Shown one piece after another: positions 1-64,000 of a stretch of DNA of 64,000 nt (position 1 is its first letter; the number at the start of each line of letters is the position of its first letter). The notes beneath the pieces are model-generated. The model worked only from the letters and a program-made list of their open reading frames with translations. It was not told where the DNA came from and did no database searches. The translations under genes were made by a program, and so were the position numbers. Source of the stretch: Polyangiales bacterium (lineage in GTDB: Bacteria; Myxococcota_A; Polyangia; Polyangiales; JADJQN01); assembly GCA_964202905.1 (NCBI GenBank), contig CAXNJO010000003.1, positions 96,001 to 160,000 of the forward strand. The letters run 5' to 3'.

Positions 1-249
1 GGGCGTGCCGCGGGTGTAGCCGCGGTCGCTTCGCTCACTGCACGAGATGCTCGAGAGCGAATCGACGGAGGCCGCCACCTCGTCTGGTTCGGCCTCTTCC
101 TCGACGACGTCGGACACGTCGAAGGGCGCACAGCCCGACGCGACGGCGAGCAGCGTCGCCGTCATGAGCGAGACGCGCACGGCCAGTGCGGACTCCACGA
201 CGCGAGACGCCCACGAAGGAGAAACGGGAGACGAGAAGACCGCGCGCAT
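1..249 (-). CDS. Lipoprotein, 5' part only (runs off window start)
   Basis: Own translation from ATG at 249: MRAVFSSP...LMTATLLAVASGCAPFDVSDVVEEEAEPDEVAASVDSLSSISCSERSDRGYTRGTP; lipobox-like ASGC followed by an acidic linker. Confidence 0.6.
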   Translation of the reverse strand, partial: MRAVFSSPVSPSWASRVVESALAVRVSLMTATLLAVASGCAPFDVSDVVEEEAEPDEVAASVDSLSSISCSERSDRGYTRGTP

Positions 250-432
250 GCCCGCGATAGAGCAATAGACGCGCCACGCTCTGCAAGCCCCCATCACCCG
301 ACGAACGGCGCCCAAGCGCCCACGCACTGACGACCACGACCCCCACCCGCGCGTCTCCTCGCGCGACGATCCGGGTTCAGGCGACCCCAGCGCAACCGCG
401 CACGCGTCTGGGTCAACGACCCACCCGCGCGC

Positions 433-1677
433 TCAGGGCACACCGAGGAGCGTGCAGCCCGCGAGGTCGCCGTCCTGGATCCGCGCGACGATCCGCGTGG
501 TGCCGCCGGAGAACACCGCGCCGTAGGAGTTGTCGCCCGCGCCGAACTCGATCGTGACGACGCGGGTGCGGGTCGCGCGCTCGACCAGCTCGACGCGGTT
601 CACCAGCTGCTCGTCGACGATCGCGAGCGCGGCCGCGACATCGCGCACCTCCGGATAGGTCGTGCGCACGGCGGCCAGGACTTGCGAGCGCTGCGCGGTG
701 GTGAGGCCGGTGGTCGCCGCCGTGATCGTCCGCGACGAGACCACCTCGAACGCCGGGTTCGCCACCAACTCGTTGTAGGTGGTGCCGAGCCGGCAGCTCG
801 CGGGGGCGACCGTACACGCGACGAGGTCGCCGTCGTGGATCGCCGCGACGCGGGTGCTCGTCGCGTCGGCGAAGATCGCGCCGTAGGAGCTGCCTCCGAC
901 GCCGTACTCGAGCAGCGCGAACGCGCGGCCCGAGGTCTCTTCCCAGAGTCGGAGGTAGCGGATGCGGCGGTCATCGACGACCGCGAGCGCCTGCTCGGCG
1001 GTGGCCACGTCGGTGTACGACGACTCGCGGACCGCGAGCACGACCTGGTCGCGGAGGAACGGAGGCACGGTGTCGTCGATCGCGGTGATCGCACCCTCGG
1101 CAGCGATGCGGACCGACCCCGCGAGGATGTCCGAGAAGGTGCTGCCGAACAGACACGCCGGCCCCGGCATCACCGGCGGCGGACACCCCGCACCGGAGCA
1201 CGTCGTCACCAGGTCGAAACGCCCCGTGACGCTGCGGTCGTAGCCCTTGACGAGCACGCGATATCGGCCCGCCGTGAGGCTGCGCGTGAGCAGCGAGAGG
1301 ACCGTGCCCGGCGCGTCGTCGTTGCGCGCGATGGAGTTACCCCAGCGACCGGACGTCTCGCGGTAGAGATAGACGACGGTGTCGGGGGTCGGCACGGCCG
1401 AGGACGCCGTGCGGAGCGCGACCATCGCGTCCGCGGGCACCTCGAAGGTCCACGCGTGGTAGGACGCCGCTGCGGCCAGGACCGCGGTGTCCGTCGTACC
1501 GAGGACGATCACGCCGTGGTCGGTCGGTCGGCGGAACGAGTCCGCAGCGCCATCGAGCACATCGATGTCGGTGGGCACATCGCCCTCCTCCCCTTTGGCG
1601 ATCTCGCTCTCGAGGGCGCAGCCCCCCATGGCGAAGCAGATGGCGATGGCGAGTGCGAGCGGCATCCGAGTGTGCAT
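433..1677 (-). CDS. Lipoprotein with PPC-like beta-sandwich and two tandem ~115-aa repeated domains
   Basis: Signal peptide ending MGGC; PPC-like DTVVYLY..NDD..LTAGRYRVLV; repeats ending EYGVGGSSYGAIF..IHDGDLVAC and EFGAGDNSYGAVF..IQDGDLAGC. Confidence 0.75.
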   Translation of the reverse strand: MHTRMPLALAIAICFAMGGCALESEIAKGEEGDVPTDIDVLDGAADSFRRPTDHGVIVLGTTDTAVLAAAASYHAWTFEVPADAMVALRTASSAVPTPDTVVYLYRETSGRWGNSIARNDDAPGTVLSLLTRSLTAGRYRVLVKGYDRSVTGRFDLVTTCSGAGCPPPVMPGPACLFGSTFSDILAGSVRIAAEGAITAIDDTVPPFLRDQVVLAVRESSYTDVATAEQALAVVDDRRIRYLRLWEETSGRAFALLEYGVGGSSYGAIFADATSTRVAAIHDGDLVACTVAPASCRLGTTYNELVANPAFEVVSSRTITAATTGLTTAQRSQVLAAVRTTYPEVRDVAAALAIVDEQLVNRVELVERATRTRVVTIEFGAGDNSYGAVFSGGTTRIVARIQDGDLAGCTLLGVP

Positions 1678-1856
1678 GGCAGCGCCCTAAGCAAGCCCGG
1701 TGCCAGACACACAAAACGCGATCCCCAAGGGATTTCCAGCGTCGCTCACCGGCACGCCGCACCATCCACCGGCCACGGGAGTCGCCACCTCCGCGCGCGA
1801 CGCGACGCGCGGCAGCCGGGCCCGCCCCGCGCGATCACCCCGCGTTCACCGCGCGT

Positions 1857-3326
1857 TCACGCTGCGAACCAGAGCGGCGGCGGCACCCACCCGCCGTGGG
1901 CCTCTTCGAGCACCCGCGCGACGGCGAGCGGGAGCGCGTCGCGCCCCCGCGGCCCGACGACCTGCACGCCGAGCGGCAGCCCGCGCGCGTCGAGGCCCAT
2001 CGGCACCGCGGTCGAGGGCGTCTCGAGCACGTTGAAGATCGCGGTGTAACCCCAGCGCAGCGGCGGCAGGAGCGCGTGCCCGTGCCGCGTGACGACGCGC
2101 GCATGCGGCGGAAACGGCATCACGCCCTGCTCGCCGAGCGCCTCGTCCAGCTCCGCGCGGAGCGCGCGGCCGAGCGCGACGTACCGCGCCGAGCCGCTGC
2201 CGAGCAGCTTCGGAACGTTCTCCAGCAACGCGAGCGCGATCGCCGGCAGCGTGTAGGGCGAGCGCCGCACGGCCCAGCGCGCGAGCTCGCGTCCACCCGA
2301 GACCGCGAGCCCGTTCCCGAGCAGCTCCGCGAACGTGTGCCCACCCGCGGCCTCCATCATCGCGGACCAAATTTGCAATCCCTCGCGCAACGCCGGCAAC
2401 GCCACCTTCTTCACGCGCGCGCCGCGCCGCGCGAGCGTGGCGATGGCCTTCTCGCGCGCGGCCTCGAGGTCGTCGCTCGCCGCGATCGCGATGGGCTCAC
2501 GCACGTCGAGCACCGTGAGCCGCGCGACATCGATCTCGCGCTCGTCGCCCCAATCCATCGCGACGCCGTCGCGCCCGTCCGGGCCCGCGAGGATGCGCAG
2601 CAGCGGCCCGAGATCCTCCGCGCGCCGCGCGAGCGGACCCGTCGTGAGGTAGCGCAGCGCCTCGTTCTCGGCGCTCGGATACTGCCCCGTCGCGGGCACG
2701 AGCCCGCCCGTCGGCTTGTGGCCGAAGACCCCGTTGAAGAACGCCGGAATGCGGATCGAGCCGCCGACGTCGGCGCCGAGCCCGAAGGGCACGCCGCCCG
2801 CGCCGACCGCCGCGCCCTCGCCCCCCGACGAGCCGCCGCAGGTGCGCGCCGCGTCGTACGCGCAGCTCGTGCGCCCGTACACGCGGTTGTCGGACTCCAT
2901 CCACATGCACAGCTCGGAGACGTTGGTGAGCCCGATCGGGATGGCCCCCGCCGCGCGCAACCGCGCCACCGTGGTCGCGTCCTCGGCGGCGAGCGTGCGC
3001 GCCCGCGCGACGAGCCCGGACGACTGCGGCAGCCCCCCGAAACCCATCGATTCCTTGATCGTGCAGGGCACGCCCAGCAGCGGCGGCAGCGCCTCGTCCG
3101 CGCCCGCCCGCGCGAGTCGCACATCGGCCGCATCCGCCTCGGCGCGCGCCTCGTCGAAGCGCCGCACGACGACGGCGTTCAGCACCCCGTTGAAGCGCTC
3201 GACGTGCGCGAGGTGCGCCTCGAGCACCTCACGCGCGCTCACCTGCCGCGCGCGGATGCGGCGCGCGAGCTCGAGCGCAGAGAGCATGAGCAGCGGGCTC
3301 GGGGCAGCGGCAGGCGGCGTCGGCAT
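1857..3326 (-). CDS. Amidase-signature family enzyme (FAAH2-like)
   Basis: PLLGVPCTIKES, GGSSGGEGAAV and GADVGGSIRIPAFFNGVFGHKPT motifs; start placed at MPTPP so it does not overlap the divergent gene. Confidence 0.9.
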   Translation of the reverse strand: MPTPPAAAPSPLLMLSALELARRIRARQVSAREVLEAHLAHVERFNGVLNAVVVRRFDEARAEADAADVRLARAGADEALPPLLGVPCTIKESMGFGGLPQSSGLVARARTLAAEDATTVARLRAAGAIPIGLTNVSELCMWMESDNRVYGRTSCAYDAARTCGGSSGGEGAAVGAGGVPFGLGADVGGSIRIPAFFNGVFGHKPTGGLVPATGQYPSAENEALRYLTTGPLARRAEDLGPLLRILAGPDGRDGVAMDWGDEREIDVARLTVLDVREPIAIAASDDLEAAREKAIATLARRGARVKKVALPALREGLQIWSAMMEAAGGHTFAELLGNGLAVSGGRELARWAVRRSPYTLPAIALALLENVPKLLGSGSARYVALGRALRAELDEALGEQGVMPFPPHARVVTRHGHALLPPLRWGYTAIFNVLETPSTAVPMGLDARGLPLGVQVVGPRGRDALPLAVARVLEEAHGGWVPPPLWFAA

Positions 3327-3411
3327 GCGCGTGAGTCTCGCATGGCCCTTGCGTTCGGATGGGTGAATCTCGTTCAATAGCGGCACGACCCTGCCCGGTC
3401 GCGGAGCCCCC

Positions 3412-4644
3412 ATGTCCCTTCGATCTGCTCGTTTCGCCTCGTCCCTTTTCCGCTCGGCCGCGCTCACGCTCGCCCTCCCGCTCGGCGCGCTCGCCGCCTG
3501 CGGCGACGACGGCGGCGACCCACCCGCGATGCCCGGCGACGGCGGCACGCCCGACGCAGGCGCCTTCGTCTCCGCGAACTCGCCGCGCGAGGGCTACCGC
3601 CGCTGGATCAAGATCGAGCCGCCCGGCGCCGTGTGCTCCGATGGCAGCCAATACAAGTTCTTCGTCAACTTCTCCACGTCGAGCGACAACCTGCTCATCG
3701 ACTACGAGCCGGGCGGCGCATGTTGGGATTATCCGAGCTGCTCCGGGCAGACGGGCATCATGGGCGCGGCGAATCCCAACGGCATTCCCGACGATCACAT
3801 GAACTTCTGGGGGATCGCCTCACCGCTGCTGCGCCGCTCGCGCTCGCTCAACCCCGCCGCCGACTGGAACATGATCTTCATGCCGTATTGCACGGGCGAT
3901 GTGCACACCGGCAACAACGACATCACGTACACCGACGAGACCGGCGCGAATCCCCCGCTCCTCTTCCGGCACCGCGGCCACGACAACACGATGAAGGCGA
4001 TCGACTGGATCGACGAGAACTTCCCCGTGATCCCGCGGATGTTCGTGACCGGCTGCAGCGCAGGTGGCGTCGGTTCGCAGGTCAACTACTACTTCCTGCG
4101 CGCGGGCCTGTCGCAAGCACAGCATGGGTATCTCCTCAACGACTCCGGCCCCGTGTTCCCGGAGGGTGGCTATTCGGATCGGCTCCACACGAAGATCCGC
4201 GAGTCGTGGAACGTCGATCCCATCCTCGACAGCCTGCCCGCGGGCTTCGACGTCACGGACTTCGGCTCCATCAACACGCTGCTCGCCGACCAGTTCCCAA
4301 ATGATCGCCTCGCAGTGACCTTCTTCCGGCGCGACTACAACTTCAGCGTCTACAGCTACCGCCGCTTCTACACGCCCGAGCCCACGAAGGACGAGATCCA
4401 CGCGATGTTCTGGGCGGACACGCAGAGCCTCATCGCGCAGTACGACTCGCGCGAGAACCTCGGCTACTACATCCCGTATTTCCGCGAGTTCAACGACTCG
4501 CACTGCACGAGCGTCCTCGGCTACGGCGGCACAGACATCGCCGAGAGCAGCGTCGATCTGCTCGCGTACATCCAGAACCTGCTCGACGACTCCGTCCCAC
4601 TGCAGAGCTACCTCGAGAGCCCCCAACCGGGCGAAGACCTCTGA
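3412..4644 (+). CDS. Pectinacetylesterase/Notum-family lipoprotein hydrolase
   Basis: Lipobox LAAC; CSDGSQY, GGACWD, PYCTGDVHTG and nucleophile motif GCSAGG. Confidence 0.85.
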   Translation: MSLRSARFASSLFRSAALTLALPLGALAACGDDGGDPPAMPGDGGTPDAGAFVSANSPREGYRRWIKIEPPGAVCSDGSQYKFFVNFSTSSDNLLIDYEPGGACWDYPSCSGQTGIMGAANPNGIPDDHMNFWGIASPLLRRSRSLNPAADWNMIFMPYCTGDVHTGNNDITYTDETGANPPLLFRHRGHDNTMKAIDWIDENFPVIPRMFVTGCSAGGVGSQVNYYFLRAGLSQAQHGYLLNDSGPVFPEGGYSDRLHTKIRESWNVDPILDSLPAGFDVTDFGSINTLLADQFPNDRLAVTFFRRDYNFSVYSYRRFYTPEPTKDEIHAMFWADTQSLIAQYDSRENLGYYIPYFREFNDSHCTSVLGYGGTDIAESSVDLLAYIQNLLDDSVPLQSYLESPQPGEDL

Positions 4645-4759
4645 GCGAATCCCGCGCTCACGCGGAGCGAATCGCCCGGTCGAAATCCCACGCTCGACCG
4701 GGAGACGCGAGTGCGCAAGACGGTCGACATGTTGCTCGCGAGCGTCTCGCCTTGCCCCA

Positions 4760-5688
4760 TGAAGACGTGGATGCGTCTCACGCTGTGCGTCGCGCTCGCC
4801 GCGTGCAGCGCGCGCGCGGTCGCACCGCGTCCCGACGCGGGGAGCGCGACCGACGCCGCTTCCGATGCACGCGTCGAACCCGCAGACGGCGGCGAGCCGA
4901 GCGACGCAGCCCTCGACGGACGAATGTCCGAGTGCACCCCGGGCGCGACGTTCTGCCGGCGCGGTGAAGTGTCGACCTGCGGCCCCGACGCACGCAGCGC
5001 GTCCATGACACCGAGCCCCGCGGGGCAGGCCTGCGCAGACGGGCGCTGCGCCGACGCCTACGACGTCGAGGCGCTCGGCACCACCTACCGCCGCTGCACC
5101 TTCCGCGCGACCTCGCCCGCCGCCATCGTCACCGGCCACGGCGGCCCGCGCCTCCCGGAGCTTGGTTTCGGCTTCCACAACCCGGGCAGCGAGCCCAGCA
5201 ACATCACCATCACGGGAGGCGGTCTCAGCGGCCCCGTCACGGCGACCCTCGCGCCGGACACGAGCACCTTCCTCACCGTCCCGCTCCTCCAGGGCGTCTT
5301 CGACCGCCCCGCCTACGGCGTCTCGCCGACGGTGTTGGCGCGCGCCACGGCGAGCAACCGCATTCGCGCCACGCGGCCCGTCGCGATGTACCAGTTCAGC
5401 CCTGATTACGGACTCTCGCTCGATGACGCGCGCAGTCTCATGAAGTCCGACGCGACGGTGCTCTTCCCCACGCACGCCTGGGGCACCGAATACGTCGCCG
5501 CGACGATGGCCCCTTCGTGCAGCACCCCTCCCTGCGGCCCCGAAGAGATGACCTTCCTCCCGCTCGACGGCACCGCCGCCGCGCACCGCGCCACGGGCAC
5601 GGTCGGCTTCGCGCTGCTCGTCTACGGCCAGGCCGCCGGCGCGAGCTACTGGTACACGGCGGGCCTCGACGCCTTCCTCCTCTACTGA
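4760..5688 (+). CDS. Lipoprotein with IgGFc-binding-like domain (appears shortened)
   Basis: LAAC lipobox; PVAMYQFSP..SDATVLFPTHAWGTEY and terminal VYGQ..SYWYTAG resemble IgGFc-binding N-terminal domain proteins. Confidence 0.6.
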
Positions 5689-5711
5689 CGCGGCTGCTAC
5701 GCTCGGGGGCC

Positions 5712-6290
5712 GTGTCCCTCCGCCCCACGCTCGTCCTCGTCGCCCTGCTCCTGCTCCCCGCGTGCGACGCGCCCGCGGTCGCGCCCATCACGGCCGAGCC
5801 GGCCGCGCAGCCCGACACCGCAGCGCAGCCCGACACCGCACCCCGCCCGGATCAGCCCGCGCGCCCGGGCGAAGCGCGCGCCGCCGCACCGACGGCCGAA
5901 GACGCCGAGTGGAACGGCGACGAGATCCGCTGGCTCGACTACGACACCGGTCTCGCCCGCGCCCGCGCCGAAGGCAAACCCATCTGCCTCGTGTTGCACG
6001 CGTCGTGGTGCCCGCACTGCCACACCTACGCACGCATCTTCTCCGACCCGCGCGTCGTCGCCGAGTCCCGCCGCCTCGTGATGGTGCGCGTCGACGTCGA
6101 CCGCCATTCCGCCGTCGCCAGCCGCTTCGCCCTCGACGGCACCTACGTCCCGCGCACCTATTTCCTGCGCTCGGACGGCACCGTCCTCGACCGCATCGAC
6201 GCCCACCGCGAGCGCTACCGCTACTTCTTCAACGAAAGCGACCCCGCCTCCATCCTCGGCGGCATGGCCGCGGCGCTCAGCCCGGGGTGA
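5712..6290 (+). CDS. Thioredoxin-family lipoprotein
   Basis: LPAC lipobox; GKPICLVLHASWCPHC; cis-Pro motif YVPRTYF. Confidence 0.85.
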   Translation: MSLRPTLVLVALLLLPACDAPAVAPITAEPAAQPDTAAQPDTAPRPDQPARPGEARAAAPTAEDAEWNGDEIRWLDYDTGLARARAEGKPICLVLHASWCPHCHTYARIFSDPRVVAESRRLVMVRVDVDRHSAVASRFALDGTYVPRTYFLRSDGTVLDRIDAHRERYRYFFNESDPASILGGMAAALSPG

Positions 6291-6324
6291 TGGTTCATTT
6301 TCGACATCGCCCCGACCGTTGCCA

Positions 6325-6347
6325 AATCTAGCCAGTCTAGCTAGATT
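6325..6347. promoter_or_regulatory. Inverted repeat, probable toxin-antitoxin operator
   Basis: AATCTAGC-N7-GCTAGATT ending 6 bp before the antitoxin ATG; type II TA operons are usually autorepressed through such palindromes. Confidence 0.6.
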
Positions 6348-6353
6348 CGCGAC

Positions 6354-6608
6354 ATGACCCGTCGCGCCTGGCAGATCCAGCAGGTCAAAGACCACTTGAG
6401 CGAGGTCGTCGATCTCGCGGTCTCGGAAGGCCCTCAGACGATCACGCGACACGGACGCAAGGTCGCGGTGATCATCTCGGTCGCGGACTTCGAGCGCGAA
6501 CAGCGTGCGGGTGCGCGCGGCACCGTGCTGCCCTTCCTCCGCACACTGCGTCTCGGCGAGCTCGACCTCACGCGTGCACGCGACCTCGACCGCGATGTGG
6601 ACCTCTGA
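6354..6608 (+). CDS. Phd/YefM-family antitoxin
   Basis: WQIQQVKDHLSEVVDLAVSEGPQTITRHGRKVAVIIS; lies directly upstream of a PIN toxin. Confidence 0.9.
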   Translation: MTRRAWQIQQVKDHLSEVVDLAVSEGPQTITRHGRKVAVIISVADFEREQRAGARGTVLPFLRTLRLGELDLTRARDLDRDVDL

Positions 6609-6611
6609 CGC

Positions 6612-7031
6612 GTGGCGTATCTGATCGACACCTGCACGCTCTCCGAGGTCTGGAAGCCAGCCCCCGACGCCGGCGTCCTCGCCTGGTTCGCAGACTCGCT
6701 CGAACATGAGCTCTTCCTCAGCGTCCTCACCCTGGGTGAGCTGAAGAAGGGGATCGAAGCCCTCCCGAAAGGGAAGAAGCGCGAGCGTCTGCTCACTCAT
6801 TACACCGCCCTCCGAGACCGATTCGGGCCAAGGACCCTGACCGTCGATACCCACGTGGCGGAGCGCTGGGGAACGCTCTCCGCCGCCCTCGCCCGCAAGG
6901 GTCAGTCCCTTCACGTCGTCGACGGGCTCCTCGCGGCCACCGCCCTCGTCGCCGGCTTCACGCTGGTCACCCGCAATGTCCGTGACTTCCACATGACCCG
7001 CGTCCCGCTCCTGAATCCATTCTCCCGCTGA
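6612..7031 (+). CDS. vapC: VapC-family PIN-domain toxin
   Basis: YLIDTCTLSE, LSVLTLGEL, DGLLAATA and LVTRNVRDF PIN motifs. Confidence 0.9.
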   Translation: MAYLIDTCTLSEVWKPAPDAGVLAWFADSLEHELFLSVLTLGELKKGIEALPKGKKRERLLTHYTALRDRFGPRTLTVDTHVAERWGTLSAALARKGQSLHVVDGLLAATALVAGFTLVTRNVRDFHMTRVPLLNPFSR

Positions 7032-7139
7032 CCGCGCCGCGCGCCCCGTCAGCGCCGCTTCTCCCGCGCGCGGGGCCGAACAGGTTGCGCATCGTCGTCG
7101 GCCACGAGCGTCGGGACCGACGGTAGCCGCGCGTCCCGC

Positions 7140-7400
7140 TCATCGACTCTCCTTCTTCTGCGGCCCGAACAGCGTCGCGAGGTTCTGCAACGCGTCGGTG
7201 AGCGGGACGACCTCGATGACGGAGTCGTGCAGGCGATGATTGCCCGTATCGAAGAGCCAGGCCTTCGCCATCGGATACTCGCGTCGGGAGAGGCGGAGGC
7301 TCGCCAGATCCTCGGGGCAAATGCGGCTGCTCGACGTGACCTCGATGGCATGGAGGCCGTGTTCGCCATAGCAGATGAAATCCATTTCTTCGCCACGCGC
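7140..7400 (-). pseudogene. C-terminal remnant of AAA+/DUF4143 protein
   Basis: GEEMDFICYGEHGLHAIEVTSS resembles the DUF4143 PD-(D/E)xK tail (EVDF..AIEVK); no ATPase portion upstream. Confidence 0.55.
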
Positions 7401-7572
7401 CACGCGCATCTCGGCCCGCACGCTTTCGCCTCGCCGAGGCGAAATTGCACACATTTTTCGCCTCAGCGCCGCGAATCTGCACACGCGCGCACGGCACGCA
7501 CAGTGCGCCAATCGCCTGTGAATTGAGGGCGATCCGCGATTCAGCCACGCCCGCGCAGCACGCGGCCCGGCG

Positions 7573-9453
7573 TCAGCGCCAGTCGCCGCGCAGGGCGCGG
7601 ACGTCGGCTTCGAGGCGGGCGGCGTCGGCGTCGGCGGGCGCGACCGTCGCGCCGACGACGAGCTCGATGTGCGACCAGAAGCGGCGCGGGCGCTTGGCCA
7701 TCGCCACGCCGCCGCGGCGGCTGAACCAGCTGCCCCAGAGGCCGCGCAGCGCCATCGGGATCACGGGCACGGGGCTCTTCGCGAGGATGCGGTCGACGCC
7801 CGGGCGGAAGGGCGCGATCTCGCCGTCGCTCGTGAGGCCGCCCTCGGGGAAGATGCAGACGAGCTCGCCCTCGGCGAGCGCCTGCTCGATGGCGACGAAG
7901 GCGCGCTCCATCAGCGCTTCATCCTCCTTGCGGCCCGCGATGGGGATGGCCTTCGCCGTGCGGAACACGAAGTTGAGCACAGGAATCGCGTAGATCTTGT
8001 AGTAGGTGACGAAGCGGATGGGGCGGCGTGACGCCGCCGCGAGGATCAGCGCGTCGACGAAGCTGATGTGGTTGCAGACGAGCAGCGCCGCGCCCTCCTC
8101 GGGGATCCGCGCTTCGTGCACCACGCGCAAGCGGTAGATCGTGTGCATCAACAGCCACACGAGAAACCGCATCAAGAACTCGGGCAGCAGCGTGTAGATG
8201 TAGATCGCGACGAGGGCATTGCCGATCGCGGCGACGAGGAACACCTGCGGAATCGAGAGGCCGAGCGGGCCGAGACACACGATCCCCACACCGGCCGCCG
8301 CGACCATGAAGAGCGCGTTGAGGATGTTGTTGCCCGCGATGATGCGGGAGCGCTTCGCCGGGTCGCTGCGGTGCTGGATGATCGCGTTGAGCGGGACGCT
8401 GTAGAAGCCGCCGAAGACGCCAATCAACGCGAGATCGAGCAGCCAGCGCCAGCTCCCCGGCGCCGCGATCACCGCGAGCGGGCCGAGCTCCACGGAGGGG
8501 CGAGCGTGCCATTGCGTCGCGACGAAGAGATCGAGCGCGAAGAGCGTCATGCCGATCGAGCCGAAGGGCACGAGGCCGAGCTCGACGCGCCGGCCCGAGA
8601 GGCGCTCGCAGAGCAGCGAGCCGATGCCGACGCCGAGCGAGAAGACGACGAGCAGCAGCGTGACGACGGCGGGCGTGCCGTGGAGCACATCCGCGACGAA
8701 GCCCGGCAATTGCGCGAGAAAGAGCGCGCCGAAGAACCAGAACCAGGAGTTGCCAAGCACCGAGAGAAAGACCGCGCGCCGCTCGTGCGTGAAGCGGATC
8801 GCGCGGACCGTCTCGCCGACGAAGTTCGGGCTGATGCGCAGCTCGGGCACCGCGGACGGCACCGCCGGCACCCCGCGGCTCGTCGCGTAGCCCGCGAGCG
8901 CGAAGCCCACGAGCGCGACGCAGACGACGGTTGTGCCCCAACCGGGGATCGCGATGAGCGTGCCGCCGAGCATCATCCCGCCGAGGATCGCGACGTACGT
9001 GCCCATCTCGACGAGGCCGTTGCCGCCGACGAGCTCCTCCTCGCGCAGCAGATTCGGCAACACCGCGAACTTCACCGGCCCGAAGAGGGCTGATTGCGCG
9101 CCGATGCAGAAGAGCACGCCGAGCAGCAGCAGCCCGCTGCCGAGGTAGAAGGCCGCGCACGCGACGAGCATCAGCGCGACCTCGAGCAGCTTCGTCGCGC
9201 GAATGAGGCGCGATTTCTCCATCTTCTCGGCGAGCTGACCGGCCGTCGCGGAGAAGAGGAAGAAGGGCAGCACCAACATCCCCGACGCGAGGTTCACGAG
9301 CAGATCGCGCGAGAGCGGCACGTCGCGCGGCGGCGTGAGCGTGAAGAGGATGATCAGCGCGTTCTTGAAGAGGTTGTCGTTGAAGGCGCCGAGGAACTGG
9401 GTCCAGAAGAAGAACGCGAAGCGGCGCTCCCCGAGCAGCTTTCCTTGCGACAT
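7573..9453 (-). CDS. MFS transporter fused to PlsC-type acyltransferase (LplT/Aas-like)
   Basis: TQFLGAFNDNLFK; many TM helices; NHISFVD and IFPEG acyltransferase motifs. Confidence 0.92.
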   Translation of the reverse strand: MSQGKLLGERRFAFFFWTQFLGAFNDNLFKNALIILFTLTPPRDVPLSRDLLVNLASGMLVLPFFLFSATAGQLAEKMEKSRLIRATKLLEVALMLVACAAFYLGSGLLLLGVLFCIGAQSALFGPVKFAVLPNLLREEELVGGNGLVEMGTYVAILGGMMLGGTLIAIPGWGTTVVCVALVGFALAGYATSRGVPAVPSAVPELRISPNFVGETVRAIRFTHERRAVFLSVLGNSWFWFFGALFLAQLPGFVADVLHGTPAVVTLLLVVFSLGVGIGSLLCERLSGRRVELGLVPFGSIGMTLFALDLFVATQWHARPSVELGPLAVIAAPGSWRWLLDLALIGVFGGFYSVPLNAIIQHRSDPAKRSRIIAGNNILNALFMVAAAGVGIVCLGPLGLSIPQVFLVAAIGNALVAIYIYTLLPEFLMRFLVWLLMHTIYRLRVVHEARIPEEGAALLVCNHISFVDALILAAASRRPIRFVTYYKIYAIPVLNFVFRTAKAIPIAGRKEDEALMERAFVAIEQALAEGELVCIFPEGGLTSDGEIAPFRPGVDRILAKSPVPVIPMALRGLWGSWFSRRGGVAMAKRPRRFWSHIELVVGATVAPADADAARLEADVRALRGDWR

Positions 9454-9508
9454 GGCCCCTCCGCTCTACCGCGGCGCGCAGCGCGGGCGCAATGATATCG
9501 TCGCGCGC

Positions 9509-10063
<555 letters not shown>

Positions 10064-10497
10064 CGCGCGCGAGTCCTGCGACGAGCGCCTCGCACGCGGA
10101 GGCATCCCGCGTCTCCGCACACTGGGCCGAGAGCACGCCCGCCCACGGCCCCGAAGAGAGCAGCAGATGCACGCGCCCGCACCGCGCGAGCAGGCGCGTG
10201 CTCGGCTCGCGCGGCGTGTGCAACACACAGCCGCGGACCCGCGCAGCCCGTGCGAGCGCCGCGTGCGTCGCAGGCTCGTCCGGGAGCGCGGTGCGAACGA
10301 GGGGCGTCGCGGGGGGCCGCCCGGCGGCGATTCCCCCGCAGGCCGCCGACACGCCGACGAGCGCGAGCAAGAGCCAGAGCGAGCGAGACTGCGCGCCCGG
10401 TGCGCGGCGCGCAGCGCGCATGACGGCTCCGTCCATGGCGCGCGAGCCTACACGATCGCGTTCGCGCCGACGGGCGGCGCGTCCCATACTCGCGCGC

Positions 10498-11697
10498 GTG
10501 TCGATCGCCACCGAACCCGCGCTCGGCGTCCCGCGCGAGGAGTGCCCGACGTGTCGGCGCCCGCGCGTCGTCTGCTACTGCGCGCACATCGTCCCCATCA
10601 CGACGCAGACGCGCGTCGTCATGGTGCAGCACCGTCGTGAACGCGACATGCCCATCGGCACGCTGCGCATGGCCGAGCTCGCATTGCCGAACTCCGCGGT
10701 GTTCGTGGGCGTCGACGGGCTCGACGACGACGCGCGCCTGCAGGCCGAGCTCGCGCGGCCGAATACCTATCTGCTCTTCCCCGGGCCGGACGCGATCGAC
10801 GTGAACGAGCTCGCCGCGCAGCGCCGCGACGGCGATGCGCCCATCACGCTGGTCGTCGTGGACGGCACCTGGTGGCAGGCGCGCAGCCTGCTCCGCAAGA
10901 CGCAGTCCCTCGCGGCGCTGCCGCAACTGCGCTTCACGCCACCGCGCCCGAGCGACTATCGGATTCGCAAGGAGCCCGCGGATCATTGCGTGTCGACGGT
11001 CGAGGCGATTGCCTATCTGCTCGGCGCGCTCGAGGGCGGGTTCGCGCGTTTCGAGCCGATGTTGCAGCCCTTCCGCGCGATGGTCGATGCGCAGCTGAAA
11101 TACGTCGCGGAGCGGCGCGGCGGGCCGTCACGACACGCCGTCTCCCGGGAGAAGCGCGCGGCGCGGCCCACGCTCGACGCCCGGCTGCGCGCGCGGATGG
11201 ACGACCTCGTGTGCGTCCACGCCGAGGCCAACGCCTGGCCCACGGCCGACGGCAAGGGTCACGACGCCGAGCTCATCCATTGGTGTGCGGTTCGACCGGG
11301 CCACGGCGAGCGTTTCGAAGCGGTGCTCGCGCCACGTCGACCGCTCTCGCCCGCGACGCTGCGTCATACCCTGCTCGACGAAGCGTGGTTTGCAGACGGC
11401 GAGTCGCTCGATGCCATGAAGGCGCGCTGGCAGGCCTTCCTGCGGCCCACCGACATCCTCGTGACGTGGGGCGGATTCGCCACCGGGCTCGCGAACCAAG
11501 ATGAGATTCCGCTCCCTGCGGAGCGGCTCGATCTGCGCCACGCGACGACGCGACTCGCGGGCGCGCGCCCCGGTGGTCAGGAGGCCTGGCTCGCAAAGCG
11601 CGGTGTCGCGGAGCCACCCGCGATGGGCACAGGGCGCGCCGGAGAGCGCGTGGCGCAGCTCGTGGCGATTGCTCGCGATCTCGCGGATCCGCCCTGA
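10498..11697 (+). CDS. DTW-domain tRNA aminocarboxypropyltransferase (TapT/YfiP-like) with C-terminal DnaQ-like extension
   Basis: CxxC..CYC zinc motif, QHRRE, LLFPG, VVDGTWWQA, YRIRKEP, STVEA; about 190 extra C-terminal residues. Confidence 0.85.
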   Translation: MSIATEPALGVPREECPTCRRPRVVCYCAHIVPITTQTRVVMVQHRRERDMPIGTLRMAELALPNSAVFVGVDGLDDDARLQAELARPNTYLLFPGPDAIDVNELAAQRRDGDAPITLVVVDGTWWQARSLLRKTQSLAALPQLRFTPPRPSDYRIRKEPADHCVSTVEAIAYLLGALEGGFARFEPMLQPFRAMVDAQLKYVAERRGGPSRHAVSREKRAARPTLDARLRARMDDLVCVHAEANAWPTADGKGHDAELIHWCAVRPGHGERFEAVLAPRRPLSPATLRHTLLDEAWFADGESLDAMKARWQAFLRPTDILVTWGGFATGLANQDEIPLPAERLDLRHATTRLAGARPGGQEAWLAKRGVAEPPAMGTGRAGERVAQLVAIARDLADPP

Positions 11698-11743
11698 ATC
11701 ACGGCGCCCCGCGCGAATCCCACGCTCGGTGCGTGGGATTGCC

Positions 11744-13507
11744 TCAAGGCATCTGGCGGCGGAAACGGAAGCGCGGCCAGAGCGTCTGTCCGGGCACGCT
11801 GCGCGTCGTGAACTCGATGGTCAGCACATCGCCCTCGATGCCCCAGTCGAACCCCGCGCGGCCGCCCACGGGACACGTCGCGTCGGCTGCGACGGGCGAG
11901 CTGCTCGCGTCGAAGGGCACGGCGAACGTATTCTGCGACGGCTCGCCGAAGCGCGTCCCGCTCTCGGAGAGCACGATCGTGTCCTGCGCGAGATCGTAGA
12001 CGAGCGCGCCGCCACCCGTGACGACCTGCCCGCGCGCGAGCACGTACGTCTCCGCGAGATCGATGTTGCCGATCGGCGTGCCGACGCCGGTCACCGTGAA
12101 GTCGAGCGACTCGAGCACCCAACGCCCATCGGGCACCGGGCCCTGCGTGAGCGCGGGCGGCGCGGGGGCAACATTCCACATCCCGCGCACGAGCGGCGTC
12201 TCACCCGTCATGCCCGCAGGCAGGCACGCGCCCGGCGAATACGCAACATCCGTAGGCCGGTCGGCGGTGCCCTCGTCGCAGTAGCGCGCCTGGGGCGGCG
12301 GCGTCGCGTAGAGGAAGTTGAAACACATCTCGTCTTCGGTGTCCTCGCCGGAGCGCACCGTCGCGTCGCTCTCGTTCTCGAACACGCACGTCGTCTCGAT
12401 GACGTCGCCCGGCGCGAGGCGCTCGGGCAGCGAGTAGAAGAGCTGCGTCTCGAAGCTCCAGCCCGAGAGCGAGACGAGCGGCGTGCGCGTGCCCGACGCG
12501 CGGCGGATCGATTGCGTGAACTCGGACCCGCGCCGGTGCATGTGCGGCATCCCCGCGAAGAGCGTCGTCTCGGCGGGCACCGTGCAGCGGCTCGACGCGG
12601 GCGTGCGCTCGCGCGGCGGCAGCGAGAAGTTCGTCGGGCCGATCGCGATCATCCCGTATTCGGGGCCGGTCGTCGGGCCGAGGTAGAGACGCACGCCCGA
12701 CGAGTCGCGCAGCCCGTCGCGGCGCGCGCCGTTGTTGTAATGGATTTGCACGACGAAGCGCTCGCCCGGCGAGACACGCAGACCGCCCTCGGGGAACTCG
12801 AGCGCCGACTGACCGGGCGCCCACGCGTAGAGGTACTGCGAGCCAGGCGGCATGCCGCCGCCGCCATAACAGTCGTAATTGCCCGGCATCGTCTCGCGGT
12901 CGGTGTCGCGCAGCAGCACCACGTGGTGCAGCACCGAGGTCTCGTCGAAGAGCATCTCGAAGCGGCGCACGAAGCGGTCCGCGGGCACGTCCGCGTCGAA
13001 GACGAAACAGCGGTAGTCGTTGAGCGCGTCCGGCGCGACGACGTACTCGTCCGCGCGGAAGTCGAGCACGTCGAGCCCGGCGGGCGGGTCGTCGGGGGCG
13101 AGCAACGGCGGCGCACTCGCCACGAGCCCGGCCATCGGCGGCACATCCACCGTGCCGCACGACGCCCAGGCCGCGATCACATCGGCGTCGGCCTCGGGGA
13201 TGCGCGGCATACCGACCGGCGGCATCTCACCCGCGAAGAGGCGCTCGCCCATGAGATCGACGATGCGCGTCCCGCCCGGCCCCTGCGCGAGGAGCTCGAC
13301 GTGTTGCAGCAGCGAGAAGGGCGCGCCGAACGCGGGCGTCGCGCCATGGCACGAGCCGCAGTAGCGCTCGAGGCGCGGGCGCACCTCCGCCTCGTACGTC
13401 GCGAGGTCGGGCTGACAGGCCGGCGGCGGCGGCGGATCGTCCGCCGTGCAACCCGCGACGGAGACGAGGAGCGTGGCCGCGAAGGCACGGGACATTGCGC
13501 GCTTCAT
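11744..13507 (-). CDS. Lipoprotein: cytochrome c domain + copper type II (PHM/DBH-like) monooxygenase
   Basis: VAGC lipobox; CGSCH heme motif with distal MPP; LHHVVL, QIHYNN, PHMH and EDEMC copper-ligand motifs. Confidence 0.85.
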   Translation of the reverse strand: MKRAMSRAFAATLLVSVAGCTADDPPPPPACQPDLATYEAEVRPRLERYCGSCHGATPAFGAPFSLLQHVELLAQGPGGTRIVDLMGERLFAGEMPPVGMPRIPEADADVIAAWASCGTVDVPPMAGLVASAPPLLAPDDPPAGLDVLDFRADEYVVAPDALNDYRCFVFDADVPADRFVRRFEMLFDETSVLHHVVLLRDTDRETMPGNYDCYGGGGMPPGSQYLYAWAPGQSALEFPEGGLRVSPGERFVVQIHYNNGARRDGLRDSSGVRLYLGPTTGPEYGMIAIGPTNFSLPPRERTPASSRCTVPAETTLFAGMPHMHRRGSEFTQSIRRASGTRTPLVSLSGWSFETQLFYSLPERLAPGDVIETTCVFENESDATVRSGEDTEDEMCFNFLYATPPPQARYCDEGTADRPTDVAYSPGACLPAGMTGETPLVRGMWNVAPAPPALTQGPVPDGRWVLESLDFTVTGVGTPIGNIDLAETYVLARGQVVTGGGALVYDLAQDTIVLSESGTRFGEPSQNTFAVPFDASSSPVAADATCPVGGRAGFDWGIEGDVLTIEFTTRSVPGQTLWPRFRFRRQMP

Positions 13508-13697
13508 CGCGCGACTCTAACGCCGTCCGCGCCATGGCGTACAGCGTGACGTGGCCGCCTCGTGTGACATCGCCCGACGCCGCGGGACGCGACGGCCCGC
13601 AGCGCCGTACCACGGCCCCATCCCGCGGTGCGCTCCACCGGCGCCAGGTCGCACGTCGTGCTGCCGCGACGCGCGCGGGCACGCTAGTCTCCGCCCC

Positions 13698-14096
13698 ATG
13701 ACCCACGAGCCGCCGCAGTCGTTCGAGGAGTTCTGGCCCTATTACGTCTCGCAGCATCTCCACCCCGTGAGCCGCGCGCTCCACGTGGTCGGCACGAGCA
13801 TCGGACTCGCGCATCTGCCGGCGGTCGCGGTGTTCCCGCCCGCGCTCGTGCCCGCGCTCGCGTGGGGCTACGGGCTCGCGTGGCTCGGGCACTTCGCCTT
13901 CGAGAAGAACCGCCCCGCCTCGTGGAACTCGGCGCAGCATCTCGCGTGGTCCTTCCGCGGCGACATGCGGATGGTCCGCTACACGTTCACCGGGCGCATG
14001 AAGGCCGAAGTCGACCGCGTGCACGACCGCCTCGCGGCCGAGGAGATCGAGGCCGCTGCGCCGGGCGCCTCGTCCTCGCCGACCGTCCACGCCTGA
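13698..14096 (+). CDS. DUF962 / Mpo1-like membrane protein
   Basis: SFEEFWPYYVSQH..RALHVVGT, AWLGHFAFEKNRPA and WSFRGD. Confidence 0.85.
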   Translation: MTHEPPQSFEEFWPYYVSQHLHPVSRALHVVGTSIGLAHLPAVAVFPPALVPALAWGYGLAWLGHFAFEKNRPASWNSAQHLAWSFRGDMRMVRYTFTGRMKAEVDRVHDRLAAEEIEAAAPGASSSPTVHA

Positions 14097-14100
14097 GCCG

Positions 14101-15019
14101 ATGAGCGCGCTTCCGCGCGACGCGCTCGGCCTCGCGCTGCGACCACCGCACCACGCCGCGCTCTTCGCGGAACCGCCCCCGCTCGCTTATCTCGAGGTGA
14201 TCAGCGAGAACTTCCTCGGCACAGCAGCGCTGCCGCGGGAGCGGCTGCTGCGCGCGCGGGAGCGATATCCGATCGTGCTCCACGGCGTGGGCCTCAACCT
14301 GCTTGGCCACGCGCCGCTCGACGAGCCTTACCTCGACTCGCTCTGCCGCCTCGCGGACCATGTCGACGCGCCCTTCGTCACCGATCACCTGTGTTGGACG
14401 GGCGCGCACGGCCTCTCACACCACGACCTCCTGCCCGGTGCCCTTCGTGCCCGAGCTGATCGAGCTCGCGGCGGAGCGCGCCGCCTACGTGCAACGACGT
14501 CTCGGTCGCCCGTTCGGGCTCGAGAATCTCTCGAGCTACGTAGATTTCACGCGCTCGACGATGACGGAGTGGGACTTCGTCTCGGCCGTCGTGCGCGAGG
14601 CGGGGTGCGGCCTCCTGCTCGACGTGAACAACGTCTACGTGTCGAGCCGCAATCACGGCTTCGACCCGGACGACTACCTGCGCGCCATCGACTTCTCGCG
14701 CGTCTTGCAAGTGCACGTCGCGGGACATTCGTGCGAGCCGGACGGCACGCTCGTCGACACCCACGATCATCCGGTCACGGACGACGTCTGGGCGCTCTAC
14801 GCGCGCGCTTGGCGGATGGGCGGCCCCTTCCCGACGCTGCTCGAGTGGGATGAGCGGATTCCGCCCCTCGACGAGGCGCTCGCCGTCCTCGCGCATGCCC
14901 GCGCCGCGCGCGAGGCCGCCGAGTCCCCGCAGACTGCGCCCGATCCCGCGCATCGCGACGCCTCGAGACTCCCCTTCTCGAATCCAGCGTTCGACGCGAA
15001 GAATCCCATGCTCCGATGA
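14101..15019 (+). CDS. DUF692 multinuclear non-heme iron oxidase (MNIO; MbnB/TglH/BufB family), frameshift near 14437
   Basis: GLALRPPH, LEVISENF, HGVGLNL, TDHLCW, HDLLP; then next frame LENLSSY, LLLDVNNVYVS, HVAGH, DTHDHPV, LLEWD. Confidence 0.92.
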
Positions 15020-15895
15020 GCGGATCCTCGACACCCGATTGGCTCGCCCATTTTCAGGCGGGATTCGGCGCGATACTGCGCGAGCCGCTCGATCGCGAGA
15101 CGGGCACGCTCACTGCGCGCGTCGACCGCTATGCGCCGGAGACCGTGCGCGAGATTCGCGACGCCGCGAACGCGAGCGCCGCCGCACGCCTCGCCGTCTA
15201 CAACCGCCAATACTGGTTTCGGCTGTTCAGTGTCTTGCACACGGCCTATCCACTCACGACACGCCTGCTCGGTGCGTGGCGTTTCAACACGCTCGCGCAG
15301 GCCTTTCTGAGCGCCCACCCGCCGCGCACGTGGACGCTCGACGATGTCCCCGAGGGCTTCGACGACGCCCTGCCCGCGCTGCTCGGCGACGACCCCCGTC
15401 GCGAGGTGCTCTCCGAAGCCGCGCGGCTCGACGCGCACTGGCGCCGCCTTTTTCACGCGCCCGACGTCGCGCCCTTTCGCCCTGGCCCCGCCGACGCCGC
15501 GCGCCTGCCCGACGCGCGCCTGATCCCATCACCCCGCGTCGCGTTGTGGCGTGAACGCACGGCACTGCTCGCGCTGCGCCTCCAACTCCCGCCCGGGCTC
15601 GACCGTCCGCTCGCGCTCCCGTCTGCGCATCCCGCGAGCGCATGGTTCGCGCTCTGCGCAGAGCCAAATGGCATTCGCGCGCTGCCGCTCGACCCGCGCG
15701 AGGGCGCGCTGCTCGCGCTGCTCGCGCGACATCCAGTGCGGGACGCGCTCGCGCTCCTCGAGGCGGAGTGCGCCTGCCGAGCGAGCGCGACTGCCCTCCC
15801 CGCGAAGACACAGCGCTGGCTCGCGCAGAGCGTCGCGCGGGGGTTCTGGGCGGGATTCGCGGACGGCGCCGCCCAATCCCACGCTCACGGGATGA
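15016..15895 (+). CDS. DUF2063 (HvfC/BufC-like) MNIO partner protein; 3' end uncertain
   Basis: ATGA overlap with DUF692; RLAVYNRQYWFRL, YPLTTRLLG, F..HPPRTWTL; as sequenced the ORF reads on to 16293 through the island junction. Confidence 0.8.
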
Positions 15896-15931
15896 CGCAG
15901 GTATATCCGGTGCAGGTGTTGAGGCCGGCGC
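15884..15931. repeat. 48-bp direct repeat, left copy (copy of precursor gene 3' end)
   Basis: CTCACGGGATGACGCAGGTATATCC[G/C]GTGCAGGTGTTGAGGCCGGCGC; 47/48 identical to 19806-19853. Confidence 0.95.
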
Positions 15932-15954
15932 CTCGCCTCAGGCCGCGTGCCCGC

Positions 15955-16416
15955 TCACAGCGCTCGACGGGCAAGATGGCTGAGCGCCGCAGCCGATTGC
16001 ACCGACGCGCGACCGACATCGCAGGCGATGTTGAGAAGGTTCGAGACAGCGGAACAGAGGACGTAGGCGACGATCCCCGCCGCCATGGCTGGGATGCCAA
16101 CCAACCATCCGCCTCGTTCTGCGAACAGCAACGACGCCAGCCCGAATCCCACTCCCACGAAGAGATTGACCCATGCAGCCGCCACGAGGAGATTCGCAAC
16201 GAAGTGGGCGTGGGCATAGGTCGGGACAGAAGGTTCGACGTACTCGGAATCATCACGCGCGGAGGAGAAGGGAGCAGGAACGCGACGCGCTGATTGTCCA
16301 CCTGTCGCCCGCGTTGATTGCACTCCGCCGAACGCCTGCACATCCGATGAACCGCAGTGGCCGCAGGCAGAGCCTCGATCCGCCAACATCGCCTGACAAT
16401 TTCCACACACGTACAT
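15955..16416 (-). CDS. Zinc-ribbon membrane protein
   Basis: MYVCGNC..CGHCG followed by two hydrophobic segments. Confidence 0.65.
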   Translation of the reverse strand: MYVCGNCQAMLADRGSACGHCGSSDVQAFGGVQSTRATGGQSARRVPAPFSSARDDSEYVEPSVPTYAHAHFVANLLVAAAWVNLFVGVGFGLASLLFAERGGWLVGIPAMAAGIVAYVLCSAVSNLLNIACDVGRASVQSAAALSHLARRAL

Positions 16417-16516
16417 CCCAAGGTCTCCCTTCACGACGACAATTCCGGTCGCCTGCATAACCACAACTCACATAAAACCAAATCTTAACCACCGACTCGC
16501 GCTAGGGTCTATTTCG

Positions 16517-17953
16517 GGCACTCCACCCGGTTTGATGGGTTCACAACAGGTGCTCATGCGTGACGTGGTGTGAGCACAAGGCCCGAGCAACAAAGGTAGA
16601 GCGTCGCGATGAGAGCGGTCGCGGAGTGGAAGCCGAAGGCTCGTTTCGTGATGACTCTGGCCTTCCCGTTGAAGCCCTCGCTGCGCCCGTTCGAGATGCC
16701 AGTGCGGATGTACGCGATTATGCCTTCGAGGTGTTTGCGGATCGTCTTGCCGACTCTCACGAAGGGCTTGAGCTGCGAGCGCGTGGCCCAGTCGATCCAG
16801 TTCTCGAGCCTGCGTTCGGCATCGTCTACCGTGGCCGTGCTCAAGATCCACGCGAGCATCGTCTTGAGCATGTAGGCGCGGTAGAGCGGCGCATTGGTCA
16901 CCATCACCGTCGATATCCGTTCGGTGTCCTTCGGCGTGTGGTTCACCTCGTTGCGGTGGAGCGAGTAGCGCGTGTTCTTCACGGCCTTGCCCTCCGGAGT
17001 GTTCTTCAGCTCGTGGACGATCTCGCGTCGAACTTCGTCCAGCGCGTCGTGAGCCAGCCGCTGCACATGGAAGCGGTCGAATACGATCACCGCGTTCGGC
17101 GCGTTCTTCTTGATCGCCGCCTCGTACGCGGCCGACATGTCGATCGAGACAAACTCGAGCTTCGCGGCGCGAACAGAGCCCAAGTCCCCGAAAAACTGGT
17201 CGACCGTTGCACCGCTGCGTCCTTCGCTCGCCCAGACGAGTCGGCCGCGGTCGTGGTCCACGACGACGCTAATGTACTTGTGGCCCTTGCGGTACGAGAG
17301 GTCGTCGAGCCCGATCGCGCGCAGCCCGTCGAGCAAGTCGCCGCCGGCGCGGAGCAGACGAGCGACCACGCGCGAGATGATGTTGCCGACGGTGTCCCAC
17401 GAGATGCGCATGTCCCGTGCGACGCGCGTCCGATCCGCACCTTGCGCCTTGTAGGCCACGAGCTCCTCGAAGTCCGACGTGTGCCAGGCCGCGTGCTCCG
17501 CCCACGGCACGCGCTCGGTCGTGGGGCCGCACTGTTGGCAATCGACACGGGCCAGTCGGTAGCGGAGGTACACCCGCGTCTCGCCGAGATCCGTGTGCCG
17601 CCATTGTCGCACTCGATGGTCATAACCTCGCCTGCAACGCCGCCCACAGGAGCCGCAGCACGACGTCCGTGTCGTCGGCTTCACGTCAAGCACGAGCGTC
17701 TGCCGGTCGGCGCTCAGCTCGAACGCGATCACGACCGTGTGTTGGGGGTGGAGTCGTGATAGCGAACGGAGTAGCGTGGTGGCGCGCATCGGGCCTCGAT
17801 GTGGTTGGCGTAGAGAACCAAACCGTACCGCGGTCCGTGCGCACCAAGTACGCCGTCATGCTGATGGCCATATCACGCGAATTGCCCTTCTCTCGCCGCA
17901 TCTTCTCGACCCAGAACCCGCTTTCGGAGCCCACGAAACCCAGTCGGAGAGCC
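16517..17953 (-). mobile_element. ISL3-family insertion sequence, apparently intact
   Basis: Imperfect terminal IRs (GGCACTCCACCCGGTTTGATGGGTTC / reverse complement GGCTCTCCGACTGGGTTTCGTGGGCTC); 8-bp target duplication CTATTTCG at 16509-16516 and 17954-17961. Confidence 0.9.
16554..17789 (-). CDS. ISL3-family transposase
   Basis: Zn finger CGSC..CQQC, GLDDLSYRKGHKY, SIDMSAAY, FDRFHV, SNGRSEGFN, AFGF. Confidence 0.95.
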   Translation of the reverse strand: MRATTLLRSLSRLHPQHTVVIAFELSADRQTLVLDVKPTTRTSCCGSCGRRCRRGYDHRVRQWRHTDLGETRVYLRYRLARVDCQQCGPTTERVPWAEHAAWHTSDFEELVAYKAQGADRTRVARDMRISWDTVGNIISRVVARLLRAGGDLLDGLRAIGLDDLSYRKGHKYISVVVDHDRGRLVWASEGRSGATVDQFFGDLGSVRAAKLEFVSIDMSAAYEAAIKKNAPNAVIVFDRFHVQRLAHDALDEVRREIVHELKNTPEGKAVKNTRYSLHRNEVNHTPKDTERISTVMVTNAPLYRAYMLKTMLAWILSTATVDDAERRLENWIDWATRSQLKPFVRVGKTIRKHLEGIIAYIRTGISNGRSEGFNGKARVITKRAFGFHSATALIATLYLCCSGLVLTPRHA

Positions 17954-18037
17954 CTATTTCGGTCCCCGCGAGGCGAACAACAGGTGCACGACCACGATCA
18001 GTGCGTGTGGTCGCGCTCGTCCGTGGCGCGCTTTGCT

Positions 18038-19759
18038 CTATCGCCCGGCACGCGCGAAGAATAGTTCAATCACTGTTCCGCTTTGCTCAAACCGCCTCAC
18101 TTCTCCAGTCGAGTCAGTGCTGATCAGTTGGCCTTGCTCACGAGACGAGATCTCGTAAAGAGCAGCATTGTCCCCGCGACCTCCACCGTCGTGATCGCGA
18201 AGATGGATGATCAGTCTCTCGCCGCCGGAAAGCGCGAAGGTCCCGAGGAGGTACGACTCCCCTGCCCAGCCCGCTACCAGACCCGGCCTCGAGATTCGTT
18301 CCCCATGACTCGTCTCAATACCTTCCCTGTTACGAAATCCGGCGGTGACCCAGATTTCTGGCGATTCTCCTTCGAACATCCCTTGATCCCAAGGACCGTT
18401 TGTCCGACGCGGGGGAAACCGTACGGATCGCACAGCAATCCTGAACTGATCGAGCACTGAACGTTGTACCGCGCAGTCCGGCACTGGCGTGAGTTCGACG
18501 GCAACAACCTGAAGCGGTCCATCTTCACGATAGAACGCTTGCACTTGCTCCATAGGAATGGCGTTAGGGGTTTCGACTCCTCTCGGACGAAACCCGCGAG
18601 CCTGCAACGTCGATGCCGCTTGACCTGTTGTTCGTGAGCGCGAAACATCACCGCTGAAAGGTCCAATACCCCCCGACAACGACGCCGTGATTTCGACTTC
18701 CGTTCCGCAATAGGCTGCATCGAATCGACGCCCGTAGATTAGCTTGGAAACGAAATAGCGAGCCTGCGGCGGAAGGCTGGATTCCGTGAAACGAAGCCTT
18801 CCCGTATTCAACTGCTCTAAATGGTCTTCTTGGATGACCGAGACAGTCCGGATACGGACTTCTCGATTCCTGCCAACCTCTGCTTCGAAGTTGAAAGCTC
18901 GAGCAGCGGCTCGAAACTCAACTGCTTCGTCGAAGCTGAGCGTTGTACCCACAAAATTGTTTGTTGGTGCACTTTGGACATCATCCGCGCGAACTGGAAG
19001 ATGCTCCACGGCTCCTTGGAGGGGTTCCAAATCATCGGAGTACAAGCGCCCCAAGGAGCTTGAACCCATACCCCTTGCTAGCGGCAAGGTTTCCCTTGAT
19101 CGAGTCGTCCTCGTCGCGTTCTCGCCGCACTCACTCGGTGGCCCCGAAACCGCTGCATTGGCTGTCGAAGGGGACGAGAAGTTCCCGCTGCTCGCCGCCG
19201 AGGCAACGGCATGATTTGCTGCGGAGGCCACGGCGTTACGGGGCGGGAGCTGGTCGCGTCTGCTCGTGATCGTCAGGCGGGCGGAGATGCTTCGAGCAGA
19301 TTCGTAGGAAGCTACCCATACCAACCATCCCCCGGAATCCACTCCGTTCAAGTCGACCATCGGGTTGGTGCTCTCGGGGATGCCGTCGTCATTGCAGAAC
19401 CATCGTCCGCTCGGTGAACGGAGTACGAGGGCCGCATCTCCGGTCCCTGCATCCACGAAGATGCGCATGAAATCCACGCGCCCTTGAACGACGACTCGTA
19501 GGCCCGGGGTGGATGCGGAATAGCCAAGGCAACCCTCCCCGAGGTTCATGGTCTGAACATTGATTTCCGGCCCTGCACCGGCCACACCCGCCGCGACGGG
19601 AATCTCAAACCCGGCAGCGAGCGTCGAAGCATCCACAATTTGAGTCCCGTGTCGTGCAGCCGTTCCATCGAGCGAGAGATTTTGAGCGCGTGCGTTTGAA
19701 GGTGCACTGCTCATCCAGACTCCGACGCCGATCATCAAGAGCAGCAAGACGCGTCGCAT
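18038..19759 (-). CDS. Secreted multidomain protein: PPC-like domain, possible MACPF/CDC-like region, C2-like domain
   Basis: Signal peptide ending ARA-Q; CLGY..LVLRSPSGRWFCNDDG..WVASY; YFVSKLIYGRRF; PWD..PEIWV..LRDHD. Confidence 0.7.
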   Translation of the reverse strand: MRRVLLLLMIGVGVWMSSAPSNARAQNLSLDGTAARHGTQIVDASTLAAGFEIPVAAGVAGAGPEINVQTMNLGEGCLGYSASTPGLRVVVQGRVDFMRIFVDAGTGDAALVLRSPSGRWFCNDDGIPESTNPMVDLNGVDSGGWLVWVASYESARSISARLTITSRRDQLPPRNAVASAANHAVASAASSGNFSSPSTANAAVSGPPSECGENATRTTRSRETLPLARGMGSSSLGRLYSDDLEPLQGAVEHLPVRADDVQSAPTNNFVGTTLSFDEAVEFRAAARAFNFEAEVGRNREVRIRTVSVIQEDHLEQLNTGRLRFTESSLPPQARYFVSKLIYGRRFDAAYCGTEVEITASLSGGIGPFSGDVSRSRTTGQAASTLQARGFRPRGVETPNAIPMEQVQAFYREDGPLQVVAVELTPVPDCAVQRSVLDQFRIAVRSVRFPPRRTNGPWDQGMFEGESPEIWVTAGFRNREGIETSHGERISRPGLVAGWAGESYLLGTFALSGGERLIIHLRDHDGGGRGDNAALYEISSREQGQLISTDSTGEVRRFEQSGTVIELFFARAGR

Positions 19760-19805
19760 GGTGCACCTCGAAACAAGAAGTATTGACTCTGACTCTGTGA
19801 AAGAA

Positions 19806-19853
19806 CTCACGGGATGACGCAGGTATATCCCGTGCAGGTGTTGAGGCCGGCGC
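19806..19853. repeat. 48-bp direct repeat, right copy
   Basis: Matches 15884-15931 with one synonymous difference (Thr ACG/ACC). Confidence 0.95.
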
Positions 19854-20431
19854 AGGTGTGCTCGGACCAGACGCCGATGGTCTGGTCGTACGAGAATCCT
19901 GCGCAGGAATTGCGGCCACCGCAGGTGCGGGTGGATTTCGACGTAGCCGGACGCCGCGTCACAGAGCGCGGTGAAGTCCTCGAGCGAGATCGGCATCGCG
20001 GCGTCGCGCGAAGTCACCACGCGCACGCGGTCCGCGTCGCAGCGCGCATCGAGCAACCCGGCATCGAGCGATTCGCCAGCGTCGATGTCCGTGCCCGCGT
20101 CGAAGGACACGGCGGCGTCCATGTCCACGCCCGCATCGGTGTCGGCGCCTGCATCGGTGTCTGCCGCAGCGTCGGTGTCGCTGCCAGCATCGGTGTCGGC
20201 GCCCGCGTCCTGCGCGCGACCCGCGTCGGTGTCTTGACCAGCGTCGACCGGCGCGCTCGCGTCACGCCCCGCATCGACCGCCGGCTCGTCGTCGCCGGGG
20301 CCGCAGGCGCCCGTGAAGAAGAGCAAACCACCGAGGGCGGCGGACAAGAGCGACGCGCTCGCCGCAGGAGGCGCGGGGCGGGAGATGAGGTCGTCGAGGG
20401 GCATGGTGGTCGCGCGAGGATAGCGGATCAC
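19807..20431 (-). CDS. Putative MNIO RiPP precursor lipoprotein (bufferin BufA2-like Cys motifs); one extra base near 19925
   Basis: LLFFTGAC lipobox, DAG-repeat linker; removing one base gives ..EIHPHCGGRNSCAGFSYDQTIGVWSEHTCAGLNTCTGYTCVIP*; start is 20431 or 20404. Confidence 0.75.
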
Positions 20432-20447
20432 GCCGCGAAACGCGCGC

Positions 20448-21950
20448 TCAGGCGTCGAGCAGGCGCTCCGAGAAGGTGCGGGCGAGCGCCATGATGGTGT
20501 GTTGGGGGTTCACGCCGAGGTTCGTGGGGATGACCGACGCATCCGCGACCAGCAGGCCCTCGTAGCCGTGCACGCGGCCGCTCTCGTCCACGACCGAGCG
20601 GCGCGGGTCACGGCCCATCGGGCAGCCGCCGAAGAGGTGCGAGAGGATCGCGATGTAGGCGCGCGGGTCGAGCGGCGCCTCGTCGATCAGCGAGAGTTGA
20701 TCGGCCGTGATCTCGTAGGGCAGGCCGTAGATGCCGGGCACGATGCGCTTGGCGCCCGCGGCGAAGTGCGTGCGCGCGATGATGCCCATGCCCTTGCGCA
20801 GACGCAGCATGTCCGCGCGGTCGAATCCGTATTTGACGACGGGCTTGTTGAAGAAGCCGTTGCGCACGGTGCCGACGGACTCGGCGCGGACGGCCAAGAC
20901 CCACATCGCCATGTGTCGGTATTCGCCGAGGCGCGTCATCAGCTCGTGGCCGACGCCCGAGAGGCGGGAAGCGACCATTTCCGGCGGGATCGAGAGCGTC
21001 TCGAGCTTGAGGCCCGGCTCGACGCGGTATTCCGTCGAGGCCCAGCCCTGCGTCGCGCCGACGTTCATGTCGACGACGTCGTCGTAGATCCCGAAGATGC
21101 CCGTACCCGGATGTGCGCGGAAACCGCTGCCGAGCGCGGGATTGCGCACACCGCTGCGCTCGAGGATGGGCGCGCTGTGCGTGACGCTCGCGGCGACGAT
21201 CACGGCCTTGCGCGCACGCACGGTGAAGATGCCGCCCTTCTGGCGCGTCTGCGGGTGGCGGAAGCGGCCGGTGACGGCGGTGGCCCGGCGCCCCTGAAAA
21301 AGCACGCGATCGACGGGCGCGCAGGAGACGACGTGGCCGCCCTTGGCGAGCACCTCGGGGATGAACTGCAGATTCAACGACTGTTTGCGCAGCGAGCGAC
21401 ACCCCTGCAGACACTGGCCGGAACCGACGCAGCCCTTCGCGTAGCGGGTCATGACGTGGGAGTCGTAGCCCATCGCCTTCGCGCCCTGCATCGCGAGCTC
21501 GCTCGAGCGGCCCGCGGAGGGGCCGGGGACGAGCTCGGCGCAGAGCTCCTTCTCGAGCGTCTCTTGATGGGCCCAGATCGTGTGGCGGAAACTGCCCTGC
21601 GCGACGCCGTGCTCGCGCTCCCATTGGTCGAAGATGTCTTCGGGCGTGCGCACGCAAATCGCGCAGTTGATGACGGTGGTGCCGCCCACGCACGAGGCCT
21701 GCACGATGGGCCAGAGCGCGCGCCCCTGCGCGACGCCGGCGCCGAAATCGTCGAACAGATCGCGCATCGCGCCGTAGGCGGAGTGCGGATAATGCTCGGG
21801 GTCGCGCCAGGGGCCGGCCTCGACGATGGCGACGTGCGCGCCGCCGCGTGCGAGGGAATTGGCGGCCGTCGCGCCGCCCGCACCGGAGCCGACGACGACG
21901 TAATCGACATCGAGCGTGAAGGGCTCGTCGCGATAGGCGATGTGACTCAC
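20448..21950 (-). CDS. GMC-family oxidoreductase
   Basis: VVVGSGAGG, VGGTTVIN, CVGSGQCLQGC, SHLFGGCPMG, DASVIPTNLGVNPQHTIMALA. Confidence 0.92.
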   Translation of the reverse strand: MSHIAYRDEPFTLDVDYVVVGSGAGGATAANSLARGGAHVAIVEAGPWRDPEHYPHSAYGAMRDLFDDFGAGVAQGRALWPIVQASCVGGTTVINCAICVRTPEDIFDQWEREHGVAQGSFRHTIWAHQETLEKELCAELVPGPSAGRSSELAMQGAKAMGYDSHVMTRYAKGCVGSGQCLQGCRSLRKQSLNLQFIPEVLAKGGHVVSCAPVDRVLFQGRRATAVTGRFRHPQTRQKGGIFTVRARKAVIVAASVTHSAPILERSGVRNPALGSGFRAHPGTGIFGIYDDVVDMNVGATQGWASTEYRVEPGLKLETLSIPPEMVASRLSGVGHELMTRLGEYRHMAMWVLAVRAESVGTVRNGFFNKPVVKYGFDRADMLRLRKGMGIIARTHFAAGAKRIVPGIYGLPYEITADQLSLIDEAPLDPRAYIAILSHLFGGCPMGRDPRRSVVDESGRVHGYEGLLVADASVIPTNLGVNPQHTIMALARTFSERLLDA

Positions 21951-22339
21951 GACTGCCTCCACGTGCCCGGATCCGCGGGCATCGGCGGGAGCCCGAACTT
22001 CGCGCGGACGGCCGGGTCCGCGCCCCAGCAGAGCCCCGCGACCATCTTCACGAGGAACACCGCCTGACGCAGCAGGTAGATGCGTGACGAGAGCACGCGG
22101 GAGGCGTGTTTCTCGCGGAGTGCCGAGGGCAGCAGAAAGGCCGGCAGCGGCACGAACACCGTGAGAATCGGTGTGAGGTGAAAGAGCAGTGAGCCGCCGA
22201 TCACGCCGAGCCAGATGAGGAAGGCGGACTCGCGACGGAAGCGCACGAGGAACTCGTCGATTCCGGTATCCGCGAGGCCGGGGAAGGCCGCGGTGCGCGG
22301 GTAGAGCGTCAGCATCGCGGAGCGGATGAGCCAGTTCAC
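21947..22339 (-). CDS. Small GMC-associated protein (dehydrogenase small-subunit-like)
   Basis: GTGA overlap with the GMC gene; SRIYLLRQAVFLVKMVAGLCWGADP. Confidence 0.6.
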   Translation of the reverse strand: MNWLIRSAMLTLYPRTAAFPGLADTGIDEFLVRFRRESAFLIWLGVIGGSLLFHLTPILTVFVPLPAFLLPSALREKHASRVLSSRIYLLRQAVFLVKMVAGLCWGADPAVRAKFGLPPMPADPGTWRQS

Positions 22340-22416
22340 GGTGGGGCCGAGCGTACACGACGTCACGCGGCTTGCCGTCATGCCGGAGTCACGGCGAGGT
22401 CAGGGAGTCGCAGACC

Positions 22417-23754
22417 TCAGGGAGATGGCGGCGTTTCTGCCGCGGCAGGCTGCTCCACCTCGCCGAACACACCCTCCCACTTCGCGATGACGACCGACGC
22501 GAGCGCGTTGCCGAGCACGTTCGTCATCGTGCGCGCCATGTCCATCACCTCGTCGACGGCGAGGATGAGCGCGATGCCCGCTTCGCCCGGCAATCCGAAC
22601 GTCGCGCACGCGCCCGCGATGATCACGAGCGTCGCGCGCGGCACGGCGGCGACGCCCTTCGAGGTGAGCATGAAGGTGAAGACCATCGCGGCCTGCTGCG
22701 CGAGGCTCATCTCGATCTTCGCGGCCTGCGCGATCGTGAGGCTCGCGAGCACGAGATAGAGCGTCGAGCCGTCGAGGTTGAAGCTGTAGCCCGCGGGGAT
22801 GACGAAGCTCGCGACGCGCCGCGGGACGCCGAGCGCGATCATCTTCTCGAGGAGCTGCGGGAGCACGCTCTCGCTCGACGCCGTCGAGAACGCCGTGAGC
22901 GCCGGCTCGCGCACCGCGCGCACGAAGTCGAGGATGCGCACGCCGGTCATCACGAGGATCGGCAGGAACACGAGGCCGATGAGCAACGCGAGCGCGAGGT
23001 AGAGCGAGCCCACGAGGCGCGCGTACTGCGCGAGCAGGTGGCCGACGGCGGACCAGCCACGAATCGTCACGCCGCCGACCTCGTGGCCCGCGGCCATGTG
23101 GCTCACGTTGTAGGCCATCGCGCCGAACACGCCGACCGGCGTGAGGCGCATGACCATGTCGGTGTATTTGAACATCACCTGCGCGACGCCCTCGAAGAAC
23201 GAGAGGACGGGCCGCCCGCGCGGGCCGACGCGGATGAGCGCGATGCCGAAGAGCGTCGCGAAGACGACGACCGGGAGCACATCGGCCTCGGCCGCGTGCT
23301 TGACGAGGTTCGAGGGAAACGCGTGCAGCGCGATCTCCCAGCCCGTCTTCTCACGCGCGAGCTCGGGGCCCGCGGCGTGCGCGGGGAGCGGGAGTCCGTC
23401 GCCGGGACGCAGCACGTTCGCGACGAGCAGGCCGATGCCGAGCGCGAGCGTCGTGACGACCTCGAAGTAGAGCAGCGCCTTGCCGCCCATGCGGCCGACG
23501 GCCTTCACATCGCCCGTCTGCGCGATGCCCGTGATCAGGGTCGCGATGAGGATCGGGACGATGATGCTCTTGATGAGCGTGATGAACGCCTTCGAGAGGA
23601 AGTGGAAGAACTCGTAGGCGACGGGGAAGCGATCCTGCGGGAGAAATCCGCCGCAGAGCACGCCGAGGACGAGCGCGGCGAACACGATGCCGGTCGCGTG
23701 GCGCTGCGCGAACGACTTGGGCTCCGGGGTCGGCGCGGGCGGCGGAGATTGCAT
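22417..23754 (-). CDS. Dicarboxylate/amino acid:cation symporter (GltP/DctA family)
   Basis: AFSTASSESVLP, GYSFNLDGSTLY, SKGVAAVP, DMARTMTNVLGN. Confidence 0.93.
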   Translation of the reverse strand: MQSPPPAPTPEPKSFAQRHATGIVFAALVLGVLCGGFLPQDRFPVAYEFFHFLSKAFITLIKSIIVPILIATLITGIAQTGDVKAVGRMGGKALLYFEVVTTLALGIGLLVANVLRPGDGLPLPAHAAGPELAREKTGWEIALHAFPSNLVKHAAEADVLPVVVFATLFGIALIRVGPRGRPVLSFFEGVAQVMFKYTDMVMRLTPVGVFGAMAYNVSHMAAGHEVGGVTIRGWSAVGHLLAQYARLVGSLYLALALLIGLVFLPILVMTGVRILDFVRAVREPALTAFSTASSESVLPQLLEKMIALGVPRRVASFVIPAGYSFNLDGSTLYLVLASLTIAQAAKIEMSLAQQAAMVFTFMLTSKGVAAVPRATLVIIAGACATFGLPGEAGIALILAVDEVMDMARTMTNVLGNALASVVIAKWEGVFGEVEQPAAAETPPSP

Positions 23755-23814
23755 GGAGATGCTGGTATCACGAGCGAAGGCGCTCGCGGGGGACGCACGC
23801 GCGGGGCGCGACCG

Positions 23815-25757
23815 TCAGTGCACCGCGCCGACCCGCTCGGCGAGGGCCACGGGCGCACCGCCGCGGCGCGGATCGCTCGCGCCGACGAGCGTGCCGTCGG
23901 GCTCGACGAAGATGGCCTGCACATCGCCCTGGAGCGGCTGCGACGCAGACGCGCTCGGTGGCGGTGTGGCCCATGGCCGTCAGGGCTGCGACCACGTTTG
24001 GCTCGAGCCCACCGCGCTCGAACTGCAAGGTGTCCGGCAGGTGCTGGTGGTGCAGGCGCGGGGCCGCGAGCGCCTCGCGCGGCGTCATGCCGAAGGTGAG
24101 GACGTTCTCGATCGACCTGCGCCACCGAGCTGATGATCGTGGGGCCGCCGGGGCTGCCGAGCACGAGCCGCACACGCCCCGTCACACCATCGCTGACGAT
24201 GGTGGGGGACATCGACGAGAGCATGCGTTTTCGCGGCGCGATCGCGTTCGCCTCGCCCATCACGAGCCCATATTGGTTGGGCGCGCCGGGGTTCGCGGCG
24301 AAGTCGTCCATCTCGTTGTTGAGGAAGAAGCCCGCGCCCTCGACGACGACGCGCGCGCCGTAGAGCGAGTTGATCGTCGTGGTGACGGCGACGGCGTTCC
24401 CGTCGCCGTCGACGACCGAGTAGTGCGTGGTGTGCGTGCCCTCGCGCGGGGTCTGCGCGACGGCGGGCACGGGCAGGCCCGCGGGCACGTCACGCGAAGG
24501 CGTCGCGCGCGCAGGGTCGATCGTCGCACCGCGCGTGGCGAGATATTCGGACGAGAGCAGCGCTTCCGTCGGTACATCGACGAAGGCCGGGTCGCCGAGC
24601 AGCGCGTTGCGGTCGGCGAAGGCGCGGCGCGAGGCCTCCGCGAAGAGGTGCACGTGCTCGCGCGAATGGAAGCCGAAGCGCTCGACGCGGTGCGGCTCGA
24701 GCATCGCGAGCAGGGCGCCGAGCGCGACGCCGCCCGACGAGGGCGGACCCATGCTGTCGACGTCGTGACCACGCACGCGGACGCGCACCGGCGCGCGCCA
24801 CACCGCCTCGTAGGCGGCGAGATCGGCCTCCGTGATCAGGCCATTTCCGCGCGTCATCTCGCGCGCGACGAGCTGCGCGGTGCGCCCGCGGTAGAAGCCA
24901 TCCGCGCCCTGGTCGCGGATGCGCGCGAGCGTCTGCGCGAGGTCGCGCTGCGCGAGCACGTCACCGACGCGCAGCACGTGCCCCCCCGCGAGGAAGATGC
25001 GCGCGGTCTGCGGGAAGCGCGCGAAGAAGGCGTCGCCCATCCGCGCGAAGGAGAACGCGAGGCGGTCGTGCACGACGTGTCGCTCGGCGAGCGCGATCGC
25101 GGGCGCGACGAGGTCCCCCCACGGCAGCGCGCCGTGGCGCTGATGCAGCGCCCACATCCCGCGCACGCTGCCCGGCACGCCCGCTGCGCGGTGGCCGATC
25201 GCGGCCTCGGGGAGCACGCGCCCGTCGGGTCCGAGGAACATGTCGCGCGTCGCGGCGGCCGGCGCCGTCTCGCGGAAATCGAGCGTCGACGTCTCGCCGG
25301 CCTTCGTGCGCGCGACGAGGAAGCCGCCGCCGCCGAGGTTGCCCGCTTCGGGATTCACGACCGCGAGCGCGAAGTGCACGGCCACGACCGCGTCGAAGGC
25401 GTTGCCGCCGCGCCGCAGCATCTCGACGCCGACCTCGCTCGCGATGCGATCGGTCGACGCGACCATGCCGGCGCGCCCGCGCGCGACGAGCACGTCGTCG
25501 GCCCCGATGCGCCAGCCCGCGGGGATCGCGCGCCGCATGGGCTGCGCGACGTCTTCGCCCTCCTCGGGAGCGCGCGTCGCGGGATTCGCGGCGGGCGCGG
25601 CGCAGCGCGACGACGATACCTGCGTCGGCAAGGGCGCGGGATGCGCGGACGGAGCGCTGCCGCACGCGGCCACGAGGGGGAGGACGGCGAGCGCGACGAC
25701 CTGCGCGACGACCCGCGCCGGAAGCGCGTGAAACCACCGCGGAACACGCGAGATCAT
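23815..25757 (-). CDS. ggt: Gamma-glutamyltransferase lipoprotein, frameshifts near 24115 and 23945
   Basis: GGNAFDA, DFRETAP, PPSSGG, TTHYSVVD, LNNEMDDF, LSSMSP, GSPGG, APRLHHQHLPD, GASDPRRGG. Confidence 0.92.
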
Positions 25758-25812
25758 GGGCCTGAGTCGAACACGCCCCGCGCGCCGCGTCGAGGCCGCG
25801 CACGGCGCGCGC

Positions 25813-27090
25813 ATGCGCGGTACGCTGCCGGCGGTGACCGCGCTCCCGACGGCGATGCTCACGCTCCCCGCGTCCGGCGAGCGCACCGTCGATCGGCTCC
25901 TCGAGGGCGTGGCGCAGCACGCGCTGCGCACGTTGCTCACGCGGCCCGCGCACGATCTGCCGCCCACGCTCGCGCGTGCGCTGCCGCCCGTGCAATGGGC
26001 GCTCGCCCGCTTCGCGCAGCGCGACCCGGCGCGGCTGCTCGCGGCCGTCGCCGCGCCCGACGTGCTCGCCCCGGCGCTCGCGCTCGCGGGTGGTGCACAC
26101 CCCGCGGCCGACTGCGTGTCGCGCGCCGTACCCGCGCTGCTCGCGGCGCTCGGCAGCCTGCCCGAGAACACGCGCTGGGACGCGCCGGTCGCGCTGCTCG
26201 TCGACGCGACCCGCGAGCGCGTGCTCCGCGTCGAGCCCGCGGCGCGCGCGTTGCGGATCGGGCGCGAAGGGCTCCACGTCGAGGCGACCGGCGGCGGGCT
26301 GCGCCTCGACGCATCGGACGACGCGGCGCGCGCGCTGCCGCAGGTGCGGGTGGAGGCCCCGTTCACGCGCGTGCACGACACGCTGCCCGCGCTGCGCCTC
26401 GCGACGCTCGACACGAACCCGCTCGCGATGCTCGAGGCGCACCCCGAGAAACAGGGCAACGCCATCGATCTCGCCGGTCGCACGACGGCCGAGTGGGCCC
26501 GCGCGCTCCACGAAGGGCTCGAGCTCGTGCGCGTCGCGCTGCCCGCGTGGTGGGAGGAGCTGCCGCGCACGCTCGCGCGGATCGTGCCCGTCGGCTGGCA
26601 CGGCGAGCGGCACTTCTCCGCGAGCTACCGCGAGGCGCCGCGCGTCGCGTACGTGTCGCTGCACCCCGATCCGCTCACGCTCGCCGAGGCGATCGTGCAC
26701 GAGACGCAGCACGGCAAGCTCAACCTGCTGACCTGGTCCGACGCGGTCCTCGAGAACGGCTACACGGCATGGACGACGTCGCCCGTGCGGCCGGATCTGC
26801 GGCCGATCATGGGCGTGCTGCTCGCGGTGCACGCCTTCGTGCCCGTCGCCGCGCTGCACCACGGACTGGCGTCGGCGGGGCACCCGATCGCCGCGACGCC
26901 CACCTTCGCGCGGCGGCGCGCCGAAGTGCTCGCCGGCAACGCGCGCGGCCTCGCCATCCTCCACGAGAAGGCCGCTCCAACGACGCGCGGTGCGCGGATC
27001 CTCGACGACCTCGCGCGGCTGCACGCGTTCCTCGCGGAGGGCACGGCGACGCTCGCGGACGTGCGCGCAGACACGGCGCTCCCCGGCTGA
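25813..27090 (+). CDS. HEXXH-motif protein (aKG-HExxH peptide beta-hydroxylase-like)
   Basis: FSASYREAP, LAEAIVHETQHGKLNLL, SPVRPDLRPIMGVLLAVHAF. Confidence 0.8.
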   Translation: MRGTLPAVTALPTAMLTLPASGERTVDRLLEGVAQHALRTLLTRPAHDLPPTLARALPPVQWALARFAQRDPARLLAAVAAPDVLAPALALAGGAHPAADCVSRAVPALLAALGSLPENTRWDAPVALLVDATRERVLRVEPAARALRIGREGLHVEATGGGLRLDASDDAARALPQVRVEAPFTRVHDTLPALRLATLDTNPLAMLEAHPEKQGNAIDLAGRTTAEWARALHEGLELVRVALPAWWEELPRTLARIVPVGWHGERHFSASYREAPRVAYVSLHPDPLTLAEAIVHETQHGKLNLLTWSDAVLENGYTAWTTSPVRPDLRPIMGVLLAVHAFVPVAALHHGLASAGHPIAATPTFARRRAEVLAGNARGLAILHEKAAPTTRGARILDDLARLHAFLAEGTATLADVRADTALPG

Positions 27091-27112
27091 GCCGGGCGCG
27101 ACGCTGGATATA

Positions 27113-28744
27113 TCAAGGAGGTTGCGGTGTCGGGTCTCCTGCACCGCGCGCGGGCGGGGCGCCAAAGCGCCGTCGATAGCCGGCACGGCCGTTCTCGTAC
27201 TCCGGGAAGCGACGCAGGAGTTCTTCGAAGAGCGCGCGGGCCTCATCGCGCGCGCCGGCGTCATCGAGCAGGGACGCGAGGTTGTGGAGCACCTTCGCGT
27301 CGGGCGGGCTCTCGCGACGCGCGCGTCGGAGCACCGCGATCGCCTCGTCGCGACGCCCGGTCCGCGCGAGCAGCAGCGCGAGGTTGTTCGCCGCACGACG
27401 ACCCGACACCGTCGCGAACCCCTCGCGACGCAGCGCCTCTCGGAACCCCGCATCGGCCTCGGCGAATCGACCGCGAGACTCGAGCGCCATCGCCGCCTGG
27501 TACGGGCCGAGCGACGAATCCGGGGCGCGCGCGGTGAGGTCCACGAAGCACGCGACCGGGTCCGCGAAGAGCGCCGCGTAAGGCGCCGTGCCCGCCACGC
27601 ACGCCGCGACGAGCGCCCCACGCAGCGTCGTGCCGATCCACGGACGCGCGCGCGCCGCGAGGGACTCGACCACCGCGGCGACCGCGACACACGGCCCGAG
27701 CACCGCGACGAAGAGGTAGCGATCGGCCATGCGGTTCTGGAGCGGCGCGAACACCTGGCTCACGGGCAGGAGCGCGGCGCTGAACCAGAACAGCGCAAAC
27801 GCCGGCCTCCGCTCGCCCCGACGCCACGCGAGCGCCGCACCGAGCGCGAGCGCCGCGGCCCCGGCGATCGCGAGGAGCGCGACGGGATCCGCGATCGTCC
27901 GCGCAGGCACCGGATGCACGAGCGACGGCCGCACGAGCCCGAGCGAGAGCCCGACATATTCCCAGAAGACCGGCGCCATCGTCGCCACGGCGGCGGCCCG
28001 CGATCCGCCCGGCAGCGCCGCGAGCATGGACACCGACGCGCCGACCCGCGCGTGCACGAGCGCGGCCAGCAACGCCACCGCGCCGGAGAGCAGCAGCCCG
28101 ACACGGTCGGTGCGCCGCCGCGCGAGCAGGTCGTGCGCGACGAAGAGCAGCGGCACGACGACGCTCATCGCCTTCGACCCACACGCGAGCGCGACGAGCA
28201 GCGGCACGAGCACGCGCCGCAGGGACGCTCGCTCGCCCGCCCAGACGCGCAGCGCCGCGGCCGTGAAGAGCAGCGCGAGCTGGTCCTTGCGCCCCGCGAG
28301 CCAGGCGACGGACTCGACGTGCACCGGGTGCAGCGCGAAGAGCCACACCGCGAGCGCCGGGACCTCGGGAACCCGGCCTGCCCAACCAAGCAGCAGCGCG
28401 CACGCCGCGGCGTAGAGCAGCACGGATACCGCGCGCATCGGCAGCGGCGCGGGCCCGAACGCGCGCAGCTCGAGCCACACGAAGGCGTCGCGCACCGGCA
28501 GGTACTCGGCGCCGAGCGCGAGGCGCGTCGGCACGGAGAAGTCGGTCGCGGCGGTGACGAGCGCGACCGGCGAGGGGTCCGCGAGCACGCGGTTCTCGCG
28601 GACGAGCCAGTCGTCGTCGTACTCGAGCCACGCGGGAGCGAGGCTCCCCGCGTACGCCGCGACCACGAACGCCACGAGCAGCGCCGCGCCGATCCACGGC
28701 GTACGGAGCGAGGCTGGAGGGGCGGAGGAGGACGTCTCGTGCAT
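27113..28744 (-). CDS. TMTC-like GT-C glycosyltransferase with C-terminal TPRs
   Basis: EYDDDWLV.EN, YLPVRD, LFALHPVHVESVAWLAGRKD, MADRYLF; TPR-like tail. Confidence 0.85.
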   Translation of the reverse strand: MHETSSSAPPASLRTPWIGAALLVAFVVAAYAGSLAPAWLEYDDDWLVRENRVLADPSPVALVTAATDFSVPTRLALGAEYLPVRDAFVWLELRAFGPAPLPMRAVSVLLYAAACALLLGWAGRVPEVPALAVWLFALHPVHVESVAWLAGRKDQLALLFTAAALRVWAGERASLRRVLVPLLVALACGSKAMSVVVPLLFVAHDLLARRRTDRVGLLLSGAVALLAALVHARVGASVSMLAALPGGSRAAAVATMAPVFWEYVGLSLGLVRPSLVHPVPARTIADPVALLAIAGAAALALGAALAWRRGERRPAFALFWFSAALLPVSQVFAPLQNRMADRYLFVAVLGPCVAVAAVVESLAARARPWIGTTLRGALVAACVAGTAPYAALFADPVACFVDLTARAPDSSLGPYQAAMALESRGRFAEADAGFREALRREGFATVSGRRAANNLALLLARTGRRDEAIAVLRRARRESPPDAKVLHNLASLLDDAGARDEARALFEELLRRFPEYENGRAGYRRRFGAPPARGAGDPTPQPP

Positions 28745-28822
28745 CGTCGCGGGCTCCGCACGGGGCGCGGCGCATTCCTGGGCGAAGCGCGCTCACCGGG
28801 CCGCGCGTTCACGCAATCGCGC

Positions 28823-29014
28823 GCTGACTCGACGGCGTGCTGACTCGACGGCGTGCTGACTCGACGGCGTGCTGACTCGACGGCGTGCTGACTCGACGGC
28901 GTGCTGACTCGACGGCGTGCTGACTCGACGGCGTGCTGACTCGACGGCGTGCTGACTCGACGGCGTGCTGACTCGACGGCGTGCTGACTCGACGGCGTGC
29001 TGACTCGACGGCGT
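28823..29014. repeat. Tandem repeat, 12 exact copies of 16-bp GCTGACTCGACGGCGT
   Basis: 192 bp = 12 x 16 with no spacers. Confidence 0.97.
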
Positions 29015-29020
29015 GACGAA

Positions 29021-29053
29021 CAACGCCCTGGTCCCGTGGGGATCAGGGCGTTG
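29021..29053 (-). terminator. Hairpin terminator after tRNA-Lys
   Basis: CAACGCCCTGGTCCC-GTG-GGGATCAGGGCGTTG stem with a short T-containing tail on the minus strand. Confidence 0.7.
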
Positions 29054-29058
29054 GAGGG

Positions 29059-29131
29059 TGGGTCATCCCGGACTCGAACCGGGAGCCAATGGATTAAGAA
29101 TCCACTGCTCTACCAATTGAGCTAATGACCC
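29059..29131 (-). tRNA. tRNA-Lys(CTT)
   Basis: GGGTCATTAGCTCAATTGGTAGAGC..GTGGA-TTCTTAA-TCCAT..GGTTCGAGTCC..ATGACCCA; CCA not encoded. Confidence 0.95.
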
Positions 29132-29218
29132 GAACAGAACGAGCGACCGCGATCTCCGACCAACTGGCCCCTTTGCGACGTCCAAGGGACCGCACTGCTG
29201 ATTGCCTGACCGAGCTGC

Positions 29219-29269
29219 CTGCCTGCCTAACCGAACTGCCTGCCTAACCGAACTGCCTGCCTAACCGAA
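29219..29269. repeat. Tandem repeat, 3 exact copies of 17-bp CTGCCTGCCTAACCGAA plus degenerate flanking copies
   Basis: Read directly in the Arg-Lys tRNA spacer. Confidence 0.9.
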
Positions 29270-29335
29270 CTGCCTGCCTGACCTGACGAACTGCAGATCC
29301 CAGCGAACCGCTTGCCCGATCCCGCCACCGGGTTG

Positions 29336-29409
29336 CGCGCCCGGGGTGATTCGAACACCCGACCGCCGGATTCGAAGTCCGATGCTCTATCCAGCTGAGC
29401 TACGAGCGC
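29336..29409 (-). tRNA. tRNA-Arg(TCG)
   Basis: GCGCTCGTAGCTCAGCTGGATAGAGC..TCGGA-CTTCGAA-TCCGG..TGTTCGAATCA..CGGGCGCG. Confidence 0.93.
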
Positions 29410-29451
29410 TCTCGCGAGCCAATCTCCGACACGAACCGGAGACCGGCGCGA

Positions 29452-29479
29452 CTTCTATTCGATCCCACACAGATGTCAA
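29452..29479 (-). promoter_or_regulatory. Sigma70-like promoter for tRNA-Arg/Lys
   Basis: TTGACA-N16-TAGAAG on the minus strand. Confidence 0.55.
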
Positions 29480-29544
29480 GCGAGAGTTCCCGTGTTCCCC
29501 GGGTCGCCTCGCGGGAGATCGATGACCGGGGTGTCTGCCTCGCC

Positions 29545-29620
29545 GAGGGCTGCCCTGTTTGCAGAGGGCTGCCCTGTTTGCCCAGGGCTGCCCTGTTTGC
29601 CCAGGGCTGCCCTGTCTGAA
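29545..29620. repeat. Tandem repeat, 4 copies of 19-bp (G/C)AGGGCTGCCCTGTTTGC(A/C); last copy degenerate
   Basis: Read directly in the His-Arg tRNA spacer; each unit holds the mini-hairpin AGGG-CTG-CCCT. Confidence 0.9.
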
Positions 29621-29733
29621 CGGCGCTCAACACCGCGGCCGGAGGGCACTGGCCCCCAACCTGGCCGGGGACCGAGAGGCACTCCCGAGGCGCCCACGCG
29701 GGCCCGACCCTCGGGAGAAGGAACCAAGAGCGG

Positions 29734-29807
29734 GGTGACTGACGGGGTTTGAACCCGCGACATTCGGAACCACAATCCGACGCTCTACCAGCTGAGCTAC
29801 AGCCACC
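29734..29807 (-). tRNA. tRNA-His(GTG) with encoded G-1
   Basis: GGTGGCTGTAGCTCAGCTGGTAGAGC..TCGGA-TTGTGGT-TCCGA..GGTTCAAACCC..CAGTCACC. Confidence 0.95.
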
Positions 29808-29819
29808 AGAAGAGCCGCG

Positions 29820-29847
29820 ATTGTACCGATCACGCGGGCTTGCGCAA
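29820..29847 (-). promoter_or_regulatory. Sigma70-like promoter for tRNA-His
   Basis: TTGCGC-N16-TACAAT ending 12 bp before the tRNA. Confidence 0.6.
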
Positions 29848-29853
29848 GCGCCG

Positions 29854-30393
29854 TCACCGCGAAGACGCGGGAAGCACGACGCGACCGCCCGCGTAGTAGC
29901 GCCGGGCCCACTCGGCCATCGCGATCCCGGCGGCCACCGTGACGGGGTAGCTGTGGTTGATCCCGTACATCGGGATCGCCACGACCTCGTGCGCCGCCCG
30001 CACGATGGATTCCGGCACGCCGGTGTCCTCGTTGCCGAATACGAGCACGGCGTCCTCGGGGAGCGCGCAGTCCCAGAGCCCCGCGCGGGCGACGTCTTTC
30101 TCGAAGACGACGAGCCTCCAGCCCTCGACGCGCGCCAGCGCGAGGAACGCGTCCTCGTCCGGGACTTCACGCAGGTTCTCGAACCGCTGCATGCCCATCG
30201 CGGCGCGCTCGTACCAGGGCTCGACGCCGACGAGCACAATCTCCCGCGCGAGAAAACTGTGCGCTGTGCGCACGATCGCCCCCACATTAAAGCCGTTCTT
30301 CGCGCGGAACAGCGCCACGCGGAAGGGGTGCCGCAGCCGGTCGAGCTCAGCGCGGATCTCGTCACGCGGCTGGTCGAGGGGTTGCACTTTCAT
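29854..30393 (-). CDS. TrmH/SpoU-family RNA methyltransferase
   Basis: NGFNVGAIVRTA, LVFGNEDTGV, IPMYGINHSYPVTVAAGI. Confidence 0.9.
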   Translation of the reverse strand: MKVQPLDQPRDEIRAELDRLRHPFRVALFRAKNGFNVGAIVRTAHSFLAREIVLVGVEPWYERAAMGMQRFENLREVPDEDAFLALARVEGWRLVVFEKDVARAGLWDCALPEDAVLVFGNEDTGVPESIVRAAHEVVAIPMYGINHSYPVTVAAGIAMAEWARRYYAGGRVVLPASSR

Positions 30394-30431
30394 CGCGCCC
30401 CGACTGTTAGCCGTGTAACCTCGGCCTGTCG

Positions 30432-33400
30432 ATGTACGACTCGCGCGATCCGGCCTCGCCCCCCCACGGCGCGGCGCCCCCCAACGGCGCCTCGATGGCC
30501 TCCATGTCGCCCGAGCGCGGCCGCACCCCGTCCGCACCGCCCCTGGCCGATCGCTCCCGCAGCTCGTACCCCCCCTCCGCGCCCTCGCGTGAACGCGCCC
30601 CGACGGAGGCGCCGCCGCCCGAGCCGGAAGGCGCTGCGGAGGACGCCCCCGACGGCCACTCGCGGCCGACGCAGCGCCCCTCGCGTGCGCCCGTCGTGAT
30701 GCTCGTCGGCGACGGTGAGCCCATGGCCGAGGCGATCGCCGGCGCGCTCGGGACGCGCGGCGTGCGCGTGCGCACCGCGAGCGTCGAAGGCGCGGCCGGG
30801 GCGGTCGAGAGCCGTGCACCGGATCTGCTCGTGCTCATCGGCGACGCGACCCACGGCGATCGCCTGCGGTTGTTGAGTGCGCTCGGCGCGCGGCCCCCGC
30901 GCGAGCGGCTTCCCGTCGTGCTTCTCGAGGAGCATGCAGACGACCCGCTCGAACAACGGCTCCGGGCACTCCGCGAGGGGGCCGTCGACGTCGTCGAGCG
31001 CCAGGCGAGCGCGGACGCGATGGCCGCGCGGATCGCCGAACTCGCTTGGGATGTCGCACATCACACCCCCCGGCAGGCAGCGGGCGTCGAACTCACGCTG
31101 GACGCGCTCACCGGCGCGATCCGCAACGAGCTCGCGCAGCGCGTGCCGGGCGACGCGGAGCAGCTCCTCGCCGCGCCCGGCCGTGAGATCGCCGAGGCAA
31201 TCCAGGGGTTCGCCGAGCGCGTCCGCGCGCTCGTGAAGCGCGGCGACGTCGAGCGTGCCCGGCCGATGCTCTCGACGCCGCGCGCCGAGGTCCGCCTCGA
31301 CGCGTCCCTGCTCGCCGACCTCGACGATGGCGCCTCGGAGGCCCTCCGGGGCGCGCGCGTCCTGATCGTCCATGAAGACCCGGGCGAGGCCGACGCGCTG
31401 GCCCAGGAGCTCCGCGCCCGCGGCTCGACGGTCGTCGTGAGCGGGGCCACCGCGCCGGGGCTCGCCCGTGCGCGCTCGCTCGACCCAGAGGTCGTGATCG
31501 TCGATGCGAAGGCCGCAGCGACCGGCGCAGAAGGCCTGAAAGCCCGGCTCGCGCGCGACCCCCGGCTGCGTTGGGCGCACGTGATCGACGCGCGCTGGGA
31601 CGACATCTTCGCGTCGGATTCGGGCATTCCGCGACTCGAGGGCCTCGCCGAGCGCATCGCGCCCCTCCGCGCCGTCGAGCGTGCGCTCGCGAGCCGCGCC
31701 CTCGACGAGCCGCGCTTCGAGGTCGACCTCGCGGAGATGGGGCCATCGCGCATTCTGCGGGCGCTGGCGAACACACCGCACCCCGTGCGGCTCACGGCGC
31801 TCGAAGACCTCGCCGAGGCGCGGGTCGACGTGGTCGACGGGCTCGTCGTGGGCGCGGAGGCCGATGGGATGACGGGCCCCGAGGCCCTGGCATCGCTGCT
31901 CGGCCTACAGAGCGGCATGCTGCGCGTAGAGCGACGCCGCGCACCCGGTCAGGCGAACCTCTTCGTGCCCGTGGGCGATGCGCTCGTGGGCGCGGCCCGC
32001 GCGACCGTCCCCTCCCCGTCCTCAAAGCCGCCGGCCCCCGCGACGCCCGAAGACGCGCGGCACCGCGGCGCGCCGCTGGACGCGGTCGAGGAGCCCGAGG
32101 AACTCGCCGACGGGCTCGCCGCGCTCCTCGAGCCCGAGAGCAGTGCCCCCCCTGCTGCAGACCCCTCGACGCCGCCCGCCCGGCCATCCTCGGGGATCCC
32201 CGCCGGCACGCTGCTCGGCCTCGCCCCGCCCGCAACCCCCGCGATCGGAAGCGACGGGGAGTTCGAAGAAGTGACCGTCGTCGACAAGTCGCCACTCGCG
32301 ACCGCTCGGCTCGTCGCCGCGCTCGCCGCGGAATCGATGGCCCCCGACGCCCTCGCGGAGGTCCGACTCGCCGCCGCGCAACTCGCCGAGGCGGAGCGCG
32401 CCTCGCAAGAAGGCACGTCGGACAGCCAGAGCGTCCATCCCTTCGCCGCGACGCATCTCGGTCTCGGCCCGCCCTCGTCACCACCGCCGCTGACCTCTCC
32501 CCCGCCGCCCGACGGGGACCCGGCATTCGACGACGGCGGGGCCCGCGTCTCGCGGGAGATCGAAGAAGCGGAGATCGAAGAAGCGGAAATCGAAGAGCAT
32601 TGGCTCGCGGCCGAGCCGCAGGAGTCCGCGCTGAGCGATGAGCCACGACGGCCCACGGCACGCGCCCGGCGGCTCCAGAGCGTGATGCTCGGCGGAGCGT
32701 TCCTGCTGAGCGCCGCGGCCATCGCCGCCACCGGGATCGGCATGTGGCGCATGTTGCACCCCAGGGTGCCGGGCATGCCGCACGGCGCACACGCCAACCA
32801 CGCCGCACCCGCCGAGCACGCAGCGCAGACCGAGCACGCCGCACACGCCGCACCCGCCGAGCACGCAGCGCAGACCGAACACGCAGCGCAGACCGAACAC
32901 GCAGCGCAGACCGAACACGCAGCGCAGACCGAGCACGCCGCGCAGACCGAACACGCAGCGCAGACCGAGCACGCCGCACCCGCCGAGCACGCCGCACCCG
33001 CCGCACCCACCGAACACGCCGCACCCGCCGAACACGCAGCGCAGACCGAGCACGCCGCACCCGCCGAGCACGCAGAGCACGTCGCACCCGCCGAGCACGC
33101 GGAGCCGGCGATGCAGGCGGCGGCAGTCGCCGCGCCAACCGACGCGCCCGCCGAGATCGCCTCCGAAGACCCGACCGCCGCGAGCGAGCGGCTCACCGCG
33201 CTCGCACGCACCATCCTCACCGCGGACCCGGAGCGCGCGGCGTCGATCCTCACGCGGGCGGCCGAGCGCGCGCCGACCAACGCGCACCCGGTCGAGGAGC
33301 TCGCGCGTCTGCATCTCCGTCGTGGGAACGCGAGTGGCGCGGTGTTCTGGGCGTCGAAGCTCGTCACGCTGCGGCGCCGGCGCGCCTCGGCCCGCGTGCT

Positions 33401-33515
33401 ACTCGGCGACGCCCGGCGGCTCGCCGGGGACACCGATGGCGCGCAGGCGGCCTGGGAAGAAGCGCTCGCGTACGAGCCCGACAACCGCGAAGCCGCGCGG
33501 CGCCTCGGACGCTGA
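30432..33515 (+). CDS. Myxobacterial multidomain membrane protein (two degenerate receiver-like domains, DUF4388-like region, TM helix, His-rich repeats, TPR)
   Basis: VMLVGD..APDLLVL and RVLIVHED..PEVVIVD receiver-like segments; one TM helix; TPR-like C-terminus AWEEALAYEPDNREA. Confidence 0.75.
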   Translation: MYDSRDPASPPHGAAPPNGASMASMSPERGRTPSAPPLADRSRSSYPPSAPSRERAPTEAPPPEPEGAAEDAPDGHSRPTQRPSRAPVVMLVGDGEPMAEAIAGALGTRGVRVRTASVEGAAGAVESRAPDLLVLIGDATHGDRLRLLSALGARPPRERLPVVLLEEHADDPLEQRLRALREGAVDVVERQASADAMAARIAELAWDVAHHTPRQAAGVELTLDALTGAIRNELAQRVPGDAEQLLAAPGREIAEAIQGFAERVRALVKRGDVERARPMLSTPRAEVRLDASLLADLDDGASEALRGARVLIVHEDPGEADALAQELRARGSTVVVSGATAPGLARARSLDPEVVIVDAKAAATGAEGLKARLARDPRLRWAHVIDARWDDIFASDSGIPRLEGLAERIAPLRAVERALASRALDEPRFEVDLAEMGPSRILRALANTPHPVRLTALEDLAEARVDVVDGLVVGAEADGMTGPEALASLLGLQSGMLRVERRRAPGQANLFVPVGDALVGAARATVPSPSSKPPAPATPEDARHRGAPLDAVEEPEELADGLAALLEPESSAPPAADPSTPPARPSSGIPAGTLLGLAPPATPAIGSDGEFEEVTVVDKSPLATARLVAALAAESMAPDALAEVRLAAAQLAEAERASQEGTSDSQSVHPFAATHLGLGPPSSPPPLTSPPPPDGDPAFDDGGARVSREIEEAEIEEAEIEEHWLAAEPQESALSDEPRRPTARARRLQSVMLGGAFLLSAAAIAATGIGMWRMLHPRVPGMPHGAHANHAAPAEHAAQTEHAAHAAPAEHAAQTEHAAQTEHAAQTEHAAQTEHAAQTEHAAQTEHAAPAEHAAPAAPTEHAAPAEHAAQTEHAAPAEHAEHVAPAEHAEPAMQAAAVAAPTDAPAEIASEDPTAASERLTALARTILTADPERAASILTRAAERAPTNAHPVEELARLHLRRGNASGAVFWASKLVTLRRRRASARVLLGDARRLAGDTDGAQAAWEEALAYEPDNREAARRLGR
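32799..33103 (+). repeat. In-frame 18-bp tandem repeats encoding HAAQTE/HAAPAE
   Basis: More than a dozen imperfect hexapeptide units after the TM helix. Confidence 0.9.
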
Positions 33516-33528
33516 CCACGCCACGCGC

Positions 33529-33556
33529 TTGACGGCGCGGGACGTATCGCTAAACT
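33529..33556 (+). promoter_or_regulatory. Sigma70-like promoter for rpmG
   Basis: TTGACG-N16-TAAACT. Confidence 0.6.
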
Positions 33557-33619
33557 GCGGCCCTCTCCGCGAGCCGGGGACTGCGACGCCGCCTTTGGCG
33601 CGGCCGGAAGAAAGACGTC

Positions 33620-33781
33620 ATGCGCGACCTCATCAAGCTCACCTGCGAGACCTGCACCCGGGCGAACTACTACACGTCCAAGAACAAGCGGACCATGACC
33701 GAGAAGTTCTCGATCAAGAAGTTCTGCCCGGCCTGCCGCACGCACAAGCTCCACAAGGAAGGCAAGATCAGCAAGGGCTGA
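33620..33781 (+). CDS. rpmG: 50S ribosomal protein L33 (Zn-binding C+ type); absent from the ORF track
   Basis: Own translation MRDLIKLTCETCTRANYYTSKNKRTMTEKFSIKKFCPACRTHKLHKEGKISKG*. Confidence 0.95.
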   Translation: MRDLIKLTCETCTRANYYTSKNKRTMTEKFSIKKFCPACRTHKLHKEGKISKG

Positions 33782-34056
33782 TCGCGCCCCGCGCCGACGC
33801 GCGCCCGTCGTTCCCCTCGGCGAGTGTCGGCTCTTTCTTCGCCCTCGTGGCGCGTCCCGTGTTCGCAGGCTGAACACCCGCGCCACGGCGCCATGCGGGC
33901 GCGCCCCACCCCAGGGCGGTCCGTCGAATCGCGCGCTCGCATGCCCACGCCACGCGCGTTCGGGGCGCCGCAGTCGCGCGGCCTCCCACCGCACTCCGTT
34001 GAACCATGCGCTCGCCGGCGCCTCGGAGGCCTGTTCGAGCCGACCGCGGCGCGGCC

Positions 34057-35285
34057 TCACACCGCGAGTCGTTGGATCGCGCGCTCGTAGGCCACGCGCG
34101 CAGCGTCGTAGCCACGGTGCACACCGCCCTCGACGAGCCGCTCTCCGCCGACGTACACCTCGCGCACCGCGCGCGGCCCTGCCCCCCAGAGCACCGCCTC
34201 GTCGGCGTCGTCCGGCCCCCCCACGAGCGCAGCGTCGCGCGCATCGAGCACGACACGGTCCTGCGGCGCGAGCCCCGCCATGCCGATCGCGGCGTAGCCT
34301 CCGGCGCTCGCCGCCTCGAGCAGCAGCCGCGCCTCGCCGACGACGTGACGCGCCTCTGCGCGTACGCGCTCGTCGAGTTCGATGGCACGCACCTCCTCGA
34401 ACGGATCGCTGCTCGCATAGGAATCGACGCCCGTGCACAGCCGCGCACCCGCACGCACGAGCTCCGACGACTGCCCTGGTCCGTCGCCGAGATCGCGCTC
34501 CGTCGATCGGCACACACACGCGAACGCGCGCGCGGCGCCGAGGACGCGCGCTTCCTCGGGCGCGAGGTGCGTCGCGTGCACCGCGACGAAGCGCGCGTCG
34601 ACCAGCCCGAGCTCGTCCAGCAACGCGAGCGGCCGCAGCCCGTGCTCGGCGAGCGACTCCTGCACCTCGCGCCGCTGCTCGCTCACGTGCGCGTGCACCG
34701 GCAGTGCGTGCGCGCGCGCATACCCCGCGATCGCCTCGAGCCACGGCCGAGAGAGCGCGCGGACGCTGTGCGGCGCGAGCCCGATCGTGATGCACGGATC
34801 GTCCATGTGGCGCGCACGCAGCGTGTCGACGTCGCGGAGCGCGTCGGCGACGTCGCGATCGACGAAGCGCCGCTGCCCCGGCTCGAGCGCACGCCCGAGC
34901 CCCGCACGCTCGTACACGCAGCGCAGAAGCGCGACGCGCAGCCCGGCGTCGCGCGCGGCGCGCACCACCGTGTCGGCGAGCAAGCGTGCGCTCCGCGATA
35001 GGGCTCGCCGCCGGACTGGTGATGCACGTAATGGAACTCGCCGACGGCGGTCACGCCCGCCATCGCGAGCTCGACGAAGGCGAAGTGCGAGAGCGCGTAG
35101 AGCGTGTCCGGGTCGACGCGCTCGACGAGCGCGTACATCAGCCCGCGCCACGTCCAGAAGCTCCCGGCTGCCCGCGCCCGGCGCTGCGTGCGGCCGCGGA
35201 GCGCGCGCTGGAACGCGTGCGAATGCGCCGTCGCGAGGCCCGGCAGCACGAGCGTGTCGCCGTCACGGCGCGCGAGGATCTCCAT
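34057..35285 (-). CDS. hutF: Formimidoylglutamate deiminase-like amidohydrolase, frameshift near 34995
   Basis: PGLATAHSHAFQRALRG, SFWTWR, VGEFHYVHH, GLAPHSVRA, HAHVSEQ, VHATH, TERDLGDG. Confidence 0.8.
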
Positions 35286-35788
35286 GCGGGGCCAACGATA
35301 GCAGCGCCGCCCACGCGAGCAGCCCCGCGCCTCGAGTGAGCACGCGTCGCCCATCGGCATCGGTGTGCATGGCGCACGCAGCCCCGCCCACGTCGGCCGC
35401 AGGAACCGCGCCGAGCGCAGCAGATTCTTCGCGTCACGCGCGCGGAGCCGGGCACGACTCCGCGACGGGTGGCAGAGCCGCCATCGCTTATGGTTCGGAC
35501 GGCCCGCGAGGCAAGAACCCGGATGAAGCGACCGACCCTGATCGGCGCTCCTCGGCGTTCTCACGATGGACCCGGTGACCGGCTGCGCAGCGGACGTGGT
35601 GACGCCGGGCGAGGCGGCCGCGCTCGTCGAGCAGGTCGGCCGCGCCGACTGGGAAGCGCGCGACCTCGACGAGCACCCGACACCGCGCCTGCACCGGGAC
35701 GCCCCACGCGCGGGAGGCGGGGTCCGTGCCCCGCGCCGAGCCTTCGCCTGAGCGCTCGCGGCGCCGGGGCGCGTGCTACGTGGCCGCG

Positions 35789-37192
35789 ATGATTCGTCCC
35801 GCTGCCGTCGCGTTCACGCTGCTGCTCATGGCGTGTGGCGCCGCCCCCGGCCCCGCCGCGTCGACCACGCCCGCGGTCCGCGACGCCGCGCAGCCGCATG
35901 CGGCCCGCACGCACCACGCCCACGCGGGCCACCCGCACGATGGCCACGCGCACGGCGACCGCATGCCGCACGACGAGCTCTCCGCCGAGGCCTACGCGGC
36001 GCGGCTCGAGCCCGCCGATCGCGACGCGTGGCAGCAGCCGGCTGCGCTCATCGCCGCGCTCGGGATCCGCGAGGGCGCGCACGTCGCGGACGTCGGCGCG
36101 GGGTCGGGCTACTTCGTGCCGCACCTCGCGCGGGCGGTGGGCGCCTCGGGGCGCGTCGTCGCCGAAGATCTGCGCGACGATCTGCTCGCGCTCGTGCGTG
36201 CACGCGCGACGCGCGAGGGCCTCGCGCAGGTCGAGACGCGCGTCGGCGCCGCCGACGATCCGCGCCTCGAGCCGGGCGCGTACGACCTGATCCTCTTCGT
36301 CGACACCTACCACCACGTCGCGGATCGCCCGACGTTTCTCGGACATCTCGCGCGCGCGCTCACGCCCCGCGGCCGGCTCGTGATCGTCGATTTCCGCGAG
36401 GGCACGCTGCCCGTCGGGCCGCCGCCGGCCCACAAGATCCCGCGCGCCGTCGTCGAGACGGAGGTGCGCGCCGCGGGCTTCACCGTCGCGCGGACGCACG
36501 ATTTTCTGCCGCACCAGTGGGTGCTCGAGCTCATCCACGCCGCGTGCCAGAGCGGTACGCCCGGCTGCGACGTGCGCGCCGAGCGCCCGCGCGTCGTGCT
36601 CGACGCGTCGCTCACGCCGACCGAGGCGGGCCTCCCCGCGATCTCCGCGGACGGCGTGGAGGTCGCGGTCGCCCTCACCGATCCCGACCCCGAGCGCGCG
36701 AGCTCGAGCCTCTCGATACGCTTCCTCGCGACGGCGGACGGCGCGACGCGACGCGAACTCCCGGTGCTCGACGTGCGCGAGGCGCTCGCCCTCGAGGACG
36801 ACGACCCCGACGCGGCGACGCGGGCCCGCATCGAGCGCCGCGTCGCCGAGCTCGACGAGGCGTTCTCGCGGGGCGGCTTCACGCCGCTTCGCAACGCAGC
36901 CATCTCGCGTGATGGTTCCATTCAACCCACGAATCCGGACGAACTCGCGCTCGCCTTCGACACCGCGACGCGCACGCTCACGGCGCGCGGGGCCGAAGGC
37001 CGCGAGCGGCTCCGCACGACGCTCGCCCCCGCGACGCGGCGCTGCGGCGGGCGCGAGGTGTCACAACCCGCGACGCCCGTGAGCGCGTGGGCCGAGGCCG
37101 CGCGCGGCTTGCTGCTCGTGCGCGTCACCTTCGCGTCGGCGCCACGCTGTGCGGCCGCGGCGCCCGAAGAGCGGGTGTTTCGGCTCGAATGA
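35789..37192 (+). CDS. Lipoprotein: His-rich segment, class I SAM methyltransferase and unknown C-terminal domain
   Basis: LMAC lipobox; RDAWQQP, VADVGAGSGYF, VDTYHH, FLPHQW; about 200 extra residues. Confidence 0.8.
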   Translation: MIRPAAVAFTLLLMACGAAPGPAASTTPAVRDAAQPHAARTHHAHAGHPHDGHAHGDRMPHDELSAEAYAARLEPADRDAWQQPAALIAALGIREGAHVADVGAGSGYFVPHLARAVGASGRVVAEDLRDDLLALVRARATREGLAQVETRVGAADDPRLEPGAYDLILFVDTYHHVADRPTFLGHLARALTPRGRLVIVDFREGTLPVGPPPAHKIPRAVVETEVRAAGFTVARTHDFLPHQWVLELIHAACQSGTPGCDVRAERPRVVLDASLTPTEAGLPAISADGVEVAVALTDPDPERASSSLSIRFLATADGATRRELPVLDVREALALEDDDPDAATRARIERRVAELDEAFSRGGFTPLRNAAISRDGSIQPTNPDELALAFDTATRTLTARGAEGRERLRTTLAPATRRCGGREVSQPATPVSAWAEAARGLLLVRVTFASAPRCAAAAPEERVFRLE

Positions 37193-37195
37193 CGA

Positions 37196-37230
37196 AACGC
37201 GTGCATGGGCGCGAAACCCATGCACGCGTT
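37196..37230. terminator. Perfect 14-bp stem-loop between convergent genes
   Basis: AACGCGTGCATGGG-CGCGAAA-CCCATGCACGCGTT. Confidence 0.7.
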
Positions 37231-37249
37231 CGTCGTCATCGCGATTCGT

Positions 37250-38935
37250 TCAGCGGACCCAGACCGTCCACGCGAAGGGGTCGCTCGAGGCCGAGAGATT
37301 GCCGAGCATCCCGTGTCCGCGCACGGCCGCGCGCGGCCGATAGTTCTTGGAGAACGACCACGTGTAGAAGCTGCCTCCGGTCTGATCGAGGGTGAGCGTG
37401 TCGCAGAACGAGTCCGTGCAGGTGGTGTAGGGCCGGGGAGGATCTCCCGGCCGAGGCAGCGGGGGCGCAGACACCTCCGGATCATGCGAGATGTACCAGG
37501 CCGACGCGCTGCGATGGATCTGATAGGTGACACCCGCCTTCAGCCCGGTGACCGGCGTGACCGGAATCTCTCCGGTTGTGTAGACGAAGTTCACGTAGTC
37601 GACGAAGGTCGCCACCGTGCCGCGTCCGAAGGCCGTCTGCGTGTGCGTGGGAATCTGCGCGGTGCTGAGCGCGAAGCTGCGCCCCATCGTCAGCGTGGGG
37701 TCGTACGTGGGCAACGCACCCCGGTTCCAGTCCACCTCGGGCGCCGCCTCGAACTGCGCGACGATCAGCGTCCAGCCGCCGCCGTTCGAGGTCATGTCGC
37801 AGTACATGGGCCGCTCCGGCTGCGGGCCGGGGCCGTCGACGTCGACCGGGTAGAGCATGCTCGGCGGCACCGCGGGCGCCATGAACGAGTCGCGCCAGGC
37901 GAGACACGAGGTGGGGTATTCGCGGGCACAGGTCGCGTTGCAGCCATCATCGGCGATGGTGTTCCCGTCGTCGCACGTCTCGCCCGCGCCGAGGATCCCG
38001 TCACCGCAGCGCACCGCGCAGACGCCCGCGTCCCGGCAGCTCTGGCCGCTCGCACACGCCGTGACCGTCGTGCCGAGGCCATCCGCGTTGCAGACGCTGC
38101 GGCTGTTCATCTCGCACGTGGCGCTGCCCGGCATGCAGATCTGCGGCGCGCACAGGCCCGTCGTCGGGTCACAGCTCGAACCGGCGTCACACGGGGTCGT
38201 CGGGCCGAAGCCGAGGCCATCGGCGTTGCAGAGACGCGTCCCGCCCATGCCGTCGCAGCCCGGCGCGCCCGGCGTGCAGATCTGGTCCGTGCAGTTGCCG
38301 CTGCCCGTGCAGGTCTGGTCCGCCGAGCAGGAAATCAGGCTGGTGAAGGCGACGCAACTCTGCGCACACACCTCGCGGGCCGTGAGCGAGCCCGCGGCAC
38401 AACGGCGCGTGAGGCCAGGCGAGCAGATGCACGGAAGGCACACGCCGTCCTGACAGCCCTCGGTGAGGCCACAGGGCCGGGCATCGATGGTGGCGCCGCG
38501 CGCATCACACTCGCCGACCACGCGCTCCATGCCCGGAAGGCAGAAGCGGCTCGACGGCGCGCAGGCCTGCCGCGCGCAGGCGCCGTCGCTGCAGTAGAAG
38601 CCAGCCTCGCACGCCGTCGCGACGCGCATGCCGGAGGCATCGCAGTTGTACGTCGTGAAGTCGTCGAGACAGTCCGTCTCGCCCGGCGTGCAGGGGCCGC
38701 CCGCGTCGACATCACTGCCGGCATCCACACTGCTGCCGGCATCCACGTCGCCCGCATCGGTTCCGGTGGGCCCGCCATCGGTGCCGCCGCCATCGCTGCC
38801 CGACGGGCCGGAATCGGTGCCCGTCGGCCCCCCATCGACGCTGCCGAGATCGACGGACGCAGGCGCGTCATCGTCATCGCCGCAGGCCGCGAGCGCGACG
38901 ACGACCGCCGCAAGCCCCACGAACGATCCGCGCAT
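37250..38935 (-). CDS. Cys-rich stalk lipoprotein A with fibrinogen-like tip
   Basis: LAACGDD; CTPG..CNADGLG repeats; CAVRCGDGILGAGETCDDGN; PTSC..MYCDMTSNGGGWTLI. Confidence 0.85.
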   Translation of the reverse strand: MRGSFVGLAAVVVALAACGDDDDAPASVDLGSVDGGPTGTDSGPSGSDGGGTDGGPTGTDAGDVDAGSSVDAGSDVDAGGPCTPGETDCLDDFTTYNCDASGMRVATACEAGFYCSDGACARQACAPSSRFCLPGMERVVGECDARGATIDARPCGLTEGCQDGVCLPCICSPGLTRRCAAGSLTAREVCAQSCVAFTSLISCSADQTCTGSGNCTDQICTPGAPGCDGMGGTRLCNADGLGFGPTTPCDAGSSCDPTTGLCAPQICMPGSATCEMNSRSVCNADGLGTTVTACASGQSCRDAGVCAVRCGDGILGAGETCDDGNTIADDGCNATCAREYPTSCLAWRDSFMAPAVPPSMLYPVDVDGPGPQPERPMYCDMTSNGGGWTLIVAQFEAAPEVDWNRGALPTYDPTLTMGRSFALSTAQIPTHTQTAFGRGTVATFVDYVNFVYTTGEIPVTPVTGLKAGVTYQIHRSASAWYISHDPEVSAPPLPRPGDPPRPYTTCTDSFCDTLTLDQTGGSFYTWSFSKNYRPRAAVRGHGMLGNLSASSDPFAWTVWVR

Positions 38936-39082
38936 CCACCCGAATTCTGCCGACTTCCTTGGATTCACAGACACCTCTCCTCAGCGTCGCGCCACCACCT
39001 CGGCGCGTCCGAAGGCGCGAAGCATTCGGTGCACGACCCACCGATGCAAGCGACGAGACGGCGTCAAGTCATGCGCGCGAGA

Positions 39083-40684
39083 TCAGAGCCGCAACACCCG
39101 CACCGCGCGGCCGTTCGCCGTCGAATGTGCCTCTTCGCGCACGCGCTCCTCGAGCGGTGGCGCGTCGCTGCGCCGGTCGAAGAGCACGAGCACGCCCGCA
39201 TCGAGCCCGACCCGCGCGAGGTATTCGTCGAGCTGCACGAGCCCCTCGGCGAGCGGGTCTTTGCGCTTGTCGCGCCAGACCTTCATCTCGATCGCTTCGC
39301 GCTGGAGCTGCTGTTTGCCGGCGGCGTCGGAATACGGCCATTCGATCAGCAGATCGATGCGGCGGCGGCCGATGCCGTATTCGCGCGACACCACCCCACC
39401 GCCGTTTACGACGCGTTGCAGATAGGCCATCAGCACGAGCTGTGCGCCTGATTCCGCGTACGTCGCGCCCTCGGTCATCGACTCGCCCTGCTCGACCCAA
39501 AAGGCGGCGAACTCACGCAGCAAAACATCGATGTCGAAGCGCCCATCGGCGCGCACGAAGCGGCGCGGATCGGCGGTGACGCTCTGCTGCGCGGCGCTCG
39601 AGAGCACGCGCGCGACGACCTCCTGGTAGATGGGATTCGCCATGCGCAGCGGCCGGCTCTTCACGAGGCCGAGGTCGACGACGTAGGAGACGTCATCATC
39701 GAACACGTCGTCGACCGGCGCGATTTCGCCGGCGAGCAGCGGCCCGATCACGCGCCGCACGCGCGGCTCGGCGAGCTTGCTCGCGAGCGAGTCGAGGTGC
39801 GTCGCGCGGGCGAGGATCAAGCGCTCCTTCGCCGTCTCGACGTGGGCGCGCTCGATGGCGCCCGTCACGGCCATCTCGCTGACGACCTCGTTGGCGAGCG
39901 CGTTCACGAGCCACGGCTGGCCACCGGCGAGCTCGGAGAGACGCGTGAGCGCGTCGTCGGAGAAGACCTGCCCAGTCGCCGCGGTGTGCTGTTCCACGAG
40001 CGCACGCACCTCGGCCTCGCTGAACGTGCCGAGCGTGAGCGACTTGAGCTTCACGTTGAACGGGCTCGCGGTGCCGAGCCGATTCGCGTCGCCGCCGCTC
40101 GCCATCTTGTAGTCGCGCACATCGCGCAGGCCACACAGCATCACCGACCACGGCGCGCGCGCGGGGCGATCGGGGAAGCCCGCACGCAGCTGCCGCAGCA
40201 CCGCGATGAGGCTCTGGCCGCGCAGCGCGTCGATCTCGTCGAGAAGCAGCACCACGCGCCGCGGGCAGCGGGCGCACCACGCGGCCAGCACATCGGTGAG
40301 GAGCCGAGCCGAGGAAGGGTCCTCCGGCAACGCGTCGGGACGCAGTTCTTCCGGGAGTTGCGCGTCGGCTTCGGTGATGAGCTGGCGGACAAGCAGACGC
40401 TGCGCGACGAGGAAGTCGTCCCCCGCCGCCTCCGCCGCCTCGCAGCTCATGTAGAGCGCGGCGTAGTCCTCGCCCGCCGAGAGCGACTTCGCGAAGGCCC
40501 GCAGGAACGTCGTCTTCCCCGACTGCCGCGGCGCATGGAGGACGAAGTAGCCCCCCATCGCCACGATCCCCGGCGCCTCGGGCACGCGCGGGAGCGGCGG
40601 CACCATGTAGTGCTGATGCTCCTCGCACGGCCCCGTCGTGTTGAAGTACTTCGGAATCGGCGGATAGACGCGCTTCTCGACCAT
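39083..40684 (-). CDS. AAA ATPase (AAA_35-like) with C-terminal PD-(D/E)xK-like domain
   Basis: YFNTTGPC, Walker A APRQSGKTT, Walker B LLLDEID, SPFNVK, GGQPWLVN, REYGIGRRRIDL..EMKVW. Confidence 0.9.
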   Translation of the reverse strand: MVEKRVYPPIPKYFNTTGPCEEHQHYMVPPLPRVPEAPGIVAMGGYFVLHAPRQSGKTTFLRAFAKSLSAGEDYAALYMSCEAAEAAGDDFLVAQRLLVRQLITEADAQLPEELRPDALPEDPSSARLLTDVLAAWCARCPRRVVLLLDEIDALRGQSLIAVLRQLRAGFPDRPARAPWSVMLCGLRDVRDYKMASGGDANRLGTASPFNVKLKSLTLGTFSEAEVRALVEQHTAATGQVFSDDALTRLSELAGGQPWLVNALANEVVSEMAVTGAIERAHVETAKERLILARATHLDSLASKLAEPRVRRVIGPLLAGEIAPVDDVFDDDVSYVVDLGLVKSRPLRMANPIYQEVVARVLSSAAQQSVTADPRRFVRADGRFDIDVLLREFAAFWVEQGESMTEGATYAESGAQLVLMAYLQRVVNGGGVVSREYGIGRRRIDLLIEWPYSDAAGKQQLQREAIEMKVWRDKRKDPLAEGLVQLDEYLARVGLDAGVLVLFDRRSDAPPLEERVREEAHSTANGRAVRVLRL

Positions 40685-40727
40685 GACCGCGCGCAGCGTA
40701 TCACCGTGGGAGGCGGGGCGTGTTCGC

Positions 40728-40802
40728 TCAGAGCCGCAACACCCGCACCGCGCGGCCGTTCGCCGTCGAATGTGCCTCTTCGCGCACACGCTCCTCGAGC
40801 GG
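40728..40802. repeat. 75-bp copy of the AAA gene 3' end (39083-39157)
   Basis: One synonymous mismatch; includes the stop codon. Confidence 0.95.
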
Positions 40803-40974
40803 CGCGGTGCTGCCCATCGACCTCGAGACGACGAGCGTCGTCGTGCTCGCCTTCCCCCCGATGCTGATGCTCTGGAAGGCCGTGCAGGACGACGGTCAGG
40901 TGAGCTGGGTCGAGACGGCGGCCATGGTCTGCGTCTTCGGCATCGTCGTGTATCTACTCGCGGCGCATGGGTGA
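40803..40974 (+). pseudogene. C-terminal fragment of a membrane protein (Na+/Ca2+ exchanger-like)
   Basis: AVLPIDL..MLMLW..DDGQVSWVETAAMVCVFGIVVYLL*; starts abruptly at the repeat edge. Confidence 0.4.
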
Positions 40975-41044
40975 GTGGGTGGCGAGTGGATGGTCGCAGA
41001 CGGTCATGCTGCGTGCGTCGAATCAATCGTCGGAGTGCGAGTCG

Positions 41045-44000
41045 TCAGGGAATACAGCGAGATTCGAGAACTCTCAGGCCGGACCCATCGGAATACACGA
41101 TATCCGCATAGCCATCTGCGTTCACATCCACGATTTGGTTGATCGCACTGCCAGCGAACATTCCAATCAGTGAGAGAGACGGTGTTCCCGAAACATCGCG
41201 CGCGAGGTAGACGCGAACCTCCGTTCCCGTGGACAGGGCTACGTCGGTTCGGCCATCGCGATCGATGTCACCGACCGCCAGAGATTCGCCGTTCGTTGCT
41301 GGCGAGACCCGTCAGTCGATGCGCAGGAGACGTTGCAAGGGTGCCGAGTGAGTTGAGGTAGATGGCAATTCCTCGGGTGGATGTCCGAGAGAACGCAAAC
41401 ACGTCTTGATCGCCATCCCCATCAATGTCCCCAAAGCGACACTCTTGATCAACGCCGTCGGACGCCCAGACTTGCGACCCAACTCCCGCGCTCGACAGTT
41501 GGTAGATTCGGGTGGGTTCGGCACCGCCGCAGCCTCCGCTGCCGCAGGCATCGACGCCGCATGTAAGCAATTCAAGTCTGGCATCGGCATTCACGTTGGC
41601 GAAATCCGCGTTTCGTACCGGATGTGACACCGCCCAAACACTCGACGCAGCGATCGTGCCGCCTGACGCTAGGTACATGGAACTGCGTGTTGGTGTAGGA
41701 GGCATACCGCCTTGATTGATGATGAACACGTCAGCGTCACCATCGCGATCGAAATCCGCTGCCGCGATGCCGGTGTTCCAAGCCGTCCCTGTTTGCCAGG
41801 TGACAGCGGTACTTACCCCTGAGATGGTCTGTTCGTAGAACCGACTACGGCCGCTATATCCGGCAGATGGTCCATCGCAATCGGCGAAAAATACGCCCGG
41901 AAGCCCGTCTCCGTTGACATCGCCGAATGAGATACCGGTTGCGCAAGTGTACGCCGTAGGCTCCGACCAGAATTCCGTTAGCGTCGTTCCCGCGCGCCGA
42001 TAGAGTCGACGTCGTGAAGCCACCCCTGCCAAATCTAGGTCGCCATCTCCGTCGAGGTCGAAGAAGCGAGGGAGTCCAACCGCTGGAAGGGTGAGGCTCG
42101 TTGCAGCGAGCGTCACGCTCGCGCACCCCTCGCGCAGGCAGACACTCGAGCACCCATCCCCGTTCACCGATATTCCCGTCATCACATGTCTCGCCGCTGC
42201 CCAACGATGCCGTCACCGCAGCGGACGGCGCAGACACCGGTGTTGCAGCTCTGGCCGGTCGCGCAGGGGATGCGCGGAGAAGCCGAGTCCATCAGCGGTG
42301 CAGGCCTGGCGGGCGGTGAGGAGGCCCGGGGTGCAGAGCGCGGTTGCGGCGCTGCCGGGCGAGCACTCGCGCGGGGTGCAGGTGCCGGCGCCCGTGCAGG
42401 CGTAGCCGTCCGGGTCGCGGCGCCGGTGCAGGCGGCGGACGTGGCGCCGAGGCCGTCGGCGTTGCAGAGCGCGGCGGGTGTTGACGTGCCGTGACAGCGA
42501 GTAGGCGCCGGGCGTGCAGGCCCACGGCGCGCAGACGCCCGCGGTGCAGGTCGCGCGCGAGGCACCGCAGGCCGTCGTCGGTGCGGGCGAGTCCATCGAC
42601 GTTGCAGACGCGGCGGACTCCGTCGCTCAGCGCACGCTCGTGCTGCCGGGCGTGCAAATCCAGGCGCCGCAGAGGCCCGTCGCGGTGTTGCAGCTCATGC
42701 CGCTCGGGCAGGTGCTCGTGGCCGAATAGCTCAGTCCATCGGCGCTGCACGTGCGGCTACCCGTCGTGCCGACGCACATCGGCGTGCTGGGCGCGCAGAG
42801 GCGCGTCGTGCAGGTGCCCGTGCCCGTGCAGGTCTGCGTGTCGCTGCACGGCGCCGCGGTGTAGCCGAGCCCGTCGGCGTTGCAGACCTCGCGCCCGCTG
42901 AGCCCCGCGGTGGCCGCGCAGCGCGCGCTGCCGGGCGTGCAGATGCGCGGCAGACACGTGCCGCCGGAGCAGCTCTCACTGCCCGCGCACGCGACGGTGG
43001 AGTAGCCCTGCCCGTCAGCGTCGCAGACTGGTCGCGCCGTCGAACTCACACACGTCCCGTCGCCCGCGCCCGGAAGGCACGTTCGCGCGGTGCACGCGCC
43101 GGCGCCGAGACAGGCGTAGCCATTGGGTTCCGGGCCCGTGCAGGGAGCCGCGGAGGAGGCGAGCCCGTCTGCGTTGCAGACCTGGCGCGAGTTCACGTTC
43201 GAGCATGACGCGGTGCCGGGCGTGCACGCCCACGGCATGCACGCTCCCGCCGAACAGGTGCTGCTCTCGGCACATGCCATCTCGGAGTAGGTTCGACCAT
43301 CGGCGTTGCAGACGCGTCGCGTATTTGTTCCGGCGATGCACTCCGCTCTCGCCGGGGTGCACTCCCACTCGGCGCACATGCCTGTCGCGGAGTTGCAGCT
43401 CTGGCCGCTCCGGCACGCGGTGGTGCTCGTGTAGTTCAGGCCGTCAAACCGACAGGCGCGTGTGCCTGTTGAGCCAACACACTCGGGAGCGTCGGGGGTG
43501 CAGATGCGCGTCGAGCACACTCCCGAACGGCACGACTGCGTGTCAGGGCACGGTGACGGGGCGAAGCTTAGCCCGTCCGCGGCGCAGGTTTCGCGACCCG
43601 TGAGCGAACCGGGCACACAACGCGTGCTCCCCGGCGTGCAGACGCGCGGGAGACACGCGCCGCCCGAGCAGGTCTCGGTCGCGGCGCATACGGTCGTCAC
43701 GTACGACTGCCCGTCGGCGGAGCAGACCTGACGTGCACTGGGACTCGCGCACGTCGCCGCATTCGAGCCGGGGACACACATGCGCTCGGTGCACACGCCA
43801 TCGCCGAGGCAGACGTAGCCGTTCGGGGCGCTCCCGGTACACGGCGCGCTCGATGCAGAGAGTCCATCCGCATTACAACCCATGCGTGAGTTGATGTTGG
43901 TGCAGGTGTAGGTCCCCGGTGAGCACGCCTGAGGAATACAGCGGCCACCCGAGCATGAATCACCGTCGTCGCAGGGCGTATCGTTCCACTGCAGTCCATC

Positions 44001-44642
44001 CTCTGCGCAGACCTCACGCGCTCCGAGTCCGCCCGTCGTACAGCGGGTCTCGTTGGGAGTGCAGATTCGTGTTCGGCAGAGTCCCTCACTGCACGATTCT
44101 TCTGCGGCGCAGGCAGTCTGGATGAAGCGCTCGCCCCGCGCGTCGCATTCTGCGGTCGCGGTCGCCGTGGCGCATCGCACGGCGCCCGGAACGCAGAAGA
44201 GCGCGACGCACGCACCGTCTTCGCAAATCTCGTCCGCGCTACACGTAGTACTGCAGGCGCCGCAGTGGCGAGGATCACGAGATGTGTCGGCACAGCGCAG
44301 CTCACCACGGCTGCGACATACCGCGGTGCCGGGGGCGCAGCGCACGCCGCAGACGCCGGCGTTGCACGCCTGGCCCTCGGTGCATGCATTGCCACAAGCG
44401 CCGCAGTCTTGGGCGTCGCCGAGGACGTCGACGCAACGGGTGCCACACGCAGTGAGGCCCTCGGGACATGAGTCGTCTGCGTAGACGGCACGAATCGCTG
44501 GATCGCGCGTGGGGGGCGGAGGCGTGACCCAACCGGCGTCGCTCGTGAAGACGATGTCTTCCGGATCGCATCCCGCGAGCAAAGCGCCGAGGAGCACAAG
44601 CACATGAGCGCCGAACGTGGGTTTCCCGTGATGGCGTGTCAT
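41045..44642 (-). CDS. Cys-rich stalk lipoprotein B with FG-GAP/VCBS tip; several frameshifts (42160-42640, ~41290)
   Basis: LLAGC; many CTPG..CNADG repeats; CAVRCGDGIVG..CDDGN; DLDGDGDLD, DVNGDG, DFDRDGD, DIDGDGD, DIDRDG, DVNADG; ends ESRCIP*. Confidence 0.8.
42593..43016. repeat. ~420-bp near-identical block shared with 51845-52266
   Basis: Both copies encode ..GYSTVACAGSESCSGGTCLPRICTPGSARCAATAGLSGREVC..GAWICTPGSTS..DGVRRVCNVDG. Confidence 0.9.
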
Positions 44643-45835
44643 CGGTCACACCTCTCCTGGCAGCGGTCGAATTCGGGAAGACATCTGGTGACGATAGCGG
44701 CGGGGTCCGACACGGAGCATGCGTCGGCGACGGTCCTGCAACGCGCATGACAGGCGCGTGCGGCTTCGCGTGCCGCCGCAGTCGCACGCTCTGTCTGGAC
44801 TCGTCTTGCCTCCTCCCCAGCGCGTCGAGCCTCTTCTGCGCGCCGCGCTTCTTCCGCTGCGCGCTCCTCTGCGAGACGTCGGGCTTCCTCTGCACGTCGC
44901 GCTTCTTCGGCTGCGCGCTCCTCAGCCTCGCGCTGTACCTGTTCCGCACGGGCATTGTCGGCACGCTCGCGCTGGTAGTCGGTGAGGATGGTCGAATCGG
45001 GAATGGCAGCCACGAGCGCGTTGATCGAGCCGCGCCTATTTGGAGGACCTGCACGAAGGAAGGCGACGACGTCGGCGGCGAGACGCTCTCGTGTCGAGGC
45101 GGGCTGTGCGCCCAAGGCTGCGATGACGTCCTGTTCGGAGACGGCTCGGGGGAGCGCGTCGCGCTCCATGCGCAGCCAGGCGTCCCGGAGCGGATGCTCG
45201 GTCGTGTCCGGTAGTGCCCCGACGAGCGCGGCGTAGCGCGCGCGGATGCTCGCGAGAGGGGCGCCGTGGTTGCACCCCGCGAGCGCCTCGAGGAAGGCCG
45301 GGCGCCCCATGGCGGCGGGCGCTCGCTGGATGTGTGAGGTGACGGCGGGCGAGTCCACGCGGTCACAGAGCCAGGGGCCGAGGGTGGCGGCGTCGCCGCG
45401 CGTGAGGCGTGCGTCGTCCGCGCGCGTCGCGAGGACACGATCCGCGGGGAACTCCCGTGCGAGCCCAAGAATCTCGGAGACGGGCGTGGCCGGCGCGTTG
45501 GCGCGGGCTCGGAGCGCGCGGACCATGGCACCGAGCAATGGCTGCAGCGCGGGTGGAGGCGTGGCGACGAGCGGCCACGTCTCGCCTGTCTCGTCGTCCA
45601 CGTAGACCGCGGGGCGCCGATGGGCGTCGAGCGCGAGCGGGACGGCGGCGCGGCACGCGGAGAGGTCGCCGCCTTGGCAGGCCGTGGCAAGCGAGGCGAG
45701 GCGTTGTTCGGCAGATTCGTCGCCACGCGCCTGCTGTGATGGGGTGATCGCGAGGAGGAGCGCGAGGACCGCAATGAATGCGCTTGGTTTTTGCAACTGG
45801 GTTCTCTGTCGCGCGACGGAGTCTTCAAAGGACAT
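44639..45835 (-). CDS. Secreted hypothetical protein with AEEARR coiled coil and Cys-rich end
   Basis: Signal peptide; EEARRAEE repeats; ATGA overlap with the next gene. Confidence 0.7.
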   Translation of the reverse strand: MSFEDSVARQRTQLQKPSAFIAVLALLLAITPSQQARGDESAEQRLASLATACQGGDLSACRAAVPLALDAHRRPAVYVDDETGETWPLVATPPPALQPLLGAMVRALRARANAPATPVSEILGLAREFPADRVLATRADDARLTRGDAATLGPWLCDRVDSPAVTSHIQRAPAAMGRPAFLEALAGCNHGAPLASIRARYAALVGALPDTTEHPLRDAWLRMERDALPRAVSEQDVIAALGAQPASTRERLAADVVAFLRAGPPNRRGSINALVAAIPDSTILTDYQRERADNARAEQVQREAEERAAEEARRAEEARRLAEERAAEEARRAEEARRAGEEARRVQTERATAAAREAARACHARCRTVADACSVSDPAAIVTRCLPEFDRCQERCDR

Positions 45836-47623
45836 GACGCACTCCGATCTGGAGGCTCAGGATGGGCTGATAGCCATCGAGGAACTCCGTGCGGTACACG
45901 CGAATCCCTACCTGCTGTTCGAGGCGCCAGTGACCGCCGAGGCGCTCCGAGATCACGAGTGCGGCTTCGCCCGAGGGGATGAGGTAGGCGTCGAGTCGCT
46001 GCGCGACGCTGTCCGCGTCGATCGCGGCCTCCGTGCGCACCACGCTCGGTCCTCCGGAAAGCTGCAGCCCGAGGCCCATGATGCGACCGAGACGCAGGGT
46101 GAATCGCACCTGAGCTTCGACGCCCAGAAGGGTCGCTGCGCCCAACCCGGCGTCGCTTCCTGGCGTGTGGAAGACGGGTAGAGAGAGCCCGAACGACCAC
46201 GGGCCGTACGTCACACCGCCGTCGATGCGGGCTTGGAATCCGGCAAAACCGGGATCTTCAGCGGAGACGCCGATGCTCTGCAAACCCAACACATCACCCC
46301 CGAATGGGATTGCGTAGCCGCCTGCGATGCCGAGAAACCCGTGCCAGCGCGTGACCGTAATCGCGCGTTCGGCCCCCTCGGTGAGCGGCTGTGTCTCCGC
46401 CCACCGGGTCAGACTTGCGAGCGTCGCCGCGTCGATGGCAGCGGTGTCGGCGCTCGTCGCGATGCCGGACTCCGGAGCAGGAGGCCCAGCCGCGTCGACC
46501 GGGCCAGCCGGCCGCGGCATCGAGGGCGCGGCTCCGGTGTCGATCGCAAGGGCAGGCGCCGCTCCGGGGTCGGGCTGCGCAGCAGGGGAAGGGGTCGCGA
46601 CGGCGGCTGCGCGGAGTGAGACCTGGCGCCGGCTCGATCCGCGACGTGGCGGCCCGTCGCCGGGAGGCGCCGCCGTCGATGTCGTCGTGGACTCCCGACC
46701 TGGCGCGTACGAGGGAGGCGCCGGCGCGGGTGTCTGCGCAGACGGGATTGGAAGCGATGGCGGGTCCACGGGCTCCGTGGCGCGTCTGCTCGACGCCGGG
46801 GCGGGAGTTGGGGGCGCGGGCGGCGGCGCGGCGGCTCGCGCAGGCGCTGCTGCCGCCTCGGCCGGCGGGGACGGCGCGGTCGCAGTAACGGCGGAAGCGG
46901 GTGGAGGCGTCGGCGGAGCGGGCACCGCGATCGAGGGCGCGGGCGGCGGTGTGTCGGCGGGCGGCGTCGGCGCGGCGGCTGCGGCGCGCGGGCGGCGGTG
47001 TCGCGGCGGGCGGCGTCGATGCGAGTGTTGCGGTCGCGGTCGCGGGCGGCGGAGGCGCTCGAGGCGGTCGCGGACGCCGCGGCAGGCAGCATGGGCGCGG
47101 GAGGCGTCGGTGTCGGAGCCTGGGGCGCGCTGCGCGGCGTCGGCGCGGGAGGCGACGGTGTCAGCGCCTGAGGTGCGTTGCGTGGCGCCGTCGTGGGAGG
47201 CGTCGCGGCAGGGGCTGACGTCGCGGCTCGCGGTGTCGGCGCGGGAGGCGTCGATGCGGGGGCTGGCGTCGCGGCCCGCGGCGTCGGCACCGGTGCGGGC
47301 GCTGCGGGACCGTAGCCGTAGGAGGGAGTTGTCGCGCTGCCGGGAGCGGGGCCGTAGCCATTGGCGGGAGGGGTTGAACGGACCGGCGCGGGGGCCGGTG
47401 CCGTCGCGGGCCGTGCACCCTCCTCATCGCGTGCACGCTGGAGGTCGCGCTCCAACTGCGTGGCCCAGTCTACCGACTCGCGCGGCCGGCGTCGCGGCGA
47501 ACTCTGCGCCCTCGCTCCGTCGGCGAAGCTCGCTCCGAGGAGGATGAACATCAACGTCGCGACTGCGAGCGACCGCACGCGCGAACCGAGTCGCGCGGCG
47601 GGATACACCGTATCGTGGGGCAT
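45825..47623 (-). CDS. Secreted Pro/Ala-rich protein with C-terminal beta-barrel-like domain; frameshift(s) near 47000
   Basis: Signal ..FADGARA-Q in one frame and PAT-rich linker; the other frame has alternating beta-strand pattern ending LSLQIGVRHVL. Confidence 0.6.
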
Positions 47624-47669
47624 TGGGATCACCTTCCCGACAGGTCGCGCGTCGCGCGTACCGGGGGCT

Positions 47670-50282
47670 TCACTCGAGGGGAAGCGACACGAAACGCGAG
47701 AGCGACCAACTCGGGAGTTCCGGGATGGTCGTCGTCGCGGCCAGCGCCACCGCGCGGAGGATGGCGGGCGACGCGGGCGGCGTCGCGGCGGGCGCGGCCT
47801 CCGCGGCGCGCTCGTCACGGCGCCGACGGCGGCTGGAGGAACCCTCGTCCGCGTCGCTGCGCGCCGGAGCCGCCGAGGTCGGCGCATCGTCGCTGAGCGG
47901 CGCGTCGAGCGAGGCGGCGAGCGCGTTGCGAACGGCCGTGTCGTTCTCGAGGAAGGCCTCGGGATCGCTGGTGCGCACGTCGATGCCCGCGAGGATCTTC
48001 CAAGCGTTGTCGCCGAACGCCGACGCGAGCATGCTCCATTGCAGCAGACGCCGCGCGAGTGGGACGCGCGTTTCGATCTGCTCGACTGATGCCTCCGGCG
48101 TCGGCATCGCCATCGTGCGGAGGAGGCTCTCGCATTCGCTGTTCGCATCGCGCTCACCGAGCGCGTGGCAGAGGAGCATGAAGCGGCTCAGCGTGCCCGG
48201 GTCGACCCGCACGTTGGTGCGCGGCGCGCCGCACGCAGGCGCGTCGTCGCTGCCCGGACACGGAGCGGGGAACTGCGCGAGCAGTGCGCGACGCGTCGCG
48301 GGGTCGATGACGCGGCTCTGCTCGAGGACACGCACGGCCTCCGTGACGCGTGCGACCACCGCGGCGGGATCGGGCGAAGGGGGCCACGCGCTCCGCGCCA
48401 GCTTGCGTTCTTCCTCCCAGCGCGCGAGCAGCGCAGTCGCGGGTTGCAGTGCGCTTGCGGCGTCGCGAATCGCGTTCCAGGCCGCGCGTGTCGGCATTCC
48501 CTGTCGTTGTCCGAGCGCGGTCGCGGCAGCAAAGAAGGAGACCGGGGCGATGCGGCTCGCGATCTGCGCCAGGGTGATCGGGCTCGACACCGAGAGACCG
48601 ACATCGATCTTCGCGAAACGACGACCGGGGACACGCACGATCGCCAGCGGCGAACGGGTGTCGAGGGAGGCGCAGACCTCGCGTGATCCGACGCGACCGT
48701 CGAGGTCGTCGATGGTGACGAATACGCTGCTTACGGAACCGGGAACCGTGTACGGATTTCCCGAAGGAGCGCCCGTCGAGGCCGTGGTGACGAGTCCGCC
48801 GCTTTCGGAGCCTGGGTCCGTCGCGACGTCCGGGCTCGCCAGGCTTCCGAGATCGAAGATCGTCGCGTCGGGCGCATAGGCGAGGGCAACCCCGGTGATG
48901 GCCGGGGTGTACTCGACGGGTACCCGTATGCGCACCTGCATCTCGAATCGGTCGTCCGGCCCCAAGGCCGGGCTGTCGTCTCGCTCGCTCGCGCCGGCGA
49001 CGTCCTCGTCGGGTGCGGTGAAGCCGACCTCGACGATGCCCACGGCAAGCGGCTGGAACCGAAGTTCCATCGTCCCTTCGCTGCGGCCGCGGGAACTCAG
49101 CACGCGGAGCGCGAGCGGCTCGGGGCGAGGTCCGGCGCTGCTTGCCACATACAGAGGGCCGAGAGGAACTTCGAATGTCTCTCCGGCGGCCGCTTCAGGT
49201 ACGACGACTTCTTCGCGCCCGAACACGATGTTCGGTGCCGTGGTGTCCGCGAGGACGATGGATTGGCTGAGCAGCCGCTGTCCGCTCGTGTTTCTGCAGC
49301 GCAGGGTGAGTCCGAACACCTCACCCGCCTCGTGGATGCCGTTGTCGGCTCCAGGCCCACTCCGGTCGTACGTTCGAAGGAGGTTGGATTCGCAACTGAA
49401 CGGCGCACCACTGCTCGAGGCCTGGCCGAAGACGGGTGCGCCCGGGCGTAGCGCCGGAGCCCTGGCTGCCCGCGATGTGAGCGCGCCGCGCGCCGCTCCG
49501 ACGAGGTCGTTCCGCTTGGTCCAGTATCTGCCGGGCACATCCGCGGGCACGATCGGCGCCGTGAAGAGCGTGGTGAACTGGCTCCGCAGGAACGGGTCCT
49601 CGTTCACCATCGTGATCGCGGCCGTCACGAGCGCAGGGACATCGGCATCGGTGACGCAAACCTTCTGCGCGTAGGCCTCCGCGAGCGCCCACATCAGGCC
49701 GTCCTCCACGCGCGGGACCGATGGGTTCGCCGGGGCGAGCAGCGCCTCGCTCGCGTCGAAGAGCGCACGGATGGTCGGCTCGGACGCGGTCATCTCGCCT
49801 GCGCGGCGCGTGAGGAGCGGATGAAGCGGCAGCAGGAGTGACTGTGCGGCCCGCGCCCGGGCCCGGGCCGCGTTCACGGTCGTACCCGAGCTGCACAGGA
49901 CCTCCCGATCGCGCGATGTGCCGAGCTGAGCGAGCGTCCGTGACGTGACCTCGCGGAACACGGCCTGCAGGCTCGGGTTTGCCTCCGCGATCGGCCAGAG
50001 ACTTTCGACGTCGATCGAACTCGGTGCGGAGCCTTGCGGCATCGGCGCGGGCGCTGCGCCCCCCCAGCCTTGCGGCATCGGCGCGGGCGCTGCGCCCCCC
50101 GACGCCGGGTCGCCCGAGCGGGCGGTCCCCGTCGCCCAGCGCACGCCGTTGGTGGCACCCGTCGGCAACGAAACACTCGCGCCGCCGCACGCCGCGAGCA
50201 GCGTCAGCGCGGCGCCGACGCTGAATACATCTCTTCCGACCGCCCACCCACGCTTCCAACAATTCGCCGTCTCGGTGCGCAT
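47670..50282 (-). CDS. Large hypothetical lipoprotein with Ig-like segments
   Basis: LLAAC; duplicated GGAAPAPMPQG; DNGIHEAGEVFGLTLRCRN Ig-like motif. Confidence 0.7.
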   Translation of the reverse strand: MRTETANCWKRGWAVGRDVFSVGAALTLLAACGGASVSLPTGATNGVRWATGTARSGDPASGGAAPAPMPQGWGGAAPAPMPQGSAPSSIDVESLWPIAEANPSLQAVFREVTSRTLAQLGTSRDREVLCSSGTTVNAARARARAAQSLLLPLHPLLTRRAGEMTASEPTIRALFDASEALLAPANPSVPRVEDGLMWALAEAYAQKVCVTDADVPALVTAAITMVNEDPFLRSQFTTLFTAPIVPADVPGRYWTKRNDLVGAARGALTSRAARAPALRPGAPVFGQASSSGAPFSCESNLLRTYDRSGPGADNGIHEAGEVFGLTLRCRNTSGQRLLSQSIVLADTTAPNIVFGREEVVVPEAAAGETFEVPLGPLYVASSAGPRPEPLALRVLSSRGRSEGTMELRFQPLAVGIVEVGFTAPDEDVAGASERDDSPALGPDDRFEMQVRIRVPVEYTPAITGVALAYAPDATIFDLGSLASPDVATDPGSESGGLVTTASTGAPSGNPYTVPGSVSSVFVTIDDLDGRVGSREVCASLDTRSPLAIVRVPGRRFAKIDVGLSVSSPITLAQIASRIAPVSFFAAATALGQRQGMPTRAAWNAIRDAASALQPATALLARWEEERKLARSAWPPSPDPAAVVARVTEAVRVLEQSRVIDPATRRALLAQFPAPCPGSDDAPACGAPRTNVRVDPGTLSRFMLLCHALGERDANSECESLLRTMAMPTPEASVEQIETRVPLARRLLQWSMLASAFGDNAWKILAGIDVRTSDPEAFLENDTAVRNALAASLDAPLSDDAPTSAAPARSDADEGSSSRRRRRDERAAEAAPAATPPASPAILRAVALAATTTIPELPSWSLSRFVSLPLE

Positions 50283-50506
50283 CGTCTTTCACTCCGTCGT
50301 CGTGCGCCCCGGCGCGCGACGACGGCGAGGAGAGTGTGGGATCTTCCAGGATTGTGTCTACGGTTTTCGGGGTCGGGGTCCCGATGAGCGGGGGGCGGGT
50401 CTCGTCGGCGCGCGCGCTTCGGGACTTTTGGCCATCGCGAAGGATGTCGTGCTGCCCGACCGCTGCCGCGCCTCGTGACAGCCAGCCGGCTGGCCGTCTG
50501 GGCGCG

Positions 50507-50700
50507 TCAATCCCAGCGGAAGGCGATGCCGAGGTCGGCCATCGCGAGCATCGCCTCGGCGTTGCCGCGCGCGTCGTCGACGGGATGATGCGTGTGCGGT
50601 GTCTGGCGGAGCTTGCGGAAGGTCTGGCGTGGGTCCTTGACGAGTCCCTTGTAGAACGAGCCGAGGTTCGCGGATGACCAGCCGAAGGGGCATGCGCCCG
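50507..50700 (-). pseudogene. C-terminal fragment of 3'-5' exoribonuclease (Rv2179c/DUF5051-like)
   Basis: CPFGWSSANLGSFYKG..RKLRQTPHTHHPVDDARGNA; fused in frame to the AAA 5' stub. Confidence 0.55.
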
Positions 50701-50849
50701 TCGCCACGATCCCCGGCGCCTCGGGCACGCGCGGGAGCGGCGGCACCATGTAGTGCTGATGCTCCTCGCACGGCCCCGTCGTGTTGAAGTACTTCGGAAT
50801 CGGCGGATAGACGCGCTTCTCGACCATGACCGCGCGCAGCGTATCACCG
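50701..50849. repeat. 149-bp copy of the AAA gene 5' end and leader (40558-40706)
   Basis: Identical by eye; encodes MVEKRVYPPIPKYFNTTGPC..APGIVA. Confidence 0.95.
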
Positions 50850-50950
50850 CGGCGCGCGAGGGTGCCGAGGCGTCCTGCCTACGCGCAGGAACGCTCGGTG
50901 CGGCGAGTCAACGCTGGGAGTACAATGACAACTGGCGGGAACGACCAGAC

Positions 50951-53824
50951 CTAGAATCCAAAGACCTCGACCTCCGCAATGCTCAGCGCGTTGGTCCCAC
51001 GCAGGCGAACCCTGACATATCGACCTGTTGCGGAACTCACGAAAACGGACGGACGACCAGCGAGCTCCCATTTCCATAAGCAGATGCAGACCACATAACA
51101 CCGTCATTTGAGGTTAGGATATCGAACTTGCTAGCAGCGACAGACGGTCACTCACATCGTTCCGAGCCCAGACATCCACCTTTCCAATGAGACGACTCGA
51201 CCCCAGATCTACCTGCCACCACGGCTGGGGCTCACTGTTCGTCGCTGCAAGTGCGCATGCGCTCGTCGCCCCTGAACGCCGCCCGTGCAGACTGGCGTGT
51301 AAAATCCATCATTCCCGTAGGAGGCAAGAAAGTCTCGCGACCCGTTGTTGTACGTGCTGCTCTGTGTCGCAAGACGCCCGCGTGAAAGGAGAACAAGCGT
51401 TTCTGTTGTACACACCGCACTGCACCCATCGCCACTGACCGCATTCCCGTCGTCGCACGTCTCGCCGCTGCCCACGACGCCATCACCGCAGCGCACGGCG
51501 CAGATACCGGTGTTGCAGCTCTGGCCGGCTCGCGCACGCGTTCGCGGAGAAGCCGAGTCCGTCGGTGTTGCAGACCTGCCGGGCGGTCGTGCTCGCGCAG
51601 ACGGTGGCGGCGCTGCCGGGCGTGCAGAGTGCGCTCGGTGCAGGAGCCGGCGCCGGTGCAGGCGTAGCCGAACGTCGCGGCGCCTGTGCAGGCGGCGGCC
51701 GTGTAGCCGAGGCCGTCGGCGTTGCAGACGCGGCGCGTGTTCGTGTCGAGACACGAGAAGGCACCGGGCGTGCAGACCCACGGTGCGCAGATGCCCGCGG
51801 AGCAGGTGGTGGAGGCACCGCAGGCAGAGTCGGTGTAGCCGAGACCATCGACGTTGCAGACGCGGCGGACTCCGTCGCTCAGGCAGCTCGTGCTGCCGGG
51901 CGTGCAAATCCAGGCGCCGCAGAGGCCCGTCGCGGTGTTGCAGCTCATGCCGCTCGGGCAGGTGCTCGTGGCCGAATAGCTCAGTCCATCGGCGCTGCAC
52001 GTGCGGCTACCCGTCGTGCCGACGCACATCGGCGTGCTGGGCGCGCAGAGGCGCGTCGTGCAGGTGCCCGTGCCCGTGCAGGTCTGCGTGTCGCTGCACG
52101 GCGCCGCGGTGTAGCCGAGCCCGTCGGCGTTGCAGACCTCGCGCCCGCTGAGCCCCGCGGTGGCCGCGCAGCGCGCGCTGCCGGGCGTGCAGATGCGCGG
52201 CAGACACGTGCCGCCGGAGCAGCTCTCGCTGCCCGCGCACGCGACGGTGGAGTAGCCCTGCCCGTCGGCGTTGCAGACCTGCCGCGCGCTCGCGCTCGCG
52301 CAGACGGGGCCGTTGGTGCCGGGGATGCACACGCGCTCGGTGCAGGTGCCCGCGCCGAGGCAGGCGTAGCCGCTCGCGGCGGGGCCGGCGCAGGACGCGG
52401 TCGAGTAGCCGAGTCCATCGCTGTTGCAGCGACGACGCGTGTTCACGTCGGCGCAGGAGAACGTGTCCGGCGTGCACGTCCACGGCGCGCAGAGGCCCGC
52501 CGAGCACGTGGTCGAGGGGCCGCAGGCCGTCTCGGTGTAGCCGAGGCCGTCCATGTTGCAGACGCGGCGGGTGTTGGCGCCGGGCACGCAGCTCACCGTG
52601 CCGGGCGTGCAGACCCAGCCGCTGCACATGCCCGTGCCCGCGTCGCAGCTCGCGCCCGCGCCGCACGCCATCGTCGGCGCGTAGCCGAGGCCGTCGGCGT
52701 TGCAGATGCGCGAGCCCGACGTGCCGTCGCAGCCCGGCGCGCCCGGCGTGCAGATGCGCGCGAGGCAGCTCCCCGCGCTGCACGACTCGGTGCCGGCGCA
52801 CGGCATCGACACGTAGGCGAGGCCCTCGGCGTCGCAGACCTCACGCGCCGTCAGGCCGGCCGACGACGACGCAGCGGCCCGCGCCCGGCGTGCAGATGCG
52901 CGGCAGACACGCGCCGTCGCGGCACCCCTCCGTACCCGCGCACGGCATCGCCTCGAAGCCCGCCCCCCGCGCGTCGCACACCTCGCGCGCGCCCATCGCC
53001 GAGCAGCGCGTCGCCCCGGGCGTGCACACCTGCGGCATGCACACGCCGACGCCGCAGTACTCGCCCGTCGCGCACGGCGTCTCCGTGCGCACGGTGCCCG
53101 TCGCGTCGCAGGAGAAGGCCGTGAAATCGCTCGTACACCCGAGCTCGCCGGCCGTGCACATCACCGCTGCGCACACCGCGGACATGCCATTCACGACGCA
53201 GCGTGCATCCGCCGCGCACGACTCCATCGCTTCCATCGTGCCGTCGGCGTTGCAGCGCAGGACGGTGCGGTTGTCGGCGCTGCACGCCTCTTCGCCCGCG
53301 TCGCAGACGATCGGGTCGATCGGCACGCACTCGAAGCGCATGCACTCGAAGCCACCGCTGCAATCGCGCGTCGTCTCGCACTCGCGCGCGGCGCACACTC
53401 CCGTGTCCATGCGGCAGAACTCGTCGGCGTCGCAGGCCGAATCTTCGCGGCAATAGAAGGTGCAGGCGTTGGCGCTGCACTGCTCGTTGCGGCCGCAGTC
53501 GGCGTCGGCGCTGCATTGCACGCAGTAGTCGAGCGTCGCGTCGCAGACGCCGAGCGGCGATTCGCAGTCGCCGTTGCTCGCGCAGGTCGTGCGGCAGAAG
53601 CCGTCGCGACACACCTCGCCGCCGCCGCAGTCGCGGTTGCTGGTGCAAGCGGTCAACGAAATCCCCGCGTCGCGGCCCGCGTCGACGGCGCCCGCGTCGG
53701 GCGTCATCGCGGGCGCATCGTCACCGCACGCGGTGACGAGCGCGAGGAAGGCAGCAATTACCCCCCCCCCACAAATCGCGAAATTACAACGTTTTTCGGC
53801 ATCTTGCGCATCTCGGACTCCCAT
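50951..53824 (-). CDS. Cys-rich stalk lipoprotein C with fucolectin/discoidin (F5/8 type C)-like tip; several frameshifts
   Basis: LVTACGDD; CTPG..CNADGLG repeats; CAVRCGDGVVGSGETCDDGN; LSRGRLATQSST, PWWQVDLG, GRYVRVRL..LSIAEVEVFGF*. Confidence 0.8.
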
Positions 53825-53967
53825 GTTCGGTGACGCGCCGCAGAGCGTGCGCGTGGCATCGAACGGGATGGTGCCGTCATTCGCGATGGCGGTGCAAGGG
53901 CGAAGACTGGGACGCGGCGCCAGGAGCGGTGCCGCGTACGGTTCGCCCCTGCGCTCCGCGCAGAGAC

Positions 53968-54435
53968 TCAGCGCGTGTCGACGTGCACCGCATGCGGATG
54001 AAACACGAGCTCCGCGAGGCCGCCCGCCGGGACGTGGACGACGGCGTTTTGCTCGTGCGTGACGAGGAGTTCGTCGAGGGTCGCGCGATCGGCGTCGAGG
54101 ACGGCGAGGCTCGGCTCGGGATCCCACGACGGGTCATTTCCTCGCCCAAGGGCGTTGAGTGACTTCAATCCGCGTGTCGCAAGATCGGATTTCAGCGTGG
54201 CATTTCGTGATCGATTGCCAGCATCGGATTGCGGCACCGAAAACGGATTCCACGCCGTGACGACCGACACCGAATGGCCTGCTCCGATTTCCGATTGCAG
54301 CGCTTCGGGGAGCGGTTGGCCGATGCGGACGACGGCCGTGAGGCCGCTCGCCCCATGCACTTCGTAGTTCGTCGAGGTGTAGGCTGCGATTTGCTCTCGG
54401 GTGATGCGCACGGGCTTCGGGGAATCGTTCGACAT
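53968..54435 (-). CDS. DUF3293 domain protein
   Basis: AAYTSTNY, VTAWNPFS, NRSRNATL, W.PEPS, EQNAVV. Confidence 0.8.
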   Translation of the reverse strand: MSNDSPKPVRITREQIAAYTSTNYEVHGASGLTAVVRIGQPLPEALQSEIGAGHSVSVVTAWNPFSVPQSDAGNRSRNATLKSDLATRGLKSLNALGRGNDPSWDPEPSLAVLDADRATLDELLVTHEQNAVVHVPAGGLAELVFHPHAVHVDTR

Positions 54436-54557
54436 GGTGGGCACTCCGTGGGGTGACGCAGCGGGGCGAGGGTGTCCTGCAGAGTGGGGATTTGCACGCC
54501 TCCGGTGCGCGCAACGCGCCGTGCGCCGGCATCCGCGCGTTCGTCTATGCTCGGCCC

Positions 54558-55303
54558 ATGAGCGGAGAGGGCAGTTCGTTCGTGCCGTCGTCGTGGGCGC
54601 TGCCCGACGCGCTCACGCGGCGCCTCGGGGCGAGCGCGGGGCGGCAGCGGCTCATGGTCGAAGACGGCCATGTGCTGCTCGTGCTGCATCGCGCGCCGAC
54701 GCCGGACGACGATGCGGTGCGCACGCCTGCGCTCTTCTGGCGCACGCCGGAGGGACACTGGCAGAGCGCGCCGGAGCCGGGCGGGCTCGAGGCGCTCGCG
54801 CGGCACGTGCAGGCCTACGCGCAGAGCGCGCACGCGCTCGACGCGCGCGTCGAGGCGGCGACGCACGCCGGCCGACTACTTCGGCGTGATGCGCTGGGTG
54901 CACCCGCTGCTGCGCTCGAGCCGGCACATGCAGGCGGTGTTGCAGGGCGCGCGCGACGCGCTGCCGGACGAGCGGCGCCTGCTCGACGCACGCGACGCCA
55001 CCGTCGAGGTCGAGCGCGCGGTCGATCTCGTCGCGGCCGATGCGCGCGCGGGCATGGATTTCACGCTCGCGCGGAGCAGCCGAGGAACAAGCCCGCTTCG
55101 CGCACGAGGCGGCGCTCGAGGCGCGCACTCTGAATCGCTTGGTCGCCTTCTTCTTCCCGCTCGCGACGCTCGTCGCCGTCTTCGGCATGAACCCGCCGGA
55201 GAGCGTGCTCGCGCTGCCGACGTTCTGGCCGATCGTCGGTGGCGGTGCGCTCGCGGGGCTCTGCGTGCTCGCGCTCGTCGTCACGTGGCGGCGGCGTCGC
55301 TGA
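54558..55303 (+). CDS. CorA-like membrane protein, frameshifts near 54870 and 55075
   Basis: RLGASAGRQR..LLVLH..LFWR; C-terminal LNRLVAFFFPLATLVAVFGMN with two TM helices. Confidence 0.6.
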
Positions 55304-55346
55304 GTCGCATTCGCGTACGGACGGGAATCGGTGCGGCGCCTGCGGG

Positions 55347-56294
55347 CTACGCGCGCAGCGCGTGGAGCGCCGCCATGAAGTCCTCGGGCGGGTCGCTGTC
55401 GAGGCGCAGCGGCTCCTCGGTGCGCGGGTGCACGAAACCGAGCGTCGCCGCGTGCAGCATCGGGCGCGGGGCCTCGACGCGGTCGCCGCCGTACTCCCGC
55501 ACGTAGACGGGCTCACCGACGAGCATGTGCCCGGCCTCGGCGAGGTGGATGCGGATCTGGTGCTGTCGGCCCGTCTCGAGGCGGCACTCGACGAGCGTCG
55601 CGCCACGCAGCCGCTCGATGGGCTGGACGTGCGTGACGGCGTGCTGCGCGTCGGGGGGCGGCGTCTTCGCGCCCGGGCGGCGGAAGAAGCCCCACGAGCC
55701 GCGCAGGCCGTCGCCGCGGTCGCGGATGAGGTCGCTCTCGAAGGTGCGTCCGCGCGAGAGCACGCCGTGCGCGAGGGCGACGTAGCGGCGCTCGATCGAG
55801 TGCGCGCGGAACTGCTGCTGGAGGTGCTTCTTCGCGGCGACGGTGCGCGTGAAGACGATCAGCCCGGTGGTGTCCTTGTCGAGCCGCTGCACGACGCCGA
55901 GCTGCGGGTCGTAGCCGCCGCCGCCGCGCCGCAAGGCCGCGCGCGTGCGGTCGACGAGCGTGTCCTTGTCGCCCGGATCGAAGGGCACGGAGATGAGGCC
56001 CGCGGGCTTCTCGACGACGACGACGTCGCGGTCGACGAAGACGATCTCGTCGCGCGAGAGGGTCCCGCCGCGGCGACGCGGGGCGCGCTCGTCGACGGTG
56101 ACGGTCATGCCCTCGGCGACGCGCGCGCCGGGATCCGTCGCGGGGTGGCCCTCGACCGAGACGCGCCCGCTCTCGCAGAGCGCCTTGGCGCGGGTCCACG
56201 GCAAGGAGAGCGCCTCGCGCACGACCGCGCTGACGGTGCGCCCGGACTGCGCGGCGCTGACGACGACCTCGGCGGTGGGGTTCGGGGAGGCCAC
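55347..56294 (-). CDS. RluA/RluD-family pseudouridine synthase with S4 domain
   Basis: EKPAGL, VQRLDKDTTG, LETGRQHQIRIH, LHAATLGFVHP. Confidence 0.93.
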   Translation of the reverse strand: MASPNPTAEVVVSAAQSGRTVSAVVREALSLPWTRAKALCESGRVSVEGHPATDPGARVAEGMTVTVDERAPRRRGGTLSRDEIVFVDRDVVVVEKPAGLISVPFDPGDKDTLVDRTRAALRRGGGGYDPQLGVVQRLDKDTTGLIVFTRTVAAKKHLQQQFRAHSIERRYVALAHGVLSRGRTFESDLIRDRGDGLRGSWGFFRRPGAKTPPPDAQHAVTHVQPIERLRGATLVECRLETGRQHQIRIHLAEAGHMLVGEPVYVREYGGDRVEAPRPMLHAATLGFVHPRTEEPLRLDSDPPEDFMAALHALRA

Positions 56295-56296
56295 GC

Positions 56297-57955
56297 TCAA
56301 TCTCCCTGCATCAGGCCGCGGATGCGTCCATCGGGCTCGATGCGGACGCGCACCGCCGCGGGCTCGCGGGGCAGGCCCGGCATCGTCATCAGCTCGCCCA
56401 TGAGCGCGACGACGAAGCCCGCGCCGGCGCTCAGGCGCACCTCGCGCACCGTCACGACGAAGCCGCTCGGGCGGTTGATCTTCTTCGGGTCGTCGGAGAG
56501 CGAGAGGTGCGTCTTCGCGACGCAGACGGGCAGATCCGCGTAGCCCCACGCGGCGAAGCGCTCGAGATCCTTCTTCGCGCCGGGCGAGAGGATGACGTCG
56601 TCGGCGCCGTAGATCGTGCGCGCGATCGCGCGCAGCTTCTCGAGGTAGGGCACGTCGAGCGGGTACGTGAAGCGCGGCTCGGGGGGGCGGGCGTCGGTGC
56701 CGTCGACGAGCTCGGCGACCGTTCGCGCCAACTCGAGGGCGCCCTCGCCGCCTTCGGCGAACGCGTGCGAGCGCGCCATGCGGACGCCGCGCGAGGCGCA
56801 GTGCCGCGCGAGCAGGCGGAGCTCGTCCTCCGGGTCGTCGGCGAAGACGTTGACCGCGACGACGGGCTCGAGGCCGAAGGAGCGCACGCTCTCGAGGTGC
56901 TTGTCGAGCTGCGGGAGGCCCGCCTCGAGCGCGGCGAGGTCGGGCTGCCGACACGAGGCCGCGGGCTTGCCGCCGTGGGATTTGAGCGCGCGCAGCGTCG
57001 CGACGAGCACGACGGCGCGCGGCCAGATGCCCGCGCTGCGGCACTTGATGTCGAGGAACTTCTCGGCGCCGAGATCGAAGCCGAAGCCCGCCTCCGTCAC
57101 GACGTAGTCGCCGTAGTGCATGCCCATGCGCGTCGAGAGGACGCTCGAGCAGCCGTGCGCGATGTTGGCGAAGGGGCCGCCGTGCACGAAGGCGGGGCCG
57201 CCCTCGGTCGTCTGCACGAGGTTCGGGCGGAGCGCCTCGCGGAGGAGCGCCGCCATCGCTGCGCCGCCCGCGACCGCGCGCGCGGAGACGGGTGCGTCGG
57301 CGCGCGTGGTGCCGACGACGATGCGGTCGAGGCGCGCCTCGAGGTCGGCGAGATCCTTCGCGAGGCAGAGCACGGCCATCACCTCGCTCGCCGCGGTGAT
57401 GTCGAAGCCGCTCTGGCGCGGGACGCCGCCGGTGCGCCCGCCGAGGCCGACGAGCACCTCGCGCAGGCTGCGATCGTTCATGTCGAGGCAGCGGCGCCAG
57501 GAGACGCGGCGCGGGTCGAGGCCGCTCGCGCCCTCGAAGTGAAGGTCGTTGTCCACGAGCGCGGCGAGCAGGTTGTTGGCCGCGGTGATCGCGTGCAGAT
57601 CGCCCGTGAAATGCAGGTTGATCACGTCGCTCGGGACGACCTGCGCGCGCCCGCCGCCGGTGCCGCCGCCCTTCACGCCGAAGACCGGCCCCAGCGACGG
57701 CTCACGGAGGCAGAGCGCGACCTTCTTGCCGAGCTTGCGCAGGCCCATCGCGAGCGCGCAGGAGATGGTCGTCTTGCCTTCACCCGCGGGCGTCGGCGTG
57801 ATCGCCGAGACGAGGATGAGGCGCCCGGCGCCGGTGCGCGGACGGTCGAGCGCGCCGAGCTCGACCTTCGCCATGTGGCGGCCGTGATGGAAGAGGTCGT
57901 CGCCGTGAAGGCCAAGCTCCGCGGCGACGTCGTCGATCGGGCGCAGGGTCGTCAT
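56297..57955 (-). CDS. fhs: Formate--tetrahydrofolate ligase
   Basis: ITPTPAGEGKTT, LREPSLGPVFGVKGG, INLHFTGD, HGGPFANIAHGC, TEAGFGFDLGAEKF, MTMPGLP. Confidence 0.97.
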   Translation of the reverse strand: MTTLRPIDDVAAELGLHGDDLFHHGRHMAKVELGALDRPRTGAGRLILVSAITPTPAGEGKTTISCALAMGLRKLGKKVALCLREPSLGPVFGVKGGGTGGGRAQVVPSDVINLHFTGDLHAITAANNLLAALVDNDLHFEGASGLDPRRVSWRRCLDMNDRSLREVLVGLGGRTGGVPRQSGFDITAASEVMAVLCLAKDLADLEARLDRIVVGTTRADAPVSARAVAGGAAMAALLREALRPNLVQTTEGGPAFVHGGPFANIAHGCSSVLSTRMGMHYGDYVVTEAGFGFDLGAEKFLDIKCRSAGIWPRAVVLVATLRALKSHGGKPAASCRQPDLAALEAGLPQLDKHLESVRSFGLEPVVAVNVFADDPEDELRLLARHCASRGVRMARSHAFAEGGEGALELARTVAELVDGTDARPPEPRFTYPLDVPYLEKLRAIARTIYGADDVILSPGAKKDLERFAAWGYADLPVCVAKTHLSLSDDPKKINRPSGFVVTVREVRLSAGAGFVVALMGELMTMPGLPREPAAVRVRIEPDGRIRGLMQGD

Positions 57956-58015
57956 GAGCGCGCACTCTATCAGAGCGCGCCCGCCGTGATCGCGGCGCCG
58001 ACGTCGCGGGCGCCG

Positions 58016-60045
58016 TCAGGGGCGCGGCGTGAGGTGATCCGTCGCGAGGCGCGTCGCGAAGCCGAGCACGTCGCGCGCGCCGTCGGAGCCGACGTAGAGC
58101 ATCTCGACCTCGGCGCGGCGCGTGACGACGGCCGGATCGCGCACCGAGAGGGCGTCGAAGCCGGACGCGTCGCCGGTGAGGATCGTCGGCGCGGGTGCGC
58201 GGCGCCAGAGCGAGAGGTCGGAGAGATCCGTCGCCATCAGGCCGATCGCCCAGCGCGCGCCGCTCCGCCCCGCGAAGGCGACCTGCACGCTGCCGTTGTG
58301 CCGGTACGCGCTCGGCGCGGCGACCTCGTCGCGATCGAAGGCGCCGAAATCGGGCTGCGTCGTGCGCACCGTGGCGAGATCCCAGTTTTCCGGGGGGATG
58401 GGGGCACCACCCGCGTCGAGGACGAGTCGGACGATGCGCGTGCCACCGCCCACCAAGTGCGCGCGTGCGAAGAGGTACGTGAGGCCGCTCGTGCCCTCGG
58501 CGGGGCGCAGCACGCTCGGCCCGTCGAGCGCGGTGAGGAGTTCCTCGCCGACGATTGCAGGGTCGGCCCAGCGCTCGGTGGTCACGGAGGGTGTGCCGTC
58601 CGTCGCGAGGCGGATCCGATCGATCGCGCCCGTCGTGCGGTTCGCGACGTAGAGGGTGTAGCCGTCGGCAACGCGGTCCGGGCAAGACGATCGAGGTGCA
58701 GGTCCGGGTCGCCGTACTCGGTGTCCTCCGCAGCGAGGCCCGGACCGTCCGTGGGGAGCATGACGCCCGGCATGAGGCGCTCTCCGGGCAGCACGCGCAG
58801 CGCGATCGCGCCGCCCTCTTCCCACGCGAGGAGCGTCTGCCCGTTTCCGGACGCCACGGTGGGCGCGGACGGCGCGGACGGCGCGGTGGCCGTCGTCGCG
58901 AGCTCGGACCGCGCGAGCCAGCGCGAGGGGGCGTCGCAGAGCGACGACGACACCACCACGTCGCGCGCCTCCGAGGTGCTGCCGCCCTCGGAGACGTTCA
59001 TGCCGCGGCCGTAGATCGCGAGCTGCAATGGATCCGCGCGCGGCGTGATGCGGCCCGTGAGCGTGCCGAGCGGGACGTCGTCCGCCGCGTTGCGCACGTC
59101 GAGCTGGACGGCGCCGGTGGGGAGCACGGCCAGGACCACACGCACGTCGCCGACGGTGCCGAGCGGCAAGCGCTGCGCGATCTCCCCCGCGAGCACGAGC
59201 GCGACCTCCGCGCGGGCCGCGCTCACGACCACGCCCGCCACGGGGCGCACCGAACCTGTGGGCCCGGGGACGCCGCCCGCCACCAGCCCGAGCCCCACGC
59301 TCTCGTAGCAGCCCGCCCCGCAGGCCCCGACCGGGGTCGAGAGCTCCCCGCGGACGACCAGGGCGCGGCCCGCGTCGAGCGGCTTCACGAAGAGGGCGCC
59401 GCTGTCGCCGACGGCGTCGCCGAGCGGGCGGATCGCGCCGCGCGACACCTCGGGCAGCGGCGCGCCGAATCCGACGATCTCGCCCGCCGCGGTGCAGTCC
59501 GCGAGCGTGCCCGTGCAGCCCGCGGCCCGGAGCGTCGCGACCATCTCCTCCGCGCCGCAGCACCCCAGGGAGGTCGCGCCGACGCAGCACGAAGGGAGTC
59601 GCGCGCAGCCGGGGTCCCCGCAGTCGAAGACGCCGTCGAGGTTGTTGTCCTGGCCGTCGTAGCAACTCGCGCGCTCGACATCCGACGCCGCGAGTGCGTC
59701 GGCGCGCGTCGCGATCCCCTCACTGCGCAGATCCGGCCCCGAGTCCGTGCTCGCGTCGGGGGGGCAACCGATGCAAGGGGGCGGCCCCCGCCCGCCGGCC
59801 TCAGGATTCGCGCCCGCGTCCTCGAACGGCGGGCCGACGACGGGGCCCGCGTCGTCCATGGCCGCACAACCCGAGGCGAGCGCGGCGATCAGCCCGAGGG
59901 AGACGGCGAATCCCCCGGCGCTGGCACGGAGTGGCGCAGTCGCGGCGGAGCGCCCGACGTCCATGCCCCGCTTGCTGCCCGTCCCGCTGCCGGCGCTCGC
60001 CGCGTCGCCGCGTGTCTCACGGCGTCGATCCGCATGATCTTTCAT
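58016..60045 (-). CDS. Lipoprotein with Cys-rich motif and propeller-like C-terminus, frameshift near 58680
   Basis: LASGC; CYDGQDNNLDGVFDCGDPGC; FDRDEVAAPS and FDALSVRDPAV (GH43/GH130-like blade motifs); ATGA coupling. Confidence 0.65.
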
Positions 60046-62137
60046 GGATTTCCCCACCAGCGCGGCTCGAGCGTCTGCCCGAGCGGGACGAACTGCCAAT
60101 CGGTACCGCCAGCCGGGTCATCCACGCGCCGTGCCAAGAGGAGGACGACCTCGGTCGCGCCGGGGACGCGGCCGACGGCGACGTCCTCGAGCGCGCAGGT
60201 GCCGGGGCAGGCGCCCAGCGCGGGCGAGGCGCCGTCGAGCAGCGGGCTCGTGGGGTCGGGCCGGAGGACCGGGAGCGCAGCCTGGGACGCATCCTCAGGC
60301 GGAGTGGAACCGAGCGTGCGCTGGCCCTCCGCCAGGCCGAGCGTGCGCCGACCGTCGGCGCCCGTCGCGACGAACCAGAGCCGCACGGCGAGCGTCGGGG
60401 CGCCACCGTCCACGCCCAGGCGGATGCGCACGAGGGGCGCCGCGCCGCGCACGCCCTGCGCGGCATAGGCGCCGATCGACGGGCCGAGGACCTCGACGTC
60501 GGCGCCCGCGACGCACACTCCGGATACGCCGTCCCATGGACAGCCGCAGCGTTGCACGGCGCGGATCGTGGCGGGCGGCCCGATGGGCGGCTCACACGTG
60601 TAGAAGAGCCAGAGTCCAGCGCTCGGATCGAGGTCGGCCTGCGCGAGCGCGGGATCGCGGACGGAGACGCAATCGACATTGGGTGAGACGAGCACGCGCA
60701 CCGTCGACGGCGTCGGGCCCGGTGACCCGTCGGCCGCGGTCGGGGCGTATCGACGTAGGCGATCTCGAACGCACCGCCGCTGGTCTCGCGCGCGAAGGCG
60801 AGGAGGAACACCGTCTCGGCACCGAGGGACCCGCCGCTGAAGTCCGCGCTCGCCGTCGGTTCGCGCACGCTGGCGCGACGTGCAGCCCGTCGCGGTGCAA
60901 GACGGCGGCGTCGCACCCAGGTAGGCAGGGGGCGCGCGCGCCCCCGAGAAATCCGCGGCCGCGACATCCAAGGCACCCCGAAGTTCGCGGCATCCGCTGC
61001 GCCGATGGCGAAATCGATGGGCGCGACGCGCTCGAGGTCGCGCTCGACGTCCGACGCGTCGTAGAAGAGATATTCGGTGTCGCCGTCGCGGAGCAGCGCC
61101 GGCGCGCCGAGGCCGCCGGCGTTCCAGCGCGACTCGCCGGGCAGCACCGCGGCCGTGATCGCGCCGCCCGCAGACGTGAAGACGACGGGGTTCACGCACG
61201 CGAGCGGCGACGCCCGGAGGGGCCTGATCGCCACCGCCGCGCCGCGCCCCTCGACCGCGATGCGCAGGCCGCCCACCGTCTCCGCGCTCGCCATGTCGAC
61301 GAGGCACGAGCGCAGATTCGCCTGCGTGACGAACGCCGCATCCGCGACGACCAGCGTCTCGGCCCGGGCGGAGCCCGTGAGGACGCGCGCCGACAACGCG
61401 GGCACACCGTCGCGCGCGCCCGGCGAGACCTCGACGACCACGCGTCCCCCAGCGCCGATGGGCACCGGCGCGGCGATCAGCGACGTCGCGCCGCTCGTGA
61501 CGCGCAAGAGGCCGTCACCGCCCACAGCCACGCGCAGATCGGCGGCGAGGGCGCGGCCCGACGCGGGCCCCTCGGCCCCGGTGAGCACGACGGCCGCCTC
61601 GTCGCCGCACGCGCCGGCGTCGGCATCCACGCAGGGCGTCACGCCGAACGCGACCTCGATGCGCGCCCCGAACACGAGCGGCAGGCAGCGCTCGAGCGCG
61701 TCGCTCGGCATGAGCGAGCGGAGCACGCCGTCGGCGCCGAAGACGAGCTCCCCCCCCGCGACGCCCACGCCGCCGAGATCGGTGGGGGTCCGCCAGGCGC
61801 TCACCGAACCCCAGTTTTCGTAGAGTCGCGGCGCGGCAGTCCCCACGTCGCAGCACGCCGCGTTGCGGGCGCAGTCGAGATCCGCACAGTCGACGGCCTC
61901 ATCGCAGTCGTCGTCCGTCGTCGGTCCGTTGAAACAGATCTCCCGCGTGCGGCAGCTCGGCCCGGCGTCGGTGCCGGCGTCGCCGCCCGCGTCGGGGCTG
62001 GTCTCATCATCGGCGTCCGCGAGGCCGCCATCGACGGGCGTCGCGGGCAGCGGGTCGGGCGCGTTGAGCAGCGTGCACGCCGGGAGCGCGAGCAGCGCCA
62101 CCGCGAGCAGAGGCGCGAAATCAGGGCGTCCACGCAT
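60042..62137 (-). CDS. Lipoprotein related to the downstream gene; frameshifts at 60730-60940
   Basis: LPAC lipobox; EICFNG..DDDCDEAVDCADLDC; SVREPT and SVRDPAL motifs; TGATG coupling. Confidence 0.65.
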
Positions 62138-63591
62138 CACGGCATCCTCCAGGCGAGCGCACCGCCGACGTAACCGGGCCCCGCGACGGGCGCGATCGTC
62201 ACCGATCCCGTCGACCCCGCGCCCGCGTCCGCGTCGTCGAACGCGTAGAGGATCGTCGTGAGCAGCCCGAGCGCGGTCGTCGAGATCCACAGCACGTCGG
62301 CGAGGCCGTTGAGCGTGAGTACCTGGCGACGCCGCGTGCGCAGCGACACCCAGTCCGCCTGCGTGGAGGAGCCCTCGAGCAGGCCCGTCTCGTACTCGCC
62401 GACGTCGCTCCGGTAGTTCGCGTTCGCGCTGAGCGCGGCGAGCGCGGCGACGAGACCGACGGTGAACACGGAGGTCGTGGCGACGAGCGAGACCGTCGGC
62501 CACGCGCCGAGGTCGCGCACCGTGGCCGGGTCGACGCCGAGGCTGACCTCGAGGCGCGTGCGCTGGCCAGGCTGCACGGCGACCGTGGAGGCGTACGGGA
62601 GATGGCCCTCCGCCTCCACGCGGACGCGGTGCGTGCCCGCGCCGAGCGCGCCCGACACGCGCGTGCCCGTGCCGAAGGACGCCCCATCGACGACGACGCG
62701 CGCGGCGACGTCGACGGCGACCTCGAGGCTCCCCACGCCCTCCTCTTGCGCCGATGGGCCGGAGCGCGTGCCGTCCACCTCGACGAGCGCGCCGCCCGGC
62801 GCGATCTCCACGCGCTGCTCGCCGGTCGTGCGCCCGCCGCGCGTGATCCGCAGGGTGTGCGTGCCGGCCGCGACGGGGAGGACCGTGTCCAGCGCGATGG
62901 GCGCGCCGTCGAGCAAGGCCACGGCGCCCGGCGCGACCCGCACGCGCAGCGCGCCGGGGCGAGGCGTGAGCGCGGCCGTCGCGCGCCGCGTCTCGCCGGC
63001 GACGGCCTGCACGACGAGCGCGCGCTCCTCGTGTCCGGCAGCCGTGAGGTAGAGGGTGTGCTCGCCCGCCGCGACGGCGACCTCGAGCGGCGTCGTGCCG
63101 AGCACCGCGAGATCGCGGCGATCGAGGCGCACCTCGGCCGAGGGCGTCGCGTCGATCGCGAGCAGCGCGAGTTGCGGACGCATCGCCTCGATGCGCTGCC
63201 CGACCTCGGCGCGCTCGGCGTCGCTGAGCCCCGCCATCGCGAGGTACTCGATGAAATAGCCGAAGGCCTCGGCCGCGCGCCCGAGCTCCTGCAGCGTGAC
63301 GCCGGCGTTGAAGACCGCGTTGCGGCTGCGCACGATGCGGAGGCTCGAGACGTAGCTGCCGAGCGCCTCTTCGAGCCCGCGCATGCGCCGCGCGCCGCGG
63401 CGGCCGAGCGCCTCCGCGAGCTGTCGGTTGCCGCGCTCGAAGAAGACACGCGCCTCGGCGTTCGCATCGGCCTTCGCCGTCACGGGCGCGAGCACGGCCG
63501 CAGCGGGCGCCACCCCGACCGCGACCAGCATGACCAACACGAGAGATGGCAGACGCACGGAACCGCATCCCCGACAGGAGAATCGAACCAT
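62137..63591 (-). CDS. TPR + PEGA domain protein
   Basis: Signal peptide; EARVFFERG, AVFNAG TPR-like region; three PEGA-like repeats (LGTTPL..GEHTL); hydrophobic C-terminus. Confidence 0.85.
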   Translation of the reverse strand: MVRFSCRGCGSVRLPSLVLVMLVAVGVAPAAAVLAPVTAKADANAEARVFFERGNRQLAEALGRRGARRMRGLEEALGSYVSSLRIVRSRNAVFNAGVTLQELGRAAEAFGYFIEYLAMAGLSDAERAEVGQRIEAMRPQLALLAIDATPSAEVRLDRRDLAVLGTTPLEVAVAAGEHTLYLTAAGHEERALVVQAVAGETRRATAALTPRPGALRVRVAPGAVALLDGAPIALDTVLPVAAGTHTLRITRGGRTTGEQRVEIAPGGALVEVDGTRSGPSAQEEGVGSLEVAVDVAARVVVDGASFGTGTRVSGALGAGTHRVRVEAEGHLPYASTVAVQPGQRTRLEVSLGVDPATVRDLGAWPTVSLVATTSVFTVGLVAALAALSANANYRSDVGEYETGLLEGSSTQADWVSLRTRRRQVLTLNGLADVLWISTTALGLLTTILYAFDDADAGAGSTGSVTIAPVAGPGYVGGALAWRMP

Positions 63592-64000
63592 CAGAACTCC
63601 TGCTTGATCTGCACCGCGCCGCCGCTGCCCCCGGGAGGCGACGCACGGCGCGCGCGCAGCGCAACGTCGACCGTCGCGCCCTCGGTGGGGACGATCGCGC
63701 GGCGCGCATCGAGGTAGCCCGCCAGCGAGAAGCGCAGCGCCACGCTGCTCCCCGCGGCGAGCGGCGTGTCGAGCGGCGTGACGCCGAGCCGCTCCTCGCC
63801 GAGCCACACCGTCGCGCCGGGCGGTGTCGAGACGACGCGCACGGTCACCGGCGCGGGCACCGCGTCCGTCGGGACCGCCGGCGGCGCGTCCGTCGGGACC
63901 GCCGGCGGCGCGTCCGTCGGGACCACCGGCGGCGCGTCCATCGGGACCACCGGCGGCGCGGCCACCGGGACCACCGGCGGCGCATCGTCACCCGCGCCAG
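63591..64000 (-). CDS. C-terminal PEGA domain of an upstream protein (probably a Ser/Thr kinase; partial)
   Basis: 24-bp PPAVPTDA repeats, then VSTPPGATV..LGVTPL..LAGY; the kinase identity is inferred from the usual operon layout and is not visible. Confidence 0.65.
   Translation of the reverse strand, partial: GAGDDAPPVVPVAAPPVVPMDAPPVVPTDAPPAVPTDAPPAVPTDAVPAPVTVRVVSTPPGATVWLGEERLGVTPLDTPLAAGSSVALRFSLAGYLDARRAIVPTEGATVDVALRARRASPPGGSGGAVQIKQEF

Follow-up and report, generated by a model that had tools for sequence, protein, structure and literature searches.

The locus within the window (the whole stretch of 64,000 nucleotides analysed) appears to be an intact cluster of MNIO, DUF2063 and precursor genes. 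Its precursor belongs to a family separate from, but related to, the Buf2 bufferins, and the cluster likely yields a membrane-anchored copper-binding protein; we place the probability of this reading at about 0.6. A sequence-only reading had described an MNIO and a DUF2063 gene on the plus strand with a convergent Cys-rich precursor on the minus strand, and profile matches together with a reading of the frames recovered all three (Table 1). What it missed is that the precursor represents a family of its own, in which the Cys pattern is rewired and a large part of the members are fused to cytochrome c.

Table 1. Features of the locus, in window coordinates.
Feature	Position	Strand	Remark
MNIO (DUF692/PF05114), closest to BufB	14101..15019	+	one spurious extra base ~14434-14438
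DUF2063 partner (PME type 1), 291 aa	15016..15895	+	size after discounting four read-absent bases
Left 48-bp repeat copy	15884..15931	.	precursor 3' end: last 14 codons + stop
Inserted island, 3.9 kb	15932..19805	-	two unannotated minus-strand ORFs + ISL3
Island ORF, 169 aa, hydrophobic, CxxC pair	15955..16464	-	no Pfam, NCBIfam or PHROG match
ISL3 insertion sequence	16517..17948	-	transposase 16554-17789
Island ORF, ~573 aa, secreted-looking	18038..19759	-	fused to precursor in raw ORF call
Right 48-bp repeat copy	19806..19853	.	3' end + stop in use by precursor
Cys core, predicted folded, residues 122-198	19807..20041	-	one spurious extra base ~19924-19927
Acidic low-complexity DAG linker, residues 35-121	20042..20302	-	18-nt repeat unit
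Predicted lipoprotein signal peptide, Met1 to Cys34	20303..20404	-	sequence + relatives

The precursor family is unannotated and, when grouped at 90% identity, amounts to at least 388 clusters. The proposed co-location of core homologues with DUF692 and DUF2063 genes is borne out: DUF2063 adjoins the precursor, convergently, in 13 of the 13 closest full-length loci, and the MNIO lies beside it in 12 of them, the 13th stopping at a contig end. Further afield, an MNIO occurs within ~5 kb of the precursor in 16 of 19 genomes (G382, a canonical Buf2, was excluded), 18 of 25 metagenome loci, a set with several redundant entries, have DUF2063 near the precursor, and all seven distant cytochrome-fused loci outside the class have the operon order precursor-MNIO-DUF2063. 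This conserved synteny and a dedicated MNIO clade support the earlier view of the three genes as one system. An upstream copper-monooxygenase-type gene is not counted in it, as no match was found in any of the 13 homologous loci. Orphan precursors do occur: neither an MNIO nor a DUF2063 match lies close to L046 or to the near-duplicates L041-L044, and the MNIOs present in genomes G291 and G309 all fall outside the family clade. The idea that orphans lose C167 is true for G291 and G309, and false for L041-L044. Five short weak matches (L017-L021) were left out of the analysis.

The best NCBIfam model for the MNIO is NF050167 (BufB), which matches in two pieces of 103.5 and 184.3 bits (sum ~288, against a cut-off of 310), followed by NF003818. 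Across 97 MNIOs, 19 alignment columns keep a His, Asp, Glu or Asn in at least 90% of the sequences, and the protein carries the consensus residue in every one of them. A single clade (SH-aLRT 89, or 99 without L189) holds all 40 family-linked MNIOs as well as one that sits on a separate contig, and no Buf2-linked MNIO in the tree falls within it. Family-linked and Buf2-linked MNIOs together form a group with support 99.8, and the Buf2-linked label needs one change on the tree (support 99). By these trees, the family's MNIO clade is sister to the Buf2-linked MNIOs and not within them.

The comparison of the motif with BufA2 held up, the core aligning with nine Buf2 sequences over 34 columns (hhalign, 95.7%, E 9e-9). 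Against the BufA2 model NF050166 (cut-off 60) the window piece scored ~14 bits, and all 12 relatives matched weakly (member 1, 14.9 bits; best E 1.6e-4); a search of the window's own genome with this model returned no match. The core contains C148, C161, C167, H182, C184, C190 and C195, plus the variable C122, which makes seven Cys, of which C122 has no place in the scheme proposed below. Among 419 cores, C161, C184, C190 and C195 are present in all 419, C148 in 417, H182 in 405 and C167 in 396. The core had been taken to start at HCGGRNSCAGF, but it begins earlier, taking in the invariant C148 as well as C122, and the His ahead of the first motif Cys is probably a Thr, as in four of the five closest relatives and as the X2 read contig, with its gap at 19927, also gives.

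In an AlphaFold2 model of relative P0031, the core has a pLDDT of 72-96 per 10-residue block and the linker a low one. With this model, Foldseek found no PDB match at E<=0.001 and VIA, at a best score of Z 3.9, nothing usable, null structure searches that do not demonstrate a new fold. A PDB sequence search gave a single chance match (E 0.013), the ESM Atlas no usable match, and Pfam, run on 12 cores, scattered weak matches (best E 0.0067, at most two of the 12 cores per family); PHROGs and Rfam gave nothing, and a search for a sigma-70 promoter no match.

The evidence that the core is circularly permuted relative to Buf2 is suggestive. In a Buf2 model (pLDDT 68) the strand-helix-strand unit is C-terminal, while that of the family is N-terminal, and 25 Buf2 tails reached -18.9 on a position profile on which shuffles gave -31.6 (sd 10.4) and other Cys -37.3. 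With hhalign, neither the native nor the reordered alignment reached across the helix (E 0.12-0.17).

We propose that the MNIO, an iron enzyme, and its DUF2063 partner would oxidise core Cys residues to 5-thiooxazoles in the cytoplasm, with a shift of -4 Da per residue. The likeliest targets are the four Cys in the pair of CxGxNxC motifs (C161, C167, C184 and C190), and the step is drawn from bufferin and oxazolin chemistry (PMC11626156; PMC13056109; 10.64898/2026.06.05.730506). The protein would then be exported by Sec, receive a diacylglyceryl group at C34 and lose its signal, becoming anchored in the way demonstrated for DybA and NedA. The core would fold as a small beta-alpha-beta domain at the end of the acidic tether, closed by one disulfide from the helix Cys, C148, probably to C195 (C161 being the rival partner). 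At the cell envelope, the N/S atoms of its thiooxazoles, possibly joined by H182, would bind copper, which the protein would either buffer or pass on. The product is likely a membrane-anchored thiooxazole copper binder of the bufferin kind.

A C-terminal CxxCH cytochrome c domain occurs in 169 of 419 family members, a share inflated by one member search; P0075 and P0114 score above the cut-offs of PF00034/PF13442, and a distal Met is at least 90% conserved. In favour of the copper-binding reading, copper-handling genes (YtkA, MbnP with CCP_MauG, SCO1, DUF1775 or a MopE motif) lie at nine of 13 cytochrome-fused loci, as a raw count; against it, no copper domain was found in 22 neighbour ORFs from 11 stand-alone, window-type loci. 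The fused cytochrome c domain would suit a product that is a redox or copper-delivery module, its modified Cys/His site exchanging electrons or copper with heme c, the heme being in the same chain in fused members and on a partner in trans for stand-alone ones. MbnP with a di-haem peroxidase, YtkA and SCO1 at fused loci point the same way, as does the nesting of stand-alone MNIOs among fused ones in the best trees. We nevertheless think this reading unlikely: the window's precursor has neither a heme domain nor a cytochrome neighbour. Nor is a cytochrome-fused ancestor demonstrated, as monophyly of the fused forms withstands an AU test (p 0.156), and rare Buf1-cytochrome c fusions have already been noted (PMC12452194). 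Equally doubtful is the fuller version, in which a circularly rearranged bufferin domain is made by the MNIO into a copper cofactor site, heme-wired in the fused subfamily and heme-less and long-tethered in the window; if true, the protein would be anchored in the membrane, would act in heme-copper redox chemistry or copper loading, and would owe its metal ligands to post-translational modification.

Somewhat less probable still is an MNIO substrate whose chemistry or metal differs from that of bufferins, for example a macrocycle or cross-link, or another metal. The separate MNIO clade, the beta-hairpin in place of CysIII, the new invariant Cys and the varied chemistry among MNIO subfamilies (PMC12452194, Table 1) would fit such a product. 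However, the nearest sister group is that of the Buf2-linked MNIOs (99.8), both CxGxNxC motifs are in register with Buf2, and related bufferin and oxazolin enzymes yield 5-thiooxazoles, all of which favours the thiooxazole copper binder.

Lipidation of the precursor is likely, because [GAS]C stands within 14 residues in 309 of the 320 members with the leader motif, and because the same layout of hydrophobic stretch, Cys and DAG is common to 59 ORFs in the window's genome. Thus, of the membrane-tethered, surface-displayed product envisaged by the sequence-only reading, the tether is retained, whereas surface display found no support. The DAG tether, which recurs in this genome, is the host's generic linker, and its 87 residues compare with a median of 85 aa in relatives. 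By our own count the precursor's n-region has a net charge of -1, atypical for a signal, and the family's n-regions are rarely strongly positive (net charge <=0 in 134 of 226). This weak charge, together with a conservation of the leader motif that is unusual for a signal peptide, could mean that the N-terminal segment is a leader or an uncleaved membrane anchor and the product released or soluble and not lipidated, but the position of [GAS]C after the hydrophobic stretch and the recurrence of this layout across the genome make this very improbable, and we retain lipidation as the likely reading.

Both frame breaks in the locus are assembly errors, as at neither site do the short-read contigs contain the extra base. 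PF05114 matches the MNIO in two frames (14101-14436, model positions 2-105; 14303-15016, model positions 99-261), which places a single +1 break near 14434-14438; here, where the reads were to be checked at ~14437, contigs of runs X1 and X2 lack one base (14438 and 14434, respectively). At the second site, ~19925, contigs of runs X4 and X2 lack one base (19924 and 19927). The precursor is indeed mis-joined to its neighbour by one extra base, since frame 0 reaches the EIHP motif and the Cys core lies in the next frame, ending at TGA 19809-19807; the core is in a single frame in 13 of 13 full-length homologous loci. Reference-guided read-through gives 198 aa, in line with the ~200 aa proposed, but the start put at 20431 is almost certainly ATG 20404, a Met shared by three close relatives (P0026, P0031 and P0034). 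For DUF2063 (PF09836, 65.3 bits against a cut-off of 27.2, the match beginning at 15016; the HvfC model matches weakly), comparison with the read contigs revealed extra bases at 15772, 15783, 15790 and 15868 that were not in the earlier account, and once these are discounted the stop is 15893-15895, within the left repeat. All 12 indels among the matches listed (15 in all), and six of six in a second comparison, are bases missing from the read contigs. These have a depth of 3-5 and come from four runs of a single study, X4 being a related strain, and the X2 contig ends 24 nt from its gap at 19927. That the locus is dead in this strain, through real frameshifts or a disruptive island, is hardly credible: the breaks are present in the assembly itself and the read contigs are shallow and in part from related strains, but the base is absent in two runs at each break, other genes of the window show similar extra bases, and the insertion left both stop codons in place.

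A 48-bp direct repeat flanks the island; its two copies, the only ones in the genome, are 47/48 identical, the left one overlapping the DUF2063 stop by 11 nt. The GC content of the island is 0.58-0.64 against 0.71 in the flanks, profile searches found no integrase match in it, and contigs of runs X1 and X2 span its junctions. Without the island, the precursor and DUF2063 genes had been expected to lie tail-to-tail, and a contig of run X4, from the related strain, is just such an empty site, joining 15864 to 19806 with 18 bases between. The ISL3 element is flanked by an 8-bp duplication (16509-16516 and 17949-17956) and has a second copy, 99.9% identical, on contig C6; the ~573-aa ORF has paralogues of its N-terminal part on C2 and C8, and no family match in Pfam, NCBIfam or PHROG. 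The island is probably a later cargo insertion whose 48-bp duplication kept both overlapping stop codons. Among 58 related loci, neither another island nor a partial copy of the 3' end turned up; G566 carries a tandem duplication of older date instead.

The family provides a well-supported MNIO clade with a candidate substrate, and published surveys were ill-suited to detect it. PMC12452194 collected precursors of <200 aa preceding the MNIO gene, with ~4,000 large-cluster MNIOs lacking a known precursor type, and PMC13056109 set a precursor length limit of 160 aa. We found no paper describing the family in the literature searched; its short members could appear in the supplements of PMC13056109 or PMC12452194; the two core motifs had no match in the part of the PMC12452194 spreadsheets searched, whose rows list accessions rather than sequences. 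With the Buf2 motif Cys kept and the others rewired, the family would offer a natural test of Cys choice and core recognition by bufferin enzymes, and the fused subfamily makes it testable whether MNIO-made thiooxazoles can be a redox metal site, beyond a copper sponge.

Among known systems, the Buf2 bufferins (BUF_6/12Cys, BufA2, NF050166; PMC11626156, PMC12452194) share with the precursor two CxGxNxC motifs in register, a helix with C-x3-GG followed by a strand, an export signal, a DUF2063 partner and a BufB-like MNIO from a sister clade; ~16% of them are predicted lipoproteins (PMC12452194). In contrast to Buf2, the precursor has a GFSYD...EH hairpin in place of CysIII, lacks the C-terminal CysVI, and does not follow the order and spacing of the six or twelve Cys of Buf2. 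Its helix Cys (C148) lies ahead of the motifs at the core N-terminus and not after them, and it carries an extra invariant C-terminal Cys (C195) and a conserved His. The window's subgroup also differs from the co-directional bufABC of Buf2 in its convergent gene order (13 of 13 closest loci), and the family as a whole in its own MNIO clade and frequent cytochrome c fusion. The published Buf2 labels are themselves ambiguous, 'CysI (Cys24)' and 'CysVI (Cys50)' being 26 apart, which fits CysIII-VI; the CysI-VI spacing in our own Buf2 set is usually 38.

The lipid anchoring of MNIO products as such is already published (PMC13056109; PMC12452194), and has been shown experimentally (PMC13056109). 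The DAG-RiPPs (lipo-DybAH, lipo-NedABC; PMC13056109) are likewise MNIO substrates in which a predicted SPII signal and an acidic spacer precede a C-terminal Cys core, but the precursor has neither their CPxCGxG nor their EGKCG motif, its lipidation is predicted, and at 198 aa it exceeds the 50-160 aa mining window of that study, within which shorter family members do fit. It also differs from the Chryseobasin/DybA type, CPxCGxG being absent and the ChrH model scoring 36 bits against 600. Oxazolins (Buf_EGKCG, HvfABC) have a related MNIO (NF003818), a DUF2063 partner and, as a precedent, copper-binding thiooxazoles, whereas EGKCG repeats are absent from the precursor and from the family consensus, and a compact domain is predicted. 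Finally, Buf1-cytochrome c and MerC-bufferin fusions (PMC12452194, text and Fig. 3 legend) also join a bufferin-type domain to another, the former to cytochrome c, but the Buf1-cytochrome c fusions are few cases, while here the fusion marks a large subfamily of another domain.

The MNIO, DUF2063 and Cys-rich precursor genes of the window form a real, intact system. A sequence-only reading had proposed a hidden Cys-rich precursor convergent to the MNIO and DUF2063 genes, and this is borne out by the frames: the minus-strand ORF passes through a frame change near 19925 to a Cys-rich end, yielding 198 aa when read through, while the raw ORF call joins it to an island gene. In a profile search the PF05114 match was split over two frames meeting near 14435, and the PF09836 match began at 15016. 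At each of the 19 His/Asp/Glu/Asn columns with at least 90% conservation among 97 MNIOs, the window's MNIO carries the consensus residue. The surrounding genome comprises 5.68 Mb in 19 contigs, and the closest homologous loci belong to Myxococcota-type MAGs. Neither of the two genes preceding the MNIO had a match in 13 homologous loci.

Features of the three-gene locus and related loci (window coordinates unless a locus or contig is named)
Feature	Position or members	Strand	Description
Monooxygenase-type gene	11744-13507	-	Divergent from MNIO; predicted lipoprotein; CxxCH motif; copper type II monooxygenase domains (PF01082, PF03712)
Mpo1-like gene	13698-14096	+	PF06127; ends 4 nt before MNIO start; may be co-transcribed
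MNIO	14101-15019	+	PF05114
DUF2063	15016-15895	+	PF09836
Island			Two unannotated ORFs and ISL3
Precursor	ATG 20404, stop 19807	-	
Precursor N-terminus		-	Hydrophobic, ends in C34
Precursor linker		-	87 residues, DAG-rich
Precursor core		-	C122, C148, C161, C167, C184, C190, C195
Gamma-glutamyltransferase-like gene	23768-25731	-	
Second, divergent MNIO of own genome	L002 (G000:C18:13335-14021)		Zinc alcohol dehydrogenase-like gene next; no precursor identified
Tandem precursors	G203, L075:5999-7498		Three copies
Old tandem duplication	G566, L169:3836-5489		70% identity; precursor and DUF2063 3' end
Fused subfamily	L077-L090, L184-L190		P0072-P0076, P0214-P0320

Both frame breaks are assembly errors. 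Among contigs from five of 16 listed read runs (four from one study, none RNA), one base is missing from the MNIO at 14438 in run X1 and at 14434 in X2, and from the precursor at 19924 in X4 and at 19927 in X2, at or near the two positions (~14437 and ~19925) that the sequence-only reading had singled out for checking. All indel rows shown are bases left out of the reads, including four more in DUF2063. As well, the core region is single-frame in all 13 full-length homologues, and four close relatives of the precursor (P0026, P0030, P0031 and P0034, up to 91% identical among themselves) are intact. Raw reads would be firmer proof, because depth in the read contigs is 3-5, the gap in one X2 contig lies 24 nt from the contig end, and run X4 represents a related strain. 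The gamma-glutamyltransferase-like gene is apparently frameshifted near its 3' end, which fits an insertion-prone assembly.

The island between DUF2063 and the precursor is 3.9 kb of lower-GC DNA flanked by a 48-bp direct repeat (47/48 identical), which has only these two copies in the whole genome and spans the last 14 codons of the precursor. The DUF2063 stop (15893-15895, discounting read-absent bases) lies inside the left copy and overlaps the original precursor stop by 11 nt, similarly to loci L009 and L010. The repeat thus holds both overlapping gene ends, so that duplication left both genes whole. One X4 contig joins straight across the empty site, as expected from the proposal that, without the island, the two genes would lie tail-to-tail. 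An 8-bp target duplication accompanies the ISL3 element, and another contig (C6) holds a further copy of it. The island gave no integrase match, and none of 58 related loci showed it. We infer that the island is cargo inserted at an att-like site, a side event.

The precursor is closely linked to its presumed enzymes. In the 13 closest loci (12 genomes) DUF2063 is always convergent with the precursor, overlapping it in seven, and the MNIO follows DUF2063 in 12. DUF2063 also adjoins the precursor in 18 of 25 partly redundant metagenome loci, the misses being two contig ends and five orphans. Orphan precursors in L041-L044 face a porin-like gene, adjoin a cysteinyl-tRNA synthetase-like gene in L043 and L044, and have no MNIO match within the locus DNA examined. 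A TonB-dependent receptor gene adjoins the stand-alone cluster in L008, L013 and L014. Among class genomes, 16 of 19 have an MNIO within ~5 kb of the precursor; G396 has a family-clade MNIO on another contig, and none was found in G291 or G309, the Gly-variant genomes examined. Gly replaces the second motif Cys in their loci (L074 and L088) and in P0053, P0057, P0059 and P0065-P0068. Outside the class, all seven loci contain a precursor-MNIO-DUF2063 operon. In a tree of 104 MNIOs, sampled from this phylum only, with non-independent kin and SH-aLRT values from a short search, all 40 family-linked MNIOs form one clade (89, rising to 99 when one deep row is dropped), separate from and sister to Buf2-linked MNIOs (99.8), and the 22 stand-alone rows form one group (92).

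Among the best ~8,000 candidates scored in each case, the family search recovered at least 76 proteins, the fused alignment at least 138 and the short alignment at least 388. A further search gave 194 representatives at 50% identity. Matches occurred in 21 of 401 genomes of the class (one being canonical Buf2) and 14 of 401 of the phylum; among the matches listed, most are annotated 'hypothetical protein' and some as cytochrome c. The full core is present in 419 of 425 proteins, in which C161, C184, C190 and C195 are invariant and C148 (417), H182 (405) and C167 (396) nearly so. Where a leader motif is present, [GAS]C follows it closely in 309 of 320 members. Linkers range from <10 to ~150 residues, and the DAG linker is generic in this genome: 59 of 113 DAG-rich ORFs have the hydrophobic stretch and Cys layout. 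Nine family proteins carry 2-4 tandem domain copies, which therefore delimit the domain unit as C148 to C195; P0078, P0125, P0133, P0194 and P0204 are predicted lipoproteins of this kind. In G573 the whole locus (L170) lies in a 17.5-kb inverted duplication, possibly an assembly artefact.

A C-terminal CxxCH domain occurs in 169 of 419 members, a share that searching with the fused alignment has inflated, and Pfam cytochrome c cut-offs are passed by only some of these. Some fused members have MopE-type repeats. Neighbours at 13 fused loci include DUF3570 (nine) and DUF2271 (four), and copper-handling genes occur at nine, a raw count from a scan of 78 chosen ORFs: YtkA at four (in one case slightly below the cut-off), MbnP together with a di-haem peroxidase at three, and SCO1, DUF1775 or a MopE motif. 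SCO1 and MopE are linked to copper. YtkA, DUF1775 and MbnP/MbnH are tied to copper in PMC13344008 and PMC13729199. No copper domain was found in 22 ORFs scanned at stand-alone loci.

We put at roughly 60% the probability that the system works like a lipid-anchored bufferin. Its product probably binds copper, judging from the neighbours of the fused subfamily and from an MNIO clade that is sister to the bufferin enzymes; no result points to the surface display once proposed. Lipid anchoring as such is already known: PMC13056109, with precursor mining limited to 50-160 aa, shows that DybA and NedA are lipidated and MNIO-modified. What is new is a rewired domain with an MNIO clade of its own, and a large cytochrome c-fused subfamily; no description of the family was found in the literature searched, and short members may be listed in supplements outside that search.

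By the criteria tested, the precursor is not a member of Buf2: all 12 family cores tested matched NF050166 far below its cut-off of 60 bits. Canonical lipoprotein-type Buf2 precursors (one two-domain) occur in the same phylum at L092, L107 and L137, and their MNIOs fall outside the family clade. For Buf2, PMC11626156 resolves a mass shift of -18 Da into -4 Da on each of four Cys plus one disulfide, printed as CysI (Cys24)-CysVI (Cys50), and PMC12452194 gives the chemistry as not identified. The Cys24-Cys50 spacing is the one that separates CysIII from CysVI in most of 22 Buf2 repeats; because label and spacing disagree, any assignment of modified Cys in the precursor would be provisional and has a rival. 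In a profile comparison, both CxGxNxC motifs of the family core line up with Buf2 (95.7%). AlphaFold2 models the family core confidently as strand-helix-strand, hairpin and final strand; the Buf2 model, which is less confident, ends in strand-helix-strand. With sequence tests that are weak, these models would fit a family core that is a circular permutation of Buf2 with a hairpin replacing CysIII.

What the first reader, a model, noticed from the sequence alone, without database searches (positions are those of the whole stretch)
37250..53824. Polymorphic 'stalk + swappable tip' surface lipoprotein system
Seen: three same-strand lipoproteins built from CTPG..C..R.VCNADGLG repeats. All end their stalk with G(V/I)CAVRCGDG..G.GETCDDGN...DGC...C. 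Directly after it each has an unrelated tip: fibrinogen-like (A), FG-GAP (B) or fucolectin/discoidin-like (C). Tips B and C are visibly more AT-rich than their stalks. Established: these folds typically bind glycans or other ligands. Inference: the conserved motif acts as a recombination joint for tip exchange, as in polymorphic toxins, giving variable prey-, kin- or surface-recognition adhesins. This loosely parallels TraA but with the anchor at the N-terminus.
Basis: partly seen in the sequence, partly recalled or inferred. Interest (0 to 1): 0.8.

Follow-up and report, generated by a model that had tools for sequence, protein, structure and literature searches.

The report
Myxobacterial surface stalks with swappable tips
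A freshwater myxobacterium carries five related genes for lipid-anchored proteins in which near-identical cysteine-rich stalks end in unrelated tip domains, and the tips are likely exchanged by DNA recombination at a shared cysteine repeat, which would give the population a changing set of predicted binding proteins for prey, kin or surfaces.

Summary
Confirmed and extended. A, B and C are minus-strand lipoprotein genes with a disulfide-rich stalk, one DUF4215/TIGR02232 repeat and an unrelated tip. B and C are frameshifted, most likely by assembly error. The genome holds two more copies, D and E, whose stalks are 98-100% identical in DNA but end in LamG-like and fibrinogen-like tips. The D/E stalk (89-97% aa) carries further tips in other assemblies, and C's stalk (90% nt) carries a fibrinogen-like tip in a related metagenome contig. 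Tip class is unclustered on a 30-row stalk tree (19 changes; shuffled 18.7). GC3 falls within or just after the joint in B, C, D and E, but not in A, whose tip looks fixed. Crossovers are staggered, and no orphan cassettes, immunity genes or nearby recombinase were found, so this is not a polymorphic-toxin locus. It works like Bdellovibrio MAT fibres. A second, nested joint (YCD..GGGWT) exists. In this lineage B-E sit upstream of a multicopy AAA-ATPase gene, a possible second homology arm. Binding function is inferred from folds only. I found no description of the family in the papers searched.

The parts
37250..38935 (-). Gene A: intact 561-aa lipoprotein (lipobox 38882-38893), short stalk, DUF4215, fibrinogen-like tip; apparently the fixed member
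37928..38008 (-). DUF4215/TIGR02232 joint repeat of A
37769..37927 (-). GGGWT_bact module (~50 aa) of A's tip: second, nested joint followed by variable distal domains in the family
39083..40705 (-). Multicopy AAA-ATPase gene (533 aa, start 40684) with its conserved ~25-bp leader; 8 full or near-full copies in the genome, 82-94% identical
40728..40813 (-). Remnant 3' end of another ATPase copy
40793..40989 (+). 94% copy of a gene end from contig C15, joined to the ATPase remnant over a 7-bp microhomology
41045..44642 (-). Gene B: lipoprotein (lipobox 44568-44579), STIG1-like head, long mosaic stalk, DUF4215, FG-GAP tip; frameshifted in this assembly
42138..42220 (-). DUF4215 joint repeat of B (contains indels)
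41048..42137 (-). FG-GAP tip of B, GC3s 0.59
42636..42977 (-). 342-bp tract identical to 51886-52227 in C (gene conversion or polishing artefact)
44639..50288 (-). Three single-copy ORFs without family hits (398, ~413 and ~870 aa) lying between C and B; neighbours, not part of the stalk-tip family
50474..50690 (-). 97% copy of the 3' end of an exonuclease-like gene from contig C15, fused to the truncated ATPase
50697..50852 (-). Truncated 5' copy of the ATPase gene (98.7% to other copies), start 124 bp after C's stop
50951..53824 (-). Gene C: lipoprotein (lipobox 53726-53737), long stalk, DUF4215, F5/8 tip; frameshifted in this assembly; true start uncertain
51410..51490 (-). DUF4215 joint repeat of C
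50954..51409 (-). F5/8 (discoidin/F-type fold) tip of C, GC3s 0.565
53761..53770 (-). G10 run in the signal-peptide region of C (G11 in paralog E); possible slippage switch, untested

Best explanation
These genes are one family of lipid-anchored proteins in which a conserved disulfide-rich stalk ends in one DUF4215 repeat and then in a variable tip; near-identical stalks carry unrelated tips, which are likely swapped by homologous recombination crossing over in or just after that repeat, and the tips are predicted to be surface-displayed binding domains. Shown: the architecture, the tip differences on near-identical stalks, the GC3 break, the staggered breakpoints, and mosaic stalks. Inferred: (1) ordinary RecA-type recombination with DNA from paralogs or related cells uses the stalk and DUF4215 as the upstream arm; (2) in this lineage the multicopy ATPase gene just downstream probably serves as the second arm, so the tip behaves as a cassette; (3) the GGGWT module is a second joint that swaps only the distal part of 'fibrinogen-like' tips; (4) the product is a population-level repertoire of adhesins or receptors, most likely for glycans on prey cells or particles. 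A is an older member whose tip appears fixed.
For: D and E stalks are 98-100% identical per 100 bp over about 1.6 kb up to the joint, share a last exact 51-bp block inside DUF4215, then have unrelated tips. The same stalk at 89-97% aa identity carries three more tips in other assemblies: P0008/P0220, P0219 and the F5/8-type P0223. C's stalk is 84-96% identical per 100 bp to JGI contig L045 up to the joint, then falls to 33-52%, where L045 has a fibrinogen-like tip. Further pairs with no tip similarity: P0001/P0002 90%, P0027/P0029 96%, G001/P0035 84%, P0014/P0016 92% pre-joint identity. On a 30-row stalk tree the 8 tip labels need 19 changes (shuffled mean 18.7); AU tests reject two sets of homologous tips as clades (p 1.6e-55 and 5e-59). 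GC3s drops in B, C, D, E, L045 and G001, and already in the 3' half of DUF4215 in D, E, L045 and G001 (0.57-0.67 against 0.77-1.0 in the 5' half, only 11-16 codons each). Related LamG tips follow the same joint on two unrelated stalks in one MAG (L068, L069). B, C, D and E lie 124-361 bp upstream of an ATPase start, 4 of the 6 ATPase sites, and L045/L046 have it one gene further. After the shared 50-aa GGGWT module, A-, E- and L045-type distal parts give no BLAST hit to each other. A confident model (pLDDT 94) shows the stalk as repeating beta-strand units. ComEC is present. All named tips are non-catalytic binding folds.
Against: No binding, localisation or expression data. A shows no break and keeps its tip in 7 of 7 junction-spanning cluster members, though 90% clustering favours that result. 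No GC3 break in any of 6 GTDB loci (one of them is G023), so low-GC tips are lineage-limited. The ATPase link is not general: found in 3 of 41 genomes, not in G001 (80% complete), and absent from the 6 GTDB loci, 3 of which have under 520 bp downstream; none of 8 ATPase loci in G018/G034 follows a gene of this family within 1.5 kb. Many relatives have varied tips without DUF4215. A distant LamG plus C-type-lectin clade keeps its tip (44% tip identity) and was left out of the tree. P0016 against P0019/L067 looks like loss or gain of an internal module rather than a crossover swap. Most comparators are metagenome assemblies that could be mis-joined at repeats. Tips C and D are frameshifted more densely than the genome average, so some may be dead.
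Confidence: 0.62

Rival explanations
1. Ordinary long-term domain shuffling: DUF4215 is just the last structural module before any C-terminal domain, and tips changed by rare illegitimate fusions, insertions and deletions, with no special joint or turnover.
For: DUF4215 is common (18-53 matches in each of 3 related genomes; 15 other ORFs here). Stalks without it also carry RCC1, Kelch, FG-GAP or LamG tips. No GC3 break in 6 of 6 GTDB loci. P0016/P0019 differ by an internal module.
Against: Several different tips sit on stalks 89-98% identical, which means recent, repeated change. Tip labels are as scattered as shuffled labels. None of the 13 other in-frame DUF4215 ORFs falls below GC3s 0.78 after the repeat (2 more have out-of-frame tails).
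Confidence: 0.17
2. The exchange is real but the function is kin or self recognition (TraA-like homotypic binding) or defence (phage or grazer decoy), not prey or surface adhesion.
For: TraA is polymorphic in a lectin-like domain on a Cys-rich stalk and recombines between alleles (PMC6372800, passages; PMC3325183, passages). The genes sit among mobile, conflict-type cargo: ATPase copies here, ParE and addiction-module genes after the G001 copy.
Against: Tips are unrelated folds, not alleles of one fold. Five paralogs with different tips coexist. No PA14 or MYXO-CTERM hit, TIGR04201 only below cut-off (16.2 of 25 bits). No PADLOC hit for the neighbours scanned.
Confidence: 0.13
3. Assembly artefact: collapsed or mis-polished repeats and chimeric joins at the shared repeat create false stalk-tip pairs.
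For: The assembly has many indels, even in rpoC. B's stalk end looks like a mixture of C- and D-type sequence. Comparators are metagenome assemblies. No single lake contig spanned a whole gene.
Against: D and E have different flanks on both sides on large contigs. Independent assemblies (JGI, ENA, NCBI, Logan) give further pairs. L045 and L046 agree with each other. A chimera could only permute tips that already follow near-identical joints, which is itself the pattern claimed.
Confidence: 0.05
4. A dedicated enzyme drives the exchange: a site-specific recombinase, integron, DGR, or the neighbouring ATPase itself.
For: Tight linkage of B-E to the ATPase gene. Its C-terminus resembles a PD-(D/E)XK nuclease (motif recalled; no Pfam hit). 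Microhomology joins occur inside ATPase copies in the window.
Against: The 3 tyrosine recombinases and 2 reverse-transcriptase hits are on other contigs (C11, C6, C8, C4). Breakpoints are staggered. Whole folds are replaced, not hypermutated. Tip variety exists in genomes where the ATPase was not found.
Confidence: 0.05

Closest known systems
Bdellovibrio bacteriovorus mosaic adhesive trimer (MAT) fibres (PMC10769870; passages read)
   Same: A predator's surface family with a conserved fibre and exchanged C-terminal tips; Bd2133 and Bd1334 share 75% identity in the fibre and have unrelated tips; one tip binds prey glycans.
   Different: MATs are trimeric beta-helical, phage-fibre-related proteins. 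These are lipoproteins with a disulfide-rich repeat stalk, a defined joint repeat, much more recent swaps (89-98% stalk identity) and a GC3 break. Oligomeric state and ligands are untested here.
TraA of Myxococcales (PMC3325183 and PMC6372800; passages read)
   Same: Myxobacterial surface protein with a variable lectin-like domain on a proposed Cys-rich stalk; allele shuffling by recombination suggested.
   Different: TraA has an N-terminal PA14-like domain that varies within one fold, TIGR04201 repeats, a C-terminal MYXO-CTERM anchor and TraB. Here the anchor is an N-terminal lipobox, the repeat is different, and whole unrelated folds are exchanged at the C-terminus in several paralogs.
Polymorphic toxin systems (MafB, CdiA, Rhs; PMC4287609, passages read)
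   Same: Conserved N-terminal part, variable C-terminus after a conserved region, replacement by recombination.
   Different: Tips are binding folds, not toxins. No immunity gene follows, and no orphan tip cassettes were found in the genome.
DUF4215 / TIGR02232 Myxococcus cysteine-rich repeat proteins (PF13948)
   Same: The joint is one copy of this repeat.
   Different: The repeat is described as of unknown function (bioRxiv 10.1101/2023.03.06.531300, passages) and usually occurs in tandem arrays. Here a single copy marks the boundary between stalk and tip.

Membership tests
DUF4215/TIGR02232 repeat | HMM score above the curated cut-off | tested here: met
   A 31.2 of 27 bits and C 33.7; A 40.6 of 20.8 bits, D and L045 also. 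B's copy is broken by indels and was read by eye.
Polymorphic toxin system | Conserved N-terminus with interchangeable C-termini | tested here: met
Polymorphic toxin system | C-terminal domain is a toxin | tested here: not met
   Tips hit F5/8, FG-GAP, LamG, fibrinogen-like, C-type lectin, FGE-sulfatase, RCC1 and Kelch families only; some tips have no family hit
Polymorphic toxin system | Immunity gene directly downstream | tested here: not met
   B, C, D and E are followed within 124-361 bp by the ATPase or a remnant of it; A by a convergent methyltransferase gene
Polymorphic toxin system | Orphan C-terminal cassettes with the joint | tested here: not met
   No extra joint-plus-tip modules near the five loci; 16 tip queries found no silent copies, only distant genes elsewhere; genome 94% complete
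TraA | N-terminal PA14-like variable domain, TIGR04201 repeats, MYXO-CTERM | tested here: not met
   No PA14 or MYXO-CTERM hit; TIGR04201 16.2 bits, below 25
TraA | Homotypic binding and outer-membrane exchange with TraB | not testable with these tools
   needs experiment
MAT fibres | Trimeric beta-helix or beta-prism fibre | tested here: not met
   Stalk model is a chain of short disulfide-rich beta units, with no PDB match at E<=0.001; trimer formation not tested
MAT fibres | Exchanged C-terminal binding tips on a shared fibre | tested here: met
F-type lectin (tip C) | Fucose motif HX24RXDX4(R/K) (PMC5712786, passages) | tested here: not met
   His absent in C; regex not met in 6 of 6 homologous tips, one of which (P0015) keeps H and RxD
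Fibrinogen-related domain (tip A) | Full FReD domain of about 220 aa | tested here: inconclusive
   Only the first ~50 aa match (best PDB E=0.015); the tip model failed (pLDDT 39)
Shufflon, integron or DGR | Linked recombinase or reverse transcriptase and a fixed crossover site | tested here: not met
   PF00589 and PF00078 hits lie on other contigs; breakpoints staggered; serine recombinases not searched
Phase-variable contingency gene | Homopolymer length varies between cells and switches the frame | tested here: inconclusive
   G10 and G11 runs in C and E are 2 of 7 runs of 10 or more in the genome; length variation not observed directly

The most novel reading that the evidence does not exclude
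An undescribed myxobacterial receptor-diversification system: each tip is a cassette held between two repeated homology arms, the DUF4215 repeat upstream and a multicopy AAA-ATPase gene downstream. A second nested joint (YCD..GGGWT) and a poly-G switch in the signal peptide add further variation. A predator population thus draws whole lectin folds from a shared gene pool onto a standard stalk, a combinatorial prey-recognition repertoire built without any dedicated recombinase. It would also give DUF4215 and GGGWT_bact a role as general exchange joints.
Probability: 0.22. Interest if true: 0.82.

Novelty: new variant of a known kind. Interest (0 to 1): 0.6.

Why it matters
How myxobacteria recognise prey and surfaces is poorly known (my knowledge). 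This family offers concrete, testable candidates: one stalk, many tips, each tip a compact domain that can be expressed and screened. It shows tip exchange, known from Bdellovibrio fibres and toxin loci, arising on a different scaffold and at very recent time depth, with mappable joints. It also suggests a role for a widespread repeat of unknown function.

Tried and rejected
No RNA holder was listed for the C region, so nothing is known on expression. Lake-metagenome contigs (4 of 22 listed runs) cover parts of A, B and C, including B's tip (839 nt, 1 gap) and C's tip (8 gaps), but none spans a gene and the tables were cut, so junction alleles and individual frameshifts were not resolved from reads. 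The AlphaFold model of A's joint and tip was unusable (pLDDT 39). The stalk model had no Foldseek match at E<=0.001 in PDB; the wide structural search had not finished when I stopped. The protein atlas gave no answer. The pattern was not found in viral contigs (0 matches). The representative search was dominated by tandem DUF4215 proteins; I looked at 36 of its new rows whose best match covered the stalk. The first Viterbi frameshift count was uncalibrated and replaced. A homogenised ATPase 5' arm was not shown: 99% identity in columns 100-200 but 95-97% in other blocks too. Rejected: polymorphic toxin locus, TraA orthology, fucose-lectin membership for C, site-specific or DGR mechanism, and the ATPase as a required part. 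Earlier-finding look-ups gave nothing by sequence or words; the 8 of 18 same-genome notes shown concern other genes.
Full report
Setting. The window is G000:C3:96001-160000 of a 5.68-Mb, 19-contig, 73% GC genome, 94% complete. Homologue names point to Polyangiales/Sandaracinaceae-like myxobacteria (inference). Its DNA is held by lake and freshwater metagenomes: 6 of 22 listed runs share 0.21-0.43 of the words, and 4 were laid.

Observation. The motif is DUF4215/TIGR02232. Tips: A GGGWT_bact, fibrinogen-like; B FG-GAP; C F5/8. B and C are split by single-base frameshifts. These are probably mostly assembly errors. A frameshift scan gave 35 calls in 188,520 confident coding bases of G000 against 4 in 90,180 in loci from other genomes, and two rpoC motifs (recalled) lie in different frames. 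E is broken at a place where its 99%-identical twin D is intact. A 99%-identical lake contig across C's 52867 region has one gap, and one across B's tip has one gap (the gap positions were not all shown). The tips of C and D carry more breaks than average, so true decay of some tips is not excluded.

More members. A genome scan found two further paralogs: D (C1:14411 to 12030, LamG-like tip by similarity to P0005) and E (C3:226123 to 223642, fibrinogen-like tip). Their stalks are 98-100% identical per 100 bp for about 1.6 kb. They share a last exact 51-bp block within DUF4215 and then diverge completely. The stalks are mosaics: C is 82-98% like D/E in its first 0.7 kb, B shares a 342-bp exact tract with C and is about 90% like D just before the joint.

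Does the tip change on the same stalk? Yes. JGI contigs L045/L046 (2 matches) carry C's stalk (90% over 1848 bp) with a fibrinogen-like tip; identity falls from 84-96% to 33-52% per 100 bp at the joint. Of 82 homologues I kept 65 with stalk coverage and dropped 17 that matched by DUF4215 alone; 27 of the 65, besides A's own record, have DUF4215 at the stalk end. Pairs with 84-97% pre-joint identity and no tip similarity are D/E, D/P0008, P0001/P0002, P0027/P0029, P0014/P0016 and G001/P0035. In the 7-member cluster of P0008, the D/E-type stalk (89-97%) carries tips 87% and 63% like P0008's and an F5/8-type tip (P0223). On a tree of the 145 residues before the joint (30 rows; B and C left out for frameshifts, and the distant LamG plus C-type-lectin rows P0022, P0025, P0076, which keep their tip), the tip labels need 19 changes against a shuffled mean of 18.7. 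AU tests reject grouping 4 homologous LamG tips and 4 homologous fibrinogen-like tips (groups were defined by tip BLAST but chosen after the tree was seen; long branches are present). A is the exception: 7 of 7 junction-spanning members of its cluster keep the tip at 83-99%, though 90% clustering would exclude an A stalk with another tip.

Composition. GC3s, stalk to tip: A 0.87 to 0.89; B 0.78 to 0.59; C 0.88-0.95 to 0.565; D 0.93 to 0.57-0.59; E 0.91-0.94 to 0.70; L045 0.92 to 0.615; G001 0.90 to 0.76; G023 0.685 to 0.70. Fourfold sites agree. Only 1 of 810 clean genes drops by 0.15 or more. Of 15 other DUF4215 ORFs, none that stays in frame falls below 0.78. The drop starts inside DUF4215 in D, E, L045 and G001, on few codons. 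Six GTDB loci with the same joint show no break, so the low-GC tips mark this lineage; their donors are unidentified, and no silent high-identity copies exist in the genome.

Where and how. Shared sequence ends at different points: D/E at the DGC codons, B/D a few bases later, and variation among D/E-type alleles begins just after CDDG. That fits homologous crossover in the last shared block rather than a fixed site (inference). Tyrosine recombinases and reverse transcriptases lie on other contigs. ComEC is present, which allows but does not show DNA uptake. No orphan cassettes or immunity genes were found. B-E each lie 124-361 bp upstream of a multicopy AAA-ATPase gene or remnant, 4 of its 6 sites; the other two follow other lipoproteins, and L045/L046 keep the link one gene away. 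This would supply a downstream arm and make the tip a cassette (inference). Against generality, the ATPase was found in 3 of 41 genomes, not in G001, and not beside the family in G018/G034 or the GTDB loci. A second joint is nested in the 'fibrinogen-like' tips: the ~50-aa module ending GGGWT is 38-100% conserved, and what follows falls into three groups (A, E, L045 types) with no BLAST hit between groups. DUF4215 is not required for tip variety: the stalk was found in 7 of 61 genomes, and copies without DUF4215 end in RCC1, Kelch, FG-GAP, LamG or unnamed domains.

Function. The stalk plus joint of L045 folds confidently (pLDDT 94, 61 sequences) as repeating short beta units with no significant PDB match; an extended spacer is inferred, as proposed for TraA's repeats (PMC3325183, passages). 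All named tips are binding folds. C lacks the F-type fucose motif (PMC5712786, passages), and A matches fibrinogen-family structures only over ~30-45 residues at E>=0.015, so no ligand can be named. Surface exposure is inferred from lipobox, disulfides and tip type. I commit to variable adhesins or receptors for prey or particle glycans (about 0.6), with kin recognition or decoy roles as rivals.

Comparison and novelty. It works like Bdellovibrio MAT fibres (PMC10769870, passages) and borrows the exchange logic of polymorphic toxins (PMC4287609, passages), but belongs to neither, nor to TraA (PMC6372800, passages). Searches of the open library: 'DUF4215' gave 1 paper, a diatom adhesive study that calls the repeat's function unknown (passages); the accession and name terms gave 3 papers, seen as listings apart from that one; combined myxobacteria, lectin, shuffling and tip-domain queries gave none describing this family, judged from listings and abstract starts. 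Subscription papers and supplements were not searched, and a supplement table could list these proteins. Verdict: a real, apparently undescribed variant of tip-exchanging adhesin families, with strong genomic evidence for exchange, a plausible but unproven mechanism, and an untested function. Interest 0.6.

Noticed in passing
window 53761-53770; G000:C3:226102; G000:C1 about 14390: Poly-G runs (G10 in C, G11 in E, interrupted in D) in the signal-peptide region; 2 of only 7 runs of 10 or more in the genome. The upstream ATG with a GGGAG ribosome site is out of frame in all three, while D and E are in frame from a TTG. Possible phase variation, homopolymer error or a different start.
   Followed up: partly
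window 40793-50690: The ~10-kb block holding B looks inserted into an ATPase gene. It is bounded by 97% and 94% copies of the two genes that flank a lipoprotein on contig C15 (exonuclease-like and antiporter-like, labels recalled), joined over short microhomologies. It resembles an alternative allele of the C15 slot imported from another strain.
   Followed up: partly
window 39083-40705; G000 C1:6980-11917, C3:221847, C5:336301, C12:24946-28305: AAA-ATPase gene in 8 mosaic copies, in tandem arrays of 3 and 2, each with a short conserved leader holding a promoter-like element; also multicopy and scattered in G018 and G034. C-terminus resembles a PD-(D/E)XK nuclease (recalled, no family hit). 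May be a self-spreading gene.
   Followed up: partly
window 44639-50288: Three single-copy ORFs without Pfam hits: an 870-aa lipoprotein-like protein, a ~413-aa Pro-rich exported protein and a 398-aa protein ending in a Cys-rich tail.
   Followed up: no
L034:261-1110 (G001, same genus): The stalk-tip gene is followed by a cluster of toxin-antitoxin genes (ParE, addiction-module antitoxin) instead of the ATPase.
   Followed up: partly
L072 / L035 (G023, another family, GC 0.61): A low-GC genome carries the same stalk, joint and a LamG tip with no GC3 break; such lineages could be the source of low-GC tips.
   Followed up: partly
L045:210-1739; G000:C5:338117-339477: A ~500-aa lipoprotein with an HEAVH (HExxH) motif and no Pfam hit precedes the ATPase in both L045 and G000 C5.
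   Followed up: no
proteins P0219, P0220: The D/E-type stalk also carries different signal-peptide regions, so the 5' end appears to be exchanged as well.
   Followed up: no
window 30411-33515: Large response-regulator-like protein with about ten tandem EHAAQT repeats before a TPR-like end (labels by eye).
   Followed up: no
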